Assembly (NCBI GenBank): GCA_902595065.1
Contig: CACJOM010000001.1
Coordinates: 67,463-131,462 of the forward strand
Source of the DNA: an uncultured SAR86 cluster bacterium
GTDB lineage: Bacteria; Pseudomonadota; Gammaproteobacteria; Magnimaribacterales; D2472
Direction of reading: 5' to 3'
DNA length: 64,000 bases
The position numbers and the translations under genes were made by a program. Position 1 is the stretch's first letter. Each line of letters begins with the position of its first letter. Below are positions 1 through 64,000 of the stretch, piece by piece. The notes under the pieces were generated by a model, which had not been told where the DNA came from, did no database searches, and was given only the letters and a program-made list of their open reading frames with translations.

Positions 1-3000
1 CTCAGCACCTGGAATTAAGTTCTTTAAATTTGATAACATCTGACAACCATTACAAACGCCAAAAGTAAATGTTTCATCTCTATTAAAAAAGCGTTCGAAC
101 GAATCTCTTACAGCATTGTTATAACTAATGCTTGAAGACCAGCCTCCTCCAGCTCCCAGGACATCTCCGTAAGAAAAACCACCACAAGCTGCCAAGCCTT
201 GAAATTCTATAAGCAAATCAGGGTTATCAAGAAGGTCTTGCATATGAATATCAAAAGCATCGAATCCGGCCAACATAAATGCTGCAGCCATTTCATTTTG
301 GCCGTTGACTCCCTGCTCTCTCAAAATTGCCACCTTAGGTTTTGTATTTTTTTTAAAGTCAGGGAGATGGGCAGAAAATTGAAAATTGTCTTTAGCAACC
401 AAGCCTTGATTATCAAAGCTTTCAATCAGATCAAACTCTTCTCTTGCACTAACAGGGTTATCTCTAGAAGATTTAATTGAATACGAGGTTTCATTCCAGA
501 TTTTTTCTAAATTTACTACTGAATCGGAAAACTCAATTCTATCACTTGAGGAAATAGAAATTTGAGCATCAGATCTCAGTGTTGCACATTTTTGGTAATC
601 AATATCAATCTGTTTTAAAAAATCTAACGCTTGATCTTTAAATTCATTATGAAGTTGAGCTACAGCCCCTGTTTCCTCAGAAAAGAGATATTGCATTAAA
701 GCGTCATTTTGATTAATTTCTGGAGTGAAAATTTCTAAACCAACCTTATTAGTAAATGATAATTCTGCAAGAGTAGTAAATAATCCTCCATCAGAAACAT
801 CATGCAAAGCAACGATCCAGCCTCGCTTAATTAGCTCCTGAATTGAATTAAATAGGTTTTTTAATGATTGAACATTATCAATATCTGGAACCCTTTGAAT
901 ACTGGAAGAGGTAACTTCTTCAAAAATAGAGCCGCCTAATCTAGATTTATTATTCAAAAATAAATGATATAAATCTTTTGAACCATTTTCACTGAATTCA
1001 GTTGTTATGGCCATTGATACATCCTCAACTGGAGCCATAGCAGTAATGACGCCTGACAAAGGACTCTTCACCTCAAGTTGCTTACCATCTTCATGCCACT
1101 TTGTTTTCATAGACAAAGAATCTTTGCCTACTGGTATAGCAATTCCTAACTCAACACATATTTTTGATAAAGCTTCAACTCCTAGTCTCAAGGCATAATT
1201 GTCATTCTCATCTCCACATGCTGCCATCCAATTTGCTGAAAGTCTCACTAGATCTAGGTTTTTAACTGGAGCAGAAATTAAATTCATTAGCGCTTCAGCC
1301 AAGGCCATCCTCATAGAGGCTGCTGGATTTTTGATTGCAAGAGTTGGCTTTTCTCCAATTGATAAAACATCTCCCTCATTACTGAGAAATGATTTAGTTG
1401 ACATAGCATAGTTTGAAGTAGGCACTTGATATCTACCCACTAGTTGATCACGAGCAACCAATCCACCAACAGTTCTATCACCAATAGTAATTAAAAAGGA
1501 CTTTGAAGCTACAGAAGGATGCGAAAGCACTCTCTGAATTACTTCAGATAAATCTAAATCATTATTAAAAGAATCAGTTATTTGCCTAACTGCTGGGATA
1601 TTAACTGACATGTTAGAAATAGGTAAGTTGCCAAACAACATTGATAATGGTACTTGAACAGGGAATTCATCTCTTTCAGAATCAAAAACCTCAACCGCAT
1701 CTGATGAGGTAGTTTTGCCAACAAAAGCAACTGGGCATCTTTCTCTGCGACATATACTTTCAAAAATAACTTTGTTTGTTTTTTTAATTGCTAAAACATA
1801 ACGCTCTTGAGATTCGTTTGACCAAACCTCCATAGGAGAGAGGCTTGGATCGGCAACAGGTATTAAGCTTAAGTCTATAGCAACACCAAGATTGCAGTCT
1901 TTAGCCAATTCTGGAATTGCATTTGAAAGCCCTCCTGCTCCAACATCATGAATAAATTCTATAAGGTTTGGTGATTCAAATGCGCATTGGTTAATTACCT
2001 CCTGACATCTCCTTTCCATTTCGGCATTTTCTCTTTGAACAGAAGCAAAATCTAAATCTTCATCACTTTCTCCAGATGACATGGATGAGGCCGCCCCACC
2101 CCCCAATCCTATGAGCATTGAAGGACCACCCAACACAACAACCAAATCACCAATTTCTATAGGATTTTTAATACTATTTCTGTCTTTAACCTCACCTATG
2201 CCTCCAGCTAACATAATTGGTTTGTGGTATCCGTATGTTCGATTGTCAACAAAGGGCTGCTCAAAGACTCTAAAGTAACCAAGAGTGCTTGGTCGTCCAA
2301 ATTCATTGTTAAAGGCTGCTGCGCCAATAGGTCCCTCAATCATAATTTGTAAAGGAGAGGCAATCCTTGAGGGCATGTTCGACAGTTTTTCCCATGCACG
2401 AGGAAAATCCTCCAATCTAAGATTGGAAACATTAAAACCAACCAATCCCATTTTAGGCTTCGCACCAGAGCCTGTTGCGCCCTCGTCTCTTATTTCTCCA
2501 CCAGAACCAGTTGCAGCTCCTGGAAAAGGAGATATAGCTGTAGGGTGATTATGGGTTTCAACTTTTAAAGTTGAATTTATTTTTTCAGAAGAAAAACTAT
2601 AGCTATTTTTTAAATTTCTATTTAACGTCATCACAGCAGCCCCTGAAATAACAGCAGCATTATCTTTATAAGCAGAAATTAAATCTAATTTATTGCCTTT
2701 GCTTGTTTTTTTGATTAGATCAAATAGAGACTCCTCTTGAGAAATAGAATTTATTATCCAAGCTGCATTAAATATTTTGTGTCTACAATGCTCAGAATTA
2801 GCTTGCGCAAACATCATTAATTCAGCATCAGTAGGATTCCGAGAAACAGATGTATAGAAATGATCTAGATAATTAATTTCCTCCTCGGATAATGCTAATC
2901 CCAGATCTTGATTCGCTTTGATTAAGGAATCTACAGCTCCTTTAGAGATATCAATATGTATCAAAGGCTTTCTTTTTACATCGCCACCAACTGAAGCAAT

Positions 3001-3420
3001 ATCCTTTGAGCTCATAAAGACTTCCTGGGTCATTCGATCAAACAAACATGACAAACTTAAATGAGCTGCAGTTTTGTTATTTTCTAAAAAATAACCAACA
3101 TACTTTTCAATTCTTTTGACACCTTGAATACCAACATTAGCAATTATTTCGCTTGTTTTAGATGCCCATGGACTAATAGTTCCAGATCTTGGGCCAATAA
3201 AAAAATTAGGTATATTTGAGGGTTCACTAGAGTTCAATAACTCTAGTAGTTTCGAATGATCAAAAAAATCTTGGCTTACATCTACAGAATAAAAATCATA
3301 GCCACTTAATTCTTCAATTTGAAAATGATTTTCTAAATTCAGGTCAGATTTGAGAGATGAAATTTTTGACGGCGAAAAACTGGAGGGACCCTGAAGCAGC
3401 AAATTAAGATTTTTTGACAC
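1..3420 (-). CDS. purL: Phosphoribosylformylglycinamidine synthase, large single-chain type; 3' end runs off the window
   Basis: Absent from the ORF track because it has no stop in the window. Translated by hand at both ends: GTG at 3420 gives MSKNLNLLLQGPSSFSPSKI, and the left end gives GGFSYGDVLGAG, GVCNGCQ (glutaminase Cys) and LIPGAE in the same frame. Confidence 0.95.
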   Translation of the reverse strand, partial: MSKNLNLLLQGPSSFSPSKISSLKSDLNLENHFQIEELSGYDFYSVDVSQDFFDHSKLLELLNSSEPSNIPNFFIGPRSGTISPWASKTSEIIANVGIQGVKRIEKYVGYFLENNKTAAHLSLSCLFDRMTQEVFMSSKDIASVGGDVKRKPLIHIDISKGAVDSLIKANQDLGLALSEEEINYLDHFYTSVSRNPTDAELMMFAQANSEHCRHKIFNAAWIINSISQEESLFDLIKKTSKGNKLDLISAYKDNAAVISGAAVMTLNRNLKNSYSFSSEKINSTLKVETHNHPTAISPFPGAATGSGGEIRDEGATGSGAKPKMGLVGFNVSNLRLEDFPRAWEKLSNMPSRIASPLQIMIEGPIGAAAFNNEFGRPSTLGYFRVFEQPFVDNRTYGYHKPIMLAGGIGEVKDRNSIKNPIEIGDLVVVLGGPSMLIGLGGGAASSMSSGESDEDLDFASVQRENAEMERRCQEVINQCAFESPNLIEFIHDVGAGGLSNAIPELAKDCNLGVAIDLSLIPVADPSLSPMEVWSNESQERYVLAIKKTNKVIFESICRRERCPVAFVGKTTSSDAVEVFDSERDEFPVQVPLSMLFGNLPISNMSVNIPAVRQITDSFNNDLDLSEVIQRVLSHPSVASKSFLITIGDRTVGGLVARDQLVGRYQVPTSNYAMSTKSFLSNEGDVLSIGEKPTLAIKNPAASMRMALAEALMNLISAPVKNLDLVRLSANWMAACGDENDNYALRLGVEALSKICVELGIAIPVGKDSLSMKTKWHEDGKQLEVKSPLSGVITAMAPVEDVSMAITTEFSENGSKDLYHLFLNNKSRLGGSIFEEVTSSSIQRVPDIDNVQSLKNLFNSIQELIKRGWIVALHDVSDGGLFTTLAELSFTNKVGLEIFTPEINQNDALMQYLFSEETGAVAQLHNEFKDQALDFLKQIDIDYQKCATLRSDAQISISSSDRIEFSDSVVNLEKIWNETSYSIKSSRDNPVSAREEFDLIESFDNQGLVAKDNFQFSAHLPDFKKNTKPKVAILREQGVNGQNEMAAAFMLAGFDAFDIHMQDLLDNPDLLIEFQGLAACGGFSYGDVLGAGGGWSSSISYNNAVRDSFERFFNRDETFTFGVCNGCQMLSNLKNLIPGAE

Positions 3421-3459
3421 TAGCTCTCTAGTAAAATATTGTAATAATTAATTATAAGG

Positions 3460-4179
3460 ATGTTTAAAATTAAAAAAATAAAAACAATGCAATTCCTTGC
3501 AAAAAACTCAATTATTTTCATCCTGATTTGTGGTCTATATGCCTGCACCAAAGAACCTATAAACACTCCTGTATCAGTTTATTGCAGCACTATAAATGAA
3601 AAATTATATTCCTTTTCAAGACTCAGTGATTTTGAAAAAAATAAATTTGATGAATTAAAAAAATCAAGATTCTTGAAATATAAAAATGATTTTATTGAAG
3701 CTGCAAAAACATTTGAAATTGAATGGGAGCTTCTTGCTGCTGTTGCTTTTCAAGAATCGCAATGGAATCCAAAGGCTAGGTCTGCAACTCAAGTGAAAGG
3801 TATGATGATGTTAACACTCCCCACGGCGGCATCGGTAGGTGTTACAAATCGCCTAGATCCGATTCAAAGTATTTATGGCGGTGCGCAATACATTTCTGAT
3901 CTCAAATCAAGCACGAACTATGGAACTTCATCAGGTGACAAAATTGCATTTATATTAGCTTCTTACAATTTAGGCACTACGAACATAAAGAATGCAATTA
4001 ATGAAATAGATAAAAAACCCATTGAAGTTACTTGGTTAGATTTAGAAGGATATTTGCTCAATTTAAAAACCACTATGGATTCAGAAAACTATTCTAGAGG
4101 TCAGCAAACTGTAGATTTTGTTGAAAGAGTTAGAGATTATTATTATCTCTTGCTAGCTCAAAATTGTAGCGATAGCTAG
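3460..4179 (+). CDS. mltF: MltF-like lytic transglycosylase, SLT domain only, probable lipoprotein (start may be ATG 3487)
   Basis: AFQESQWNP (catalytic Glu), GMMMLT and SYNLG SLT motifs; lipobox-like LYAC after a hydrophobic stretch; divergent from purL as in E. coli. Confidence 0.75.
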   Translation: MFKIKKIKTMQFLAKNSIIFILICGLYACTKEPINTPVSVYCSTINEKLYSFSRLSDFEKNKFDELKKSRFLKYKNDFIEAAKTFEIEWELLAAVAFQESQWNPKARSATQVKGMMMLTLPTAASVGVTNRLDPIQSIYGGAQYISDLKSSTNYGTSSGDKIAFILASYNLGTTNIKNAINEIDKKPIEVTWLDLEGYLLNLKTTMDSENYSRGQQTVDFVERVRDYYYLLLAQNCSDS

Positions 4180-4181
4180 AT

Positions 4182-6191
4182 TTAAGAATTAAGAAGCTGC
4201 CATTTTAAATTTTTGATTTGATCTCTACAAAACGCTGCTTTTTCATACTCAGTTTCTTTTGCATAAATGTACATCTGTTCTTCCAATTTACTAATTGAGG
4301 TTGAAATCTCATCAGGTGTTTCATTTTTAATATTAAAAGGCAGTTCTTTTTCAAAATACTGTGGTTTAGTTTTCTTTGCTTGTTTGGTAACTCTTGCTCC
4401 TTCCATTATATCTTTTATATCTTTTACAATTGATGTTGGGGTGATCTTGTTATCTTTATTAAATTTGACTTGAATTTCTCTCCTTCTAGACATTTCATCC
4501 ATGGCTCTTTGCATGGAACCTGTAATCTTGTCGGCATACATGATTGCCTTGCCTCGAATATTTCTTGCCGCCCTTCCAACTGTCTGAATAAGAGTGACTT
4601 CTGATCTTAAGAAACCCTCTTTATCAGCATCCAATATTGCAACTAAACTAACCTCAGGAATATCAAGACCCTCTCTTAATAGATTAATCCCCACCAAAAC
4701 GTCAAAATGGCCTAACCTTAAATCTCTAATAATTTCAGTTCTTTCTACTGTATCTACATCAGAATGCATATAGCGAGTTCTAATACCATTTTCCTCTAAA
4801 TAGTCTGTAAGATCTTCAGCCATGCGTTTTGTTAGAGTTGTTATCAGCACTCTTTCTTTTAAAGCAGCCCTTTCATTGCATTCACCAATCACATCATCAA
4901 TTTGAGAGGTTGCAGGTCTAATTTCAATCTCAGGGTCAATCAACCCAGTTGGCCTGACCAATAACTCAGCCATATTATCGGAATGCTCTAACTCATACTT
5001 GCCAGGAGTTGCAGACACATAAATTTTTTGTGGCGTAACATCCTCCCACTCTTCAAATCTTAGTGGGCGATTATCCAAAGCAGATGGCAGTCTGAAACCA
5101 TACTCAACTAGAGTCTCTTTTCTTGATCGATCACCTTTATACATCCCTCCAATTTGAGGAACTGAGACATGAGATTCATCCATAAAAACTATTGCATTTT
5201 TAGGTAAATAGTCAAAAAGGCATGGTGGTGGCTCTCCTGGTTTACGTCCAGAAAGATAACGTGAATAATTTTCTATGCCTTGGCAATATCCCAGCTCTTG
5301 CATCATTTCTAAATCGTAAGTTGTTCTCTCCTGCAGCCTTTGTGCCTCAACTAACTTATCATTATCTTTTAAGAACTTAATTCTCTCTTTTAATTCCTCT
5401 CGAACCGTTTTTAAGCAATCCAATACTGTCTCTTTAGGTGTTACATAGTGAGTTTTTGGATAGATTGTAGCTCGAGGTGTTTCATTAATAACTTCACCAG
5501 TTAATGGGTCTATCCAAAGTAAACGCTCTACCTCATCTCCAAATAATTCAATTCTTAGTGCATCTCGCTCTGAATCAGCTGGATATATATCAATCACATC
5601 TCCTCGCACTCTAAAAGTTGCGCGCCTGAAATCTATGTCATTTCGGGTGTATTGCATAGAAGATAGACGACGCAAAATACTTCTCTGATCAATTGTTTCG
5701 CCTCTGTCCAAATGCAAGATCATATTCAGATAAGATTCAGGAGCGCCCAAACCATATATTGCTGATACCGTAGCTACCACGATGGTGTCATTTCTTTCTA
5801 ATAAAGCCTTGGTTGCTGAGAGGCGCATTTGCTCAATGTGCTCGTTAACAGATGCATCTTTTGCAATATAAGTATCTGAGGTGGGCACATAAGCTTCGGG
5901 CTGGTAATAATCATAATAAGAAACAAAATACTCAACAGAATTTTTTGGGAAGAAATCTTTAAGTTCTCCGTATAACTGGGCAGCTAATGTTTTATTTGGA
6001 GCCATAACCACAGCAGGTCTCTGGGTTGATTCGATGATTTTAGCCATGGTGTAGGTCTTCCCAGACCCAGTTACTCCAAGCAATACTTGATGCAATAATC
6101 CATCATTTAAACCATTAACAAGGGTTTTTATTGCTGTTGGCTGACTGCCAGCAGGCTCAAACGGAGATATAACGGTTAAATTTTTTGTCAT
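4182..6191 (-). CDS. uvrB: Excinuclease ABC subunit B
   Basis: GVTGSGKT Walker [11 protein letters not shown] beta-hairpin, DESH box, C-terminal UVR coil. Confidence 0.98.
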
Positions 6192-6237
6192 TATCCTGTT
6201 TTACTTTATGAATTTTAATTTATAATTCTCAACTTGT

Positions 6238-6312
6238 TCCCTGATAGCTCAGCGGTAGAGCAGTTGACTGTTAATCAATTGGTCCGTGGTTCGATCCCAC
6301 GTCAGGGAGCCA
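6238..6312 (+). tRNA. tRNA-Asn (GTT)
   Basis: Acceptor stem TCCCTGA/TCAGGGA, D arm TAGCTCAGCGGTAGAGC, anticodon loop CTGTTAA, T loop GGTTCGATCC, encoded CCA. Confidence 0.97.
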
Positions 6313-6418
6313 TTCTTTTAGCCAATCTTCAATTTTAATCTATTTGTTAAACTCATGCATGGTGTGTTTTTCACTTAACTTTATTTTATTTTTACAGGCT
6401 TTCGGTAATAATCATTAA

Positions 6419-7288
6419 ATGAAAAGATTGCAAGATAAAGTCGCCGTGATAACAGGCGCTGGAAGCGGTATTGGCAAAGAAACTGCGTTACTATTTTTAG
6501 AGCATGGCGCTAAAGTTATTTTGTCAGATATTAATAAAGACACTCTTGAAGAAACTTTTGAAATTATCAAACAAAAGAAACTAGATTCTAATGCATGTAT
6601 TTCTATCACGGATGTTTCATTAGAAAATGATATTAAAAACATGATCAACCTTGCAGTCGATCATTTTGGTGGTTTAGATATCCTTTTTAATAACGCAGGT
6701 ATTGGTGGCGCAGTTGGTCCAATTACACATATTAATGGAGATGAATGGGATAAATCATTTCAAATACTTTTAAAGTCTGTTTTTCTAGGCTCAAAATATG
6801 CAGCTAGAGTCATGAAAAAGAATATATCAGGAGGCTCTATTATTAATACAGCATCAATTGCAGGCATGGGAGGTGGATCTGGCCCCCTTGCTTATTCTGC
6901 TGCAAAAGCTGGAGTCATAAATTTTTGTAAAAATGCTGCTATTGAGCTGGGTGAATTCAAGGTAAGGGTAAATGCTATTTCACCAGGAACAATAAATACA
7001 CCTCTTTTAGCAACAGCAATTGAAGATAGTAAACTTGAACAACCCATCAAAGATTTCGGTATGCCAATTGATATTGCATATACAGCTTTATTCCTTGCAT
7101 CAGATGAATCAAGGTTTATTACAGGAATCAATATATGCGTTGATGGTGGCCTTACTCTGGACAATTCAGGATTAATGGTAGATGCGGCTGAACACTACTC
7201 GAAAATGGGAATCGAAAGAGTTGTTGGGATGAATATGGGTTCAACAGGCATTGAATCTGTTATTGCGGACTTGCAAGAAGATGATTAA
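6419..7288 (+). CDS. Classical short-chain dehydrogenase/reductase, substrate unknown
   Basis: TGAGSGIG, NNAG, YSAAK motifs; C-terminal extension of about 35 aa. Confidence 0.9.
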   Translation: MKRLQDKVAVITGAGSGIGKETALLFLEHGAKVILSDINKDTLEETFEIIKQKKLDSNACISITDVSLENDIKNMINLAVDHFGGLDILFNNAGIGGAVGPITHINGDEWDKSFQILLKSVFLGSKYAARVMKKNISGGSIINTASIAGMGGGSGPLAYSAAKAGVINFCKNAAIELGEFKVRVNAISPGTINTPLLATAIEDSKLEQPIKDFGMPIDIAYTALFLASDESRFITGINICVDGGLTLDNSGLMVDAAEHYSKMGIERVVGMNMGSTGIESVIADLQEDD

Positions 7289-8655
7289 GACTTCTTCCAA
7301 CTAGTTCCAGCGCTAGAGTCATCAAGCAATATACCTTGTGCTGCTAATTCATCTCTTATCTGATCAGCTTTTTGAAAATCCTTATTATCTCTTGCCTGAT
7401 TTCTTTCTTCTATTTTTTGGTTAATTTCTCCATCAGTTAAATTTGCACCATACTGAAAAAAAGCTTCAGGACTATCATTAAGCAGCCCTAAGACTTTGCC
7501 CAACTCTTTCATGGTTGATGCGTACATGCTCTGATCTTGTGAATCCTTACTACTATTAATTGATTTCGCTAATCCAAATAGAATGCTTAATGCCTCAGGG
7601 GTGTTTAAATCATCATTCATTGAATCTATAAATTCCTTAACACTATCATCATGCAAATCTGACTCTTGTAATGGTGCAAGCGATGCAGCCTGATAAAGTC
7701 TTGTTAAAGCTGATCGCGCTTGATCAAGAGAGTCGCTATCAAAATTTAAAGAACTTCTATAATGACTAGAGATTAAGTAATATCGAATGACTTCTGGATG
7801 ATAGGAAGTAAATAAATCTTTCAGCATTGCAAAATTACCTAAAGATTTTGACATCTTTTCGCCATTAATTTTTAACAGTCCTGAATGCATCCAATAGTTT
7901 GCAAATTTATGATCAGAAGCACATTCAGATTGCGCTATTTCGTTCTCATGATGAGGGAATAATAAATCTGGACCTCCCCCGTGGATATCAAAATGCCTAC
8001 CTAAATTTTCTAGTGACATAACTGAACACTCAATATGCCACCCAGGCCTTCCAGGGCCCCATGGTGAGTCCCATGACGGCTCATTTGGCTTAGCGCTTTT
8101 CCAAAGCACAAAATCCAACGGATCTTTTTTTGATCCATCCTCTGCAATTCTAGAGCCTGGATTTAAATCGTCGATATTTTTATTTGATAATTTTCCATAC
8201 TCAGGAAATGTTCGTACTGCAAAAAAAACATCCCCACCTGCAGAGTGATAAGCATGCCCTTTATCAATAAGCGTACTAATCATTTTAATCATGCCCTCAA
8301 TATGATTGGTTGCACGAGGTTCATTCGTGGGGAGTGCCAATCCAAGCATGGCAAAATCTTCTTGCATACTCGCAATTGTTCTATCTGTAAGAGCGTCTAT
8401 TGTCTCTTTATTTTCATTAGCTCTTTCAATAATTTTGTCGTCTATATCAGTAATATTGCGAATAAAATTTACTTTATAATTTTGAAATCGAAGATAGCGG
8501 GCAAGAATATCAAAAGCCATCATCGCTCTTGCGTGACCTAAATGACAATTATCGTATACCGTCATTCCACAGACATATAAACCAACCTCGCCCTCGCGTA
8601 TGGGAACAAAATCTTCCTTCTGATTAGTTAAGGAATTATAAAACTTAATTGCCAT
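7285..8655 (-). CDS. cysS: Cysteine--tRNA ligase
   Basis: CGMTVYDNCHLGH (HIGH-like), PGWHIEC, KMSKS. Confidence 0.98.
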   Translation of the reverse strand: MAIKFYNSLTNQKEDFVPIREGEVGLYVCGMTVYDNCHLGHARAMMAFDILARYLRFQNYKVNFIRNITDIDDKIIERANENKETIDALTDRTIASMQEDFAMLGLALPTNEPRATNHIEGMIKMISTLIDKGHAYHSAGGDVFFAVRTFPEYGKLSNKNIDDLNPGSRIAEDGSKKDPLDFVLWKSAKPNEPSWDSPWGPGRPGWHIECSVMSLENLGRHFDIHGGGPDLLFPHHENEIAQSECASDHKFANYWMHSGLLKINGEKMSKSLGNFAMLKDLFTSYHPEVIRYYLISSHYRSSLNFDSDSLDQARSALTRLYQAASLAPLQESDLHDDSVKEFIDSMNDDLNTPEALSILFGLAKSINSSKDSQDQSMYASTMKELGKVLGLLNDSPEAFFQYGANLTDGEINQKIEERNQARDNKDFQKADQIRDELAAQGILLDDSSAGTSWKKS

Positions 8656-8716
8656 CTATTATTTGATATATGAATCACTTATTATAAAGAACTTAATTGG
8701 AATGTAGGTTTTATTA

Positions 8717-9337
8717 ATGTCAAAAACACAAATTAGTACCTTAATAATTATTGTAACCGCAGTTGCATCAATCTTCTTCCTGTCACTCATTGATCAAAAA
8801 GATCAAACTGAATATTATCCAGAGGAGGATCAAATGTCACTTGTTACTATTTCTACTTCAGCCGGAGACATCCATTTAGAACTTGATGCTGATAACGCAC
8901 CCATAACCGTAGCGAACTTTTTAAAATTAGCTGAAGACGGCTATTATACAGGCACAATCTTTCATAGAATTATTGAAGGATTTATGGTGCAAGGTGGCGG
9001 TCTAGATGAAAATATGACTCCTAAACCAACAAATACTGATCCAATCCAAAATGAGGCCAATAACGGATTAAAGAATGATCGTGGTTCTATTGCGATGGCC
9101 AGAACCATGGATCCTCATTCTGCTACTGGTCAATTTTTCATAAATCATAAAGATAACGATTTTCTAAATCATACAGCTGAAACCTCTCAAGGCTGGGGCT
9201 ATGCAGTTTTTGGTTCTGTCATTAATGGTATGGATGTGGTGGATCAAATAGCTCTGAGCACAACCTCTACTGTTGGCGGCTACGCTGATGCTCCTCTTGA
9301 ACCAACAGTTATTAACTCAGTTACAGTGAGTGAATGA
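8717..9337 (+). CDS. ppiB: Cyclophilin-type peptidyl-prolyl isomerase with an N-terminal hydrophobic extension; second start at 8834
   Basis: FHRII-GFMVQGGG, AMART, SATGQFFIN, WGYAVFG; conserved cysS/ppiB/lpxH synteny. Confidence 0.92.
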   Translation: MSKTQISTLIIIVTAVASIFFLSLIDQKDQTEYYPEEDQMSLVTISTSAGDIHLELDADNAPITVANFLKLAEDGYYTGTIFHRIIEGFMVQGGGLDENMTPKPTNTDPIQNEANNGLKNDRGSIAMARTMDPHSATGQFFINHKDNDFLNHTAETSQGWGYAVFGSVINGMDVVDQIALSTTSTVGGYADAPLEPTVINSVTVSE

Positions 9338-10044
9338 AGTTAGGGTTTATATCTGATCTTCATTTATCTGAAAATACTCCCTCTGTAACAGAGGGCTTTT
9401 TTGAGTTTTTAAAAACTTCTGCCCAAGAGCTATCTCATCTATACATATTAGGTGATCTGTTTGAGGCATGGGTTGGAGATGATGATAATTCTGAACTGGC
9501 CATCGGTGTGATGAAAAAAATAAATCATGCCACTCGCAATGGATTGGAGATATTTTTTATTCATGGAAACAGAGACTTTTTATGCGGTCAAAAATTTGCT
9601 GAACAATCTAATCTAACTCTTCTTCCAGATCCATTCTTTTTAAATTTTTTTGATCTAAAAATTGCTCTCTCACATGGAGATAGCTTTTGTACCGAAGATC
9701 TTGAGTACATGAAATTTAAAAAAGAAGTTAGGTCACAAAAATGGCAGCAGGAATTTCTGCAAAAACCCTTAATTGATCGTCTCAATATTGCATCAAACAT
9801 GCGTGATGCTAGTCAAAAAAATAATAGAAATAAAAATGTTGCCATTATGGATGTCACTCCTGCTGCCATTGAAGAATTTTTTGATGAACATCATATAGAT
9901 TTACTAATTCATGGTCATACCCATCGACCAAATACTCATCAAACTAATACTGGCACTCGAATTGTATTAGGTGACTGGCATAAAACTGGTTGGTGCCTAA
10001 TGCTTGATGAGCAGCAACAAGAATTAAGAGAATTTACCCTTTAA
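9334..10044 (+). CDS. lpxH: UDP-2,3-diacylglucosamine diphosphatase
   Basis: Metallophosphoesterase motifs SDLH, GDLFE, GNRD, HGD, HGHTH; follows ppiB. Confidence 0.95.
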   Translation: MKLGFISDLHLSENTPSVTEGFFEFLKTSAQELSHLYILGDLFEAWVGDDDNSELAIGVMKKINHATRNGLEIFFIHGNRDFLCGQKFAEQSNLTLLPDPFFLNFFDLKIALSHGDSFCTEDLEYMKFKKEVRSQKWQQEFLQKPLIDRLNIASNMRDASQKNNRNKNVAIMDVTPAAIEEFFDEHHIDLLIHGHTHRPNTHQTNTGTRIVLGDWHKTGWCLMLDEQQQELREFTL

Positions 10045-10067
10045 AACTATTGTTTGTTAACTAATAA

Positions 10068-10087
10068 TACTGTATAAATATACAGTA
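10068..10087 (+). promoter_or_regulatory. LexA (SOS) box overlapping the umuDC promoter
   Basis: TACTGTATAAATATACAGTA matches CTGT-N8-ACAG. A candidate -35 TTGTTT (10050) and -10 TATAAA (10073) are 17 nt apart, with the -10 inside the box. Confidence 0.92.
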
Positions 10088-10098
10088 TTTTAAATCCC

Positions 10099-10530
10099 AT
10101 GACTATTAATTATCTCGGTTCAATATCGGCAAATGATCTGCCTGCTACTTTTACAAAATTTTTTGTAGAACCAGTATCCGTTGGCTTTCCAAGTCCTGCC
10201 AATGACTACCTAGAAAGCCCTATTGATCTAAATCAATACCTTATTAAAAATGGTGCAGCTACTTTCTTGGTGAGAGTGTCTGGAGATTCGATGCTAGATG
10301 CAAATATTGCAGATCAAGCCATCTTAATAGTTGATCGCAGTCTTAAACCAAAGCATGGAAGTATTGTGGTTGCTTCTTTAGATGGTGATTTTGTATGCAA
10401 ACGATTACAACTAAAACCGCGACTGTGCTTACTGCCAGAAAATCCGAAATATAAACCCATCTACATTCAGCATGGTCAAGATCTCGATATTATGGGAACA
10501 GTAACTGCAGCTATTAATAAGTTTGAATGA
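10099..10530 (+). CDS. umuD: DNA polymerase V subunit UmuD (S24 peptidase)
   Basis: GFPSPA cleavage-site motif, GDSM (Ser) and VCKRL (Lys). Confidence 0.95.
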   Translation: MTINYLGSISANDLPATFTKFFVEPVSVGFPSPANDYLESPIDLNQYLIKNGAATFLVRVSGDSMLDANIADQAILIVDRSLKPKHGSIVVASLDGDFVCKRLQLKPRLCLLPENPKYKPIYIQHGQDLDIMGTVTAAINKFE

Positions 10531-11795
10531 AGCTTTTGGCATTAGTTGATTGTGATAACTTTTATGCCTCATGCGAGAGAGTATTTCGACCTGATTTAAA
10601 AAAAACACCTATTGTTGTACTGTCCAATAATGACGGATGTGTGATTGCCAGAAGTAAAGAAGCCAAAGCCATGGGCATAAAAATGGGCGTTCCTTGGTTT
10701 CAAGTGAAAGAAGCATATTTAGCTCAAGGAGGTAAAGTATTTTCATCTAACTTTGCCCTGTATGGGGATTTATCCAAAAGAGTTATGAATATTCTCGATG
10801 GGATGGTCAAAAGAATTGAGATTTATAGTATTGATGAAGCATTTTTAGACTTGCAACATATACAAAACAAAAATCAAGCATATGAGTTTGGCGTTTATTG
10901 TCGCAATACTATACGGCAATGGGTTGGCATACCGGTACGCATTGGAATTGCACCCACTAAAACTCTCACCAAAGTTGCAAGTCATATTGCAAAAAATACA
11001 AATGATGGTACAGGAGTCTGCTGCCTAAATAAGCAAAAGGACATCTTTCATATTCTTCAAGCACTGCCTATTAGAGAAATTTGGGGGATTGGTCACAACC
11101 TCTCTAAACAACTTAATCAATTAGGCATATATTCAGCCTATGAATTAGCGCAAATGGATATTAGATTTATCAGAAAAAAATTTAGCGTTGTGTTGGAACG
11201 CACAGTTAGAGAATTAAGAGGAGAACCATGCATCCAAATAGATGATCATTCTGAGCCAAAGAAACAAATTGTTGTAAGTCGAAGCTTTAGAGACAGAATT
11301 GAAAGCTTGAGCGAACTTAAAGCACTCATTAGTAATTTTGCTGTTCGTGCAGGAGAAAAACTTAGGCATGAAAAACAAAAATGCTCTCAAGTCTCAGTAT
11401 TTATTTCTACCAGCAGGTTTAATAAGAAGCTGCAATATCGTGGATTTGATAGCTTTCAATTCCCTTGCCCAATAGATGACACAAGAAGCATTCTAATGGG
11501 TGCAAACAAAGTATTAAATACAATCTTTAAACACGGTTATCCTTACGCAAAAGCAGGGATATTGCTAAGTCAATTTTCACATCCAGCATTTATTCAAAAA
11601 TCTCTTTTCGAGGCAACAGATCAGCTACGCTTAAAACAAGATGCAAATTTAATGCAAACTATAGATGAGCTCAACAGCATTCATACGCAAATTTACTATG
11701 CATCGCAATGTTCTGGAGGGCTATCACCCATACAAAAAAAAATGGTATCGCCTAAATACACAACAAACTGGTGGGAATTACCAACAACTAAGTAG
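10527..11795 (+). CDS. umuC: DNA polymerase V subunit UmuC (Y family)
   Basis: LVDCDNFYASCE, SNNDGC, YSIDEAF, C-terminal SPKYTT-W; coupled to umuD. Confidence 0.95.
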   Translation: MKLLALVDCDNFYASCERVFRPDLKKTPIVVLSNNDGCVIARSKEAKAMGIKMGVPWFQVKEAYLAQGGKVFSSNFALYGDLSKRVMNILDGMVKRIEIYSIDEAFLDLQHIQNKNQAYEFGVYCRNTIRQWVGIPVRIGIAPTKTLTKVASHIAKNTNDGTGVCCLNKQKDIFHILQALPIREIWGIGHNLSKQLNQLGIYSAYELAQMDIRFIRKKFSVVLERTVRELRGEPCIQIDDHSEPKKQIVVSRSFRDRIESLSELKALISNFAVRAGEKLRHEKQKCSQVSVFISTSRFNKKLQYRGFDSFQFPCPIDDTRSILMGANKVLNTIFKHGYPYAKAGILLSQFSHPAFIQKSLFEATDQLRLKQDANLMQTIDELNSIHTQIYYASQCSGGLSPIQKKMVSPKYTTNWWELPTTK

Positions 11796-12222
11796 AAAAA
11801 TATCTGTCATAGTGAGCTTCAGAAAGCTCTAAAAATTCTGAGTAAATCTGCTCTTTAAGCTCAGCAAGATTTATATTTACATGACAAATAATTCCAAATT
11901 GACGCAAGTCTAATTCTTGTGAGCCAGCGGCTCGGAGAAGATCGAAGATCCAGGTCATCGGATCTAAAGAATCATTAAAGTTTATTCCTTGATCATTTAA
12001 TCGAGTTGCTAGAAGCTCAGCATCTGAAACAGAGAATCTATCCTTTAAAACAGTTAGCTTAAAACTTTCAAGCCGAGAATTAACTAACTCCTTTTCTGGG
12101 ACAGCATACTTGTTCCAATTAATAACCTCATGAACAAAGCGCTTACAGCCCTTGCATACATTATCACCATAAGTTGTTGAGCATATTCCAAGACATGGTG
12201 TAGAGGCTTTGTTTTTCTTCAT
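11788..12222 (-). CDS. DUF1289-type Cys-motif protein
   Basis: N-terminal TPCLGICSTTYGDNVCKGCKR-EV-W; divergent from acnB. Confidence 0.75.
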   Translation of the reverse strand: MKKNKASTPCLGICSTTYGDNVCKGCKRFVHEVINWNKYAVPEKELVNSRLESFKLTVLKDRFSVSDAELLATRLNDQGINFNDSLDPMTWIFDLLRAAGSQELDLRQFGIICHVNINLAELKEQIYSEFLELSEAHYDRYFST

Positions 12223-12277
12223 AGACTGGATAATACATTATTTAATACTAGGAAATACAAAGAAACAAAGAATGGGC

Positions 12278-12306
12278 TTGGGGATTTGAAGATACCGCAG
12301 TAAAAT
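12278..12306 (+). promoter_or_regulatory. Candidate sigma70 promoter of acnB
   Basis: TTGGGG-N17-TAAAAT followed by a GGAG Shine-Dalgarno before ATG 12327. Confidence 0.5.
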
Positions 12307-12326
12307 GACGACCCAGGGAGAAAATT

Positions 12327-14906
12327 ATGCTTCAAGATTACAAAAAACATTGTGAAGAAAGGGAAAAACAATCAATACCGCCTCTGCCCCTTTCTGCCCA
12401 ACAAACATCCGATCTAGTTGAGCTACTGAAAGCAGAACATAAAGAATCAGAATTATTGATGGAACTTTTAAAAGAAAGAGTGCCTGCAGGTGTAGATCAA
12501 GCAGCCTATGTAAAAGCTGGATTCTTAGCGGACATTACAACAGGCGAAACAAGCAGCCCTTATATCTCTAAAAAAGAAGCTGTAATGATTTTGGGAACAA
12601 TGCTTGGCGGCTATAACATTCAGCCTTTGATAAGGTGTTTAGAAAGCGATGAATTAGGTGAAGAAGCAGCGACTGCTTTGAGTAAGACTTTATTAATATT
12701 TGATGCATTTAATGAGGTGCTAGCCCTTTCAGAAACAAATAAAAATGCAAAAACTGTTATTGATGCATGGGCTGAGGGTTTATGGTTTACGGAAAAACAA
12801 GAAATCGCAGAGCAGATCAAACTAACTGTCTATAAGGTGCCAGGTGAAATTAATACAGACGACTTGTCTCCAGCAACTGATGCTTGGTCTAGACCAGATA
12901 TTCCATTGCATGCATTAGCAATGTTTAAAATGCCTAGAGAAGGTCTAGACAGACCTCTTGAAACAATCGAAGACTTAAAGAAAAAAGGAAATCCATTAGT
13001 CTTTGTTGGGGACGTGGTAGGAACTGGTTCATCGCGAAAGTCAGCAACTAACTCTGTACTTTGGCACATGGGCGATGAAATCCCATGCATTCCCAATAAA
13101 AAAGAAGGCGGCTTTTGTTTTGGCGGAAAGATTGCCCCTATTTTTTTTAATACTCTTGAGGATTCTGGCGCATTTCCAGTTGAGTGTGATGTCTCTAAAT
13201 TAAATATGGGACAAGAAATCATATTTGAACCATTTAATGGAAAAATCTTAGATGCAAACAGCGGTGAAATTTTATCTACATTTGAACTTAAAACACCTGT
13301 GATTCTCGATGAGGTTCGGGCAAATGGTCGTATTCCATTAATTATTGGAAGGCAATTAACAGATAAAACCAGAGAGGCTCTAGGCTTAGAGCCAACTGAT
13401 ATATTCACTAGGCCGGATGCTGAAGATACTTCAGATAAAGGCTTTACGCTGGCTCAAAAAATGGTTGGTAAAGCATGTGGAGTAAAAGGAGTGAGGCCTG
13501 GAACATATTGTGAGCCAAGAATGACAACTGTAGGATCGCAAGATACAACCGGGCCAATGACCAGAGATGAGTTAAAGGAATTAGCTTGTTTGGGATTTTC
13601 AGCAGACTTGGTAATGCAATCCTTTTGTCACACAGCTGCATACCCCAAACCAGTAGACATAGATACACAGCATACATTGCCTGACTTTATTATGAATCGA
13701 GGTGGTGTATCTCTAAAACCAGGTGATGGCATTATTCATTCCTGGTTAAATAGAATGTTGCTCCCAGATGGGGTGGGAACTGGCGGAGATAGTCATACAA
13801 GATTTCCATTAGGCATAAGTTTTCCAGCTGGATCAGGATTGGTGGCTTTTGCTGCCGCCCTTGGTGTTATGCCGCTGGATATGCCTGAATCAGTTCTTGT
13901 AAGATTTAAAGGAGAAATGCAGCCAGGTATTACTCTAAGAGACTTAGTCAATGCTATTCCATATGCTGCAATTCAAAAAGGTCTTTTGACTGTTGCAAAA
14001 GAAGGCAAGAAGAATATATTTTCCGGCCGCTGTCTTGAAATAGAAGGTTTGCCAGACTTAAAAGTGGAACAAGCATTTGAATTGTCCGATGCATCTGCTG
14101 AAAGATCTGCATCAGGATGCACAGTTCGATTAAACAAAGAGCCAATTATAGAGTACTTAAAATCTAATATTGTGATGCTTAGGTGGATGATTGGCAGTGG
14201 TTATGGTGATGCTAAAACTTTGGAGAGAAGAGCTCAAGCAATGGAAGAATGGATTGCAAACCCCGAATTACTAGAACCAGATGAAAATGCCGAATACGCA
14301 GAAGTAATTGAAATTGACCTTAACAAAATTACAGAGCCCCTTCTAGCATGTCCAAATGATCCTGATGACATTAAACCTCTATCAGAAGTCGCAGAGACAA
14401 GTATTGATGAAGTCTTTATTGGATCATGTATGACAAATATTGGTCACTTTAGAGCCGCGGGTCATCTGCTTAAAAAATATAATGGAACAAAGGCAAGATT
14501 ATGGGTTGTTCCACCTACCAAGATGGATGAGAAACAATTAATGGAAGAAGGTATTTACAATGTCTTCGGAACATCTGGTGCAAGAACAGAATTACCTGGT
14601 TGCTCTCTTTGTATGGGTAATCAAGCTAGAGTTCTTGCAAATTCCACAGTTGTCTCAACCTCCACAAGAAATTTTCCTAATAGACTGGGTGATGGAGCCG
14701 ATGTATTTCTAGCTTCAGCAGAACTTGCTGCGATTGCTTCTGTGCTTGGCAAGCTTCCTTCACCAGAAGAATATTTAAAATACATGGAAGAGATTAACCC
14801 ACTGGCTGATGATATATATAGGTATTTAAATTTTAATGAAATAGATCAATATGTTGAAAGCGCAAATACAGCTGACATTCCTGCTGTAAATATCGTAAGT
14901 ACCTAG
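12327..14906 (+). CDS. acnB: Aconitate hydratase B / 2-methylisocitrate dehydratase
   Basis: N-terminal HEAT domain ([12 protein letters not shown]), GSSRKSA, DSHTR, cluster Cys in LACPNDP and GCSLCMGN. Confidence 0.98.
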
Positions 14907-16384
14907 TTAGACTTTTCTCTGGCAACTTTTTGGTCATCCCTTCGAGATAACTCAAGATCTTCAAGGTAATCTGAACTAATTGATGTTGGGTATTCACCAT
15001 TGAAAATAGATATTTCAAATTGTTTAATAGCAGGATTACCCTCTTGGGCAGACGCAATTAAGTCATCTAAATCTTGATAAATAAGCCAATCAGCACCAAT
15101 TTCTTTTGCAACCTCTTCATCAGTCCTTCCAGAAGCAACTAACTCATTTGTTGCTGCCATATCGATACCATAAAGATTTTGAAACTTTACAGGCGGGGCT
15201 GCAGATGAGAAGTAAACTTTATTTGCACCAGCTTCTTTGGCCATTTCAATAATTCTTTTGCTAGTTGTACCTCTAACAATGGAATCGTCAACTAAGAGTA
15301 CATTTTTTCCTTTAAACTCAAGGTCTAAAATATTTAACTTACGTCTAACTGATTTTTTTCTCTCTTCCTGATTTGGCATAATAAAAGTTCTACCAACATA
15401 CCTATTTTTAACAAATCCTTGCCTATAGGGAAGCTTTAATGCTGCTGCAAGTTGTAGCGCAGCTGTTGTAGAGCTATCAGGTATTGGAATTACAACATCT
15501 ATATCATGCTCAGGATTTAGTTTAAGAATTTTTTTTGCCAACTTCTGCCCCATTCTCATTCTTGCTTTATACACAGAAATTTCATCCAAAATAGAATCAG
15601 GTCGAGCTAAATAAACATATTCAAAGATGCAAGGAGTTGGTTCAGCATTTTCAGAGCACTGATCACTATGTAAATTTCCATCAACATCTATATAAACAGC
15701 CTCTCCGGGATGTACGTCTCTTAATGTTTTAAAACCTAAAGCAGAGAAAGAAGCATTTTCAGATGCCACAATATATTCTTTTTTGGATGGGCCATCTTTC
15801 ACACCAATTACTAATGGGCGAATACCACGCGGATCTCTAAAGGCAAGCAACCCAAAACCAGTAATCAAAGCAACTACTGCATAGGCTCCTTGACACCTGA
15901 TGTGTGTTTTTCTAACTGCTTTAAAAAAATGCTTTTTAGAAGGAAGAATTGCTCTTTGCTTTCCGAGCTCATGGGCAAAGATATTTAGGAGAACTTCTGA
16001 ATCTGAATCAGTGTTGAGATGACGCATTTCAGCATGAAATAATTCACGTGCCAGAACTTTAGAGTTTGTTAAGTTCCCATTGTGAGCAAGACTAATGCCG
16101 TATGGAGAATTAACATACATTGGTTGAGCAAACTCTTTGCCAGCGCCGCCTGCAGTTGGATATCGCACATGGCCAATTCCATAATTACCGAGCAATTTAT
16201 TCATATGTCTCTGCTGAAATGTATCTCTAACGTAGCCCATTGACTTGCGACTATTTAATCTTCCAGCGTCATCGCAAACTACCATTCCAGCTGCGTCTTG
16301 ACCTCTATGCTGAAGCATTAACAGGGAATCATAGATTGAACTGGCTACATGAGATTCAGAATATATACCAACTATTCCACACAT
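14903..16384 (-). CDS. purF: Amidophosphoribosyltransferase
   Basis: N-terminal [17 protein letters not shown] loop [10 protein letters not shown]. Confidence 0.98.
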
Positions 16385-16923
16385 TATGTTGTCTCGTAAA
16401 TTGTGCTGATATTAGACTTAAGCATAACTGAATTTTTCTCTGAGATCATACTTTTAAAAAATTTTTCAGCCATAGGTGCATATCTTTTTAAGTATGTTGA
16501 GCTGTGAGACTCTGAAATAAATTTAGATTGCTTGAATTCAGTTGGTAAAACTAGATAAATAACTACAATTAGAAGCATGCCTCTAAAAAATCCAAACAAC
16601 ACTCCTAAAAGTCTATCCAATCCTCCCATACCTGACCAATGCACAAGACCTCGAAGCAATTTTATTAATAAGCCTCCTAAAAAGATCATGCCAACAAAAA
16701 CAGAGATGATTGTAAGAATTCTTCTGATCTCAGCATTATCAATATAGTCAACAAAATATGGATCTAGATACACGTTTAAAAACATTGCTGCTGCAAAGGC
16801 AATAACCCACAACAAAAGAGATAAAGCTTCTTGCACAAAGCCTCGAAAAAATGCAATCAGACCAGAAAGCGCAATGATCCCAATGATAAGATAGTCGAAA
16901 TGAGCTAAAGCTAGGGATTCCAA
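16384..16923 (-). CDS. cvpA: Colicin V production membrane protein
   Basis: RGFVQEALSL and DRLLG-LFG-FRG; lies between dedD and purF. Confidence 0.9.
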   Translation of the reverse strand: MESLALAHFDYLIIGIIALSGLIAFFRGFVQEALSLLLWVIAFAAAMFLNVYLDPYFVDYIDNAEIRRILTIISVFVGMIFLGGLLIKLLRGLVHWSGMGGLDRLLGVLFGFFRGMLLIVVIYLVLPTEFKQSKFISESHSSTYLKRYAPMAEKFFKSMISEKNSVMLKSNISTIYETT

Positions 16924-17399
16924 GCCATAACCTCACCAGCTTCTATGCCGGCAATTTTATTAAGTATTTCTTGATTATCCTTTATATCATTTTGGTTAGC
17001 AAAAGGTCCCACCAAAACATTAGTAAGATTTATGTTTGATTTATTCTGTTCAGTGAAGGCTGGAAAACCTGCATCATTATAGGATTTCACTACATTAGAA
17101 ATGGTAGTAGAAGATCCAAAAGCGCCAATTTTATAAACATATAAATTGAAGTCAATCTTATCTACTTTTTCCTTCGCAGAGGGAAGCGTATCTTTTACGT
17201 CAATATCTATGAAGTTATTCTTGACCTCATTTAATTCTATTTTTTGCAGCTGTTTTTGATCGATTGAGGGTTCTGGAAGTTTGGGGATATTAATATTAAT
17301 ATTTTTTTGATACTTAGGCTGAGGTGAAAGAGCAAAAACTAAGATCCAAACAAGCACAGTGATAGCAATAAAAATTCCAAGCAAACGGTTAATGTTCAT
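16911..17399 (-). CDS. dedD: SPOR-domain cell division protein (DedD-like)
   Basis: N-terminal TM, linker, SPOR-like IGAF...VLVGPF; canonical position upstream of cvpA. Confidence 0.75.
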   Translation of the reverse strand: MNINRLLGIFIAITVLVWILVFALSPQPKYQKNININIPKLPEPSIDQKQLQKIELNEVKNNFIDIDVKDTLPSAKEKVDKIDFNLYVYKIGAFGSSTTISNVVKSYNDAGFPAFTEQNKSNINLTNVLVGPFANQNDIKDNQEILNKIAGIEAGEVMAWNP

Positions 17400-18256
17400 T
17401 GTGTGGGATATAACTTTGATAAAATACTAGATACCTTTGCTCTTAAATCTCTTCTATGAACTATCATATCGATCGCGCCATGCTCTAGGAGAAACTCTGA
17501 TTTTTGGAAGCCCTCTGGAAGATCTACCCTAACTGTTTGCTCAATAACCCTTCTACCTGCAAATCCAACCAATGCTTTAGGTTCAGCTATATTTATATCT
17601 CCAAGCATAGCTATGCTGGCTGAAACCCCTCCATAGATAGGATCAATCATTACCGAAATATATGGTAATTTTGATTCTTTAAGTTTCTCTAATGCTGCCG
17701 AAGTTTTTGCCATTTGCATCAATGAAACCATAGATTCTTGCATCCTGGCTCCTCCACTTGTAGAGAAGCATATCAATGGAGTTTTGTGCTCTATTGCTGC
17801 ATCAACTCCTTGAACAAATTTGGTTCCAACAGCCCCGCCCATAGACCCGCCCATGTAACGAAACTCGAAAGCTGCTGCTACAATTTCAGCTCCCTCCAGC
17901 TTACCTTTGCCAATAACAATTGCTTCTTCTTCGCCAGTGCTAGAAACAGCTTCTTTAATTCTCTGACTATATGACTTTGTATCTTTAAATTTAAGAATAT
18001 CTTTAGTTGTGATTTTAGTTGCAAGCTCTTGAAAACTACCTCCATCAAAGAAAATAGACATTCTTGTTCTGGCACCAATACGTAAATGATGATCACACTT
18101 TGGGCAAACAAATAGAGATTTTTCTAACTCAGGCTGATAAAGGATAGCTTCACATGCAGGGCAATTGTTCCAAAGACCATCAGGCACTTTGCTCTTAGAT
18201 GATTCTGAATCACGGTTTGAACCAATTGATGGAATTAATCTTGTAAGCCAATTCAT
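17396..18256 (-). CDS. accD: Acetyl-CoA carboxylase carboxyltransferase beta subunit
   Basis: CX2C...CX2C zinc finger, GGSMG, SGGARMQE. Confidence 0.98.
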   Translation of the reverse strand: MNWLTRLIPSIGSNRDSESSKSKVPDGLWNNCPACEAILYQPELEKSLFVCPKCDHHLRIGARTRMSIFFDGGSFQELATKITTKDILKFKDTKSYSQRIKEAVSSTGEEEAIVIGKGKLEGAEIVAAAFEFRYMGGSMGGAVGTKFVQGVDAAIEHKTPLICFSTSGGARMQESMVSLMQMAKTSAALEKLKESKLPYISVMIDPIYGGVSASIAMLGDINIAEPKALVGFAGRRVIEQTVRVDLPEGFQKSEFLLEHGAIDMIVHRRDLRAKVSSILSKLYPTQ

Positions 18257-19053
18257 CTATTTATTGCTTCAGATATTTCATGAAGATAATTATATATTTT
18301 TTTAAATTCTTTTTTGCTTGATTGCTGATGTATCATTTCAACTAGGCTTGAACCAATAACAATCCCATCTGATATTTTACTTAAATTAAAAGCATCATCA
18401 GGCGTTTTAATTCCAAAGCCAGCAAAAACTGGTAGCAGAGTTTGCAATTTTATGTAGTTTATATTTTCTTCTGCCTCACTAATATCTAAGTGAGATGATC
18501 CTGTGACGCCACGAAGAGTTACATAATATATAAAGCCTGAGCTTTTATTGCATATTTGAGAGATTCTTTCTTCACTTGTAGTGGGAGCTATTAATGATAT
18601 AGAGGCAAGATTTTTATTTTTTATACCAAGCTCCTCAAGGTCGATCTCACCAGGAAGATCTACAATTAAGACAGCATCCGTACCAGAAGTATGAGCTTTT
18701 TGTAAAGCTTGTGAATTAGCTAAAAAAGTGTTCATGTAGCCCATAAGAATAATTGGAGTTTTAGTGTCTTTTTCTCTAAATTTTTCTACAAGCTTAAAAA
18801 TATCAGATAGAGAAGTGTTGTTTTTTAAAGCCCTATCATGAGCTGCCTGAATAATTGGACCCTCTGCAATAGGATCTGTGAATGGAACTCCTACCTCAAG
18901 AATATCTACTCCAGCATTAACAAATCCATGCATAAGCTCCAATGTTGAGTCTAAACTTGGATCTCCTGCTACTAAATAAGCAACTAGTGCTTTTTTTTTG
19001 ACCTTATTTAATGAAAGGATCCTATCATCTAATCTAGTCAAGAGATATTCCAT
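18253..19053 (-). CDS. trpA: Tryptophan synthase alpha subunit (start probably ATG 19053 or TTG 19041, not 19101)
   Basis: [21 protein letters not shown]; follows trpB. Confidence 0.95.
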
Positions 19054-20239
19054 CCATAGTAGCAACGGTATTGATATCTTTATCTCCTCTTCCGGAGACA
19101 TTAATTACAAGGTGTTGATTAGATTTATAATTTTTAGCAATGTGTTCCAGTGCTGCAAATGCGTGAGCAGTCTCCAAAGCCGGCATAATGCCCTCAAGTT
19201 TTGTTACCAAATGAAATGAACTTAAGACCTCTTCATCGTCAACAGCTATATATTTTGCTCTTCCAGAGTCTTTTAAATTTGAATGCTCTGGTCCAACTCC
19301 AGGATAATCCAAGCCAGCTGAAATAGAATGCGTATCTACTACTTGACCATTTTTGTCTTGCATAAGATAGCTCTTAGCTCCATGCAGAATACCCGGCTCA
19401 CCATCATTAAGAGGAGCTGCATGCTTGCCGCTCATCAAGCCGCTGCCAGCAGCTTCGACGCCAATTAATGCGACATTTGATTCTTCCAGGAAAGGATAAA
19501 AAATTCCCATTGCATTTGATCCACCTCCAACACATGCAACGATCGCATGAGGATATTGCTTAAATTGCTCCTTGGATTGCTTTCTTAACTCTCTTCCAAC
19601 AATGGCATTAAAATCTCTAACTATCATAGGATATGGATGAGGGCCTGTTACGCTGCCAATAATATAATAGGTATCCTCTATATTGGTTACCCAGTCTCTC
19701 ATTGCCTCATTTAATGCGTCTTTGAGCGTTGCAGTTCCAGAGTCCACTGCATGAACTTGCGCTCCAAGTAACTTAATTCTGTAAACGTTAAGAGATTGGC
19801 GTTTTACGTCTGCTGCACCCATGTAAATATGGCACTCAAGACCCAGTCTTGCTGCAACTGTTGCAGTTGCTACTCCATGCTGTCCAGCGCCTGTTTCAGC
19901 AATAATTCTTTTTTTGCCCATTGCTTTAGCAAGCAATATCTGCCCAACAGTATTATTAATTTTATGAGCGCCTGTATGATTGAGATCCTCTCTTTTAAGC
20001 CATATTTGAGGACCAGAATAGTGATCTGTTAATCTTTTTGCGAAATACAATGGAGACGGTCTTCCAACAAATTGGACCAAATCTTGATCAATTTCTTCAA
20101 TAAATTTTGGGTTATTCTTTAGTTTTGCATATGTTTCATCTAACTCTTTTAAAGCATGCATGAGTGTTTCGGGAACAAACTTCCCCCCATAGTCTCCAAA
20201 AAAACCATCAGAGTTTGGTAAATCAGTTAAATTATCCAT
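19034..20239 (-). CDS. trpB: Tryptophan synthase beta subunit
   Basis: HTGAHKINN (PLP Lys), [21 protein letters not shown]. Confidence 0.98.
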
Positions 20240-20840
20240 CTTTAAAATTTTTAATTATCTTGTTCATCAAAGTTTTATCTTTTAGTGCGAGTGATGATTC
20301 TACCCCAGAGTTAACATCAATACACCAAGGATTCATTGAGACTGCCTCTTTTATATTCTCGGGATTAATTCCACCAGCTAGAACAAATTTTTTTTCAAGT
20401 GAGATTTTTTTAAGTAGGCTCCAATCAAATACTTTTCCAGTTCCACCATAAGTATCTTTTGAAAATGTTTCTAATAGAATGGCATCTGCAGAAGGGAAAT
20501 CATCAATTTTTATTAGTGATTGAGAGTCTTTAACTCTAATAGTTTTCCAAAATGATTGGTTAAATTGCTGGCAAAAACTATCTTCCTCATCACCATGAAA
20601 TTGTAATATTGGATTTTCAATACAAGTTGTAATCTTTGTAACCTCTTCGACTGATGGATTTACAAAAACAAAAACTGGCAAGGTGCTATGAAAGTTAAAA
20701 TTTCTTAAAGAAGCCAAGAAATTATCAGAAATTTTTCTAGGGCTTTCATTGGCCATAATGAATCCAACAAAATCAGCGCCTGTCTCACAAGCATGTTGCA
20801 ATATATCCATATCACATATTCCACAAATCTTTAATTTCAT
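20232..20840 (-). CDS. trpF: Phosphoribosylanthranilate isomerase
   Basis: [30 protein letters not shown]. Confidence 0.96.
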
Positions 20841-21631
20841 CTTCTGGGATTGATTAAAAAACTTAGAGGATTGGCAACACTTTCTTTTGCATCTAAATTA
20901 ATCTTTTTATAAGCAGCACCAGTAAAAAAAAGTCCCTGAGCTTGAGCCGTCTTGCCTGCAATAGCTCTATCTTGAGCATTTAAAACAGTTTTCATATTTT
21001 TTCCAGAACCTTGAGAAATTTCTAGCAATGTGCCAACAATAATCCTCACCATATTATACAGGTAAGCATTTGCACAAAGACTAATGATGATAAAGTTGTC
21101 CTGTTGTTTGATATCAATACTTTGAAGAGTACGAACTGGATTTTTTGCAGTACATTTTGAACCTCTGAAGGAATTAAAATTATGCGTCCCAATTAAATCT
21201 GCAGCTTCAGCTCTCATAATTTCTATATTAATTTCATGCTTTTCCCAATAAATATAATCTCTTAGAAAAATTGGTTGAGCCTTACCAGTATAAATTACAT
21301 AAGTATAAGATCTTTCTATAGCATCAAACCTTGAATGAAAGTCATCTGGTGCTTTTTGGATTGACGATACTGCAATGTCATTTGGCAAATGAGAATTTAG
21401 ACCCTTAAGCCATTGGCTGGTTTCTCTGTGGTCTTGAGATGAAAAGTCAAAAATCTGTCTCGTTGCATGCACCCCAGCATCAGTTCGACCAGCATAATTA
21501 ATGCGCTCATTAAGCCTTCCAACAGATGAAATAGCTGACTCAAGATGATCTTGAACAGAGGATGAATTCTTTTGAGATTGAAATCCAGAATAATTGGAAC
21601 CATCGTACTGACAAACACCAACAAATCTCAC
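20837..21631 (-). CDS. truA: tRNA pseudouridine(38-40) synthase
   Basis: YDGSNYSGFQ, GRTDAGVHA, YLYNMVR. Confidence 0.97.
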   Translation of the reverse strand: MRFVGVCQYDGSNYSGFQSQKNSSSVQDHLESAISSVGRLNERINYAGRTDAGVHATRQIFDFSSQDHRETSQWLKGLNSHLPNDIAVSSIQKAPDDFHSRFDAIERSYTYVIYTGKAQPIFLRDYIYWEKHEINIEIMRAEAADLIGTHNFNSFRGSKCTAKNPVRTLQSIDIKQQDNFIIISLCANAYLYNMVRIIVGTLLEISQGSGKNMKTVLNAQDRAIAGKTAQAQGLFFTGAAYKKINLDAKESVANPLSFLINPRR

Positions 21632-21634
21632 AAT

Positions 21635-22996
21635 TTATTTCTTTTCTTCTAAAAGTGAGCGAGCATTTGCAATAATTGAAGAATTTTTTGAATTAGATAT
21701 TAGCTTATCTAAAATTTTCTCCGCACTATCCCAATCATCCATTTCAATGTAAGTTCTAACCAAATCTAATTCTTGAGTTTCAATATCATTAGAGATGCTC
21801 AAATTAGTTTGAAAGGTATTATTTTCATCCTGCAAGTCTTCTGCCACAGCAGCTCTGGTGAATGAAGGTCGCTTGCTTGATCTGATAAGTATGTATGCGA
21901 TCGCAAAGCCTGCAAGCAAAGATAAAACACCTACCCAAAATAGATCTTTAATGTCAAAACCTTGAGAATTTTTTAAGTCCCTAGGTTCTTTTAAAAGATC
22001 AGCCTCAGATTGCAATTTAATAATGGACGTATTTTTTGCAACTATTTCTGAAGCATTCAACTGAGAATTGTCTATTTTTTTAATTGGATCAGGTTTTGAC
22101 TGAATGGCTGGACTATTATCAGAATTTTGCTTGCTTTCTGAGTCAGTAAAAATTTCTTGGGGTGCGGTTAATTTTAAAACTGGTCTGATTGCAGCTTCTT
22201 TTGTTTTTTTATTTCTCATGTCCATGAAAGCAATGGATTCCTTTGCAGCAAGCTCTGGGGTTGAAGCAACTAATTCTTGAGAAGGTAATGTAAGATCGAC
22301 ATCCCCTCTTACTCTATTAATATCTTCGTCAATAAATGCATTAGGATTCTCAAGATAAAAGCCCCACATAATTTGATAGATTGAAGCATCATAATTTTGA
22401 CTAACTGATTGTGATACGCTCCATATAGTATCTACCTTCGTGCTTGGGATGCTCTGAGGTTCTTCAATCTTTTCAATATCTTCACTGCTAGGTTTTGCAA
22501 GTGAGAAGGAATTTGAATCATCAATCTCAGAGTCCTGATAATCGGTTTCTTCAGAAAGTATTTTTTCTAAATTATATCGTTGCGGCTCGCCGTAAATTTT
22601 TTTTGCCGGAAGTTTAAAAGAAACTTGTGATTTTACCTTTGGGGCGATGTCATTTTGCGGAAGAAATATAAATATATCTTTTTTTAATTCTTTTTTAATA
22701 TTAAGTCGAAAAGAAATATAGTCTTCTGAGTAATTCTTAGGTATAGCTAAAGTAAGACGTTTGTATTCCTGAAGATTCTCAAACATTCTAAACTCAAAAT
22801 TAAAATCAGATAGCTCATCATCTGATTTGAAATTAGTAAAAGAAATATCATTTTCCCGGAGATTGCTCGTGGAACTGATCCTAATCTTTACTAAAAATAA
22901 TCCCTCTGGGTTAATTTCTACATTAGGGCTTCCAATAATTGTAATTGCAAAAAGACTATGACTTAGCAGCGCAAATAAAAGAAGAAGTTTTTTCAT
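21635..22996 (-). CDS. fimV: FimV/HubP-like polar landmark protein, shortened
   Basis: Signal peptide, LysM-like DTIWSV...NPNAF, single TM, C-terminal LDLVRTYIEMDD; sits between asd and truA. Confidence 0.75.
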   Translation of the reverse strand: MKKLLLLFALLSHSLFAITIIGSPNVEINPEGLFLVKIRISSTSNLRENDISFTNFKSDDELSDFNFEFRMFENLQEYKRLTLAIPKNYSEDYISFRLNIKKELKKDIFIFLPQNDIAPKVKSQVSFKLPAKKIYGEPQRYNLEKILSEETDYQDSEIDDSNSFSLAKPSSEDIEKIEEPQSIPSTKVDTIWSVSQSVSQNYDASIYQIMWGFYLENPNAFIDEDINRVRGDVDLTLPSQELVASTPELAAKESIAFMDMRNKKTKEAAIRPVLKLTAPQEIFTDSESKQNSDNSPAIQSKPDPIKKIDNSQLNASEIVAKNTSIIKLQSEADLLKEPRDLKNSQGFDIKDLFWVGVLSLLAGFAIAYILIRSSKRPSFTRAAVAEDLQDENNTFQTNLSISNDIETQELDLVRTYIEMDDWDSAEKILDKLISNSKNSSIIANARSLLEEKK

Positions 22997-24021
22997 TTCG
23001 CTAAATTAAGACTAAGCAGTTCTTCGCATATCTGAACTGCATTCAAAGCAGCACCTTTCCCATAAACATTGTCAGCAACTACCCACATTGAAATCCATGT
23101 TTCATCGTCTAACTTTTGTGAACGAATTCGTCCAACATAAACGTCCTCAGTATCAGACGCATTTTCAATAGGCGTTGGATACACTCCTTTATTGGGGTCA
23201 TCAAGTACTTTTATGCCAGATGAATTTTCTAAGATTTCAATAATTTCTTCTCGAGATATTTCTTTAGATACCTTGAAAAATACAGCTTCAGAATGGCCAT
23301 TAAATACTGGTACCCTTACACAGGTTGACTGAACTTGAATATTTGGATCAAGAATTTTATGGGTCTCCCAAACTAACTTCATTTCCTCTTTGGTAAAATT
23401 ATTTTCTAAAAATTGATCACATTGAGGAATAACATTAAAAGCTATTTGTTTAGGATATACATTTGATTGACCTGCCGTATCAGCAAAATACGTTTGATTA
23501 TGAAGCTCCTCTAGCGCAGCTTTTCCAGTTCCTGAAACTGCCTGATATGTAGCAACATTTAAAAACTTGATTTCTGCACGATCATGAATAGGTTTTAAAG
23601 CCATAAGTAATTGGGCTGTAGAACAGTTTGGATTAGCTATGAGAGATGGCTTTGAGAGACTCTTAAGAATAGCTCCGTTAATTTCTGGGATAATTAAAGG
23701 AACGTCATCCTCATATCTAAAATTAGAGGACAGATCAATCACAAAACTTTCAGCAGCAACAAAGCTTCTTGCATATTTTTCTGCAACGCTGGATCCTGCA
23801 GAAAATATAATAAATTGCCCTTTTTCTGGAATGAAGTTGTCCAATGATTCAACTTGATATTGATTGTTATTAAATTCAATAAATGATCCCACTGTTGAAT
23901 TGCCAAGAGGAAAAAATTTATCAACAGGAAATGCTCTTGTTTCTAGCAATTGGATAATTTTTGTTCCAACAACACCAGATGCACCTACCAATGCAATAGA
24001 TACCCCCTTATTCATGCTCAT
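22993..24021 (-). CDS. asd: Aspartate-semialdehyde dehydrogenase
   Basis: GASGVVG, NPNCST, YQAVSGTG, CVRVPVFNGH, KGAALNAVQI. Confidence 0.93.
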   Translation of the reverse strand: MSMNKGVSIALVGASGVVGTKIIQLLETRAFPVDKFFPLGNSTVGSFIEFNNNQYQVESLDNFIPEKGQFIIFSAGSSVAEKYARSFVAAESFVIDLSSNFRYEDDVPLIIPEINGAILKSLSKPSLIANPNCSTAQLLMALKPIHDRAEIKFLNVATYQAVSGTGKAALEELHNQTYFADTAGQSNVYPKQIAFNVIPQCDQFLENNFTKEEMKLVWETHKILDPNIQVQSTCVRVPVFNGHSEAVFFKVSKEISREEIIEILENSSGIKVLDDPNKGVYPTPIENASDTEDVYVGRIRSQKLDDETWISMWVVADNVYGKGAALNAVQICEELLSLNLAK

Positions 24022-25090
24022 CCTTTAATATGTTGATTATAGATGGGGCAACTTCTTTAGTTTTAATAAACTCCTTAGAGGTGGAAATATCTTTTGTTCT
24101 CAAACCTTTGCTAATAAAAATTTTTATTGCTGATTCAATTCTTCTAGCTAGATCAACTCTTTCAAGAGAGTACTCAAAGGCCATTGCAAGAGAAGCAATC
24201 ATTGCAATTGGATTAGCAATGCCTTGACCAGCAATGTCTGGTGCACTCCCATGACATGGTTCATACATGCCCTGAGACGAACTATTTAGAGATGCAGAGG
24301 GAAGCATTCCAATGGAACCGCTTAAAGTAGCTGCTATGTCTGAAAGCATATCTCCAAAAAGATTTCCAGAAACAATCACATCATATTGATTTGGATTGAG
24401 CACTAATTGCATGGCAGTATTATCGGCAAGCTGATGAGAAAGCTCGACCTCTGGATACTCAGAACTCATTTCAGAAACTATGCTTCTCCAGAATTTTGAA
24501 ACTTCTAAAACATTTGCTTTTTCAACAGAACAAAGCTTCTTATCTCGATTCATGGCAGCTTCAAAAGCGACTTTTGCAATTCTTCTAATCTCATCTTCGT
24601 TATAGATCATAGTATTAAAACCATATTTAGGAGTTTCATTTTCAACAATACCTCTTGGCTCTCCAAAATATACTCCGCCGGTCAGTTCTCGTACTATTAG
24701 AATATCTAAATTTTCTATAATGTGATTTTTTAGTGGGGATGCAGATGCAAGCTCATTGAATAAGAACGCAGGCCTAAGATTAGCAAACAAACCAAGAGAT
24801 TTACGTAATCCTAGCAAAGCTTGCTCTGGTCGATCACCCCACTCAAGATTATCCCACTGCGGTCCCCCAACAGCTCCAAATAAAATTGCATCGGAGTTTT
24901 GTGCAATATTAAGAGTTTCATCAGTTAAAGGTGTACCAAATTCTTCATAAGAGGATCCACCAACTTTTCTCTCTGATATTTGAAAGTCTAGGCTTTGCTC
25001 ATCGATTAGATAATGCAAAACTTCACTCATTGAAGAGGTAACTTCTTGACCTATACCGTCTCCAGGAAGAATTAATATTTTTTTTGTCAT
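24008..25090 (-). CDS. leuB: 3-isopropylmalate dehydrogenase
   Basis: PGDGIGQE, NLRPA, RELTGG-YFG, NLFGDMLSD, EPCHGSAPDIAG. Confidence 0.98.
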   Translation of the reverse strand: MTKKILILPGDGIGQEVTSSMSEVLHYLIDEQSLDFQISERKVGGSSYEEFGTPLTDETLNIAQNSDAILFGAVGGPQWDNLEWGDRPEQALLGLRKSLGLFANLRPAFLFNELASASPLKNHIIENLDILIVRELTGGVYFGEPRGIVENETPKYGFNTMIYNEDEIRRIAKVAFEAAMNRDKKLCSVEKANVLEVSKFWRSIVSEMSSEYPEVELSHQLADNTAMQLVLNPNQYDVIVSGNLFGDMLSDIAATLSGSIGMLPSASLNSSSQGMYEPCHGSAPDIAGQGIANPIAMIASLAMAFEYSLERVDLARRIESAIKIFISKGLRTKDISTSKEFIKTKEVAPSIINILKDEHE

Positions 25091-25098
25091 TATTTCAC

Positions 25099-25740
25099 TT
25101 AGTTACTGTAATCAAAAAGCCAAGGTCTTTGGTTTCTTCTTTTTTGCTCGAAAGCTTGAATATGCTTTTTATGTTTTAAAGTCATATCAACATCATCTAA
25201 ATTATTAATAATTCGATCAAGTAGGCTATCCTTAACATCAAACATATATGAAGAGTCGTCTTTATACTTGAGCTCTTTTTTTAATAAATCAATTTCAAAG
25301 CTAACTGGTGCAAAGTTAGAAACCTCAAAAAGATGATTAATTTGTTCTTTCGAAAGTTTAATTGGAAGAACTGAATTCTTAAAACAATTATTGTAAAAAA
25401 TATCTCCAAAAGAGCTAGCAATGACTGACTTAAAACCAAAATCTCTTAATGCCCAGACAGCATGTTCTCTACTTGAGCCGCAACCAAAATTATCCCTAGT
25501 TAATAAAATTTTAGCATTTGTATAAGGCTCTTTATTTAAAATAAAATCATTGTTCTTAGACCGATCATCTGCGGTCATATCTAATCGTCCTTCGTCTAAA
25601 TATCTCCATCCATCAAAAAGAAAATCTCCAAAGCCAAATTTTTTAATAGATTTAAGATACTCAGTTGGAATAATTTGATCAGTATCAATATTATCTCTAT
25701 CAAAAGTTGCTACGATACCCGTAATAATTGAATTACTCAT
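25099..25740 (-). CDS. leuD: 3-isopropylmalate dehydratase small subunit
   Basis: [28 protein letters not shown]. Confidence 0.98.
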
Positions 25741-27137
25741 GATGGGTCAGTTATTCTACCGTTTATTGCTGTTAATGCTGCCATCAAAGGACTCATTAAA
25801 TGAGTTCTTCCAAGATTGCCTTGTCTACCTTCAAAATTTCTATTGGAAGTTGATGCACAACGTTCATAAGGCTTTAATTGATCGGGGTTCATTCCTAAAC
25901 ACATAGAGCAACCAGGATCGCGCCATAAAAAGCCCGCTTCAATAAAAATTTTATCAAGGCCTTCATCTTCTGCCTGCGCTTTGACCATACCTGAACCAGG
26001 TACCACTATAGCTTCAGTGATATCTTTTGAAATTTTCTTTCCCTCTATTGCAGATGCTGCATCACGCAAGTCCTCAATTCGTGAGTTAGTACAAGAACCA
26101 ATAAAAATTTTATCAAAACTTAAATCTTGCAGAGACTTTGATCCATCGAGACCCATGTAGGCTTTAGCAAGCAATAAATTCTCATGATTTGATTCATCTA
26201 CATCCTCTTGAGATGGAATCTCTGCATCAAAATCTATGGTCATTTCAGGAGAAGTGCCCCAAGTAACTTGTGGCTTTATCTTTGAGACATCGATATTAAT
26301 TGTTTGATCAAAATTTGCATCTGAATCTGATTTTAAAGTCTCCCAATATTCGCAAGCCTGACTAAAGATTGAGTCCGACAAATTAGAATGCTTTTTAACA
26401 TAATCCAAGGTGGTTGCATCAACCTCAACAAGGCCAACCTTAGCTCCAGCTTCAATAGCCATATTGCAAATTGTCATCCTAGATTCCATTGAAGCGGATT
26501 TAATATATGAGCCTGAAAACTCAATAGCATGACCTGTACCTCCAGCAGTTCCAATTAATTTGATTAAATGCAAAACAATATCTTTTGAGGTAACACCTTT
26601 TTGCAGACTACCATTAAAATTAATTTGCATGTTTCTTAGCTTAGTGATTTTTAAACATTGAGTTGCTAAAACATGTTCGACTTCGGATGTTCCTATACCC
26701 ATGGCTAAACAACCAAATGCACCATGTGTTGAAGTGTGAGAGTCACCACATACAATTGTCATGCCAGGAAGTGTGTACCCAAGCTCAGGACCCATAACAT
26801 GAACTATTCCTTGTTTATTTGAAGTTATATCAAATTGATGTATGCCAAAATTGTTACAGTTTTTATCAAGCTCAACCACTTGAATTTTAGCCACTTGATC
26901 TTTAATTAATTCAGCATTAAATGCATCCCCTCGATCAGTAGGAACATTGTGATCTGGAGTGGCAACGTTTGCATCAAGTCGCCATGGTCTTAGATTCTTG
27001 TGCCTTAGCCCTTCAAAGGCTTGAGGCGAAGTAACCTCATGAAGATAATGCCTATCAATGTAAATTAATGACTCGTTGGTATCCTCAGTTTGGACTAGAT
27101 GCTCATCCCAGAGCTTGTCATATAGAGTAGCAGGCAT
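25737..27137 (-). CDS. leuC: 3-isopropylmalate dehydratase large subunit
   Basis: [36 protein letters not shown]. Confidence 0.98.
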
Positions 27138-27138
27138 C

Positions 27139-28224
27139 TTATTTTTTAAACGGCGTTGATTGATTAATTTTTCCGCACTGAGCTTGGTTTCTTAGAAAGT
27201 GATCCATAATAACCAAATTTACCATAGCCTCTGCAATAGGAACTGCTCGAATCCCAACACATGGGTCATGTCGACCTGTTACTTCAACCTCTACTTCGTC
27301 ACCAGCAGCATTAATGGTCTGGCCTTTTGATTTTATGCTGGATGTTGGTTTGATAATAAACTCTAACTCAATCAGATCTCCATTTGTTATCCCACCCAAG
27401 ATCCCTCCAGCATTGTTTGATTTAAAGCCATCTTGTGTCATCTCATCTCTTACTTCAGAGCCTTTAAGGTCTAAAATATTGTGAGTATTACCAATACTGA
27501 CAGATTTGACGGCATTGATGCTCATAATAGCTTTTGCTAAATCTGCATCAAGTTTGTCAAAAACTGGTTCGCCAAGACCAATAGGACAATTTATAACTTT
27601 AACTCCAAGCTTTGCTCCAACTGAGTTGCCCTCTTCAATTAGTTCATCAAACATAGAATTAAGAGCGTCTAACTTAGAATCATCGGCAAAAAAATACTTG
27701 TTCGATTTAGCATTTTTTAAATTGATGGTGTCTGCTGAAATAGCGCCTATTTGACTAACATAACCCTCAACATGAATACCATGCTGATTAAGATATTTTT
27801 TAGCAATTGCTCCTGCTGCTACTCTCATAGCAGTCTCTCGGGCACTTGATCGACCACCACCTCTGTAATCTCGATGACCATATTTTGCTTGATAGGTAAT
27901 ATCAGCATGATTGGGTCGGAAAACATCTTTAATATTAGAGTAATCTTTTGATTTTTGATCTTGGTTGTAAATAATTAGACTGATGGGGGTCCCCAAGGTT
28001 CTGCCCTCAAAAACACCTGACAAAATTTCTACAGTATCATCCTCTTTCCTTTGAGTTGTGACATCAGACTGGCCAGGTTTTCTTCGATTTAGTTCAGATT
28101 GAATATCTTCAGGCGAGAGCTCCAATTGAGGCGGACAACCATCTACAATGCACCCAAGCGCCTTCCCATGGCTTTCCCCAAAAGTTGTAACTTGAAATAA
28201 TTTTCCAAATGTATTCCCTGACAT
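27139..28224 (-). CDS. aroC: Chorismate synthase
   Basis: [29 protein letters not shown]. Confidence 0.98.
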
Positions 28225-28258
28225 ACGCGGAATTATAGACCAAAAAGCTTATTAGAGC

Positions 28259-28948
28259 CTATCTAAGGGTTGATAGACCGCCGTCAATGTTAATTGTTTG
28301 GCCAGTAATCCAATTATCTTTGGCAGAAAAAAGGTTGTATATAACTGCAGCAATCCGAGTTGGATCTCCAATTGTATTGAGCGGATGCTTCTCTTCAGAA
28401 GACTTTAATTTTTTTTCATTATCGATAAGGTGCTCAGCCATTGGAGTATCAGTTAGAGATGGAGCAATGCAATTTACCGCTACTCTTGGAGCAAGCTCAG
28501 CTGATAGACTCCTAGCAAAACCTTCTAGCGCTGACTTTGAAGCCGCAATGGATGAATGGAATGTCATTCCAGTATTGGCGGCTACAGATGAAATAAATAC
28601 TACTGAGGCACCATTGTCTTTTTTTAGATTAGGCAAAACTTTTTTAATAATATTAAAGGCGCCTTCAAAATTAATACTTAAATCCTCTCTTATATCTGAA
28701 ATATCCATTCTTTGAATTGATTTTAGTGAAATTGAACCAGGACAATATAGCAACCCATCAATTGATTCTGGTAAAGAGTCTAAGTCAGACAAATCACCAT
28801 TTGGATCTAATTGAATAAATTTATTTACTGATATATCAATTGGTGATCTCGAGGTAGCAATAATGTTATCCCCCTGTTGAGTAGATAACTTAATAACCTC
28901 TTTACCAATAGCGGAGTTGCAACCTATTATCAAGATATTTTTTTGCAT
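28259..28948 (-). CDS. Atypical SDR-fold oxidoreductase (start ATG 28948; Ile at the catalytic Tyr position)
   Basis: Rossmann start MQKNILIIGCNSAIG, ISSVAA, HSSIAASK, NCIAPSLTDTP, TGQTINIDGG. The longer start in the track overlaps the divergent gene. Confidence 0.85.
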   Translation of the reverse strand: MQKNILIIGCNSAIGKEVIKLSTQQGDNIIATSRSPIDISVNKFIQLDPNGDLSDLDSLPESIDGLLYCPGSISLKSIQRMDISDIREDLSINFEGAFNIIKKVLPNLKKDNGASVVFISSVAANTGMTFHSSIAASKSALEGFARSLSAELAPRVAVNCIAPSLTDTPMAEHLIDNEKKLKSSEEKHPLNTIGDPTRIAAVIYNLFSAKDNWITGQTINIDGGLSTLR

Positions 28949-28982
28949 GATTGTAAAATATTTTTTATGAGAAACTATTACA

Positions 28983-30995
28983 ATGTTATTTGTGATGATA
29001 AAAAAAATTTCAAGTCCTGCCATACTCTTTGCTTTCATAATTCTGATGCAAGGCTCATGTGCAATAAGTAATAAGAATTCAACATACAAAATTAGCAATC
29101 AATACAATGTTTCAATTGATAGAGATTTTTGGGGCATTCCATATATCAAGGGCAAGACTGATCAAGATGTTGCGTATGGAATAGGTTTAGTTCATGCAGA
29201 AGATGCATACGAGGACCTTGTTGAGTTAATGCCTTTGTACCGAGGTAAAAATGCAATTTACAATGGTCTTGATAGCATCGATACAGACTACCTAGTCAGA
29301 TTATTAAAAATTCATTCCAAGGTAAAAGATATTGGGAAACAACAACTCTCTCAAAATATACTTTCGATGGCTCAGGCATATGCGGATGGTGTCAATATGT
29401 ATGCGAATAAACATCCAGATAAAGTAGACCTATCTATTCATCCTGTCACCCAGGATGATGTGCTTGCGGGATCATATATTCAGCATCTATTTTTTGCTGG
29501 TTTAGACAGAGATTTAGCTCAAATGACTGCGCAAGATAAAGCATCCATTCCAACGGGTTCAAATGCAATAGCAATTAATTCTACGAAAACAGATTCAAAT
29601 GCCTCGTACCTACTTATCAACTCTCATCAACCCTTATCGGGACCAGTTGGTTGGTATGAATTAAATATTGAGAGCGAATCCGGATGGCATGGGCACGGTG
29701 GCAACTTTCCAGGATCTTTTTTAATAAATGTTGGTTTCAATAAAAACATTGGTTGGGGCGCAACTGTAAATCGTCCTGATGTTATGGATATTTTTGAACT
29801 AACAATAAATCCAAATAATGCCGATCAATATTTACTTGATGATAAATGGGAATCATTTGAAATCGAAGAGGATAAGTTAGCATTTAAACTTTTTGGTTTT
29901 TTGAGATGGAGCACAAAACAAAAATTTAGATATTCAAAATTTGGTCCTGTAATAGAGATTAATGGAAAATATTTTGCTCTTAGGCATATTAACCAGAGCT
30001 CTTTCAATGAAATAGAGGGTTGGTATGAAATAAGCAAGACAAGAAATGTATATGAATTTGAGAAGCAACTTGCAAAAAGAAAAATACCCAGCTTTAATTT
30101 TGTGACAATGGATTCCGATAGAAATATTGGATATTTTTATAATGGAAGAATCCCAAATCGGAATGATGCCTTGAAAGCAAGACAGATTATAAGCAGCTCT
30201 AGCTCGAAAGATATTTGGGATGAAAAGGACTTAGTGAACAATCTTCCTAAATTTATTAATCCTTCAAATGGTTGGATTCAAAGCACAAATCAGAATCCAT
30301 TTTCGGTAATGGGGGAGCATTCTTTAAAAGAAAAATCAATGAAAAAGAATGTACATTTTGAACAAAGACTTACAAATAGATCTTATGTTGCTAATGAACT
30401 TCTTTCCATTAATGAGAGCATTGATCTTGATAAATTTATTGCAATTAAGTTTGATAATTCCTACTCAAAAAATTCACGGCAATATAAATATCTAGAATCA
30501 ATCATGGAATACGACACAAATCTTAAGCTGGCAATGCAAAAATGGAATGGAAAAACTGACTTTAACAATACTAATGCTTCCCTGGGTATGTGTTTTATGG
30601 CTCAAGAATGGATTTCAGAAATGAATAGTAAGCCTACACCAACCTATCAAGCAGCAAAAAAAGAATGCGACAGCTTATTTAAAGAAATTCAAAGAAACTA
30701 TACCGATCCATGGAGTGAAATTAATACCATTTCAAGAGGATCTAGAACCTATCCAATTCAAGGCTCGGTCGATACACTAAGAGCCGTTTATGGATCACCA
30801 AACTCTGATACTAAAAGTTTAAACATGTCAGGAGGTGATGGTTTATTTTTTATTATTGCCGAAGAAGACAGCGGCAAAGTAATTTATGGCATGCATAACT
30901 ATGGATCATCAAGGAATGAATCTTCAGTTCATTACTCAGACCAGACATTTTTATTTAGCCAAGAAGCTCTAAGGTTTATACCAACAAGCCTTTAA
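28983..30995 (+). CDS. Penicillin acylase family Ntn-hydrolase (secreted acylase; start may be 28992/28995)
   Basis: [22 protein letters not shown], beta-chain start GSNAIAI, INSHQP, N-terminal signal-like segment. Confidence 0.88.
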
Positions 30996-32452
30996 AAAGA
31001 GTTTTCTTTTACAGCAAACAATTCTTGAAAATCTAAGACGCTCATAGCCTCAAGCTGATCTTGATCAAGGCATTTTGATAAAATAGAATTCACTTTTTCA
31101 TCTTCAAAAATCTTCCCAAGATTATTCTTAAATTTATTTTCTAGAACTGGAATTCCTTCCTCTCTTCTGCGTTTATGACCTATAGGATATTCGACCTCGA
31201 TAGCATCTGTTGAAGAACCATCACTGAAGAATATTTGAATTTTATTTGCTATAGATCTTTTATCAGCCTCTAGATATTCTTCTGTATATCTTTTGTCTTC
31301 TTTGATTGTCATCTTTTCTCTGAGCGCATCCACCCTTGGGTCACTGGCAACATCATCTTCATAATGTTCTGCTATAAGATCGCCATGAATTAATCCTATT
31401 GCAATCATGTATTGCAAACAATGATCTCTGTCGGCTGGATTATTTAACTTACCAGATTTAGAAATTATTCTTATCGCAGATTCATGCGTAGTGACTTCAA
31501 TATTTGAAATTTCATCTAACCTATCTTTAATTTGAGGATGAAGTGAAACTGCAGCTTCAACAGCTGTTTGCGCATGAAATTCAGCAGGGAAACTAATCTT
31601 AAAGAGAACATTCTCCATAACGTATGAACCAAAAGGCTGGCTTAATGAAAGTTTTTCACCCTTAAATGAAACATCTTCAAAGCCCCATGTTGGAGCGGAT
31701 AAAACACTGGGATATCCCATTTCTCCAGAAAGGGTAATGAGTGCCAGCCTAACCGCTCTGCTAGTGGCATCCCCGGCAGCCCAGCTTTTCCTAGAACCAG
31801 CATTAGGAGCGTGACGATAGGTTCTTAGGCTTTGTCCATCTACCCATGCTTGACTAACAGCATCCATAATTTGATCAGTGTTCCCTCCAAGCAACTTTGT
31901 AACAACGGCTGTTGATGCAACTTTTACAAGCACAACATGATCGAGGCCAACCCGATTAAAACTATTTGTAAGAGCTAATACCCCTTGTATTTCGTGAGCC
32001 ATAATCATGCTCTCCAATACATCTCGCATTGTTAAAGGATCTTTTCCAGCAGCAACATTTTCTTGAGAAACGTAATCAGCTATTGAAAGAATGGCTCCCA
32101 AATTATCAGAAGGATGTCCCCATTCGGCAGCTAACCAAGTGTCGTTATAATCAAGCCATCGAATAATACATCCTATATCAAATGCTCCTTTCACAGGATC
32201 AAGTAAAAAATTAGTTCCTGGAACTCTGACGCCATTGGGTACACTGGTGCCTGGAACAATAGGACCAAGCATTTTGGTGCACGCTGGAAAGGTTAATGCC
32301 AATAAACCGCATCCAATGGTATCAATCAAGCAGTTTCGAGCAGTTGAAAGAGCAAGCTCAGAATTAATATCTTGCTTTGATACATATTCTGCAATTTCTA
32401 CAAGCAAAGAGTCAGGACCTGACCTTATATTCAGCTCAACATTATTTGACAT
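30992..32452 (-). CDS. prpD: 2-methylcitrate dehydratase
   Basis: [45 protein letters not shown]. Confidence 0.97.
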
Positions 32453-32455
32453 GAT

Positions 32456-33577
32456 TTACTCCCTATCTTCTATATCAACCCAAACAGAAGTCTCGGGGCC
32501 TGTATATTCTGCACTTGGTCTAATAATTCTATTATTGGCTCTTTGCTCCATGCAGTGAGCGGTCCATCCTGTTACTCGTGACATGACAAAGATTGGAGTA
32601 AAGAGTTTTGTAGGAATTCCTAGATAGAAATAGGCAGAAGCATGAAAAAAATCTGCATTGGGAAATAATTTCTTTTCATCCCACATTACCTTCTCGACTT
32701 CTTCTGAGACCTGATACAAGGAATCATCTCCGTATTCTTGAGATAACTCTTTAGAAAATTCTTTTATTACAGCGTTTCTTGGATCTCTTTCAGAGTAAAT
32801 GGCATGACCAAAACCCATGATTTTTCCCTTGTTAGCAAGCATATCCAAGATATTTGCTTTTGCTTCATCTCTTGTCTTCCAGTTTTCAATCATTTCCATT
32901 GCAGCTTCATTAGCTCCACCATGCAGAGGGCCTTTTAAGGAACCTATAGCGGCTACAACACAAGAAAATATATCTGACATTGTGGACGCACAGACTCTAG
33001 CAGTAAAAGTAGATGCATTAAATTCATGCTCAGCATATAAAACCAAAGAAGCATCCATGACTCGCCTATGAAGATCTGACGGAGACTTACCATGAAGTAT
33101 GTGTAGAAAATGACCGGCCATTGTATCTTCATCATTTACCAAACTAATATCTTCACCATCATGAGAAAACTTATACCAGTAAGTCACTATCGATGGCATG
33201 GTTGCAACCATTCGATTGATAGAATCCATTTGAGCATCCATAGACTCCTCGGGCTCAAGATTTCCCAGCATCGAACATCCGGTTGCCATTACCGCCATTG
33301 GGTGAGCTGATGCAGGAATTTCTCTAAGAACTTTCTTCAAAGAATCAGGGAGATCTCTTAAACTTTTTAATAGAGATTTATAATCTGATAATTCTGACGC
33401 ATTTGGCAATTTGCCATAAAGAAGAAGGTAAGCAACCTCCTCAAATGTTCCTTTTTCAGCTAATGTCTCAATTTTATGACCTCTGTAAGCCAACCCTTCT
33501 TCTTGCCCAACCGTACAAAGTGATGTCTCACCTGCAACTTGACCTCGAAGCCCAGCACCCTCTAACTTCTTAACCAT
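32456..33577 (-). CDS. prpC: 2-methylcitrate synthase
   Basis: GAGLRGQVAG, YAEHEFNASTF, GPLHGGANE, GFGHAIY; lies between prpB and prpD. Confidence 0.95.
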   Translation of the reverse strand: MVKKLEGAGLRGQVAGETSLCTVGQEEGLAYRGHKIETLAEKGTFEEVAYLLLYGKLPNASELSDYKSLLKSLRDLPDSLKKVLREIPASAHPMAVMATGCSMLGNLEPEESMDAQMDSINRMVATMPSIVTYWYKFSHDGEDISLVNDEDTMAGHFLHILHGKSPSDLHRRVMDASLVLYAEHEFNASTFTARVCASTMSDIFSCVVAAIGSLKGPLHGGANEAAMEMIENWKTRDEAKANILDMLANKGKIMGFGHAIYSERDPRNAVIKEFSKELSQEYGDDSLYQVSEEVEKVMWDEKKLFPNADFFHASAYFYLGIPTKLFTPIFVMSRVTGWTAHCMEQRANNRIIRPSAEYTGPETSVWVDIEDRE

Positions 33578-34459
33578 TTACTTATTCTCCTTCCTTTTAA
33601 ATAATTCATCTAACTTTTGTTCAAATGAATGATAGTTTAAATACTCATACAGTTCATCTCTTGTCTGCATTTTATCAATTGAATTTGCTTGAGATCCGTT
33701 TGCAATAATGTCTAGATACACGCCCTCTGCAGCTTTATTCATTGCTCTAAAAGCAGATAAAGGAAATAGCATTATATCAACTCCAACTGATGCAAGTTCC
33801 TTTGCAGTAAAAAGAGGTGTTTTTCCAAATTCAGTAATATTTGCAAGAAGAGGTACTTGTAATGCATCCTTGAATTGCCTGTAATCCTCTAAACTAGATA
33901 CAGCCTCTAAAAACAATCCATCTGCTCCAGCTGCAATGTATTCTTTGCATCTATCAATTGCGCCTTCTATTCCTTCAGTTGCATAGGAATCAGTTCTCGC
34001 CATAATGAAAAAACTTTCATCTGTTCTAGCATCAACTGCAGCTTTAATTCGATCACTCATTTCAATTTTGTCGACAAGATTTTTATTTGGCCTATGGCCA
34101 CATCTTTTTTGAGTTACTTGATCTTCAATATGAACAGCCGCAACATCTGCAGCAATCATCTCTTTGATAGTTCTTCCAATGCTAAATGCACCACCAAAAC
34201 CAGTGTCAATATCAATCAAAAGAGGGAGGTTTGTTGCTTGAGTGATTCTTCTAGAATCTTCAGCAACATCATTTGAAGTTGTGATGGCTAAATCTGGCAG
34301 TCCGAAAGATGCAGTAGCAACCCCTGATCCAGAAAGATAAAGCGCTTTATGGCCTGCACTTTCTGCCATTTTTGCACAATATGCATTGACGGCACCAACG
34401 ACCATCAAAGGATTGTTTTCAGCTATTGCTTCTCTGAATTTTTTCCCCGGAGTATTCAT
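33578..34459 (-). CDS. prpB: 2-methylisocitrate lyase
   Basis: YLSGSG, DIDTGFG, KRCGHRP, MARTD, NITEFG. Confidence 0.97.
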   Translation of the reverse strand: MNTPGKKFREAIAENNPLMVVGAVNAYCAKMAESAGHKALYLSGSGVATASFGLPDLAITTSNDVAEDSRRITQATNLPLLIDIDTGFGGAFSIGRTIKEMIAADVAAVHIEDQVTQKRCGHRPNKNLVDKIEMSDRIKAAVDARTDESFFIMARTDSYATEGIEGAIDRCKEYIAAGADGLFLEAVSSLEDYRQFKDALQVPLLANITEFGKTPLFTAKELASVGVDIMLFPLSAFRAMNKAAEGVYLDIIANGSQANSIDKMQTRDELYEYLNYHSFEQKLDELFKRKENK

Positions 34460-34467
34460 TGGTTCGT

Positions 34468-34497
34468 ATTGTACTTTGCCAAGGGTATGTTTCCCAA
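34468..34497 (-). promoter_or_regulatory. Candidate internal promoter of prpBCD
   Basis: Minus strand TTGGGA-N18-TACAAT, then 8 nt to the prpB ATG, with no Shine-Dalgarno. Confidence 0.45.
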
Positions 34498-34498
34498 A

Positions 34499-35161
34499 TT
34501 AATTATAAAATTTAATGCCTCTGATAATTCGATCTTTATTATTTTCCTGGCGCCACTTATTTGTATCCCTTAAACTGTAAACGCAGCCACAGTATTCTTG
34601 TTGATAAAACTCTTCTCTTTTTGAGATCTCAATCATTCGAGATGCACCACCTTTTTTTCGCCAATTAAAATCCCAATAATAAACATCTTCATAGCGCTGT
34701 GCAGCCCTCAAACCCGAATCATTGATTTGTTCCATATTTTTCCAACGAGAAATTCCAAGCGTAGTCCCGTAAACCTTAAAATTATTTTCATGAGCATATA
34801 GAGCAGATCTCTCAAATCTCATATCAAAACATTGAGTGCACCTTTTACCTCTTTCAGGTTCATTTTCTAAACCTTTTATTCTCTCAAACCAATTTTCCTT
34901 GTCATAATCCGCATCAACAAAATCGAATCCTAGCTTGTCACAAAATCTCTTATTTTCATCCTTACGAATCTCATACTCTTCTTTCGGGTGAATGTTTGGA
35001 TTGTAAAAATAAACTGTTGTTTGGATATCTGATGCTGCTACAGCCTCCATAATCTCTCCGGCACATGGAGCGCAGCAACTATGAAGCAAAAGTTTTTTCT
35101 CATTACCAGGCATCTCTAGCTTTGGTCTTGAAAAGTTATTAAGCGAAAATGGATTATCCAT
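34499..35161 (-). CDS. queH: Epoxyqueuosine reductase QueH (DUF208)
   Basis: [28 protein letters not shown]. Confidence 0.92.
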
Positions 35162-35166
35162 GAGTG

Positions 35167-35766
35167 CTAATTAAAGCTCCTTAAAGCACTTAAGAGATTT
35201 GAATATGCATTAAAAGATGGGATTTCAGGCATTGAACTTGATATAGCTTCAGGCGCATTGATAAAGAAACCTTGATCAGCGACCTCGAACATTTGCAAAT
35301 CATTGAAGGAATCTCCTGCAGCTAAACATCTATAGCCCATAGACTGAAAGCCTAAGATTGCTTGTTTTTTCGCCTGGAGATCTCTTAATTTATAGCCAAG
35401 GATATTATCCTCAGTATCAACATCAAGAGTGTGACAAAGCAAAAGAGGATAACCAAGCTTTTCCATTAACGGATATGCAATTTCATGAAAAGTATCAGAC
35501 AGAATTACAACTTGAAACTCTTGCCTTACCTGATTTAAAAAATCTAGAGCACCATCAAGCAAGTCTAATTTCTCAGTTGCCTTAATTATGTCCGCTAACT
35601 TTAGATTATGCTCTTTCATTATTTCAATTCTGTAATCCATTAGATCAGAATATGAGGGAATATCTCTGGTGGTTTTATTTAACTCAGAGATTCCAGAATC
35701 AGCAGCAACTTGTTCCCATATTTCTGGAGTAAGGGTTCCCTCCATATCAAAACAAACTATATCCAT
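35167..35766 (-). CDS. thrH: Phosphoserine phosphatase / homoserine phosphotransferase (HAD)
   Basis: [33 protein letters not shown]. Confidence 0.92.
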
Positions 35767-35768
35767 GA

Positions 35769-36662
35769 TTAATTCCTATTTTTAATTCCGAATGGTACAT
35801 GAGCTGAGGTTACTTTTGCAGATGCATCCTCAATATTTTGTTGCTGGTCATCAAAAAAAATATCGGCTTCAAATGATTTTAAAAATTCTGATTTATTCAT
35901 GCCTCCTAAAAAAAGAGACTCATCAATCCTAACTCCCCATTTTCTAAGGGTTTTAATAACTCGCTTATGAGATGGAGCTGATCTGGCAGTAACGAGGGCT
36001 GTTCTAATAGGATTTTCACCTGCGTCTAATTCGGATTGAAGTTTATTCAGCTCAACTAAAAATGATTTAAAAGGCCCAGCCTTTAACATAGATTTTTTCT
36101 TTCGTTCATTGTCTAAAAAAGCTTTAAGCCCCTCTTCCTGAAAAACTTTCTCAGATTCATCAGAAAAAATTACTGAATCACCATCAAAAGCAATCTTAAG
36201 CAAATCACCATCTTTAATTTTTTTCTTGGTTTTTGATGGAATAATTCTTGCAGATGGGACATTATTTTCAATAGCCATTTTGACGTCGTCTTTACTACTA
36301 GATAAAAATAAATCTACTCCAAATGCTTTCACATATTTATATGGGCTTTCCCCGCCGCAGAATACAGCTCTACTGATATCAAGTTTGTGAGCTTCAATCG
36401 AATTAAAAACCCTAAGACCAGTGTCTGCAGTATTTCTAGATAATAGAATGACTTCTATTCTATCAGCAGACTCATAACGCTCATTAATTTTTAATATCTT
36501 GGTTACGAGGTTAAATGCCTCTCCTGGGTAAAGTATTTCGTTTTCATTTTCAATTTGATGAGTGCGATAAGCCTCAACTCCATCACTCTCAAAGATTTGA
36601 TGGCTTTGACTTAAATCAAAGAGTGCTCTTGATGAAATACCGATTACTAATTTTGAGTTCAT
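35769..36662 (-). CDS. 5'-nucleotidase (cN-I-like family)
   Basis: LVIGISSRALFDL, SRNTADTGLRVFNSI, AFDGDSVIFSDE, TARSAPSH, FFDDQ. Confidence 0.88.
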   Translation of the reverse strand: MNSKLVIGISSRALFDLSQSHQIFESDGVEAYRTHQIENENEILYPGEAFNLVTKILKINERYESADRIEVILLSRNTADTGLRVFNSIEAHKLDISRAVFCGGESPYKYVKAFGVDLFLSSSKDDVKMAIENNVPSARIIPSKTKKKIKDGDLLKIAFDGDSVIFSDESEKVFQEEGLKAFLDNERKKKSMLKAGPFKSFLVELNKLQSELDAGENPIRTALVTARSAPSHKRVIKTLRKWGVRIDESLFLGGMNKSEFLKSFEADIFFDDQQQNIEDASAKVTSAHVPFGIKNRN

Positions 36663-36675
36663 ATTTTAAAGAGAG

Positions 36676-36720
36676 TTGCAGTTATCTACCAAAATTTATA
36701 TACTGTAAAAATATACAGTA
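36676..36720 (+). promoter_or_regulatory. lexA promoter with overlapping LexA box
   Basis: TTGCAG(36676)-N17-TATACT(36699); SOS box CTGTAAAAATATACAG at 36703-36718. Confidence 0.9.
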
Positions 36721-36728
36721 TAAATAAT

Positions 36729-37346
36729 ATGAAAGAATTAACAAAACAACAAACAAAAGTTTTAGCTTGTGTAGAAGTTTATCTCAATAAAACTGGTTTT
36801 CCACCGACTAGAGCTGAAATATGCAAAGAGTTAGGCTTTAAATCTCCCAATGCGGCAGAAATGCATCTTAGAGCTCTTGAAAAGAAAGGCTATATTTCAA
36901 TTCAAAGTGGCTCCTCAAGAGGAATATCTATTGTCAAAAGCCAGCAATCTTTCGAGCAAACTGGAGAGCAAATGCCAGTCATTGGACTTGTTGCAGCTGG
37001 ATCTCCTACCCTTGCTGAAGAAAATATTGAAAAAAGAATCTCTTGCGACCCAAATATGTTTTCTGACAGTTTTGATTATTTTTTGAAGGTGAAAGGTCTC
37101 AGTATGATTGAGGCAGGAATCCATGAGGATGATTTGGTAGCAATTAAAAAAACTACAGATGTAAAGAATGGTGATTTGGTTGTTGTTAGGCTTGAAGATG
37201 AGGTAACTTTAAAATATTTCAAAAAAACCAATCATAGTCTTGAGTTAATTCCAGCTAATAAAGATTTCTCAACAATTGAAGTTGACCTAAGAGAACAAGA
37301 AGCATTTGTTGAAGGCAAAAGTGTTGGTTTAATTAGAACTCACTAA
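36729..37346 (+). CDS. lexA: SOS repressor LexA
   Basis: GFPPTRAEI...GFKSPNAAE-HL winged HTH, VAAG cleavage site, GLSM, VTLK. Confidence 0.98.
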   Translation: MKELTKQQTKVLACVEVYLNKTGFPPTRAEICKELGFKSPNAAEMHLRALEKKGYISIQSGSSRGISIVKSQQSFEQTGEQMPVIGLVAAGSPTLAEENIEKRISCDPNMFSDSFDYFLKVKGLSMIEAGIHEDDLVAIKKTTDVKNGDLVVVRLEDEVTLKYFKKTNHSLELIPANKDFSTIEVDLREQEAFVEGKSVGLIRTH

Positions 37347-37600
37347 TGAAGAACTACTGGTTTTTTTCTTAAGCTATTTTTTTCACTATCAAAAAAATCA
37401 TCGAAATCGATTGAATTACCGCTAACACTCTCTATTCCAGCTCTAATCATTTCTTTGGCAACTGAAAGTTCTGCACCATTTAAAAATTCCTTTGATTCGC
37501 CTGAGAACTCAATCTTTACTATTGGATTTTCATGATCATCGGATCTCCTTAAAACAATTGTGCCGTCAGGAAGTTGGGTAAGCTCTAGGTAATTAGACAT
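37343..37600 (-). CDS. Small conserved-looking hypothetical protein
   Basis: 85-aa ORF filling the gap between lexA and topA; resembles, from recall, the small protein found beside topA in Pseudomonas. Confidence 0.7.
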   Translation of the reverse strand: MSNYLELTQLPDGTIVLRRSDDHENPIVKIEFSGESKEFLNGAELSVAKEMIRAGIESVSGNSIDFDDFFDSEKNSLRKKPVVLH

Positions 37601-37693
37601 AAATATTTATTATTAAACTTTAACACCCTTCTCGTAAATATTGAAAGGTTTCGATATTGATATATGAACTAATCTAGTTTATTCAAGGAATAT

Positions 37694-40321
37694 TTATTTA
37701 GAAACTTCAACCCACTTATCGCCATTATGAGAGGCAGTATTCCCAGTTTTTTTGCCATCTTTCTCAGAAGCAAGATAATGAGTATCCTCAACCTTATTAT
37801 ATCTAATGATATATGGGTTCCCATCAATATCTTTTTTAGGTGCATCTAAAAGATGTATATGCTTACCTTGATCTTCTAGATACTTACATGCATCAAGTAA
37901 GGTCTCCTCAGTTACTGCTTGATTAAATTCCTCAACAGATGGCGCGCGAGTTTCTCTGTTTTTTGGATATTTACTGGCCGCTAAAAAAAGTCCTTTCATG
38001 CTATCTCTTAATAAATAAATATCTTCAAATTTAATGCAAGGAATGTTGGTAGTAATTGGTTCCATGACAATGGGTTTTGGCTCTCCATTTCTTTGAAGTG
38101 CTCTGGTTGCACCACAATTATCATTCATGCAGCCAAAATATTTTCCAAACCTACCAGTTTTTAGTTGCATTTCAGATCCGCACTTATGACAAGATAACGT
38201 TGGGCCATCATATCCTCTGATTTTAAATGTGCCTTCTTCAACTGAAAATCCATCACAATCAGGATTGTTCGAACAGACATGCAGTTTATGATTTTCATCT
38301 AAAAGATAATTGTCCATACTCAGATCACATTTTGGACAACGACGTTTTGCAACTAAATGCTCTGCTTCCTCTTGATCATCAACACTAACAGCCTCATCGC
38401 CTGAGATAAGATTCAAAGTTTTTTTGCATTGCTCATCGCCTGGTAAACTATACCCAGCACATCCTAGAAAAACTCCATTACTAGCATTTCTAATAGTTAA
38501 TTTATTTTTTTTGCATTCAGGACAATTGATATTTGTCATCGTGGGAAGATTGGGAATCATACCATTTTCTTCATCCATTGCTGATAAAAGGTCATCCTGA
38601 AAGGCAGAATAATAAGAGTTTAAAACTTCTTTCCAATTCAACTCACCATTTGCAATTCTATCTAACTCATTTTCAAAATTAGCAGTAAAACTGTAATCCA
38701 TGATGTCATCAAAGCTGCTTACAAGCCTATCAGTAACAATCATTCCAATTTTTTTAACAAAGAATCGTCTATTTTGGATCTCAACATATCCTCTATCCTG
38801 AATCGTAGAAATAATATTTGCATAGGTAGAAGGTCTTCCAATTCCTCTTTTTTCTAATTCTTTTACTAACGCGGCTTCAGAAAACCTTGCTGGAGGCTTA
38901 GTGTACTTTTGTTTATTCTCTAAATCCCTCAGGGTTAATTGCTGATTAACTTCAAGTGGGGGTAAAATATTGGCCTCTTGATCATCAGACTTTGACTTTA
39001 CAATTCTTGTGAAGCCATCAAACACAACTTCTCTTCCAGTTGCGGAAAAAATATATTCTTCTAATTGTATTTTTGCGTTAGTAGCCAAATATTCTGCATC
39101 AGGTAATTGTGATCCTATAAATTGTTGCCAAATTAACTCGTATAATTTTTTTTCCTCATCTGACGAGGAGATTAAACCTTCTGATTTGGTTGACGCATTT
39201 GTGGGCCTTATTGCCTCATGAGCCTCTTGCGCATTTTCACTTGAAGAATATATTCTTGGAGCATTAGTAAGATATTTGTCTCCAAGATTAGTTTCGACAT
39301 ACATTCTTGCGTCAGCAATTGATTCAGGAGACAAAGCGGGAGCATCTGTTCTCATATAAGTAATAAGACCATTTTCATAGAGTTTTTGGGCGGTTCTCAT
39401 GGTTCTCTTTACATTAAAACCTAGCTTTGTACTTGCCGCTTGCTGAAGTGTTGAAGTGATAAAAGGAGGTTTTGGTTTAACCTTAACTGGTTTTTGGGTT
39501 ACCTCACTTATAAGCAAATCTGAGGATCTAATCAATTCTTCAATTTTTTTTGATTCCTCAGCTTGCAAAAGCGGATCTGATTTTTTTCTATTCAGATTAA
39601 ATGCGATACCATGATTTTTATCATTTTGTGCATTAAATGAAATCTCCCAAAACTCATCAGGCTTAAACTTTTGAATGCTATGCTCTCGTTCTACCAAAAG
39701 TCTTAATGCTACAGATTGAACTCTTCCAGCTGATAAATTACGGGCAATTTTTGCCCATAAAAGTGGAGATAATTCAAAACCAACTACTCTATCTAAAAAC
39801 CTTCTTGCTTGTTGAGCTTCAACAAGATTTGCATCTATCTCTTTTGGATCTTCAAAAGATTCTAAGATTGCATCTTTTGTAATTTGATTAAATCTAACTC
39901 TCGAGTAATTAAATTTGTCTGCTCCCAGCGCTTCTTGAAGATGCCAAGCTATTGCCTCACCCTCTCTATCAAGATCAGTTGCAAGATAAATTGAATCTAC
40001 AGACTTTGCTGCAGTTTTTAATTCTTTAATAACTTTTGCTTTTTCAGGAATGATTTCATAATTTGCTGCCCAGCCATTATCAGGATCAATTCCCATCCTT
40101 CTAACGAGTCGTTTTCGCTCATTAATTTTTTTCAGCCTTCTCTTCTCGTCATCGGGAAGATCTTTAGGAATGGTATTTCTTTGTGCAGGTTTTTTAGACT
40201 TTCCCTTTGGAAGATCTCTAATATGACCAACGCTAGACTTTACAATATAGTCAGAACCTAAATACTTAGAAATAGTTTTAGCTTTGGCGGGTGACTCAAC
40301 TATAACAAGGGTTTTTGACAT
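37694..40321 (-). CDS. topA: DNA topoisomerase I
   Basis: LVIVESPAKAKTI, ATDLDREGEAIAWH, SAGRVQS, ITYMRTD (catalytic Tyr), C-terminal Cys zinc ribbons. Confidence 0.98.
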   Translation of the reverse strand: MSKTLVIVESPAKAKTISKYLGSDYIVKSSVGHIRDLPKGKSKKPAQRNTIPKDLPDDEKRRLKKINERKRLVRRMGIDPDNGWAANYEIIPEKAKVIKELKTAAKSVDSIYLATDLDREGEAIAWHLQEALGADKFNYSRVRFNQITKDAILESFEDPKEIDANLVEAQQARRFLDRVVGFELSPLLWAKIARNLSAGRVQSVALRLLVEREHSIQKFKPDEFWEISFNAQNDKNHGIAFNLNRKKSDPLLQAEESKKIEELIRSSDLLISEVTQKPVKVKPKPPFITSTLQQAASTKLGFNVKRTMRTAQKLYENGLITYMRTDAPALSPESIADARMYVETNLGDKYLTNAPRIYSSSENAQEAHEAIRPTNASTKSEGLISSSDEEKKLYELIWQQFIGSQLPDAEYLATNAKIQLEEYIFSATGREVVFDGFTRIVKSKSDDQEANILPPLEVNQQLTLRDLENKQKYTKPPARFSEAALVKELEKRGIGRPSTYANIISTIQDRGYVEIQNRRFFVKKIGMIVTDRLVSSFDDIMDYSFTANFENELDRIANGELNWKEVLNSYYSAFQDDLLSAMDEENGMIPNLPTMTNINCPECKKNKLTIRNASNGVFLGCAGYSLPGDEQCKKTLNLISGDEAVSVDDQEEAEHLVAKRRCPKCDLSMDNYLLDENHKLHVCSNNPDCDGFSVEEGTFKIRGYDGPTLSCHKCGSEMQLKTGRFGKYFGCMNDNCGATRALQRNGEPKPIVMEPITTNIPCIKFEDIYLLRDSMKGLFLAASKYPKNRETRAPSVEEFNQAVTEETLLDACKYLEDQGKHIHLLDAPKKDIDGNPYIIRYNKVEDTHYLASEKDGKKTGNTASHNGDKWVEVSK

Positions 40322-40349
40322 AAATTATTCAACTAAAATTTGTAAAAAT

Positions 40350-40784
40350 TCATATTTCTAATAAAGCTTCTTTTATTTTAAGAAGCTCTTCAATACCAAT
40401 CAATTCATTCCAAACGATTGCTATATTGGACTGATAAAAAATAATTTCAAGTACAGAAGATGGTAATTTAGAAATTTTTTTCTCGATCATTTCAAAATTT
40501 TTTTCATATTTAAATGAAATTGGCTTGTAAAGTTCAAGCTTATTTTCTTTTCTCAGATAATGTAAATTTTTTAATTCTGAAGAATTTTTAATTTGATATA
40601 TTGCAACTTCAGGATTCCAATTCTTAAATTTTTTTCTTAACTCATTTGTTGATCCAATCTTAAATCCTTCTTTTGCAGCTTGCATTCTGACCCGGCTGAG
40701 AAATTTCATTTTTTTTGATGGCTTCAAAAAACCAATTGCTCCAATTAAAAAAAGAATGACAAAAATAGCGATGAAAGGTTCCAT
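40350..40784 (-). CDS. Hypothetical protein with a single N-terminal TM helix
   Basis: Hydrophobic N-terminus followed by KPS...R--AAK-G; in the run between pyrD and topA. Confidence 0.65.
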   Translation of the reverse strand: MEPFIAIFVILFLIGAIGFLKPSKKMKFLSRVRMQAAKEGFKIGSTNELRKKFKNWNPEVAIYQIKNSSELKNLHYLRKENKLELYKPISFKYEKNFEMIEKKISKLPSSVLEIIFYQSNIAIVWNELIGIEELLKIKEALLEI

Positions 40785-40790
40785 AAAACT

Positions 40791-41777
40791 TTATCTAAGC
40801 AGCTTCGCTACAATTTTAGGGCCGTGATAAATAAAACTTGTATAAATTTGAACCAAAGACGCACCTTTATCCAATTTTGAATTAAAACTTTCTTTACTAT
40901 CAACGCCGCCTACTCCAATTTTAAGTAAATTTGGAGCGTATGAATGAGTTAATTTCAAAAGCTCATTTGATTTCTCCAGCAAGGGTTTGCCTGACAAACC
41001 TCCTTCAAGATTGCTTCGACCAGAATATCTTAAATTATCTTTTTCAATTGTGGTGTTAGAGGTAATTACCCCATCAAATTCAAATTTTTTAATTGCTTCT
41101 ATGATTCCAGTAATAATTTGCTCATCTTCATCTGGTGAAAGTTTAATAAATATAGGTTTATGATATTGCTTCTCGATACGAGCTAAATTTAAAGCCTCAA
41201 ATAAAGGTAAAAAATTTTCTTGTTTATGTAACGATCTTAAATTAGGTGTATTAGGTGAAGAGATATTAACTGTAATATAGTCAGCATATGGGCAAACTTT
41301 TTTAAAACACTCTATGTAATCATCAACTCTTTTCTGGCCCTCTGAAGTTTTGTTGGCACCAATGTTGACACCCAAAATTCCATTAAAATTCCTCAACTTT
41401 ATCTTTTTAACTAAATAATCAACTCCTTTATTATTAAATCCAAGCTTATTAACAATTGCTCCCTGATTAGGAAAACGAAAGATCCTTGGCTTTGGGTTGC
41501 CTGGTTGAGCCAGAGGCGTAACTGTGCCTACTTCTATGAAGCCAAAGCCCAATGCGCCTAAAGAGTCAATAAAATCACCATTTTTATCAAGCCCCGCTGC
41601 AATTCCGAGTTTATTTTTAAAAATTAAACCTTTGAATTCGAATGACTCTGACGAATTTTCATAGGGAAAAAGAATGCTAGTGAGATTAAATTTATGAAGA
41701 AAATTTAGTGAATTTAGAGCTATAGAGTGAGATATTTCAGGGGGCAGTAATCTTAAAAGAAATAATGCAATCCTCAT
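40791..41777 (-). CDS. pyrD: Quinone-dependent dihydroorotate dehydrogenase
   Basis: AAGLDKNG, GTVTP-AQ-GNPKPR, NISSPNTPNLR, GGLSGKP. Confidence 0.97.
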   Translation of the reverse strand: MRIALFLLRLLPPEISHSIALNSLNFLHKFNLTSILFPYENSSESFEFKGLIFKNKLGIAAGLDKNGDFIDSLGALGFGFIEVGTVTPLAQPGNPKPRIFRFPNQGAIVNKLGFNNKGVDYLVKKIKLRNFNGILGVNIGANKTSEGQKRVDDYIECFKKVCPYADYITVNISSPNTPNLRSLHKQENFLPLFEALNLARIEKQYHKPIFIKLSPDEDEQIITGIIEAIKKFEFDGVITSNTTIEKDNLRYSGRSNLEGGLSGKPLLEKSNELLKLTHSYAPNLLKIGVGGVDSKESFNSKLDKGASLVQIYTSFIYHGPKIVAKLLR

Positions 41778-41798
41778 CTAAAAGTATCCATGTTCACC

Positions 41799-42632
41799 TT
41801 AATCATCAAAAAGTTCTTTGGCGAGATATTTAATGGCATTCACATAACCATGCCTAGAACCACAGTCAAATTTTTTACCTTCATACAAATGTCCCACTAC
41901 TTTTTCATCATTGAGCATTAGTTTAATTGCATCAGTAAGTTGAACTTCGCCACCAACACTGGGTTTAAGATTTTTTAAATACTTAAAGATGTTACTAGAA
42001 AGAACATATCTTCCAACCACTGCTAGATTTGAAGGTGGATTGATTTTTGGTTTTTCGACAATATCTTTTAAAAAAAATGAGGTTTTTGTTGAAGGGGATT
42101 CATCAATAGAGATGACGCCATATTTTTCTATTTCATTTTCTGGAACCTCATTTACTCCAATGATGGAACATTTGTGTTCATCATAGGATGAGATCAATTG
42201 AGATATGCATGATGGATTATTAATTATTAAATCATCTGCTAGAACTATCGCAAAAGCTTCTTCTTGAATTAAATGCTCTGAATGTAAAATAGCATCGCCA
42301 AGTCCACTTTGTGTTTTTTGTCTTACATAAGTGAATTTAATATCCTTAAAGATATCTCTGTTAATTTTTTCTAAAAAACCATCTTTTCCAGCATTTTGAA
42401 GTTTTTCTTCAAGTTCAAAGTTTTGATCAAAATGATCCTCTATCGCTCTTTTGGTATGGCTGGTAATAAATATAATCTCAGTTATGCCAGCATTCACAGC
42501 CTCCTCAACAGCATATTCAATTAATGGCTTATCAATAATCGGGAGCATTTCTTTTGGAATCGCTTTAGTGGCCGGTAAAAACCTTGTACCTAGGCCTGCT
42601 ACAGGGAATACTGCTTTAGTTATTTTTTTCAT
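41799..42632 (-). CDS. galU: UTP--glucose-1-phosphate uridylyltransferase
   Basis: PVAGLGTRFLPATKAIPKEMLP, GLGDA, VEKP, GEVQLTDA. Confidence 0.97.
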   Translation of the reverse strand: MKKITKAVFPVAGLGTRFLPATKAIPKEMLPIIDKPLIEYAVEEAVNAGITEIIFITSHTKRAIEDHFDQNFELEEKLQNAGKDGFLEKINRDIFKDIKFTYVRQKTQSGLGDAILHSEHLIQEEAFAIVLADDLIINNPSCISQLISSYDEHKCSIIGVNEVPENEIEKYGVISIDESPSTKTSFFLKDIVEKPKINPPSNLAVVGRYVLSSNIFKYLKNLKPSVGGEVQLTDAIKLMLNDEKVVGHLYEGKKFDCGSRHGYVNAIKYLAKELFDD

Positions 42633-42637
42633 GCTAA

Positions 42638-43279
42638 TTAAAACTTTAAAGTGTATCTAGCTATTATGCCAAGTATAAACCCAGCTATCATACCAACTAA
42701 ATGAGCGATATTTGCAACATTTCCAAAACCGAAAATTTTTAATAATCCTGTAAAGCCAATCAACAGCCAAATAAACATAAAAACGTATAAGGCATTTGGG
42801 AGATCATACCTTTGACCTCTGTTGTCTAAATCCAATATAAAGCAATATCCTAAAAGACCATAGACAGCTCCACTCAGCCCCCCAAAGAGATAATCACCAG
42901 TTATAAAATATTGTCCGAGGTTGCTCGACAAACCTGAAATTAAAAATAAGGTTAAAAAGATTCCTCTCCCATCAATAATTTCAATTTTTGATCCCAATAT
43001 ATAAATCCATAAACAATTAAATATCAGGTGAGTAAGTGAAAAATGAAGAAAAGTTGGAGAGATGAGTCGCCACCATTCTTGAGAAACTATGTAAGTATTC
43101 TCAAATGATGGGTATAAATTTGACCCACTACTTTTTAGAAAAAGAAATGGCTCAAGCAGACTGCTAAAACCAAAATTCGTTATAAAGCTAAGCAATACAG
43201 CAATCGCAATAACAAAAAAGTATGAAGAGTTAGTATTCAAATTTAATAGTTTTTCTTGGCGGTAATATCTAAGCTCCAA
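42638..43279 (-). CDS. Rhomboid intramembrane serine protease (true start probably a few codons downstream)
   Basis: EWWRL-SP-FLHF, HLIFN, GGLSG (catalytic Ser), AHLVG (catalytic His). Confidence 0.9.
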   Translation of the reverse strand: MELRYYRQEKLLNLNTNSSYFFVIAIAVLLSFITNFGFSSLLEPFLFLKSSGSNLYPSFENTYIVSQEWWRLISPTFLHFSLTHLIFNCLWIYILGSKIEIIDGRGIFLTLFLISGLSSNLGQYFITGDYLFGGLSGAVYGLLGYCFILDLDNRGQRYDLPNALYVFMFIWLLIGFTGLLKIFGFGNVANIAHLVGMIAGFILGIIARYTLKF

Positions 43280-44106
43280 CCAAGTTTTTCTCTACAGGCC
43301 TCATAGAAATCATTATCTGATGGATGAATAATTTTTAAAGATGAATCCTTTTTAGAAATATGAATAGATTTATTATATTCAACAGGTATGTCTTTTTGAC
43401 CGTCTACACAAACCATAGCATGCTCTAAAGGCCCTTCGATAAGTTGAATTTCCAAAGATTTTATGTTCGAAACTATTAAGGGCCTAGATGAGAGGCTCTG
43501 TGACATCATTGGGATAATGTTCCAAATATTTAATTCTGGATGAACTATTGATCCTCCTGCAGATAATGCATATGCAGTGGACCCGGTTGGGGTTGCAACA
43601 ATTAATCCATCTGATCGTTGTTCATATACAGTTTTACCATCTATCAATAGTCTATATCTCATAAGCTGAGCATAAGATCCAGAATGAATTAATACTTCGT
43701 TAAGACCAAAAACTTCGTTGTCTGAGAATTGCGCTTCAACTAAACTTCTTTCTTCAAGAATATAGTTGCCCTTGAAAACATCATTGATGACTGATTCAAA
43801 GTTTTCAATATTTACATCAGTTAAAAAACCAACAGCACCCATATTGATTCCTAAGATTGGGATCTCATTTTCGATAAATTTTCTTGCCGCTCCCAATAAA
43901 GTACCGTCACCACCAAATACAATTATTAAATCAACAGAATTATTAAATTTTTCAAGATCGACAATATCTACGCCTTCGTAATCAATCTGATCAGTTGAAA
44001 AAATAGTCTTAGTGTTTTTCATCAAAACACTAAGCAGCCCACCTACAATAGAGGATTCACTTGATGAGAGGCTTTTTTTTGAAACAATGCCTATATTTTT
44101 AAACAT
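43243..44106 (-). CDS. nadK: NAD kinase (start ATG 44106)
   Basis: GGDGTLL, GFLT, LNE, DGLIVATPTGSTAYALSAGG. Confidence 0.97.
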   Translation of the reverse strand: MFKNIGIVSKKSLSSSESSIVGGLLSVLMKNTKTIFSTDQIDYEGVDIVDLEKFNNSVDLIIVFGGDGTLLGAARKFIENEIPILGINMGAVGFLTDVNIENFESVINDVFKGNYILEERSLVEAQFSDNEVFGLNEVLIHSGSYAQLMRYRLLIDGKTVYEQRSDGLIVATPTGSTAYALSAGGSIVHPELNIWNIIPMMSQSLSSRPLIVSNIKSLEIQLIEGPLEHAMVCVDGQKDIPVEYNKSIHISKKDSSLKIIHPSDNDFYEACREKLGWSLDITAKKNY

Positions 44107-44148
44107 GCGAGCAATTATACTCTCTGAAGTCAATTTAAAAGCAAATTT

Positions 44149-44895
44149 GTGAATACATTTTATGAAATTATTAAGCTAGTAAAAGCTAGTGAGCGAACAG
44201 TAATTTTAACTGGTGCCGGTATTAGCACAGAATCTGGGCTACCTGATTTTAGAAGTAATAATGGTTTTTGGACTAAAAATAAACCTATTCAATTCAACGA
44301 ATTTTTGTTAAGTGAAGAAAAACAAAGGTTATCATGGGAGAGAAATATTGAGCTCCATTCGCTTCTTAAAAACATAAAGCCAAACACAGGACATGCTTTT
44401 GTCGAAAAAGTCATTAGATTGCAAAAAAACAATTTTTTAATCACTCAAAACATAGATGGGTTACATCAAAAATCGGGTATCAGCAAAAATAAAATCATAG
44501 AGATTCATGGTAGTGCCATTGAGGCTGCATGCCTGGAGTGTGAAGCAAAACAAAATATTTTAGATTTCCACGATGCTATTAAATCTAAAACTCCATTACC
44601 AAAATGCTCTGTTTGTGGTGGCGTTGTGAAGGTAGCCACTATCTCTTTTGGTCAGCCTATGAATGAAATCGATATGATGCATGCCTCAAAAATTGTTGAG
44701 GAGAGCGATTTAATGATTGTCATGGGCTCATCTTTAAAAGTGCTACCTGCAGGAAAGCTTCCTAATTTAGCAATGCAATCAGGGTCAAAGCTTATTATCT
44801 TAAATAGAGAAAAAACCCGTTATGACTCAAGTGCAGACATAGTAATTAATGATGAGTTACATAACATATGTAGCAAGCTAATTGAGGAGCTTTAG
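44149..44895 (+). CDS. Sir2-family NAD-dependent protein deacylase (GTG start)
   Basis: GAGISTESGLPDFR, TQNIDGLH, HGS, CLEC/CSVC zinc site, GSSL. Confidence 0.95.
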   Translation: MNTFYEIIKLVKASERTVILTGAGISTESGLPDFRSNNGFWTKNKPIQFNEFLLSEEKQRLSWERNIELHSLLKNIKPNTGHAFVEKVIRLQKNNFLITQNIDGLHQKSGISKNKIIEIHGSAIEAACLECEAKQNILDFHDAIKSKTPLPKCSVCGGVVKVATISFGQPMNEIDMMHASKIVEESDLMIVMGSSLKVLPAGKLPNLAMQSGSKLIILNREKTRYDSSADIVINDELHNICSKLIEEL

Positions 44896-45938
44896 TCGTG
44901 CATTAGGGCTGCCCTGCCAAGAATTTTGCCATTTTTGAGGTCTTCCAAAGTCTGATTTGCCTGAGAGGCCGGTCTTTTTTCTACAGGGATTGGATCTACC
45001 TTTCCAGATCTTACAAGCTCCATCAACTCATGCATATCACCCGGACTACCAGTGTATGAACCTTGCACGCCTCTTTCCATGATTGGGATTAGAGGTAAAG
45101 GAAGTTTTAACTCGCCTCCATATAACCCTACGATAATATACTTACCGCCTTTTCTTAAAAGGTTAGTTCCAAATGCAGTTGACTGTTCTGAACCAACAAA
45201 ATCTATGGCAACAGATGCATTGCCACCAGTGATTTCAAAAACTTTCATCATTGCATCCTCGCTCAGGGGATTGATAGCAGCTGATGCACCATTTTCAAGA
45301 GCTAATTTAAGCTTTTCTTCATCTACATCTACAACGATTGGATTGCAGTTGAATGCTGCCTTGGCAATCTGTAAACCCATCATGCCTACACCTCCAACAC
45401 CAATGATAATTAAATCATTATCGGAATTATAAGGAGCTCCTTTTTTAAGAGCGCTATAAGCTGTTAGACCTGAACAGGCATAGCTACCTGCTAAATGTTC
45501 AGGCGTATCTCCTGCATCATGTAAATATTTTGAATCTGGGACTACAACATGATCTCCAAAACCTCCAGGCTGCATAACTCCAATAACAGGGCCTGTATTA
45601 CATAGATGTTCATCGCCATTAGCACAAACATCACAATTACTGCATCCAATCCATGGGTAAACAATCCTTTTATCTCCAACATTAATGTTAGTTGCCTCTG
45701 GCCCCACTGCTACGACTTCTCCAAAAACTTCATGACCTAATGTGAATGGATTAGGTACAGGGACAGGTAATTCGTTGCCGCCACCTAAATCAAATGCACC
45801 CGAGTGTATGTGAACATCGGAATGGCAAACTCCGCAAGCTATAGTTTTAATAATTACCTGACTTCCAGTTGGCTCAGGTGTTGGGGACTCTACTTCTACA
45901 AGTGGCTTTCCGGCCTCCATAGCTTGGTATGATTTCAT
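44892..45938 (-). CDS. Zinc-dependent medium-chain alcohol dehydrogenase
   Basis: CGVCHSD, GHE, structural Zn C-X2-C-X2-C-X7-C, GVGGVG. Confidence 0.93.
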   Translation of the reverse strand: MKSYQAMEAGKPLVEVESPTPEPTGSQVIIKTIACGVCHSDVHIHSGAFDLGGGNELPVPVPNPFTLGHEVFGEVVAVGPEATNINVGDKRIVYPWIGCSNCDVCANGDEHLCNTGPVIGVMQPGGFGDHVVVPDSKYLHDAGDTPEHLAGSYACSGLTAYSALKKGAPYNSDNDLIIIGVGGVGMMGLQIAKAAFNCNPIVVDVDEEKLKLALENGASAAINPLSEDAMMKVFEITGGNASVAIDFVGSEQSTAFGTNLLRKGGKYIIVGLYGGELKLPLPLIPIMERGVQGSYTGSPGDMHELMELVRSGKVDPIPVEKRPASQANQTLEDLKNGKILGRAALMHD

Positions 45939-45952
45939 ATTTTAAATTACCA
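45925..45952. promoter_or_regulatory. Inverted-repeat motif copy 1, degenerate (TGGTATG-N14-ATTACCA)
   Basis: Same spacing as the copies at 52574 and 55695; overlaps the ADH start codon. Confidence 0.45.
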
Positions 45953-46012
45953 AAAAAATGATTACTTGATTATAATAACTGCTCTTTAAATAAGCGCAAG
46001 CAATCAAAAAAT

Positions 46013-47197
46013 ATGGAACATTTGGAACACTTTAGACAAGAAGTTAGGGATTGGTTAGAGGAAAACTGCCCTCCTTCCATGAGGACTCCCCTCGTGCCAG
46101 AAGAGGAGGTTTGGGGCGGCAGAAATGCAGAATATGTTAATCCTGAATCGAAATTGTGGCTTGAGAGAATGGGCAACAAAGGTTGGACTGCTCCCAATCT
46201 ACCAAAGGAATATGGTGGCGGGGGTCTAGATAGAGATCAAACCAAAGTCCTTCATCAGGAGCTATATAGAATTAAAGCAAGACCAGCATTAAATAGCTTT
46301 GGTATATGGATGTTAGCACCATGCATAATTGAATTTGGTTCAGAAGAGCAAAAAAGAGAGCATCTCCCTAAAATAATCAAAGGCGAAATTAGGTGGTGCC
46401 AAGGTTATTCCGAGCCTGGTTCAGGATCTGATCTAGCTAGTCTCTCTACTAAGGCAGAGGATATGGGCGATCATTATTTAGTTAATGGTCAAAAAGTTTG
46501 GACTTCGTATGCTGATAAAGCAGATTGGATATTTGCCCTGGTTAGAACTGGTCCAAAAGAGCCAAAACATAATGGAATTAGTTTTTTACTCATTGATATG
46601 GCTACTGAGGGAGTTAGCACCAAACCAATCACACTTATCAGTGGCAAATCACCGTTTTGTGAAACTTTCTTTGATAATGTTAAAGCTCCAAAAGAAAATC
46701 TAGTTGGTGTAGAAAATTCTGGCTGGACGATAGCAAAAAAGCTCTTGCAACATGAAAGAAACTTTATTTCCAATTTTGGCCTTGCTGGAGGCGGGACTGG
46801 CTCTGGGGCAGATGTTGTAAACATTGCTAAAAAATATTTAGGCGAAGCTAATGGCCAAATAGCTAATCAAGCTCACAGAGAAAATATTACATTACATAAA
46901 ATGAAAGAGCATGCATTTGGATTAACCTTGCAGCGCTCTGGAGATGAAGGTGCAAAGGCTTCAGCAGCATCATCAATGTTCAAATACTACGGTACTGAAC
47001 ATAACAAAGATCGCTATGAGCTAATGATTGCTGCAATGGGTAATAAAGGCTTAGGCTGGACAAACGAGGGTTTTTCGGATGATGAGCAAGCCATAACGAA
47101 AGCATGGCTGAGAACTAAAGCTAACTCAATTGAGGGGGGAACTTCTGAAGTTCAACTCAATGTTATTTCTAGAAGAGTTCTAGATCTTCCCAACTAA
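46013..47197 (+). CDS. Acyl-CoA dehydrogenase, catalytic-type chain of a probable heteromeric pair
   Basis: WCQGYSEPGSGSDLASL, NGQKVWTS, HER, IEGGTSEVQ. Confidence 0.92.
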   Translation: MEHLEHFRQEVRDWLEENCPPSMRTPLVPEEEVWGGRNAEYVNPESKLWLERMGNKGWTAPNLPKEYGGGGLDRDQTKVLHQELYRIKARPALNSFGIWMLAPCIIEFGSEEQKREHLPKIIKGEIRWCQGYSEPGSGSDLASLSTKAEDMGDHYLVNGQKVWTSYADKADWIFALVRTGPKEPKHNGISFLLIDMATEGVSTKPITLISGKSPFCETFFDNVKAPKENLVGVENSGWTIAKKLLQHERNFISNFGLAGGGTGSGADVVNIAKKYLGEANGQIANQAHRENITLHKMKEHAFGLTLQRSGDEGAKASAASSMFKYYGTEHNKDRYELMIAAMGNKGLGWTNEGFSDDEQAITKAWLRTKANSIEGGTSEVQLNVISRRVLDLPN

Positions 47198-47204
47198 GGA
47201 ACAT

Positions 47205-48344
47205 ATGAAATTAATACTTACAGAAGAACAACAGTTTTTAAAAGATACTGCTCAAAGTTTTGCTAGAGATAAAACGCCTGTAACTCATTTTCGAGAAATG
47301 CGAGATAGTGAAAATAGCCAATGCTGGGATCAGTCAGTATGGAAAGAAATGGTCGAGTTGGGCTGGTCTGGAATTCTTGTTCCTGAAAAATTTGGTGGTT
47401 CAGAATTTGGGATGGCTGGTATCAGTGTAATCATGCAGGAATTGGGCAAAACTCTTACCCCCTCTCCCATATTATCGACATCAGTTCTTGGGGTCTCAGC
47501 GATCAATATGCTTGGCTCAGATGAGCAAAAAGAAAATTATCTGCCAAAAATAGTAGCTGGTGAGCTTACAACTGCATTAGCAATTGACGAAGGCAATCAT
47601 CATGACCCTTTTGCCATTGAAGCCACTGCGGTTCTTGATGGAGATGAGTGGGTACTAAATGGAAAAAAAGTATTTGTTGTGGATGGTGCAAGTGCTGATA
47701 CTGTTTTATTAGTTGCACGAACTTCTGGTAAATCAGGAGAATCAAATGGAATCTCGGTATTTGCTGCAAACAATGATAGCCCTGGGTTAAATATAACAAA
47801 GATTGCAACTGCTGATTCTAGAAATTATGCAAACATTGAGATGTCTGATCTTAAATTAGACCAAAATGCCTTATTGGGCGAGCAAGACTTAGCTGGTGAA
47901 ACCCTTGAGAGAATTCTTGATTTAGGTCGCATTGCTATTTCAGCAGAGATGTTAGGAAATACCGAAGAAGCTTTTGAGGTCACCGTTAATTACCTTAAAG
48001 AAAGAAAACAATTTGGTGTTCAAATTGGGTCATTTCAAGCGCTTCAACACAGAGCGGCTAAAATGTTTTGCGAAATTGAATTAACAAAATCAGCTGTGAT
48101 TGCTGCCATGCATGCTGCAGATGAAAATTCAAATGAGCTAGAGAGACTTGCAAGCCTTGCTAAGTTTCAAGCTGGAGAAACACTCCATCTGGTAAGCAAT
48201 GAAGCAATCCAAATGCATGGTGGAATAGGTGTAACTGACGAATATGATATCGGTTTCTATCTTAAAAGAGCGCGAGTGGCTGAGCAAATCTTTGGAACCT
48301 CAGAATTTCATCAAGCCAGGTATGCAGATATAAGCGGTTTCTGA
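47205..48344 (+). CDS. Acyl-CoA dehydrogenase, partner-type chain
   Basis: LNGKK-FV-DG, YLKERKQFGVQIGSFQALQH, AIQMHGGIG; lacks the SEP-GSD motif. Confidence 0.9.
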   Translation: MKLILTEEQQFLKDTAQSFARDKTPVTHFREMRDSENSQCWDQSVWKEMVELGWSGILVPEKFGGSEFGMAGISVIMQELGKTLTPSPILSTSVLGVSAINMLGSDEQKENYLPKIVAGELTTALAIDEGNHHDPFAIEATAVLDGDEWVLNGKKVFVVDGASADTVLLVARTSGKSGESNGISVFAANNDSPGLNITKIATADSRNYANIEMSDLKLDQNALLGEQDLAGETLERILDLGRIAISAEMLGNTEEAFEVTVNYLKERKQFGVQIGSFQALQHRAAKMFCEIELTKSAVIAAMHAADENSNELERLASLAKFQAGETLHLVSNEAIQMHGGIGVTDEYDIGFYLKRARVAEQIFGTSEFHQARYADISGF

Positions 48345-49123
48345 TGTCCTCAATCACAACCTTGCTCGAGACAATGCGCATGCTTCGAGACAAGGATAAT
48401 GGATGCCCATGGGATATCGAACAAACCCTTGAATCTCTTTCCCCTTGCGTTATAGAAGAAGCGTATGAGGTCTCAGATGCTATCGCTAACAAAGATTATG
48501 AAAATCTTAAAGAGGAGCTTGGAGATGTTTTACTTCAAGTTATATTTCAGGCAGAGATAGCCAATGAGTCAGAGTTATTTGACTTTGATGAGGTAGTTGA
48601 TTCATTAAACAAAAAATTGATTAGAAGACATCCTCATGTCTTTGATGGAGCCTCAAAACCGCTTTCAGCTAAAGAGCAAACCCAAGTATGGGATGAAATA
48701 AAAGCACAAGAAAAAAATAAAAAAGATATATACAAAACCTTTGCTGACATACCTGCATCACTCCCTCCAATCTTAAAAGCAAAAAAAATACAAAAAAAAG
48801 CTGCTAAAAAAGGTTTCGACTGGAAAGAAAGCATTGAGGTTATCGAAAAGATCGAAGAAGAGTTAAAAGAGCTCAAACATGAAATCCAGCAAAATAATAA
48901 AGAAAATAGCCTAGAAGAATTAGGAGATTTATTGTTTTCTATCATTAATTTAAGTCGACACTTAGAAATCGATGCAAGTGAAGCTATCAATCAAGCCAAT
49001 CATAAATTTGTAAAGCGCTTTAGGTTGATGGAAGAAGAGATTGCTAAAGATAAAAAAGATCTAGACAATCTTTCGCCTGAGGAGCTAGAAGAATTTTGGG
49101 TTAAAATAAAATCGCATGGGTAG
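48344..49123 (+). CDS. mazG: Nucleoside triphosphate pyrophosphohydrolase
   Basis: GCPWD-EQT, EEAYEV, EELGD, RRHPHVF, GFDW, second EELGDLLF. Confidence 0.96.
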   Translation: MSSITTLLETMRMLRDKDNGCPWDIEQTLESLSPCVIEEAYEVSDAIANKDYENLKEELGDVLLQVIFQAEIANESELFDFDEVVDSLNKKLIRRHPHVFDGASKPLSAKEQTQVWDEIKAQEKNKKDIYKTFADIPASLPPILKAKKIQKKAAKKGFDWKESIEVIEKIEEELKELKHEIQQNNKENSLEELGDLLFSIINLSRHLEIDASEAINQANHKFVKRFRLMEEEIAKDKKDLDNLSPEELEEFWVKIKSHG

Positions 49124-49997
49124 ATTGAAAAGATTATTTATAGGCATCCTGACCTTTTTTGCAATTTTAATTATTCTCAGTTTTTGGTTAGTCCCCCTAT
49201 CAATCACAAATATTCCTAGAATTATTCCTAATAAAAATTTGAAGATTTATTTAGGTTCCATTTCAAATAAAATGGGTAGCGCGGCTGTTGCTAGCATCAC
49301 AACAGCTTTAAAAATATTGCATAAACTTGAATGGGATTTTCAAATACCTAAGGATGTGAATACTGAGACTTGGTACATTGCTATGAGTAACCATCAGTCA
49401 TGGGCTGATATATTTATTTTATTGGCTGCGGGGCATAAAAAAATGCCTCTGCTAAAGTTCTTTATGAAAAAGGAATTGCAATGGATACCACCTATTTATT
49501 TAGTCCATAAAACAGTAGATATGCCATTTTTAAATAGGCATTCGAGAGCTCAAATTCTGGCAAATCCAGAGTTAAAGAGAGTTGATTATGAAAATGCGAA
49601 GAAAGCTGCAAAAAGATTTTCTAGAAATCCCTCTACAGCATTTAGCTTTGCTGAAGGAACTAGGTTCACTCCCGAAAAGCATTCTGTGCAGGAATCCCCC
49701 TACTCTAATTTACTAAAACCAAAAGTAGGAGCTCTGGCGATTGCATTATCAGGAATGCCTCAAGTTAATACTTTGGTTGATTTTACAGTCGTGTATTCAT
49801 CTGAAAAAAGATCAACATGGGATTTCCTCTGCGGCGACTTAAACAAAGCAAAAGTAGTGGCAAAGACATATGCTTTGCCTGAAAATCTTAAAAATAGATC
49901 TTTCGAAGAAGAAGATGATTACAGGAAAAGCTTCCAAACATTCGTTGATGCAATCTGGTTAGAGAAACAACAAACGATTAAAGATTTAAAGCTCTAG
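49116..49997 (+). CDS. PlsC-family acyltransferase (YihG-like)
   Basis: NHQSWADI (HX4D), FFMKKEL-WIP, FAEGTRFT. Confidence 0.9.
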   Translation: MGRLKRLFIGILTFFAILIILSFWLVPLSITNIPRIIPNKNLKIYLGSISNKMGSAAVASITTALKILHKLEWDFQIPKDVNTETWYIAMSNHQSWADIFILLAAGHKKMPLLKFFMKKELQWIPPIYLVHKTVDMPFLNRHSRAQILANPELKRVDYENAKKAAKRFSRNPSTAFSFAEGTRFTPEKHSVQESPYSNLLKPKVGALAIALSGMPQVNTLVDFTVVYSSEKRSTWDFLCGDLNKAKVVAKTYALPENLKNRSFEEEDDYRKSFQTFVDAIWLEKQQTIKDLKL

Positions 49998-50465
49998 CTT
50001 ATTATCAGCAACCAACCAGCCGTTTTGATCAATGTAAATCCATTTCCCAGAAATCATAACCACGCTTCCAAATGAGATTAATACATCTTCAAAACCATGA
50101 TTTTTTTTATTTGTTTTTTGGGCAACCGCTCCTTTAGCAAAGATACCTATAGGAAGATTCATCAGCTCCTCAACGTCTCTAACGCAGCCATTAACCACAA
50201 TGCCTGCCCAATTATTTTTTACTGCAGATTCTGCAATTTGGTCTCCAATCATGGAGGCATGAGTTACACCAGAAGCATCTATAACCAAAACTTTATTTTT
50301 TCCCTCTCGAGAGAGAACTTCTTTCACAACAGAGTTATCATCCGAGCAAGAAACTGTATATATCTCTCCTGAAATTGAGTGCCTGCTCCCAAAGGATTGC
50401 AATGGGAGTTTGCCAATTTGAATTTGCTCGGGATGTTGATCAGACAGGTCTGGCAAAGAGGTCAT
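49986..50465 (-). CDS. rraA: RraA family protein (ribonuclease E regulator / HMG aldolase)
   Basis: TSLPDLSD, DNSVV, VLVID, GD-IA, GCVRDV, DQNG. Confidence 0.88.
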   Translation of the reverse strand: MTSLPDLSDQHPEQIQIGKLPLQSFGSRHSISGEIYTVSCSDDNSVVKEVLSREGKNKVLVIDASGVTHASMIGDQIAESAVKNNWAGIVVNGCVRDVEELMNLPIGIFAKGAVAQKTNKKNHGFEDVLISFGSVVMISGKWIYIDQNGWLVADNKLEL

Positions 50466-51493
50466 AACTTTAATTTTTCTATTTTGTTTAATTTATCTAT
50501 TATATCTATTCTTCTCGCATCATTTTCCAAGTCTGCCCAAGAAATTGATCCTGAAGCTTTTAATTTAGTTAGCTTTTCTGACTGAGAAATTTTTTCTTTC
50601 TCTAAAAAATTAATTGCCTCTAAAGCTGCAGGTCTATCATTGCAAACCAATACCATGTCACAACCGCTCTCTAATGCTTTACCCACTTTGGCTTCAATGC
50701 CTCCCACATAATCTGAACCCTTCATTGAGAGGTCATCACTAAAAATTGTTCCAGTAAATTCCATTTTATTTCTTAAAACATCTTGCAGCCAAAATTTTGA
50801 AAAGGTTGCTATTTCTTTATCAATACTTGAAAAAGAAATGTGAGCCGTCATTATCCCACCAAGTTGATGCTTTAAAGCATCAAAGGGACGCAAGTCATGG
50901 CGCTCTAGTTCTGATAAAGATCTAGTATCTTGAGAAAAAGTTAGATGGCTATCAGCAAAGATACCGCCATGTCCTGGAAAATGCTTACCAGTAGCCTGCA
51001 TTCCAGCTTGATTCATACCTTTAATAAAGGCACTTGCAATAGCAATAACCTTCTCTGGATTATCACCTATTGATCTATCACCAATAACAGAGCTTCTAGA
51101 ATCATCTAGATCTAACACTGGTGCAAAACTTATATCTAATCCTGATGCAATCACCTCTGAGGCCATTAGCCAACCTAAATCGGTTGCAAAGGGAAAGTTT
51201 TTATCACTATCTGAATTTAAAAATGCTGCTAGTTTTTGCATAGTCGGCAAAATTGTATAGCCTTCTTTTAGACGCTGAACCCTTCCTCCCTCTTGATCTA
51301 CTGCAATAAGAAGCTCGGGATTTATATTTCTGATTGCTCCACATAACTCTTGAACTTGATCTCTTGAAGAGATATTTCTTGCAAATAAAATCACGCCCCC
51401 TACATGTGGATTAGGCAGTAATTTATTTTCTTCTTGAGTAAGCGAGATTCCATCCAGATCGAGCATTAACCTCCCAAGAAAAGATTTGCTCAT
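50462..51493 (-). CDS. nagZ: Beta-N-acetylhexosaminidase (GH3)
   Basis: DQEGGRVQRL, FAPVLD, KHFPGHG--ADSH, SDDLSM. Confidence 0.96.
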   Translation of the reverse strand: MSKSFLGRLMLDLDGISLTQEENKLLPNPHVGGVILFARNISSRDQVQELCGAIRNINPELLIAVDQEGGRVQRLKEGYTILPTMQKLAAFLNSDSDKNFPFATDLGWLMASEVIASGLDISFAPVLDLDDSRSSVIGDRSIGDNPEKVIAIASAFIKGMNQAGMQATGKHFPGHGGIFADSHLTFSQDTRSLSELERHDLRPFDALKHQLGGIMTAHISFSSIDKEIATFSKFWLQDVLRNKMEFTGTIFSDDLSMKGSDYVGGIEAKVGKALESGCDMVLVCNDRPAALEAINFLEKEKISQSEKLTKLKASGSISWADLENDARRIDIIDKLNKIEKLKL

Positions 51494-52506
51494 AATTTTT
51501 CTTTTAGTGAGGTAATTAATGCTTTAGTTACCTCAGGATCTCCTGAGAAGATTGAAGGAGCTAATCTTGAAGCAATAGAACCATATCGATCAAAAATGAT
51601 GTCTGAAACATCATCTGGAGTTCCAGTCACGGCGATGCTATCTAAAATTTCATCTGAAATGAGATTTGGAATATCTTGCCATAATCCTTTTTTAGTTAGG
51701 CTATTAAGCTCTGGCTGAATGCTTTCCCAGCCATGTTGCTCTAAAACTATTTTATAGGCAGGAGTAGAACCATAAAATCCAATTTGTGCCTTACAAGCAT
51801 CCCTTGCTTTAGCAATTTCTTCATCGGTTATTCCCGTTGCAACCATAACACCCACAGAGAAATCGAATTCTTGAGTTCCTGACAATTCAAGACCTTTTTT
51901 CACTGATGGCAAAGTAATATTTTCAAGAAACTTAGTTGTATGAAAAGGATGCACAATAAACCCATCGCCAGATTCAGCTGCAGCTTGAGTCATCAGTGGG
52001 CCCACGCCTGCAACATATATTTTTGGAAGACCAAATGGATTTTCTCCTGGATTAAAAAAAGGAGTCATCAATGTATGCTTATAAAATTCTCCTCTAAAGT
52101 CTAGATCTTTCCCTTCGTGCCAGCATCCCCATATGGCCTTGATGGCACCAACCATTTCTTTCATGCGTTTTGCAGGTGAAGACCAGAGCATGGAGTATCT
52201 CTTCTCAATATGAGGTTTTATTTGAGAGCCCAAACCAAGAGTGAACCTCCCTTTGGACATCAATTGCAGATCGTATCCAATATTAGCCAAAGTCATGGGA
52301 TTTCTAGAAAATGCTACAGCAATTGAAGTTGAAAGTTCTAATTTTTCAGTTGCTAGAGCGGCTGCTGCAAGAGGAAGGAATGGCTCATGCGGTCCCTCAA
52401 ATGTGTATGCTCCATCGTATCCAAGATTCTCAAGGTTTTTGCTAACATTTGAAGCCTCAGCTGGATCTCGTGTAATCATCGAGCAGTCAACTTTAATTTT
52501 TTTCAT
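51490..52506 (-). CDS. Luciferase-like monooxygenase (LLM) family oxidoreductase, resembling the putative F420-dependent MSMEG_2256 subfamily
   Basis: EGPHEPFLPL, TSIAVAFSRNPM, GRFTLGLGSQIKPHI--R, HTLMTPFF, FYGSTPAY. Confidence 0.8.
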   Translation of the reverse strand: MKKIKVDCSMITRDPAEASNVSKNLENLGYDGAYTFEGPHEPFLPLAAAALATEKLELSTSIAVAFSRNPMTLANIGYDLQLMSKGRFTLGLGSQIKPHIEKRYSMLWSSPAKRMKEMVGAIKAIWGCWHEGKDLDFRGEFYKHTLMTPFFNPGENPFGLPKIYVAGVGPLMTQAAAESGDGFIVHPFHTTKFLENITLPSVKKGLELSGTQEFDFSVGVMVATGITDEEIAKARDACKAQIGFYGSTPAYKIVLEQHGWESIQPELNSLTKKGLWQDIPNLISDEILDSIAVTGTPDDVSDIIFDRYGSIASRLAPSIFSGDPEVTKALITSLKEKL

Positions 52507-52573
52507 ATTGAATTATTTTTTACTTAATCATGAATGATTATGATGGATGTATTCCATTTTGTGTATCCCGAGT

Positions 52574-52599
52574 GGTAATATAAAAATCAGTCTATTACC
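52574..52599. promoter_or_regulatory. Inverted-repeat motif copy 2 (GGTAAT-N14-ATTACC)
   Basis: GGTAATA/TATTACC arms in the divergent gap between the LLM and NMO-family genes. Confidence 0.6.
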
Positions 52600-52613
52600 T
52601 ATTAGGAATAATA

Positions 52614-53750
52614 ATGAACTCAAAAATTTGTGAACTTCTTGATATTGAATTCCCCCTTGTTGCATTTACACACTGTAGAGATGTGGTTGTAGCAGTCTCA
52701 AAAGCTGGAGGATGTGGCGTTTTAGGAGCTGTTGGAATGACCCCTGAGCAGCTGGAGGAAGAGCTGAAGTGGATTGATGAGCATATAGATGGGTTGCCAT
52801 ACGGTGTGGATGTTTTAATCCCTAATAAAATGGCAGATCAAAATCAAAAATTTGATGCTGAGAAATTAACTTCAATGATACCGCAAGAATATGCAGATTT
52901 TAGGGCAGATGTTTTAGAAAAGCATGATATTGAAGCTGATGAATTAAGAACAATTAAACCGGCTGCAACTTACATGGCTGAAAATACTAAGGCAGATGGT
53001 GCAAAAGCTTTGCTGGATGTTGCATTCAGTCACCCAATTAAAATAATTGCAAATGCATTGGGTGTTCCACCTGACTGGATGGTGCAGATGGGAAAAGACA
53101 ATAATGTAAAAGTTGCTGCTCTTTTAGGAACAGCACAACATGCGATCAATCAAGTAAAGGCAGGTGTTGATATTTTGGTTGTTTCAGGCACAGAAGCTGG
53201 CGGACATTGTGGCAGCGTTTCAACCATGGTCTTAATCCCTGAAGTTCATAAAGCTATTCAACCCTATGGCGATGTTCCAATTCTTGCCGCAGGAGGAATC
53301 GCAACTGGAAGACAGATGGCAGCTGCAATGAGCATGGGAGCATCAGGTGCTTGGTGTGGATCTGTATGGTTAACAACTGCTGAGTCTGAAGTGCCGCCCG
53401 TGATTAAAGAGAAAATGGTAGCTGCTACCTCAAGTCAAACAACTAGATCAAGAAGCAGAACAGGAAAGCACTCAAGACAGCTTGTGTCTGAATGGACAAA
53501 AGCATGGGAAGCAGATGGAGCTCCTGAGCCACTTCCATTGCCTCTTCAACCCATGGTGGCTGAACCAGCTTTAGCAAAAGTTAATAAATTAGCAGAAGGT
53601 GGTCATGAAGGCGCAAAAGAACTCTCAACTTACTGGGTTGGTCAAGGCGTTGGGTTAATGAATCAGACAATTTCAGCAAGTGATGTTGTGCAAGAATTCA
53701 AAGAAGACTTCATTGAAGCATACGAGAGATTATCAAGCTTTGTTGAGTAA
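52614..53750 (+). CDS. Nitronate monooxygenase family FMN oxidoreductase
   Basis: AFTHCRDVVVAVSKAGG, GTEAGGH, AAGGI-TG, GAWCGS-WL. Confidence 0.88.
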   Translation: MNSKICELLDIEFPLVAFTHCRDVVVAVSKAGGCGVLGAVGMTPEQLEEELKWIDEHIDGLPYGVDVLIPNKMADQNQKFDAEKLTSMIPQEYADFRADVLEKHDIEADELRTIKPAATYMAENTKADGAKALLDVAFSHPIKIIANALGVPPDWMVQMGKDNNVKVAALLGTAQHAINQVKAGVDILVVSGTEAGGHCGSVSTMVLIPEVHKAIQPYGDVPILAAGGIATGRQMAAAMSMGASGAWCGSVWLTTAESEVPPVIKEKMVAATSSQTTRSRSRTGKHSRQLVSEWTKAWEADGAPEPLPLPLQPMVAEPALAKVNKLAEGGHEGAKELSTYWVGQGVGLMNQTISASDVVQEFKEDFIEAYERLSSFVE

Positions 53751-53777
53751 ATTGTATAGAACACAATTAACACAAGC

Positions 53778-54998
53778 TTGATAACTTTAAAACAAAACTT
53801 AATATCGTATTCTCAAATTTTTCTATGGGGATGCCTTATTTTTTTAACTGCTTCTAATGCTTGGTTTTCAAATAAACTTCACATATCGATCAGCCACTTA
53901 ATTTATTTAAATTTTATTTTGCTATTTATAGTTAATATCAGACTAATTCTTGAATATTTCAAATATCTAATTTCGAACAATATAAAAATACTTGATACAT
54001 ATATTTTTGTAAGTATTTTTATTTACCTTTTTTCAGCAATTAGTTCATATAAGCTAAATTTAGACATAGTTATTTTTGCTTCGATCTATTTTTTGCTGAG
54101 ATCTTGGTCATTACCCTGTTCACGTTCTTTAAATAAAGAAAATATCTTATATGGAGTAATAATTTGCGGTTTGATATCCGCATTTGGAATATTTTTTGGA
54201 ATATTTGAGTATTTTGTTTTGGAGAGCTCATATTTCTTTGAAGCAAAAGACACACCTTCTCTCTTTAAACTTTTTCCTGTTCATCTTGGTGGCTTCTATG
54301 AAAGTTATAACCAAGCAGCTTATATAATAATTGCAGCATTGGGAGTATTAGGATTTGTAAATCTCTCAAAAAATCAAAAATTCTTTTTTGAAATAATTTT
54401 TTGTGTTTCTCTGTTGTTAAGTGGTGCAAAAATTATATTTTTATTCTTTGCTGTTTCTTTGATATTAAAATTATTTGAGCAAAGGAATATTCTATTTACA
54501 AAATCTTTAATTCTATTGGTATCAATTGGCTACTTATTCCTTGCGCACATAGTATTTACTATTGCAAATGAGGTGGTCTTGAATGACAAATATTATAAAG
54601 AACTCATTTTTCAAATTGATGATATCAATATTTACTTAAGTCTATTTTCATGGCTAAAAATTGAAAGTTTTAATTATTTGATAAATTCTATCGAACAGGG
54701 CTTTTCAATAGTTGATTTTAATAATTTCACAGATGGTTATGATCCACATTTTTTACTCGCATCGTTGACTTTTATCGGAGGCATCGTATTCGCATGCCTT
54801 GTCTATATGAGAATACTTTATTCAGCATATATAAATCTAAGGTATAAAATAAAGAATCAAATATTCTTTTCATCTTTAATAATAGTTTTTATTGTTGAGA
54901 CTATTATCTGGGACTCTCATCATTCAATGATTTTCTGGATAGTAATGACGTATAGCTTTGTCTCAAAAAATAAATATGAGATAAAGGATTTAAATTAG
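53778..54998 (+). CDS. AT-rich polytopic membrane protein, weakly O-antigen ligase/polymerase-like (TTG start)
   Basis: About 10-12 hydrophobic segments; YNQAA, LLSGAK and DPHF...GG fall where Wzy_C proteins carry N--A, LT-SR and H-N...G-G. Confidence 0.55.
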   Translation: MITLKQNLISYSQIFLWGCLIFLTASNAWFSNKLHISISHLIYLNFILLFIVNIRLILEYFKYLISNNIKILDTYIFVSIFIYLFSAISSYKLNLDIVIFASIYFLLRSWSLPCSRSLNKENILYGVIICGLISAFGIFFGIFEYFVLESSYFFEAKDTPSLFKLFPVHLGGFYESYNQAAYIIIAALGVLGFVNLSKNQKFFFEIIFCVSLLLSGAKIIFLFFAVSLILKLFEQRNILFTKSLILLVSIGYLFLAHIVFTIANEVVLNDKYYKELIFQIDDINIYLSLFSWLKIESFNYLINSIEQGFSIVDFNNFTDGYDPHFLLASLTFIGGIVFACLVYMRILYSAYINLRYKIKNQIFFSSLIIVFIVETIIWDSHHSMIFWIVMTYSFVSKNKYEIKDLN

Positions 54999-55019
54999 GT
55001 GGAATGTATCAACAATTAA

Positions 55020-55643
55020 TCATTGAGTTTCTGAATATCGAATAGAGGTTGCTCTTTTAAATCCATCTCTATCAAACAGCATATCCGTCCAACGTTTGAT
55101 ATTAGGCTTAAACGCTTCCTCTATTTGAAGTGACTTAGCTAAATATATTGCATAACTCACACATATATCTGCAATGGTAAATCTATTTGAACACAAGTAT
55201 TCTCTTGATTCCAAAGTCAGCTCAAGCAACTTTAATCTCGCAACAAACCATCTTCGATATCCCTCTGCTGCTTTATCGGCAACACCTATCTCTTGAAGGG
55301 TATATCTAAGTACTACAGTTTGAGGAAAGGTTAATGTCGCATCAGAGTGAGCAAGCCAATTTAAATAATGATGATAGTCAGCTTCATCACTGTTAACACG
55401 CAAGTCTGTGGGGCCATATTTTTCCACTAGATATTGGCACATTGCAACTGATTCTGTCATTTCTACCTCGCCATCAATAAGGTACGGGATAGTGCCAAGA
55501 ATATTTATATCCATGTATTCCTTGTGCAAAAACCTTGGTGGGAATGGCATCATTTCAGTCTCATAACTTAACTCCATTTCCTCTGCAGTCCACATTGGCC
55601 TAACGCCTCTAGAATCATTACAGCTATAAATTTTGATGCTCAT
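55020..55643 (-). CDS. Glutathione S-transferase family protein
   Basis: SRGVRPMW, G-IPYL-DG, ESVAM--YL, FTIADI. Confidence 0.93.
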   Translation of the reverse strand: MSIKIYSCNDSRGVRPMWTAEEMELSYETEMMPFPPRFLHKEYMDINILGTIPYLIDGEVEMTESVAMCQYLVEKYGPTDLRVNSDEADYHHYLNWLAHSDATLTFPQTVVLRYTLQEIGVADKAAEGYRRWFVARLKLLELTLESREYLCSNRFTIADICVSYAIYLAKSLQIEEAFKPNIKRWTDMLFDRDGFKRATSIRYSETQ

Positions 55644-55693
55644 TATTTTGCCCTCATAAAGAAAACCACAATTTTTAAAATTAATTTCAAAAA

Positions 55694-55721
55694 TGGTAAT
55701 TATTTGTTTATTATATTACCA
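55694..55721. promoter_or_regulatory. Inverted-repeat motif copy 3 (TGGTAAT-N14-ATTACCA)
   Basis: Perfect 7-bp arms in the divergent gap between GST and the carboxylase operon. Confidence 0.6.
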
Positions 55722-55741
55722 CTCAATTTTATTAAATAAAA

Positions 55742-57400
55742 ATGCTTAGAAAAAACATAGCTCCCGAAATTAAAACAAATATTGACATCAATTCTGATGA
55801 ATTTATTCATAATAAAAATGTGATGTTAAAGAAAATAAATTTTCTTGATGAGCTTTTAGATAAGGCTGAATTGGGAGGCGGTGCCTATCATCACGAAAGA
55901 TTAGCAAAGCGAGGCAAAATGCCTGTAAGGGAAAGGGTCTTTAATTTACTTGATCCTGATACACCCTTCCTCGAGATTGCTCCATTTGCTGCATATGGAA
56001 CAGACTTTACTGTTGGAGGCGGATGTGTAGCTGGAATTGGAATTGTTGCTGGCACTGAATGTGTAATCTTTGCTAACGATCCTTCAGTTTTAGCTGGCGC
56101 TATGACGGTTTATGTTGGAGAAAAATGGAACAGGGCAATGGAAATCGCTAGAGATAATCGTCTTCCGTATATTAATTTTGTTGAATCTGCAGGAGGAGAT
56201 CTGAGAATGGGTACTGGCAAGAAAGGAGATCAACCCTCAATCGCACCCACCATAGGTCATACTCATTTTGCAGCAACTGGAAGATATTTTTATGATCTAA
56301 CAGAACTTTCTAAAATGTGTATACCAGTAATATCAATTGTTTTCGGCTCATCAACTGCCGGTGGTGCATATCAACCAGGTATGTCAGATTACAATATCTT
56401 TGTTAAAGATCAAGCCAAAGTATTCCTTGCAGGACCTCCTTTAGTCAAAATGGCGACTGGTGAAGTGTCAGATGATGAGACCTTAGGTGGCGCAAAGATG
56501 CATTCCGAAGTTTCAGGCCTTTCAGATTTTTTAGCTGAAGATGAAATGGATGCCTTGAGATTATGTAGAAATGTTGTATCACATTTACACTGGATAAAAG
56601 AAGGCCCTTCTCCTCTCCCTGATGCTGACAGCCCAAGTTTATCTCAAGAAGAATTATTAGGTCTTGTTGATGAAGAGCTTAAAAGTCCGCTTGATATTAG
56701 GGAAGTGATTGGTCGAATTGTTGATGGATCTAGGTTTGAAGAGTATAAGCCGCTATATGGCAAGACTATGGTTTGTGGATGGTCAATGCTTCATGGATAT
56801 CCAATAGGCATATTAGGAAATAATGGGCCCATCTACCCAGAAAGTGCGGAAAAAGCTGCAACCTTTATCCAATTATGCAATAAACGAAACATTCCATTAA
56901 TTTTTCTTCAAAATGTCACAGGGTTTTTGGTTGGAAAGGATTTTGAGAGACAAGCTATTATCAAAAAAGGGTCTCAGCTTATTAATGCAGTGTCTAACTC
57001 TAATGTTCCTCATATCACAATTATTATTGGGGCATCATTTGGTGCAGGTACATACGCTATGTCAGGGAGAGCATATAACAATAGATTCACCTTCCTCTGG
57101 CCAACAGCAAAAATTGCTGTTATGGGTTCTAAGCAGATTGCTGGAGTAATGTCTATTGTGCGAAGAGGTCAAGCCGCAAGAAAAGGTGAAAAATTTGATG
57201 AGAAACAAGATGCTGAAATCGTAAAGATGGTTGAACAAATGTCAGACCAGATGTCTGAGGGTCTGGTTGCAAGCAGTATGGTTACTGATGATGGCATCAT
57301 TGACCCAAGAGATACAAGAAGTGTAATTGGATTTTGCCTATCTATAGTTTCTAACTCTTCAATTAATGGAGCTAAAGAATATGGAGTATTTAGATTATGA
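55742..57400 (+). CDS. Acyl-CoA carboxylase carboxyltransferase subunit (AtuC/AccD2-like)
   Basis: RERV--LLD, VESAGGDL, GSSTAGGAY-PGMSD, FLAGPPLVKMATGE, DDGIIDPRDTR. Confidence 0.9.
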   Translation: MLRKNIAPEIKTNIDINSDEFIHNKNVMLKKINFLDELLDKAELGGGAYHHERLAKRGKMPVRERVFNLLDPDTPFLEIAPFAAYGTDFTVGGGCVAGIGIVAGTECVIFANDPSVLAGAMTVYVGEKWNRAMEIARDNRLPYINFVESAGGDLRMGTGKKGDQPSIAPTIGHTHFAATGRYFYDLTELSKMCIPVISIVFGSSTAGGAYQPGMSDYNIFVKDQAKVFLAGPPLVKMATGEVSDDETLGGAKMHSEVSGLSDFLAEDEMDALRLCRNVVSHLHWIKEGPSPLPDADSPSLSQEELLGLVDEELKSPLDIREVIGRIVDGSRFEEYKPLYGKTMVCGWSMLHGYPIGILGNNGPIYPESAEKAATFIQLCNKRNIPLIFLQNVTGFLVGKDFERQAIIKKGSQLINAVSNSNVPHITIIIGASFGAGTYAMSGRAYNNRFTFLWPTAKIAVMGSKQIAGVMSIVRRGQAARKGEKFDEKQDAEIVKMVEQMSDQMSEGLVASSMVTDDGIIDPRDTRSVIGFCLSIVSNSSINGAKEYGVFRL

Positions 57401-59316
57401 GATTTAATTCAATTCTTGTTGCTAATCGTGGAGAGATTGCTTGTCGAATCATGCAAACCGCTCAATTTATGGGTATTAAATGTGTAGCTGTTTTTGTTGA
57501 TGCTGATAGGGATGCTCCATTTGTAAAGATGGCTGATGAAGCTATAAAGTTATCTTCTAGCTATATGGATGGCTCTGCCATTATTGATGCAGCTAAACAA
57601 TCTGGAGCAGAAGCAATCCATCCAGGATATGGTTTTTTATCTGAAAATGCAGCCTTTGCTAGAAAAGTTAAAAGCAATAAATTAATTTGGATCGGCCCAT
57701 CCCCCCATGTAATCAAAGTGATGGGTGATAAATTAAAAGCTAAAGAAATAGCAGAAAAATCTGGGGTTCCCACCCTGCCAATGACCTCAAATACCAAAGA
57801 TGTTAAAAGTATTGGCTACCCGATCTTGATCAAAGCTGCCGCTGGAGGTGGTGGTAAAGGAATGCGAATTGTTGAAAAAGAAAGTGAGTTAAAAGATTCA
57901 ATCGTAAGTGCCAAAAGAGAAGCTCTTTCAGGTTTTGGTGATGACAGAATTTTTATAGAAAGATATGTAGAAAAATCACGTCATATTGAAATACAAATCT
58001 TAGGTGATGAACATGGCAATGTTGTTCATTTAGGAGAACGTGAATGCTCCATACAAAGAAGGCATCAAAAAATTATTGAGGAGTCGCCTTCCCCAAGAAT
58101 TGATCCCTTCTTAAGGGAGGAGATGGGTCAAGCAGCTATTAAGTTAGCTAAAAAAATTAAATACTGCTCTGCAGGAACTGTTGAATTTTTGTTTGATGAT
58201 AAAACAGATGAATTCTGGTTTTTAGAGGTAAATACTAGACTGCAAGTTGAGCACCCAGTTACAGAAGAAGTTACAGGAATAGATTTGGTTGCTGAGCAAA
58301 TCAAGATAGCGAGAGGAGATGAGCTTGAGTTTGCCCAAGATGATATTGACTGGCATGGACATGCAATTGAAGCAAGATTGTATGCTGAGGATCCTGGAAA
58401 TAACTTTTTACCTGAAATTGGAACCCTACACGCATATGATACTAGCCTAGCTTCAGAGGTAAGATGGGATTCAGGCGTGGAAGAAGGTAGTGTTATTGGA
58501 ACAGATTTTGATCCCATGTTGTCTAAAGTTATTTCTTGGGCTCCTAATAGAATTGATGCCGCAAATAAACTGGCACGCGGACTTGAAAAAGTTCACATGG
58601 GAGGTGTGGTAACAAATCGTCAATTTTTAATTTCTTGCTTAAGAAATGAAAGTTTCTTAAACGGAAATTCAACAACAGACTTTGTTGAGCGTGAAGCTTT
58701 AGAAACGAAAAAAAATCTTTCTGTAAATGAACTTCATCAAACATCGACAGCAATTGCTTTATGGCTAGCGCAAAAAAATAGAGTCTCTGACCCTGTTACA
58801 GGTTTTATGCCTGGAAACTGGAGCAATGGAAGAATGCCGCTTCAAAGGGTTAAGTTACTTTTTGTGCAAGATGAGATCGAAGTAAAGTATAAATTAAATA
58901 AAGATAATTTTTATGAAGTTATGGGCTCCATTTGTAAAATTTACCATTGCGATAGTTTTGGCATTGATATACAGATAGACTCTCACAGATTTTATGCTCA
59001 CATAACTGAGGCAGGCAGTGAGATCGTCATAAATATGCCATTTGGAGACGTTAATGCATCTGTTCTACCTAGGTTTATAGAACCAGGTAATGACATCCCT
59101 GAGGGGGGATTGATAGCTCCAATGCCTGGAAAAGTTATTGATGTGAAAGTCAAAAAAGGCAGTAAAGTAAAAGCTGGTGATACTTTGGTAATTATTGAGG
59201 CTATGAAAATGGAGCATTCAATTAAAGCAACTGAGACAGGCAAGATAGCCAAAGTAATGATTCAACTGAATGATCAAGTTGATAACGGTGCTACCCTTCT
59301 CGTTCTTGAACAATAA
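57397..59316 (+). CDS. Biotin carboxylase / biotin carrier subunit (AtuF/AccA2-like)
   Basis: ANRGEIA, HPGYGFLSEN, GGGGKGMR, RECSIQRRHQK, EVNTRLQVEHPVTE, EAMKM. Confidence 0.93.
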   Translation: MRFNSILVANRGEIACRIMQTAQFMGIKCVAVFVDADRDAPFVKMADEAIKLSSSYMDGSAIIDAAKQSGAEAIHPGYGFLSENAAFARKVKSNKLIWIGPSPHVIKVMGDKLKAKEIAEKSGVPTLPMTSNTKDVKSIGYPILIKAAAGGGGKGMRIVEKESELKDSIVSAKREALSGFGDDRIFIERYVEKSRHIEIQILGDEHGNVVHLGERECSIQRRHQKIIEESPSPRIDPFLREEMGQAAIKLAKKIKYCSAGTVEFLFDDKTDEFWFLEVNTRLQVEHPVTEEVTGIDLVAEQIKIARGDELEFAQDDIDWHGHAIEARLYAEDPGNNFLPEIGTLHAYDTSLASEVRWDSGVEEGSVIGTDFDPMLSKVISWAPNRIDAANKLARGLEKVHMGGVVTNRQFLISCLRNESFLNGNSTTDFVEREALETKKNLSVNELHQTSTAIALWLAQKNRVSDPVTGFMPGNWSNGRMPLQRVKLLFVQDEIEVKYKLNKDNFYEVMGSICKIYHCDSFGIDIQIDSHRFYAHITEAGSEIVINMPFGDVNASVLPRFIEPGNDIPEGGLIAPMPGKVIDVKVKKGSKVKAGDTLVIIEAMKMEHSIKATETGKIAKVMIQLNDQVDNGATLLVLEQ

Positions 59317-59317
59317 T

Positions 59318-59920
59318 ATGAAATCTCACGCTGTCCTTTCAAAACAGTCGCCTCAACTTGGAAAGCGTCATCTTGAGGTTATGGACGAACTAGAAAGCAT
59401 GCTTGATAAAGGAAAATCATTTTCAACAATGTCTGATCTAGCAAAACAGTTGAAAATTTCACTAAGAACTCTATATGAAATTGCACCAAGCAAAGAGGAA
59501 TTAATAGTAACAACAGTTGATAGGGTACTAAAAAAACACGGCAAGATAGCTATAGATGCAATGAATGCTCATTCATCTCCAATAAAAAAATTAGAAAGTT
59601 TTTTGACTGTCGCTAATCAAGCAGTTGGGCCAAGATTTGAAAGATTCACGCTATCTCTTAGTAGTTTAAATTCATCTAAGGCAATGGTGGACTATCATGA
59701 ACAATACATAACTGACCTAATAAAAAATCTTTTAGATGAAGCAAGAATTAAAAATGAGATCAAAGAGATTGATACTCAGGCAACTGCATTACTTTTGGGA
59801 GGTCTGGGAAGATATTTTCAATCTAAGAAACTCTTGAAAGATTTACACCAAACTCCTGAAGAAACTAGTAATTTTTTAACAAAAATCATTATTGATGGCA
59901 TCAAAATGGAGAAATCTTGA
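59318..59920 (+). CDS. TetR/AcrR family transcriptional regulator (start ATG 59318)
   Basis: HTH TMSDLAKQLKISLRTLYEIAPSKEEL and a helical C-terminal domain. Confidence 0.85.
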   Translation: MKSHAVLSKQSPQLGKRHLEVMDELESMLDKGKSFSTMSDLAKQLKISLRTLYEIAPSKEELIVTTVDRVLKKHGKIAIDAMNAHSSPIKKLESFLTVANQAVGPRFERFTLSLSSLNSSKAMVDYHEQYITDLIKNLLDEARIKNEIKEIDTQATALLLGGLGRYFQSKKLLKDLHQTPEETSNFLTKIIIDGIKMEKS

Positions 59921-61692
59921 GCGAAGAAATTATAAGAATTGCAAATTGTAGCGGCTATTACGGAGATAAATTATCTGCTGCTAAAGAGATGGTGGATGGA
60001 GGACCTATAGATGTACTGACTGGAGACTATTTAGCAGAACTCACCATGACAATTCTTTTTAATCAAAGGATGCAGCGCGGAGAGGATAAGGGATACGTGG
60101 GTACTTTTCTTAAGCAAGTGAAAGCAGTAGCTAAGTCATGCAAAGAGCAAAATATTAAAATTGTTACAAATGCGGGTGGCTTGAACCCCTCTTCTATGGC
60201 TAATGAAATAGAGAAAATCTTAGATGAGCTAAATATTTCTCTCAAAGTTGCTTACATAACTGGCGATGATTTAATGCCAAGAATGGACTCCTTAAAAAAT
60301 GAAGGAGAATCATTTCTTAACATTGATAAAAATATTCCGATTGATAAATCAGGATGTCAAACACTCACAGCAAATGCTTATCTTGGAGCCTGGGGAATTA
60401 AAGAGGCACTGGATGAAGGCGCTGATATTGTCGTATGCCCAAGGGTGACGGATGCTGCAGTTGTCATTGGTCCAGCAGCATGGAAATTTAATTGGAAGAG
60501 AGATGATTATGATGCATTGGCTGGTGCATTAGCAGCTGGGCATATCATTGAATGTGGTTGCCAAGCAACTGGTGGAAACTATTCTTTTTTTAAAGAGGTG
60601 CCAAGCTTTGACAATGTGGGCTATCCAATAGCTGAAATCAAAAACGATGGAAGTTTTTACATTACCAAGCATCCTGGTACTGGCGGCTTGGTATCTACTG
60701 GAACTGTAACTGCGCAGCTTTTGTATGAAATTAGTGCTCCCGCATACTTAAACCCAGATGTCATAGCTCATTTTGATACCTTGAATATTGAGGAAGTTTC
60801 TAAAGACAGAGTCTATGTATCTGGATGTAGAGGAAGCTCTCCAACAAATACTCACAAAGTCTGTATTAATCTTGCTGGTGGTTATAGAAATGGCATGGAA
60901 TTTATTCTTACGGGCTTAGATATTGAAGAAAAAGCTCAAATTATTACTAATGCGTTATTTAACTCTGTTGGAGGCAAAGAACAATTTGATGAAGTTTCAA
61001 TTTTATTAGATAGAACAGACAAAAAAGATCCAAATTCTAATGAAGAAGCCATGGCCTCTTTGAGGATTTCGGTGAAATCAAAAGATCCGGATTTGGTTGG
61101 CAGAATGTTTACAGCAAAGATGATAGAACTAGCTTTAGCCAATTATCCAGGATTTTTTACTGGAGGCGGAGTAAGGTCTGGGGGACCTGTCTTAGTCTAC
61201 TGGCCAGCTTTAATAGATAGCAAGCACATCAAAGAGACTGTTCATATTGATGGCAAAGAAATTGATGTCATACCAACCAATCAATTGGATTTAGAAGAAA
61301 CTTATTATCAAAAACAACCAATTGAAATACCCCCTCCTCCATCAGGTGAAACTCTTAACAAACCCCTAGGAGAACTTTTTGGAGCTAGGTCAGGAGACAA
61401 AGGCGGTTGTGCAAATATCGGTGTATGGGCAAAAAGTGAAAATGCATTCTCTTTTTTAAATAATTTTCTAACAGTCGAAAAAATCAAAGAATTGATGCCT
61501 GACTTAAGAGAATTTGAAATAGACAGATATGAGCTACCAAATATACTTTCACTCAATTTTTATATCCATGACATATTAGAAGATGGAGTTTCTTCTAATA
61601 CCAGGAAAGATGGTCAAGCTAAATCTCTCGGGGAATACTTAAGAGCTAAGTATGCGGATATCCCTAAATCTTTATTTGAGGAAAACATATGA
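59917..61692 (+). CDS. Acyclic terpene utilization AtuA family protein (DUF1446)
   Basis: RIANCSGYYGD, DYLAELTM, NAGGLNP, GRVTDAA-like PRVTDAA, GHIIECG-QATGGN, ARSGDKGG. Confidence 0.9.
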   Translation: MSEEIIRIANCSGYYGDKLSAAKEMVDGGPIDVLTGDYLAELTMTILFNQRMQRGEDKGYVGTFLKQVKAVAKSCKEQNIKIVTNAGGLNPSSMANEIEKILDELNISLKVAYITGDDLMPRMDSLKNEGESFLNIDKNIPIDKSGCQTLTANAYLGAWGIKEALDEGADIVVCPRVTDAAVVIGPAAWKFNWKRDDYDALAGALAAGHIIECGCQATGGNYSFFKEVPSFDNVGYPIAEIKNDGSFYITKHPGTGGLVSTGTVTAQLLYEISAPAYLNPDVIAHFDTLNIEEVSKDRVYVSGCRGSSPTNTHKVCINLAGGYRNGMEFILTGLDIEEKAQIITNALFNSVGGKEQFDEVSILLDRTDKKDPNSNEEAMASLRISVKSKDPDLVGRMFTAKMIELALANYPGFFTGGGVRSGGPVLVYWPALIDSKHIKETVHIDGKEIDVIPTNQLDLEETYYQKQPIEIPPPPSGETLNKPLGELFGARSGDKGGCANIGVWAKSENAFSFLNNFLTVEKIKELMPDLREFEIDRYELPNILSLNFYIHDILEDGVSSNTRKDGQAKSLGEYLRAKYADIPKSLFEENI

Positions 61693-62480
61693 GCATAGAT
61701 AAATTATCTTTAGAGGGTTTGGACTTTCAAGCAACGAAAATTAATATTAAAAATAATATTTTAACCATCACATTAAATCGACCTGAGAAAAAAAATGCAT
61801 TAAACAATGTGATGGTAAACGAGCTAAATTATGCTTTAGCTTACGCCAAACAAGAAAGAGAAATTAGGGTTGTTGTGATTGATGCTGAGGGAGATATTTT
61901 TTGTGCTGGAGCTGATCTACGAAGAGCAAAAGAAGAGTCTAATGTCCCAAAATTAGAGGGGGCAGATGACATCAGTTTTTCCCTAAGAAGACTGCACAAA
62001 CCAGTAATATGCAAAATTCAAGGCTCTGTCTTGGCTGGGGCCTTGTTGATTTTAACCAATGCAACTCATGCCATAGCAGTTGATAATGCTAAGTTTTCTG
62101 CGCCTGAGATACACAGAGGCCTATGGCCTTTTATGGTCATGGCTGGGTTGTTCAGAGTAATGCCTAAGAGAGCTGGGCTTGATTTTATTATGCGTGGTCA
62201 ACCCATTGATGCCAATAAAGCTGAGATGTGGGGGTTAATCAATGAGTCTGTTGCGGCTAATGAGCTGGATAAAAGAGTTAGCGAGCTAGCTGAAGAACTA
62301 GCTAGTCTAGCCCCAGGAACCATGCAATTTGGTCTCGAGGCATATGAAAAACAAGATGCGTTAGAGTTTGATGAAGCTCTTCCATATTTACAAAAACAAA
62401 TTGCTAAATGTTTTGAAGGTGATGATGCTAAGGAAGGTATTGCTGCGTTTTTAGAAAAAAGAAAACCAAATTGGAAATAA
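61689..62480 (+). CDS. Enoyl-CoA hydratase/isomerase
   Basis: ITLNRPEKKNAL, FCAGADL, APEI, EGIAAFLEKRKP. Confidence 0.93.
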   Translation: MSIDKLSLEGLDFQATKINIKNNILTITLNRPEKKNALNNVMVNELNYALAYAKQEREIRVVVIDAEGDIFCAGADLRRAKEESNVPKLEGADDISFSLRRLHKPVICKIQGSVLAGALLILTNATHAIAVDNAKFSAPEIHRGLWPFMVMAGLFRVMPKRAGLDFIMRGQPIDANKAEMWGLINESVAANELDKRVSELAEELASLAPGTMQFGLEAYEKQDALEFDEALPYLQKQIAKCFEGDDAKEGIAAFLEKRKPNWK

Positions 62481-62493
62481 ATAAGGAAGATTT

Positions 62494-63717
62494 ATGGATT
62501 TAGAATACGGACCAGAGTATCAAGACTTTACCAAAGAGGTTCAAAGCTTTTGTGAAAAATATGAAGGATTATCTTTCACAGATGGTTCTAATAATCCACT
62601 GGGAAGTTCAGGAGGATCTGGTGGACCTAAAATGTCTAGGTCTGAATGGCAAAAAACCTTAATTGAAAATGGTTATTTTGCACGCTCAGTCCCAAAAGAA
62701 TACGGAGGATATGGCGGTGAAGCAGATATTCTGAAAAGTAGGATTATTGCTGCAGAGTTCTCAAAATCTAATACGCCGGGTCCCATGGGTGGTCAGGGAA
62801 TTGATATGTTGGTTCCGACATTATTAGAGATGGGTACCAAGGAACAAAAGGAAGCTTATATCAAGCCCACACTACATGGGGAAATGATTTGGTGCCAAGG
62901 TTATTCTGAGCCAAATGCTGGGAGTGATCTGGCAAGCTTACAAACTAAGGGAGAGTTAGTTGGTGATGAATGGGTGATCAATGGTCAAAAAATATGGACC
63001 AGTACTGCCCAATACTCACAAATGTGTTTTTGTCTTGTTAGAACTGAGCCGGATGCTCCAAAACACGCTGGAATAAGCTACTTATTGATCCCAATGGACA
63101 CTCCAGGCATTGAAATTAGACCCCTAGTAGATATGACTTTAAAGGCAGGATTTAATGAAGTCTTTTTTACAGATGTAAAAATCCCTCGCGACAATATTGT
63201 GGGTAAAAGAGGTGAAGGCTGGGCTGTTGCAAATGCAACTTTAGGTCATGAAAGAGGCTCCTTGGCTCCACCAGATGCAACCATGAATAGAGTAAATATG
63301 CTTATGCATCTTATGAAAGAAGAAACACTAGATGGCAAGCCATTAATTGAGCACCCAATTTATAGAGATCGATTGATGCAAATTCAAGGCAAAGTTTTAG
63401 CCCAGCAATCTCATGCATTAAGACTGCTATCAGCCAAGCTAAATCCTGGAACTGATGTCAAGATAGGTAAGATGATTCAAAAACTTACCGGAACAGAACT
63501 AAGACATGAGCTAGAAGGCCTTGCCATTGATGTGATGGGCGAAATTGGAACCTTGTATGAAGATAGCCCACATCTTAAAAACGATGGCACATGGCAATTC
63601 ATATACATGTATTTTCTGGGCCTGATTATTGGCGGAGGTACCAGTCAAATTCAAAAGAATATCATTGCCGAACGAGGTCTAGGCATGCCTAAAGAACCAA
63701 AAGTAGAGGGAGCATAA
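62494..63717 (+). CDS. Acyl-CoA dehydrogenase, catalytic-type chain of a second pair
   Basis: WCQGYSEPNAGSDLASL, NGQKIWTS, HER, IGGGTSQIQKNII. Confidence 0.92.
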   Translation: MDLEYGPEYQDFTKEVQSFCEKYEGLSFTDGSNNPLGSSGGSGGPKMSRSEWQKTLIENGYFARSVPKEYGGYGGEADILKSRIIAAEFSKSNTPGPMGGQGIDMLVPTLLEMGTKEQKEAYIKPTLHGEMIWCQGYSEPNAGSDLASLQTKGELVGDEWVINGQKIWTSTAQYSQMCFCLVRTEPDAPKHAGISYLLIPMDTPGIEIRPLVDMTLKAGFNEVFFTDVKIPRDNIVGKRGEGWAVANATLGHERGSLAPPDATMNRVNMLMHLMKEETLDGKPLIEHPIYRDRLMQIQGKVLAQQSHALRLLSAKLNPGTDVKIGKMIQKLTGTELRHELEGLAIDVMGEIGTLYEDSPHLKNDGTWQFIYMYFLGLIIGGGTSQIQKNIIAERGLGMPKEPKVEGA

Positions 63718-63718
63718 A

Positions 63719-64000
63719 ATGTATTTTGGCTTATCAGAAGAACAATCTTTTTTTCAGGACAATGTAAGAAAATATCTAGAAGAGCATGCCACGCTAGATA
63801 ATATTAAGCATATTGCTAACGGTGATGAAAAGAACCTTTCTGCTGAAATTCATCAAGGTTTGCTTAATTTAGGTATGAATGGGCTCTTAATCCCAGAAGA
63901 GTTTGGTGGCCTAGGTCTAGATTTACTCTTTGCCGCTGTCGTCTCAGAAGCTTTAGGGGGCGGCGCAGGCCCTACTCCATTTATTGCACCCTATGTTATG
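63719..64000 (+). CDS. Acyl-CoA dehydrogenase, partner-type chain; 5' part only
   Basis: Hand translation: MYFGLSEEQSFFQDNVRKYL...GLLIPEEFGGLGL...EALG; open to the window end. Confidence 0.85.
   Translation, partial: MYFGLSEEQSFFQDNVRKYLEEHATLDNIKHIANGDEKNLSAEIHQGLLNLGMNGLLIPEEFGGLGLDLLFAAVVSEALGGGAGPTPFIAPYVM

Follow-up and report, generated by a model that had tools for sequence, protein, structure and literature searches.

In SAR86, an abundant and uncultured marine bacterium, a 28-bp palindrome (site A) between a GST-family gene and an atu-like operon is probably the autoregulated operator of a TetR-type repressor that is encoded within the operon it controls. The assignment comes from comparing a 64-kb stretch of SAR86 DNA (64,000 nucleotides; hereafter the window) with orthologous loci of other SAR86 lineages. 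The genes of the operon abut or overlap, and their order is conserved across these lineages (Table 1). Two similar palindromes at other divergent junctions, sites B and C, are more weakly indicated.

Table 1. Positions in the window of the predicted regulatory sites and of the genes around them
Feature	Position	Strand	Sequence or basis
Site A, primary operator (predicted)	55694..55721	.	TGGTAATTA-N10-ATATTACCA
Site B, accessory site (predicted)	52573..52600	.	TGGTAATAT-N10-CTATTACCT
Site C, doubtful site	45925..45952	.	TGGTATGAT-N10-AAATTACCA
Palindromic -10 ATTATAAT	45969..45976	.	TATAAT on both strands
-10-like hexamer TAAAAT	55676..55681	+	13 bp 5' of the first G of site A
NMO/FabK-like flavoenzyme gene	52614..53750	+	Pfam NMO
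GST-family gene	55020..55643	-	Pfam GST_N/GST_C; divergent from site A
atu-like operon	55742..63717	+	Pfam, NCBIfam
Carboxyltransferase	55742-57400	+	Pfam, NCBIfam
Biotin carboxylase/BCCP	57397-59316	+	Pfam, NCBIfam
TetR-family regulator, candidate repressor	59318..59920	+	Pfam TetR_N sub-threshold; PDB profile search
AtuA	59917-61692	+	Pfam, NCBIfam
Enoyl-CoA hydratase	61689-62480	+	Pfam, NCBIfam
Acyl-CoA dehydrogenase	62494-63717	+	Pfam, NCBIfam

Occurrence of the palindrome in the window

A sequence-only reading of the window had placed palindromes at 55694-55721, 52574-52599 and 45925-45952, and all three were found there; the gene identities that it gave for the three junctions (GST/carboxylase-AtuA operon, LLM/NMO and the Zn-ADH/ACAD pair) agree with Pfam and NCBIfam. 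Its motif, GGTAAT-N14-ATTACC, is exact at site A (55695-55720) and site B (52574-52599), and these two occurrences of a 12-base pattern compare with none in 100 shuffles. Site C (TGGTATG-N14-ATTACCA, core 45926-45951) departs from the motif at two positions, and a scan at up to two mismatches gives 5 matches in the window against 2.3 expected. By the sequence-only reading's own yardstick, site C is thus not significant.

A position weight matrix trained on the orthologous sites of 11 distant SAR86 lineages, with the sequence of the window left out, ranks site A first (24.1 bits), site B second (19.5) and site C third (13.7), the next-best match in the window scoring 4.0 bits. Against an independent-base background the expected counts per window are 2e-4, 3e-3 and 4e-2, respectively. 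No score of at least 12 bits occurs outside the positions of the three sites in 983 kb of low-GC SAR86-like DNA, and the remaining junctions of the window hold no comparable match, which bears out the reported absence of the palindrome from the other divergent junctions.

Conservation of site A

Site A is situated 21 bp 5' of the carboxyltransferase ATG. Of the 33 SAR86 loci that span the GST/carboxyltransferase junction, 32 carry an exact orthologous site (carboxyltransferase identity 72-99%), and they include lineages with a TetR that is only ~50% identical. No variation is seen among 13 lineages at the 12 core positions of the arms, nor at T0 and A27, whereas the most common base makes up a fraction of 0.69 over the central 10 bp and of 0.54-0.68 over the flanks. 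The distant lineages, which carry site A without B or C, have diverged in the centre and flanks and retain T-GGTAATAT-N10-ATATTACC-A. Within the window's clade the diversity of the arms is 0.010, compared with 0.29 in the rest of the spacer, and purifying selection acts on site A only. The gene that diverges from the operon at this junction is GST in every lineage but L041; there, an inverted NMO gene (92% identical) and the carboxyltransferase form a directly divergent pair with the palindrome between them.

In most lineages a -10-like hexamer (TATAAT, AATAAT, TATTTT or TAAAAT) is found at -19 to -14 from the first G of the site. In the window we infer that TAAAAT is the core promoter of the atu-like operon, which would put the palindrome at about +6 to +33. 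A consensus promoter scan proposed TTCAAA-17-TATTAT, overlapping the palindrome, at chance level.

The TetR-family regulator

The candidate repressor gene starts 1 nt past the biotin carboxylase stop, and its own stop overlaps the AtuA start. Its product scores 21.1 bits with Pfam TetR_N, under the gathering cut-off of 24; in a PDB profile search the best match is the TetR-family protein 6azh (E=3e-7), followed by KstR, SlmA and UidR. The helix-turn-helix LKISLRTLYEI(A/S)PSK is invariant among orthologues of 47-50% overall identity. A Pfam search of the window detects no DNA-binding regulator besides LexA and this protein.

Of the palindrome-bearing loci, 26 are long enough to show the position of the TetR gene, and every one of them carries it. 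The sole locus without the palindrome, L054, is also the sole locus without the gene, and a profile HMM search for TetR across its 21 kb returned none. Among loci collected through ACAD1, independently of TetR, seven have both, one (L054) has neither and none is discordant. The joint loss is a single evolutionary event, and the 19 genome loci retrieved with TetR as the query are for that reason uninformative on co-occurrence. The sequence-only reading had named this TetR as the prime candidate binder, a choice favored by conserved arms around a diverged spacer, the joint loss, the invariant helix-turn-helix and the presence of LexA as the sole other regulator.

Sites B and C

Site B, between LLM (minus) and NMO (plus) and 14 bp 5' of the NMO ATG, is restricted to the window's clade, where it scores at least 18.7 bits in 10 of 18 genomes and is decayed in the rest. 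Its arms are without purifying selection and evolve at the rate of neutral spacer (diversity 0.19 vs 0.18). The left arm, part of a conserved promoter block of NMO, probably serves as the -10 of that gene; the right arm decays in many relatives. Site B is weakly indicated as an accessory, clade-specific site, which TetR probably binds wherever it is intact, and the NMO gene is a probable clade-specific member of the regulon.

Site C overlaps the ADH start codon (45938, minus) and lies 61 bp 5' of the ACAD ATG. Its left arm corresponds to ADH codons Ser3-Tyr4-Gln5, with all four bases among relatives at the degenerate Ser position, and its right arm includes the -35-like TTACCA of TTACCA-18-TATAAT. 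Arm diversity is 0.16, against 0.22 in the spacer, with no clear constraint beyond the share of the coding left arm, and the site drifts in close relatives, three of which each have a different extra mismatch. ADH codons 3-5 and the -35-like hexamer appear to explain it largely, so that site C is doubtful and at best a weak site. The palindromic -10 nearby, part of the only promoter-like match in the ADH/ACAD spacer, is conserved in all relatives, L040 and L041 included, and is the probable bidirectional core promoter of ADH and the ACAD pair.

The dedicated regulon over six transcription units envisaged by the sequence-only reading is not supported in that form, since only the GST/carboxylase site is both conserved and under purifying selection.

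Alternative explanations

The arms might be promoter elements only, two facing extended -10 boxes (TGGTAATAT on each strand) that drive GST and the operon with no repressor involved, a form of the extended -10 alternative that the sequence-only reading had itself raised. Both arms do match TGnTAnnnT on their own strands, and promoter function could explain part of the conservation; in L004-6 and L034, which have lost the right arm of site B, the left arm persists with the block upstream of it, as an NMO -10 would, and the extended -10 of the TetR-less L054, TTGATATAATATCA, is a different one, compact and symmetric. Orthologous -10 boxes, however, normally drift among TAnnnT variants, whereas here neither the G at 'n' nor the non-consensus TAATAT varies on either strand in lineages whose operon and flanking proteins are ~50-79% identical to those of the window. 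The N10 spacing is fixed, which a promoter does not require, and the predicted start sites would cross by ~3 bp, making the two polymerases mutually exclusive. Most lineages have the separate -10-like hexamer 13 bp 5' of the palindrome, TGGTAAT is absent from the other promoters of the window, consensus promoter scans stay at chance level and the joint loss of palindrome and TetR is left unexplained; on balance we regard a purely promoter role as quite improbable. A regulator encoded elsewhere in the genome, with the TetR of the operon controlling something else, seems unlikely too. The inspected part of the genome is ~64 kb, plus 10 kb on either side of orthologous loci, and the evidence for co-occurrence with TetR consists of conserved gene order and one loss event. 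TetR-family regulators, however, usually control adjacent or co-transcribed genes (PMC3511530), the invariance of the helix-turn-helix matches that of the arms, the palindrome is lost exactly where the TetR gene is lost, and no further transcription factor is encoded nearby.

The least credible account, with very little in its favor, is a hairpin formed in the 5' leaders of the divergent transcripts and acting on RNA stability or translation. The palindrome can form a stem of 7-11 bp closed by a loop of 10-14 nt, and some distant lineages fold somewhat better than shuffles (L046, -12.4 kcal/mol, z -2.35), but that of the window folds weakly, with no advantage over shuffles (-5 kcal/mol, z -0.30), and the palindrome matches no Rfam family. 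Across lineages the arms are invariant without compensatory changes, which favors sequence-specific recognition over selection on structure. For sites B and C there is an appreciable, though lesser, chance that they are fortuitous look-alikes outside any regulon, B being an extended -10 with a chance right arm and C the ADH codons with a -35-like hexamer. Their arm diversities (equal to neutral spacer at B, slightly lower at C), the free synonymous Ser position and differing mismatches at C, and the presence of site A alone in distant lineages fit this; B is lost in L004-6, L012, L019, L022, L023 and L034, and the B-losing loci that reach TetR and site A (six, all but L034) keep both. Chance, however, sits poorly with the low expected counts of B and C, the 10-bit gap to the next match and the lack of any match of at least 12 bits elsewhere in ~1 Mb; moreover, the right arm of B is kept in L020 and L022 despite a changed spacer, and NMO adjoins the palindrome in a second arrangement (L041).

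Comparison with known systems

By gene content the SAR86 operon resembles the AtuR/RdmA systems of Pseudomonas, in which a TetR-family repressor is paired with an acyclic terpene utilisation cluster. Both have AtuA, a biotin-dependent acyl-CoA carboxylase (AtuC/AtuF-like), a hydratase (AtuE-like) and an acyl-CoA dehydrogenase (AtuD-like), as well as an inverted-repeat operator, predicted in SAR86, at the cluster promoter. In Pseudomonas sp. OST1909 a further AtuR site is located at the promoter of an acyl-CoA dehydrogenase (bioRxiv 10.1101/2025.09.24.678253). However, atuR is divergent from atuA, whereas in SAR86 the regulator gene is flanked by the carboxylase and AtuA genes of its own operon. 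A second difference is that the AtuR operators of Pseudomonas are G+C-rich: that of P. aeruginosa consists of two 13-bp repeats, AGCAAGCGCTTGG and CCAAGCGCTTGCT, 40 bp apart (PMC9973270), and that of OST1909 is TACAAACCAAGCGCTTGCTTGGTA (bioRxiv 10.1101/2025.09.24.678253). A search of the window for these operator sequences found none.

QacR and IcaR offer a likeness in geometry, with a 28-bp operator that is too long for one dimer and is bound by two, positioned just 3' of the -10 and across the start site, as would apply in SAR86. They are staphylococcal regulators of efflux and biofilm genes, unlike the SAR86 lipid operon, and are absent from the PDB profile matches of the SAR86 TetR at E<=0.01, so that no close sequence relationship exists. 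The SAR86 TetR would be, like the KstR-type lipid regulators, a local, ligand-released repressor of acyl-CoA-processing genes with a palindromic site, and KstR is a weak sequence match to it (NCBIfam E=5e-4; PDB profile E=0.0035). The SAR86 protein nevertheless falls far under the family cut-off (19.8 bits vs 280), and its proposed operator differs in sequence and spacing. The PsrA/FadP/LiuQ class of such regulators was reportedly treated by comparative genomics by Kazakov et al. in 2009. Symmetric bidirectional -10 promoters, said to have been described by Warman et al. in 2021 as boxes that overlap back to back with starts diverging by ~18 bp, share with the palindrome an A-T-rich symmetric sequence at divergent genes. 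Good examples of that class are ATTATAAT of the ADH/ACAD spacer and TTGATATAATATCA of the L054 spacer; in the SAR86 palindrome, by contrast, 10 bp separate two boxes that point towards each other, and the arms do not vary, where degenerate ones would be typical of that class.

Proposed mechanism

On the 28-bp palindrome, which would cover the start sites of the two divergent promoters or lie just 3' of them, the ligand-free repressor would block both, its own synthesis included. The arm centers are 19 bp apart (~65 Å), too far for one TetR dimer, and this geometry suggests that two dimers probably bind each operator, an established mode for TetR-family proteins on a 28-bp operator (PMC2275139). 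A substrate of the pathway would free the repressor. If the protein behaves as AtuR, RdmA and KstR-type regulators do, this ligand would be a fatty acid of branched or isoprenoid type, either free or as the CoA ester. The two further matches arose in the window's clade. With weak support at B and C and good support at site A, SAR86 would possess a switch of an ordinary kind at an operon for fatty-acid/terpene breakdown.

Genes at the divergent junctions

The window is SAR86 DNA, and the gene calls around its three junctions of interest were confirmed with Pfam and NCBIfam (see the table below). The operon that opens with the carboxyltransferase gene encodes an AtuC/AtuF-type carboxylase, an AtuE-type hydratase, an AtuD-type dehydrogenase and AtuA, as assigned by Pfam. 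None of its proteins reaches an NCBIfam equivalog cut-off. A TetR-family gene, co-oriented with the operon, is embedded between the biotin carboxylase and AtuA genes, and the same order is found in distant lineages. Because it starts one base past the biotin carboxylase stop codon and its own stop codon overlaps the AtuA start, it is taken to be co-transcribed with the operon.

A 406-residue multi-pass membrane protein without a Pfam match is encoded between the NMO and GST genes (53778-54998). This gene is missing from the closest genomes (L001-L003), where sites B and A of the palindrome described below are 1856 bp apart, compared with 3121 bp in the window; among SAR86 lineages the NMO-GST interval ranges from about 0 to 3.2 kb.

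Features of the window and of comparison locus L054 (last row, coordinates of that locus)
Feature	Position	Strand	Remarks
SOS box ATACTGTA-N6-TACAGTAT	10067-10088		upstream of umuD-like/umuC pair (10099-11795)
SOS box ATACTGTA-N6-TACAGTAT	36700-36721		upstream of lexA (36729-37346)
Zn-ADH	44892-45938	minus	divergent from ACAD pair
PimC/PimD-like acyl-CoA dehydrogenase (ACAD) pair	46013-48344		divergent from Zn-ADH
LLM oxidoreductase	51490-52506	minus	divergent from NMO
NMO/FabK-like gene	52614-53750		divergent from LLM
GST gene	55020-55643	minus	divergent from atu-like operon
Carboxyltransferase	55742-57400		first operon gene; Pfam Carboxyl_trans
Biotin carboxylase/BCCP	57397-59316		operon; biotin carboxylase and Biotin_lipoyl domains
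TetR-family gene	59318-59920		operon; between biotin carboxylase and AtuA
AtuA	59917-61692		operon; Pfam AtuA, E=1.6e-161
Enoyl-CoA hydratase	61689-62480		operon; ECH_1
Acyl-CoA dehydrogenase	62494-63717		operon; Acyl-CoA_dh domains
L054 region lacking TetR	19150-19164		biotin carboxylase-AtuA junction

A conserved palindrome upstream of the carboxyltransferase gene

The sequence-only reading had located a palindrome at each junction, and its coordinates are right: TGGTAAT-N14-ATTACCA at 55694-55721 between the GST and carboxyltransferase genes (site A), GGTAAT-N14-ATTACC at 52574-52599 between LLM and NMO (site B), and TGGTATG-N14-ATTACCA at 45925-45952 between ADH and ACAD (site C). The exact 12-base pattern occurs twice in the window and in none of 100 dinucleotide-preserving shuffles. 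With two mismatches allowed, five matches are found and 2.3 are expected, so that site C is not significant as a match to the pattern in the form first proposed. When all palindromes of the form 6-Nk-6 in the window were enumerated, two others (TAAAGC-N0 and TCAGAA-N11) were found to recur by chance inside genes. Recurrence alone is thus weak evidence, and the case for an operator rests on position and conservation instead.

Site A, with the operator sequence TGGTAATAT-N10-ATATTACCA, lies 21 bp upstream of the carboxyltransferase gene, the first gene of the TetR-containing operon. It is kept in 32 of 33 loci and is exact in the 19 genomes of the window's clade that reach the GST/carboxyltransferase junction; in this clade, nucleotide diversity is 0.010 in the arms versus 0.29 elsewhere in the spacer. 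Eleven distant SAR86 lineages, with a carboxyltransferase of 72-86% and a TetR of about 50% identity, have exactly one GGTAAT-N14-ATTACC apiece, always upstream of the carboxyltransferase gene and with a spacer that differs from lineage to lineage. The conserved unit in the motif-aligned sequences is T-GGTAATAT-N10-ATATTACC-A, spanning 28 bp from T0 to A27. Across 13 lineages neither its 12 core arm positions nor the T and A that flank them vary, but the majority-base fraction is only 0.69 for the central 10 bp and 0.54-0.68 for the flanks.

The candidate repressor

The gene at 59318 is annotated as AcrR/TetR family in the source records, and its product is 79-100% identical in 25 SAR86 species genomes. 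The Pfam TetR_N match (E=2.6e-4, 21.1 bits) falls below the cut-off of 24, whereas a profile of eight orthologues matches the TetR-family structure 6azh best in the PDB (residues 29-200, E=3e-7), followed by KstR, SlmA, UidR and AefR. The protein is a divergent member of the TetR family, which is characterised by an N-terminal helix-turn-helix and an all-helical ligand domain in about 200 residues. Its helix-turn-helix, LKISLRTLYEI(A/S)PSK, is invariant among orthologues of only 47-50% overall identity, which parallels the invariance of the operator arms. Pfam scans of the remaining genes of the window revealed only one other DNA-binding regulator, LexA.

Every one of the 26 palindrome-bearing loci that reach beyond the biotin carboxylase gene has TetR; in L041 its first 70 codons stand at the end of the locus. 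Only L054 lacks the palindrome (its best match has four mismatches), and it is also the only locus in which AtuA directly follows biotin carboxylase. No TetR was detected in its 21 kb with a profile HMM whose positive controls scored E=1e-101 to 1e-104, and its GST-carboxyltransferase spacer of 45 bp (15534-15579) carries a symmetric extended -10 element, TTGATATAATATCA, instead of the palindrome. A metagenome scan anchored on the ACAD gene, and hence unselected for TetR, yielded loci of wide divergence; in this unbiased set seven loci have both TetR and the palindrome, one has neither and none is discordant. Regulator and operator co-occur across genomes, and their joint loss is one independent evolutionary event.

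The proposal that this TetR is the prime candidate regulator is borne out by the co-occurrence, by the invariance of arms and helix-turn-helix, and by the lack of any other regulator in the window but LexA. Comparison among genomes marks site A as a deep phylogenetic footprint, and a clean one because of its invariant arms, its diverged centre and its joint loss with the regulator. On this comparative evidence, site A is well conserved and very probably a genuine operator, for which there is a well-supported candidate repressor.

The sites at the other two junctions

A symmetrised position matrix, built only from the 11 distant site A orthologues and applied to the whole window, puts A (24.1 bits), B (19.5) and C (13.7) at the top, well ahead of the next match (4.0), and the counts expected per 64 kb at these scores are 2e-4, 3e-3 and 4e-2, respectively. 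In 983 kb of low-GC SAR86-like DNA there is no match of at least 12 bits outside the positions orthologous to A, B and C. Given these low expected counts and the lack of other matches, B and C are not ordinary background. A dedicated regulon over six transcription units, as first envisaged, is nevertheless not supported as a conserved feature: B and C are limited to the clade, their arms show no clear constraint, and the distant lineages have only A.

Of 18 clade genomes, 10 have a site B of at least 18.7 bits. Decayed copies are found in L004-6, L012, L015, L019, L022, L023 and L034, which all keep site A and TetR except L034, whose locus ends before site A. Its arm diversity is 0.19, versus 0.18 in neutral spacer. 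A strongly conserved block (...CATTTTGTGTATCCCGAGTG(G/A)TAAT...) has the left arm at its end, and since this block persists where the right arm is lost, NMO probably uses the left arm as its extended -10. Two observations favour site B: in L020 and L022 the spacer has changed but the right arm is still there, and in L041 an NMO gene of 92% identity is inverted and lies directly across the palindrome from the carboxyltransferase gene. To judge from the sequence, site B is rather likely to be bound where it is intact.

Further observations concern the surroundings of site B and two of the comparison loci. The block ATGATTATGATGGATGTATTCCATTTTGTGTATCCCGAG immediately upstream (52527-52572) is the most conserved part of the LLM/NMO spacer and has a TGTAT...TGTAT direct repeat; it may hold promoter elements or the site of a second regulator. 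In L041 (15551-17414, compared with 52507-55741 of the window) the whole NMO-GST segment is inverted, and NMO is now the divergent partner of the carboxyltransferase gene. Both genes are far closer to those of the window than are their neighbours (50-79%), which hints at recombination between lineages. In L012 (JAYQIT010000001.1, labelled Luminiphilus sp.) G+C rises from 0.36 to 0.57-0.62 near position 12000 of the locus, about 2 kb past the TetR start in the AtuA region, and the downstream SAR86 genes, ECH and ACAD, are absent; the 1.1-Mb contig seems to be a chimera in which SAR86 sequence is joined to a high-GC genome.

The left arm of site C coincides with codons Ser3-Tyr4-Gln5 of ADH, and among relatives the four-fold degenerate Ser position takes every one of the four bases. 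Within the right arm stands TTACCA, which forms the -35 of the spacer's only promoter-like match (TTACCA-18-TATAAT). Three close relatives each have a different extra mismatch, and arm diversity is 0.16, versus 0.22 in neutral spacer. As judged from these sequences, it is doubtful that site C is bound. In the same spacer, the perfect palindrome ATTATAAT at 45969-45976, with TATAAT on both strands, is conserved throughout the relatives and probably acts as a symmetric core promoter in both directions.

Alternative explanations

The possibility that the arms are nothing but paired extended -10 elements, already raised by the sequence-only reading, deserves weight because each arm fits TGnTAnnnT on the strand of its downstream gene: in distant lineages each arm reads TGGTAATAT on its own strand, as do A's right arm and B's left arm in the window. 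As the sole explanation it is disfavoured by the invariance across lineages of the G at 'n' and of a non-consensus hexamer, by the fixed arm spacing, and by an arrangement in which the two boxes face each other 10 bp apart, so that the predicted start sites would cross. Neither promoter-like degeneracy among orthologues nor a workable divergent geometry is seen, and TGGTAAT occurs at no other promoter in the window. Moreover, most lineages have a separate -10-like hexamer 13 bp before the first G (TATAAT, AATAAT or TATTTT; in the window TAAAAT, at 55676-55681); if it is the -10, the palindrome would lie at about +6 to +33 in the transcript of the operon. Scans of the three spacers for consensus promoters gave chance-level results, so that this promoter geometry is inferred. 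An unlikely variant is that the repressor half-site is itself a working extended -10, so that the repressor and sigma-70 would recognise the same nine base pairs, on both strands, in two promoters that face each other. If true, a promoter with a TGGTAAT-type -10 would need only one more arm to join the regulon, which would explain the clade-specific gain and decay of the NMO and ADH/ACAD sites and provide a tractable natural example of operator birth in SAR86.

Chance is ruled out for A and B by the shuffles, the matrix ranking, the expected counts and the 983-kb scan. A LexA box was rejected, as the true SOS boxes of the window lie elsewhere and differ in sequence, and the Pseudomonas AtuR operator is absent from the window. 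Strings resembling GATAAT in some spacers, which might be read as Fur-like, occur in three lineages only, and the arms and spacing of the palindrome, judged by eye, do not fit such a reading. A mobile-element or phage origin was dismissed after viral contigs scanned with the 28-bp pattern gave three unrelated matches and no homologues of window genes. A site-specific inversion site, suggested by the inverted NMO-GST segment of L041, is at odds with the lack of a recombinase nearby and with the presence of A without B in most lineages. At the RNA level, the hairpin predicted for the window is a weak one (-5 kcal/mol, z -0.30) without covariation, the palindrome region has no Rfam match, and no terminator was found in scans of the three spacers; a tRNA gene at 6238-6309 is the sole Rfam match in the window.

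Comparison with known systems and proposed mechanism

In function the system is similar to AtuR of Pseudomonas, whose target cluster likewise has AtuA, a carboxylase, a hydratase and a dehydrogenase. The SAR86 system lacks two of the defining features of AtuR, namely regulator position and operator sequence. AtuR is encoded divergently from atuA, whereas the SAR86 TetR lies inside the operon. AtuR sites contain CCAAGCGCTTGG (PMC9973270; bioRxiv 10.1101/2025.09.24.678253), repeats unrelated to the SAR86 palindrome and with no occurrence in the window at up to two mismatches. The 28-bp length of site A is shared with the operators of QacR and IcaR, on which two dimers have been documented (PMC2275139). 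In high-GC relatives (58-59% G+C), a 14-bp palindrome stands upstream of the ACAD1 orthologue, as CCGGTATATACCGG in L074 (about 6900-6997) and CTGGTATATACCGG in L075 and L076; its GGTA...TACC core recalls the SAR86 arms, but without the spacer.

The most likely mechanism, as suggested by these sequence comparisons, is a ligand-released TetR-family repressor. Bound to the 28-bp palindrome, it would silence the divergent GST gene as well as the atu-like operon, and hence its own synthesis. From centre to centre the arms are 19 bp apart, too far for one TetR dimer to span; two dimers per operator would be the simplest model from this arm geometry. Citronellic acid, decanoic acid or DSF-type fatty acids act on AtuR and RdmA (PMC9973270; bioRxiv 10.1101/2025.09.24.678253), and by analogy the ligand would be a fatty acid, branched or isoprenoid, or the corresponding CoA ester.

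Implications for SAR86

SAR86 bacteria are genome-streamlined and regulator-poor. Globally abundant, they rank among the commonest uncultured heterotrophs in the surface ocean, and their diet is deduced from gene content alone. A link between SAR86 and acyclic terpene utilisation was found in no paper, and the 2011 SAR86 genome paper mentions no such regulator. The operator belongs to a known type, and no new kind of mechanism is revealed. The case does show how secondary sites appear and decay within one clade. The TetR/palindrome pair could serve as a biosensor, and this candidate repressor-operator pair offers a direct experimental handle on substrate sensing in SAR86: the releasing ligand would identify the lipid or isoprenoid class degraded by the atu-like operon.
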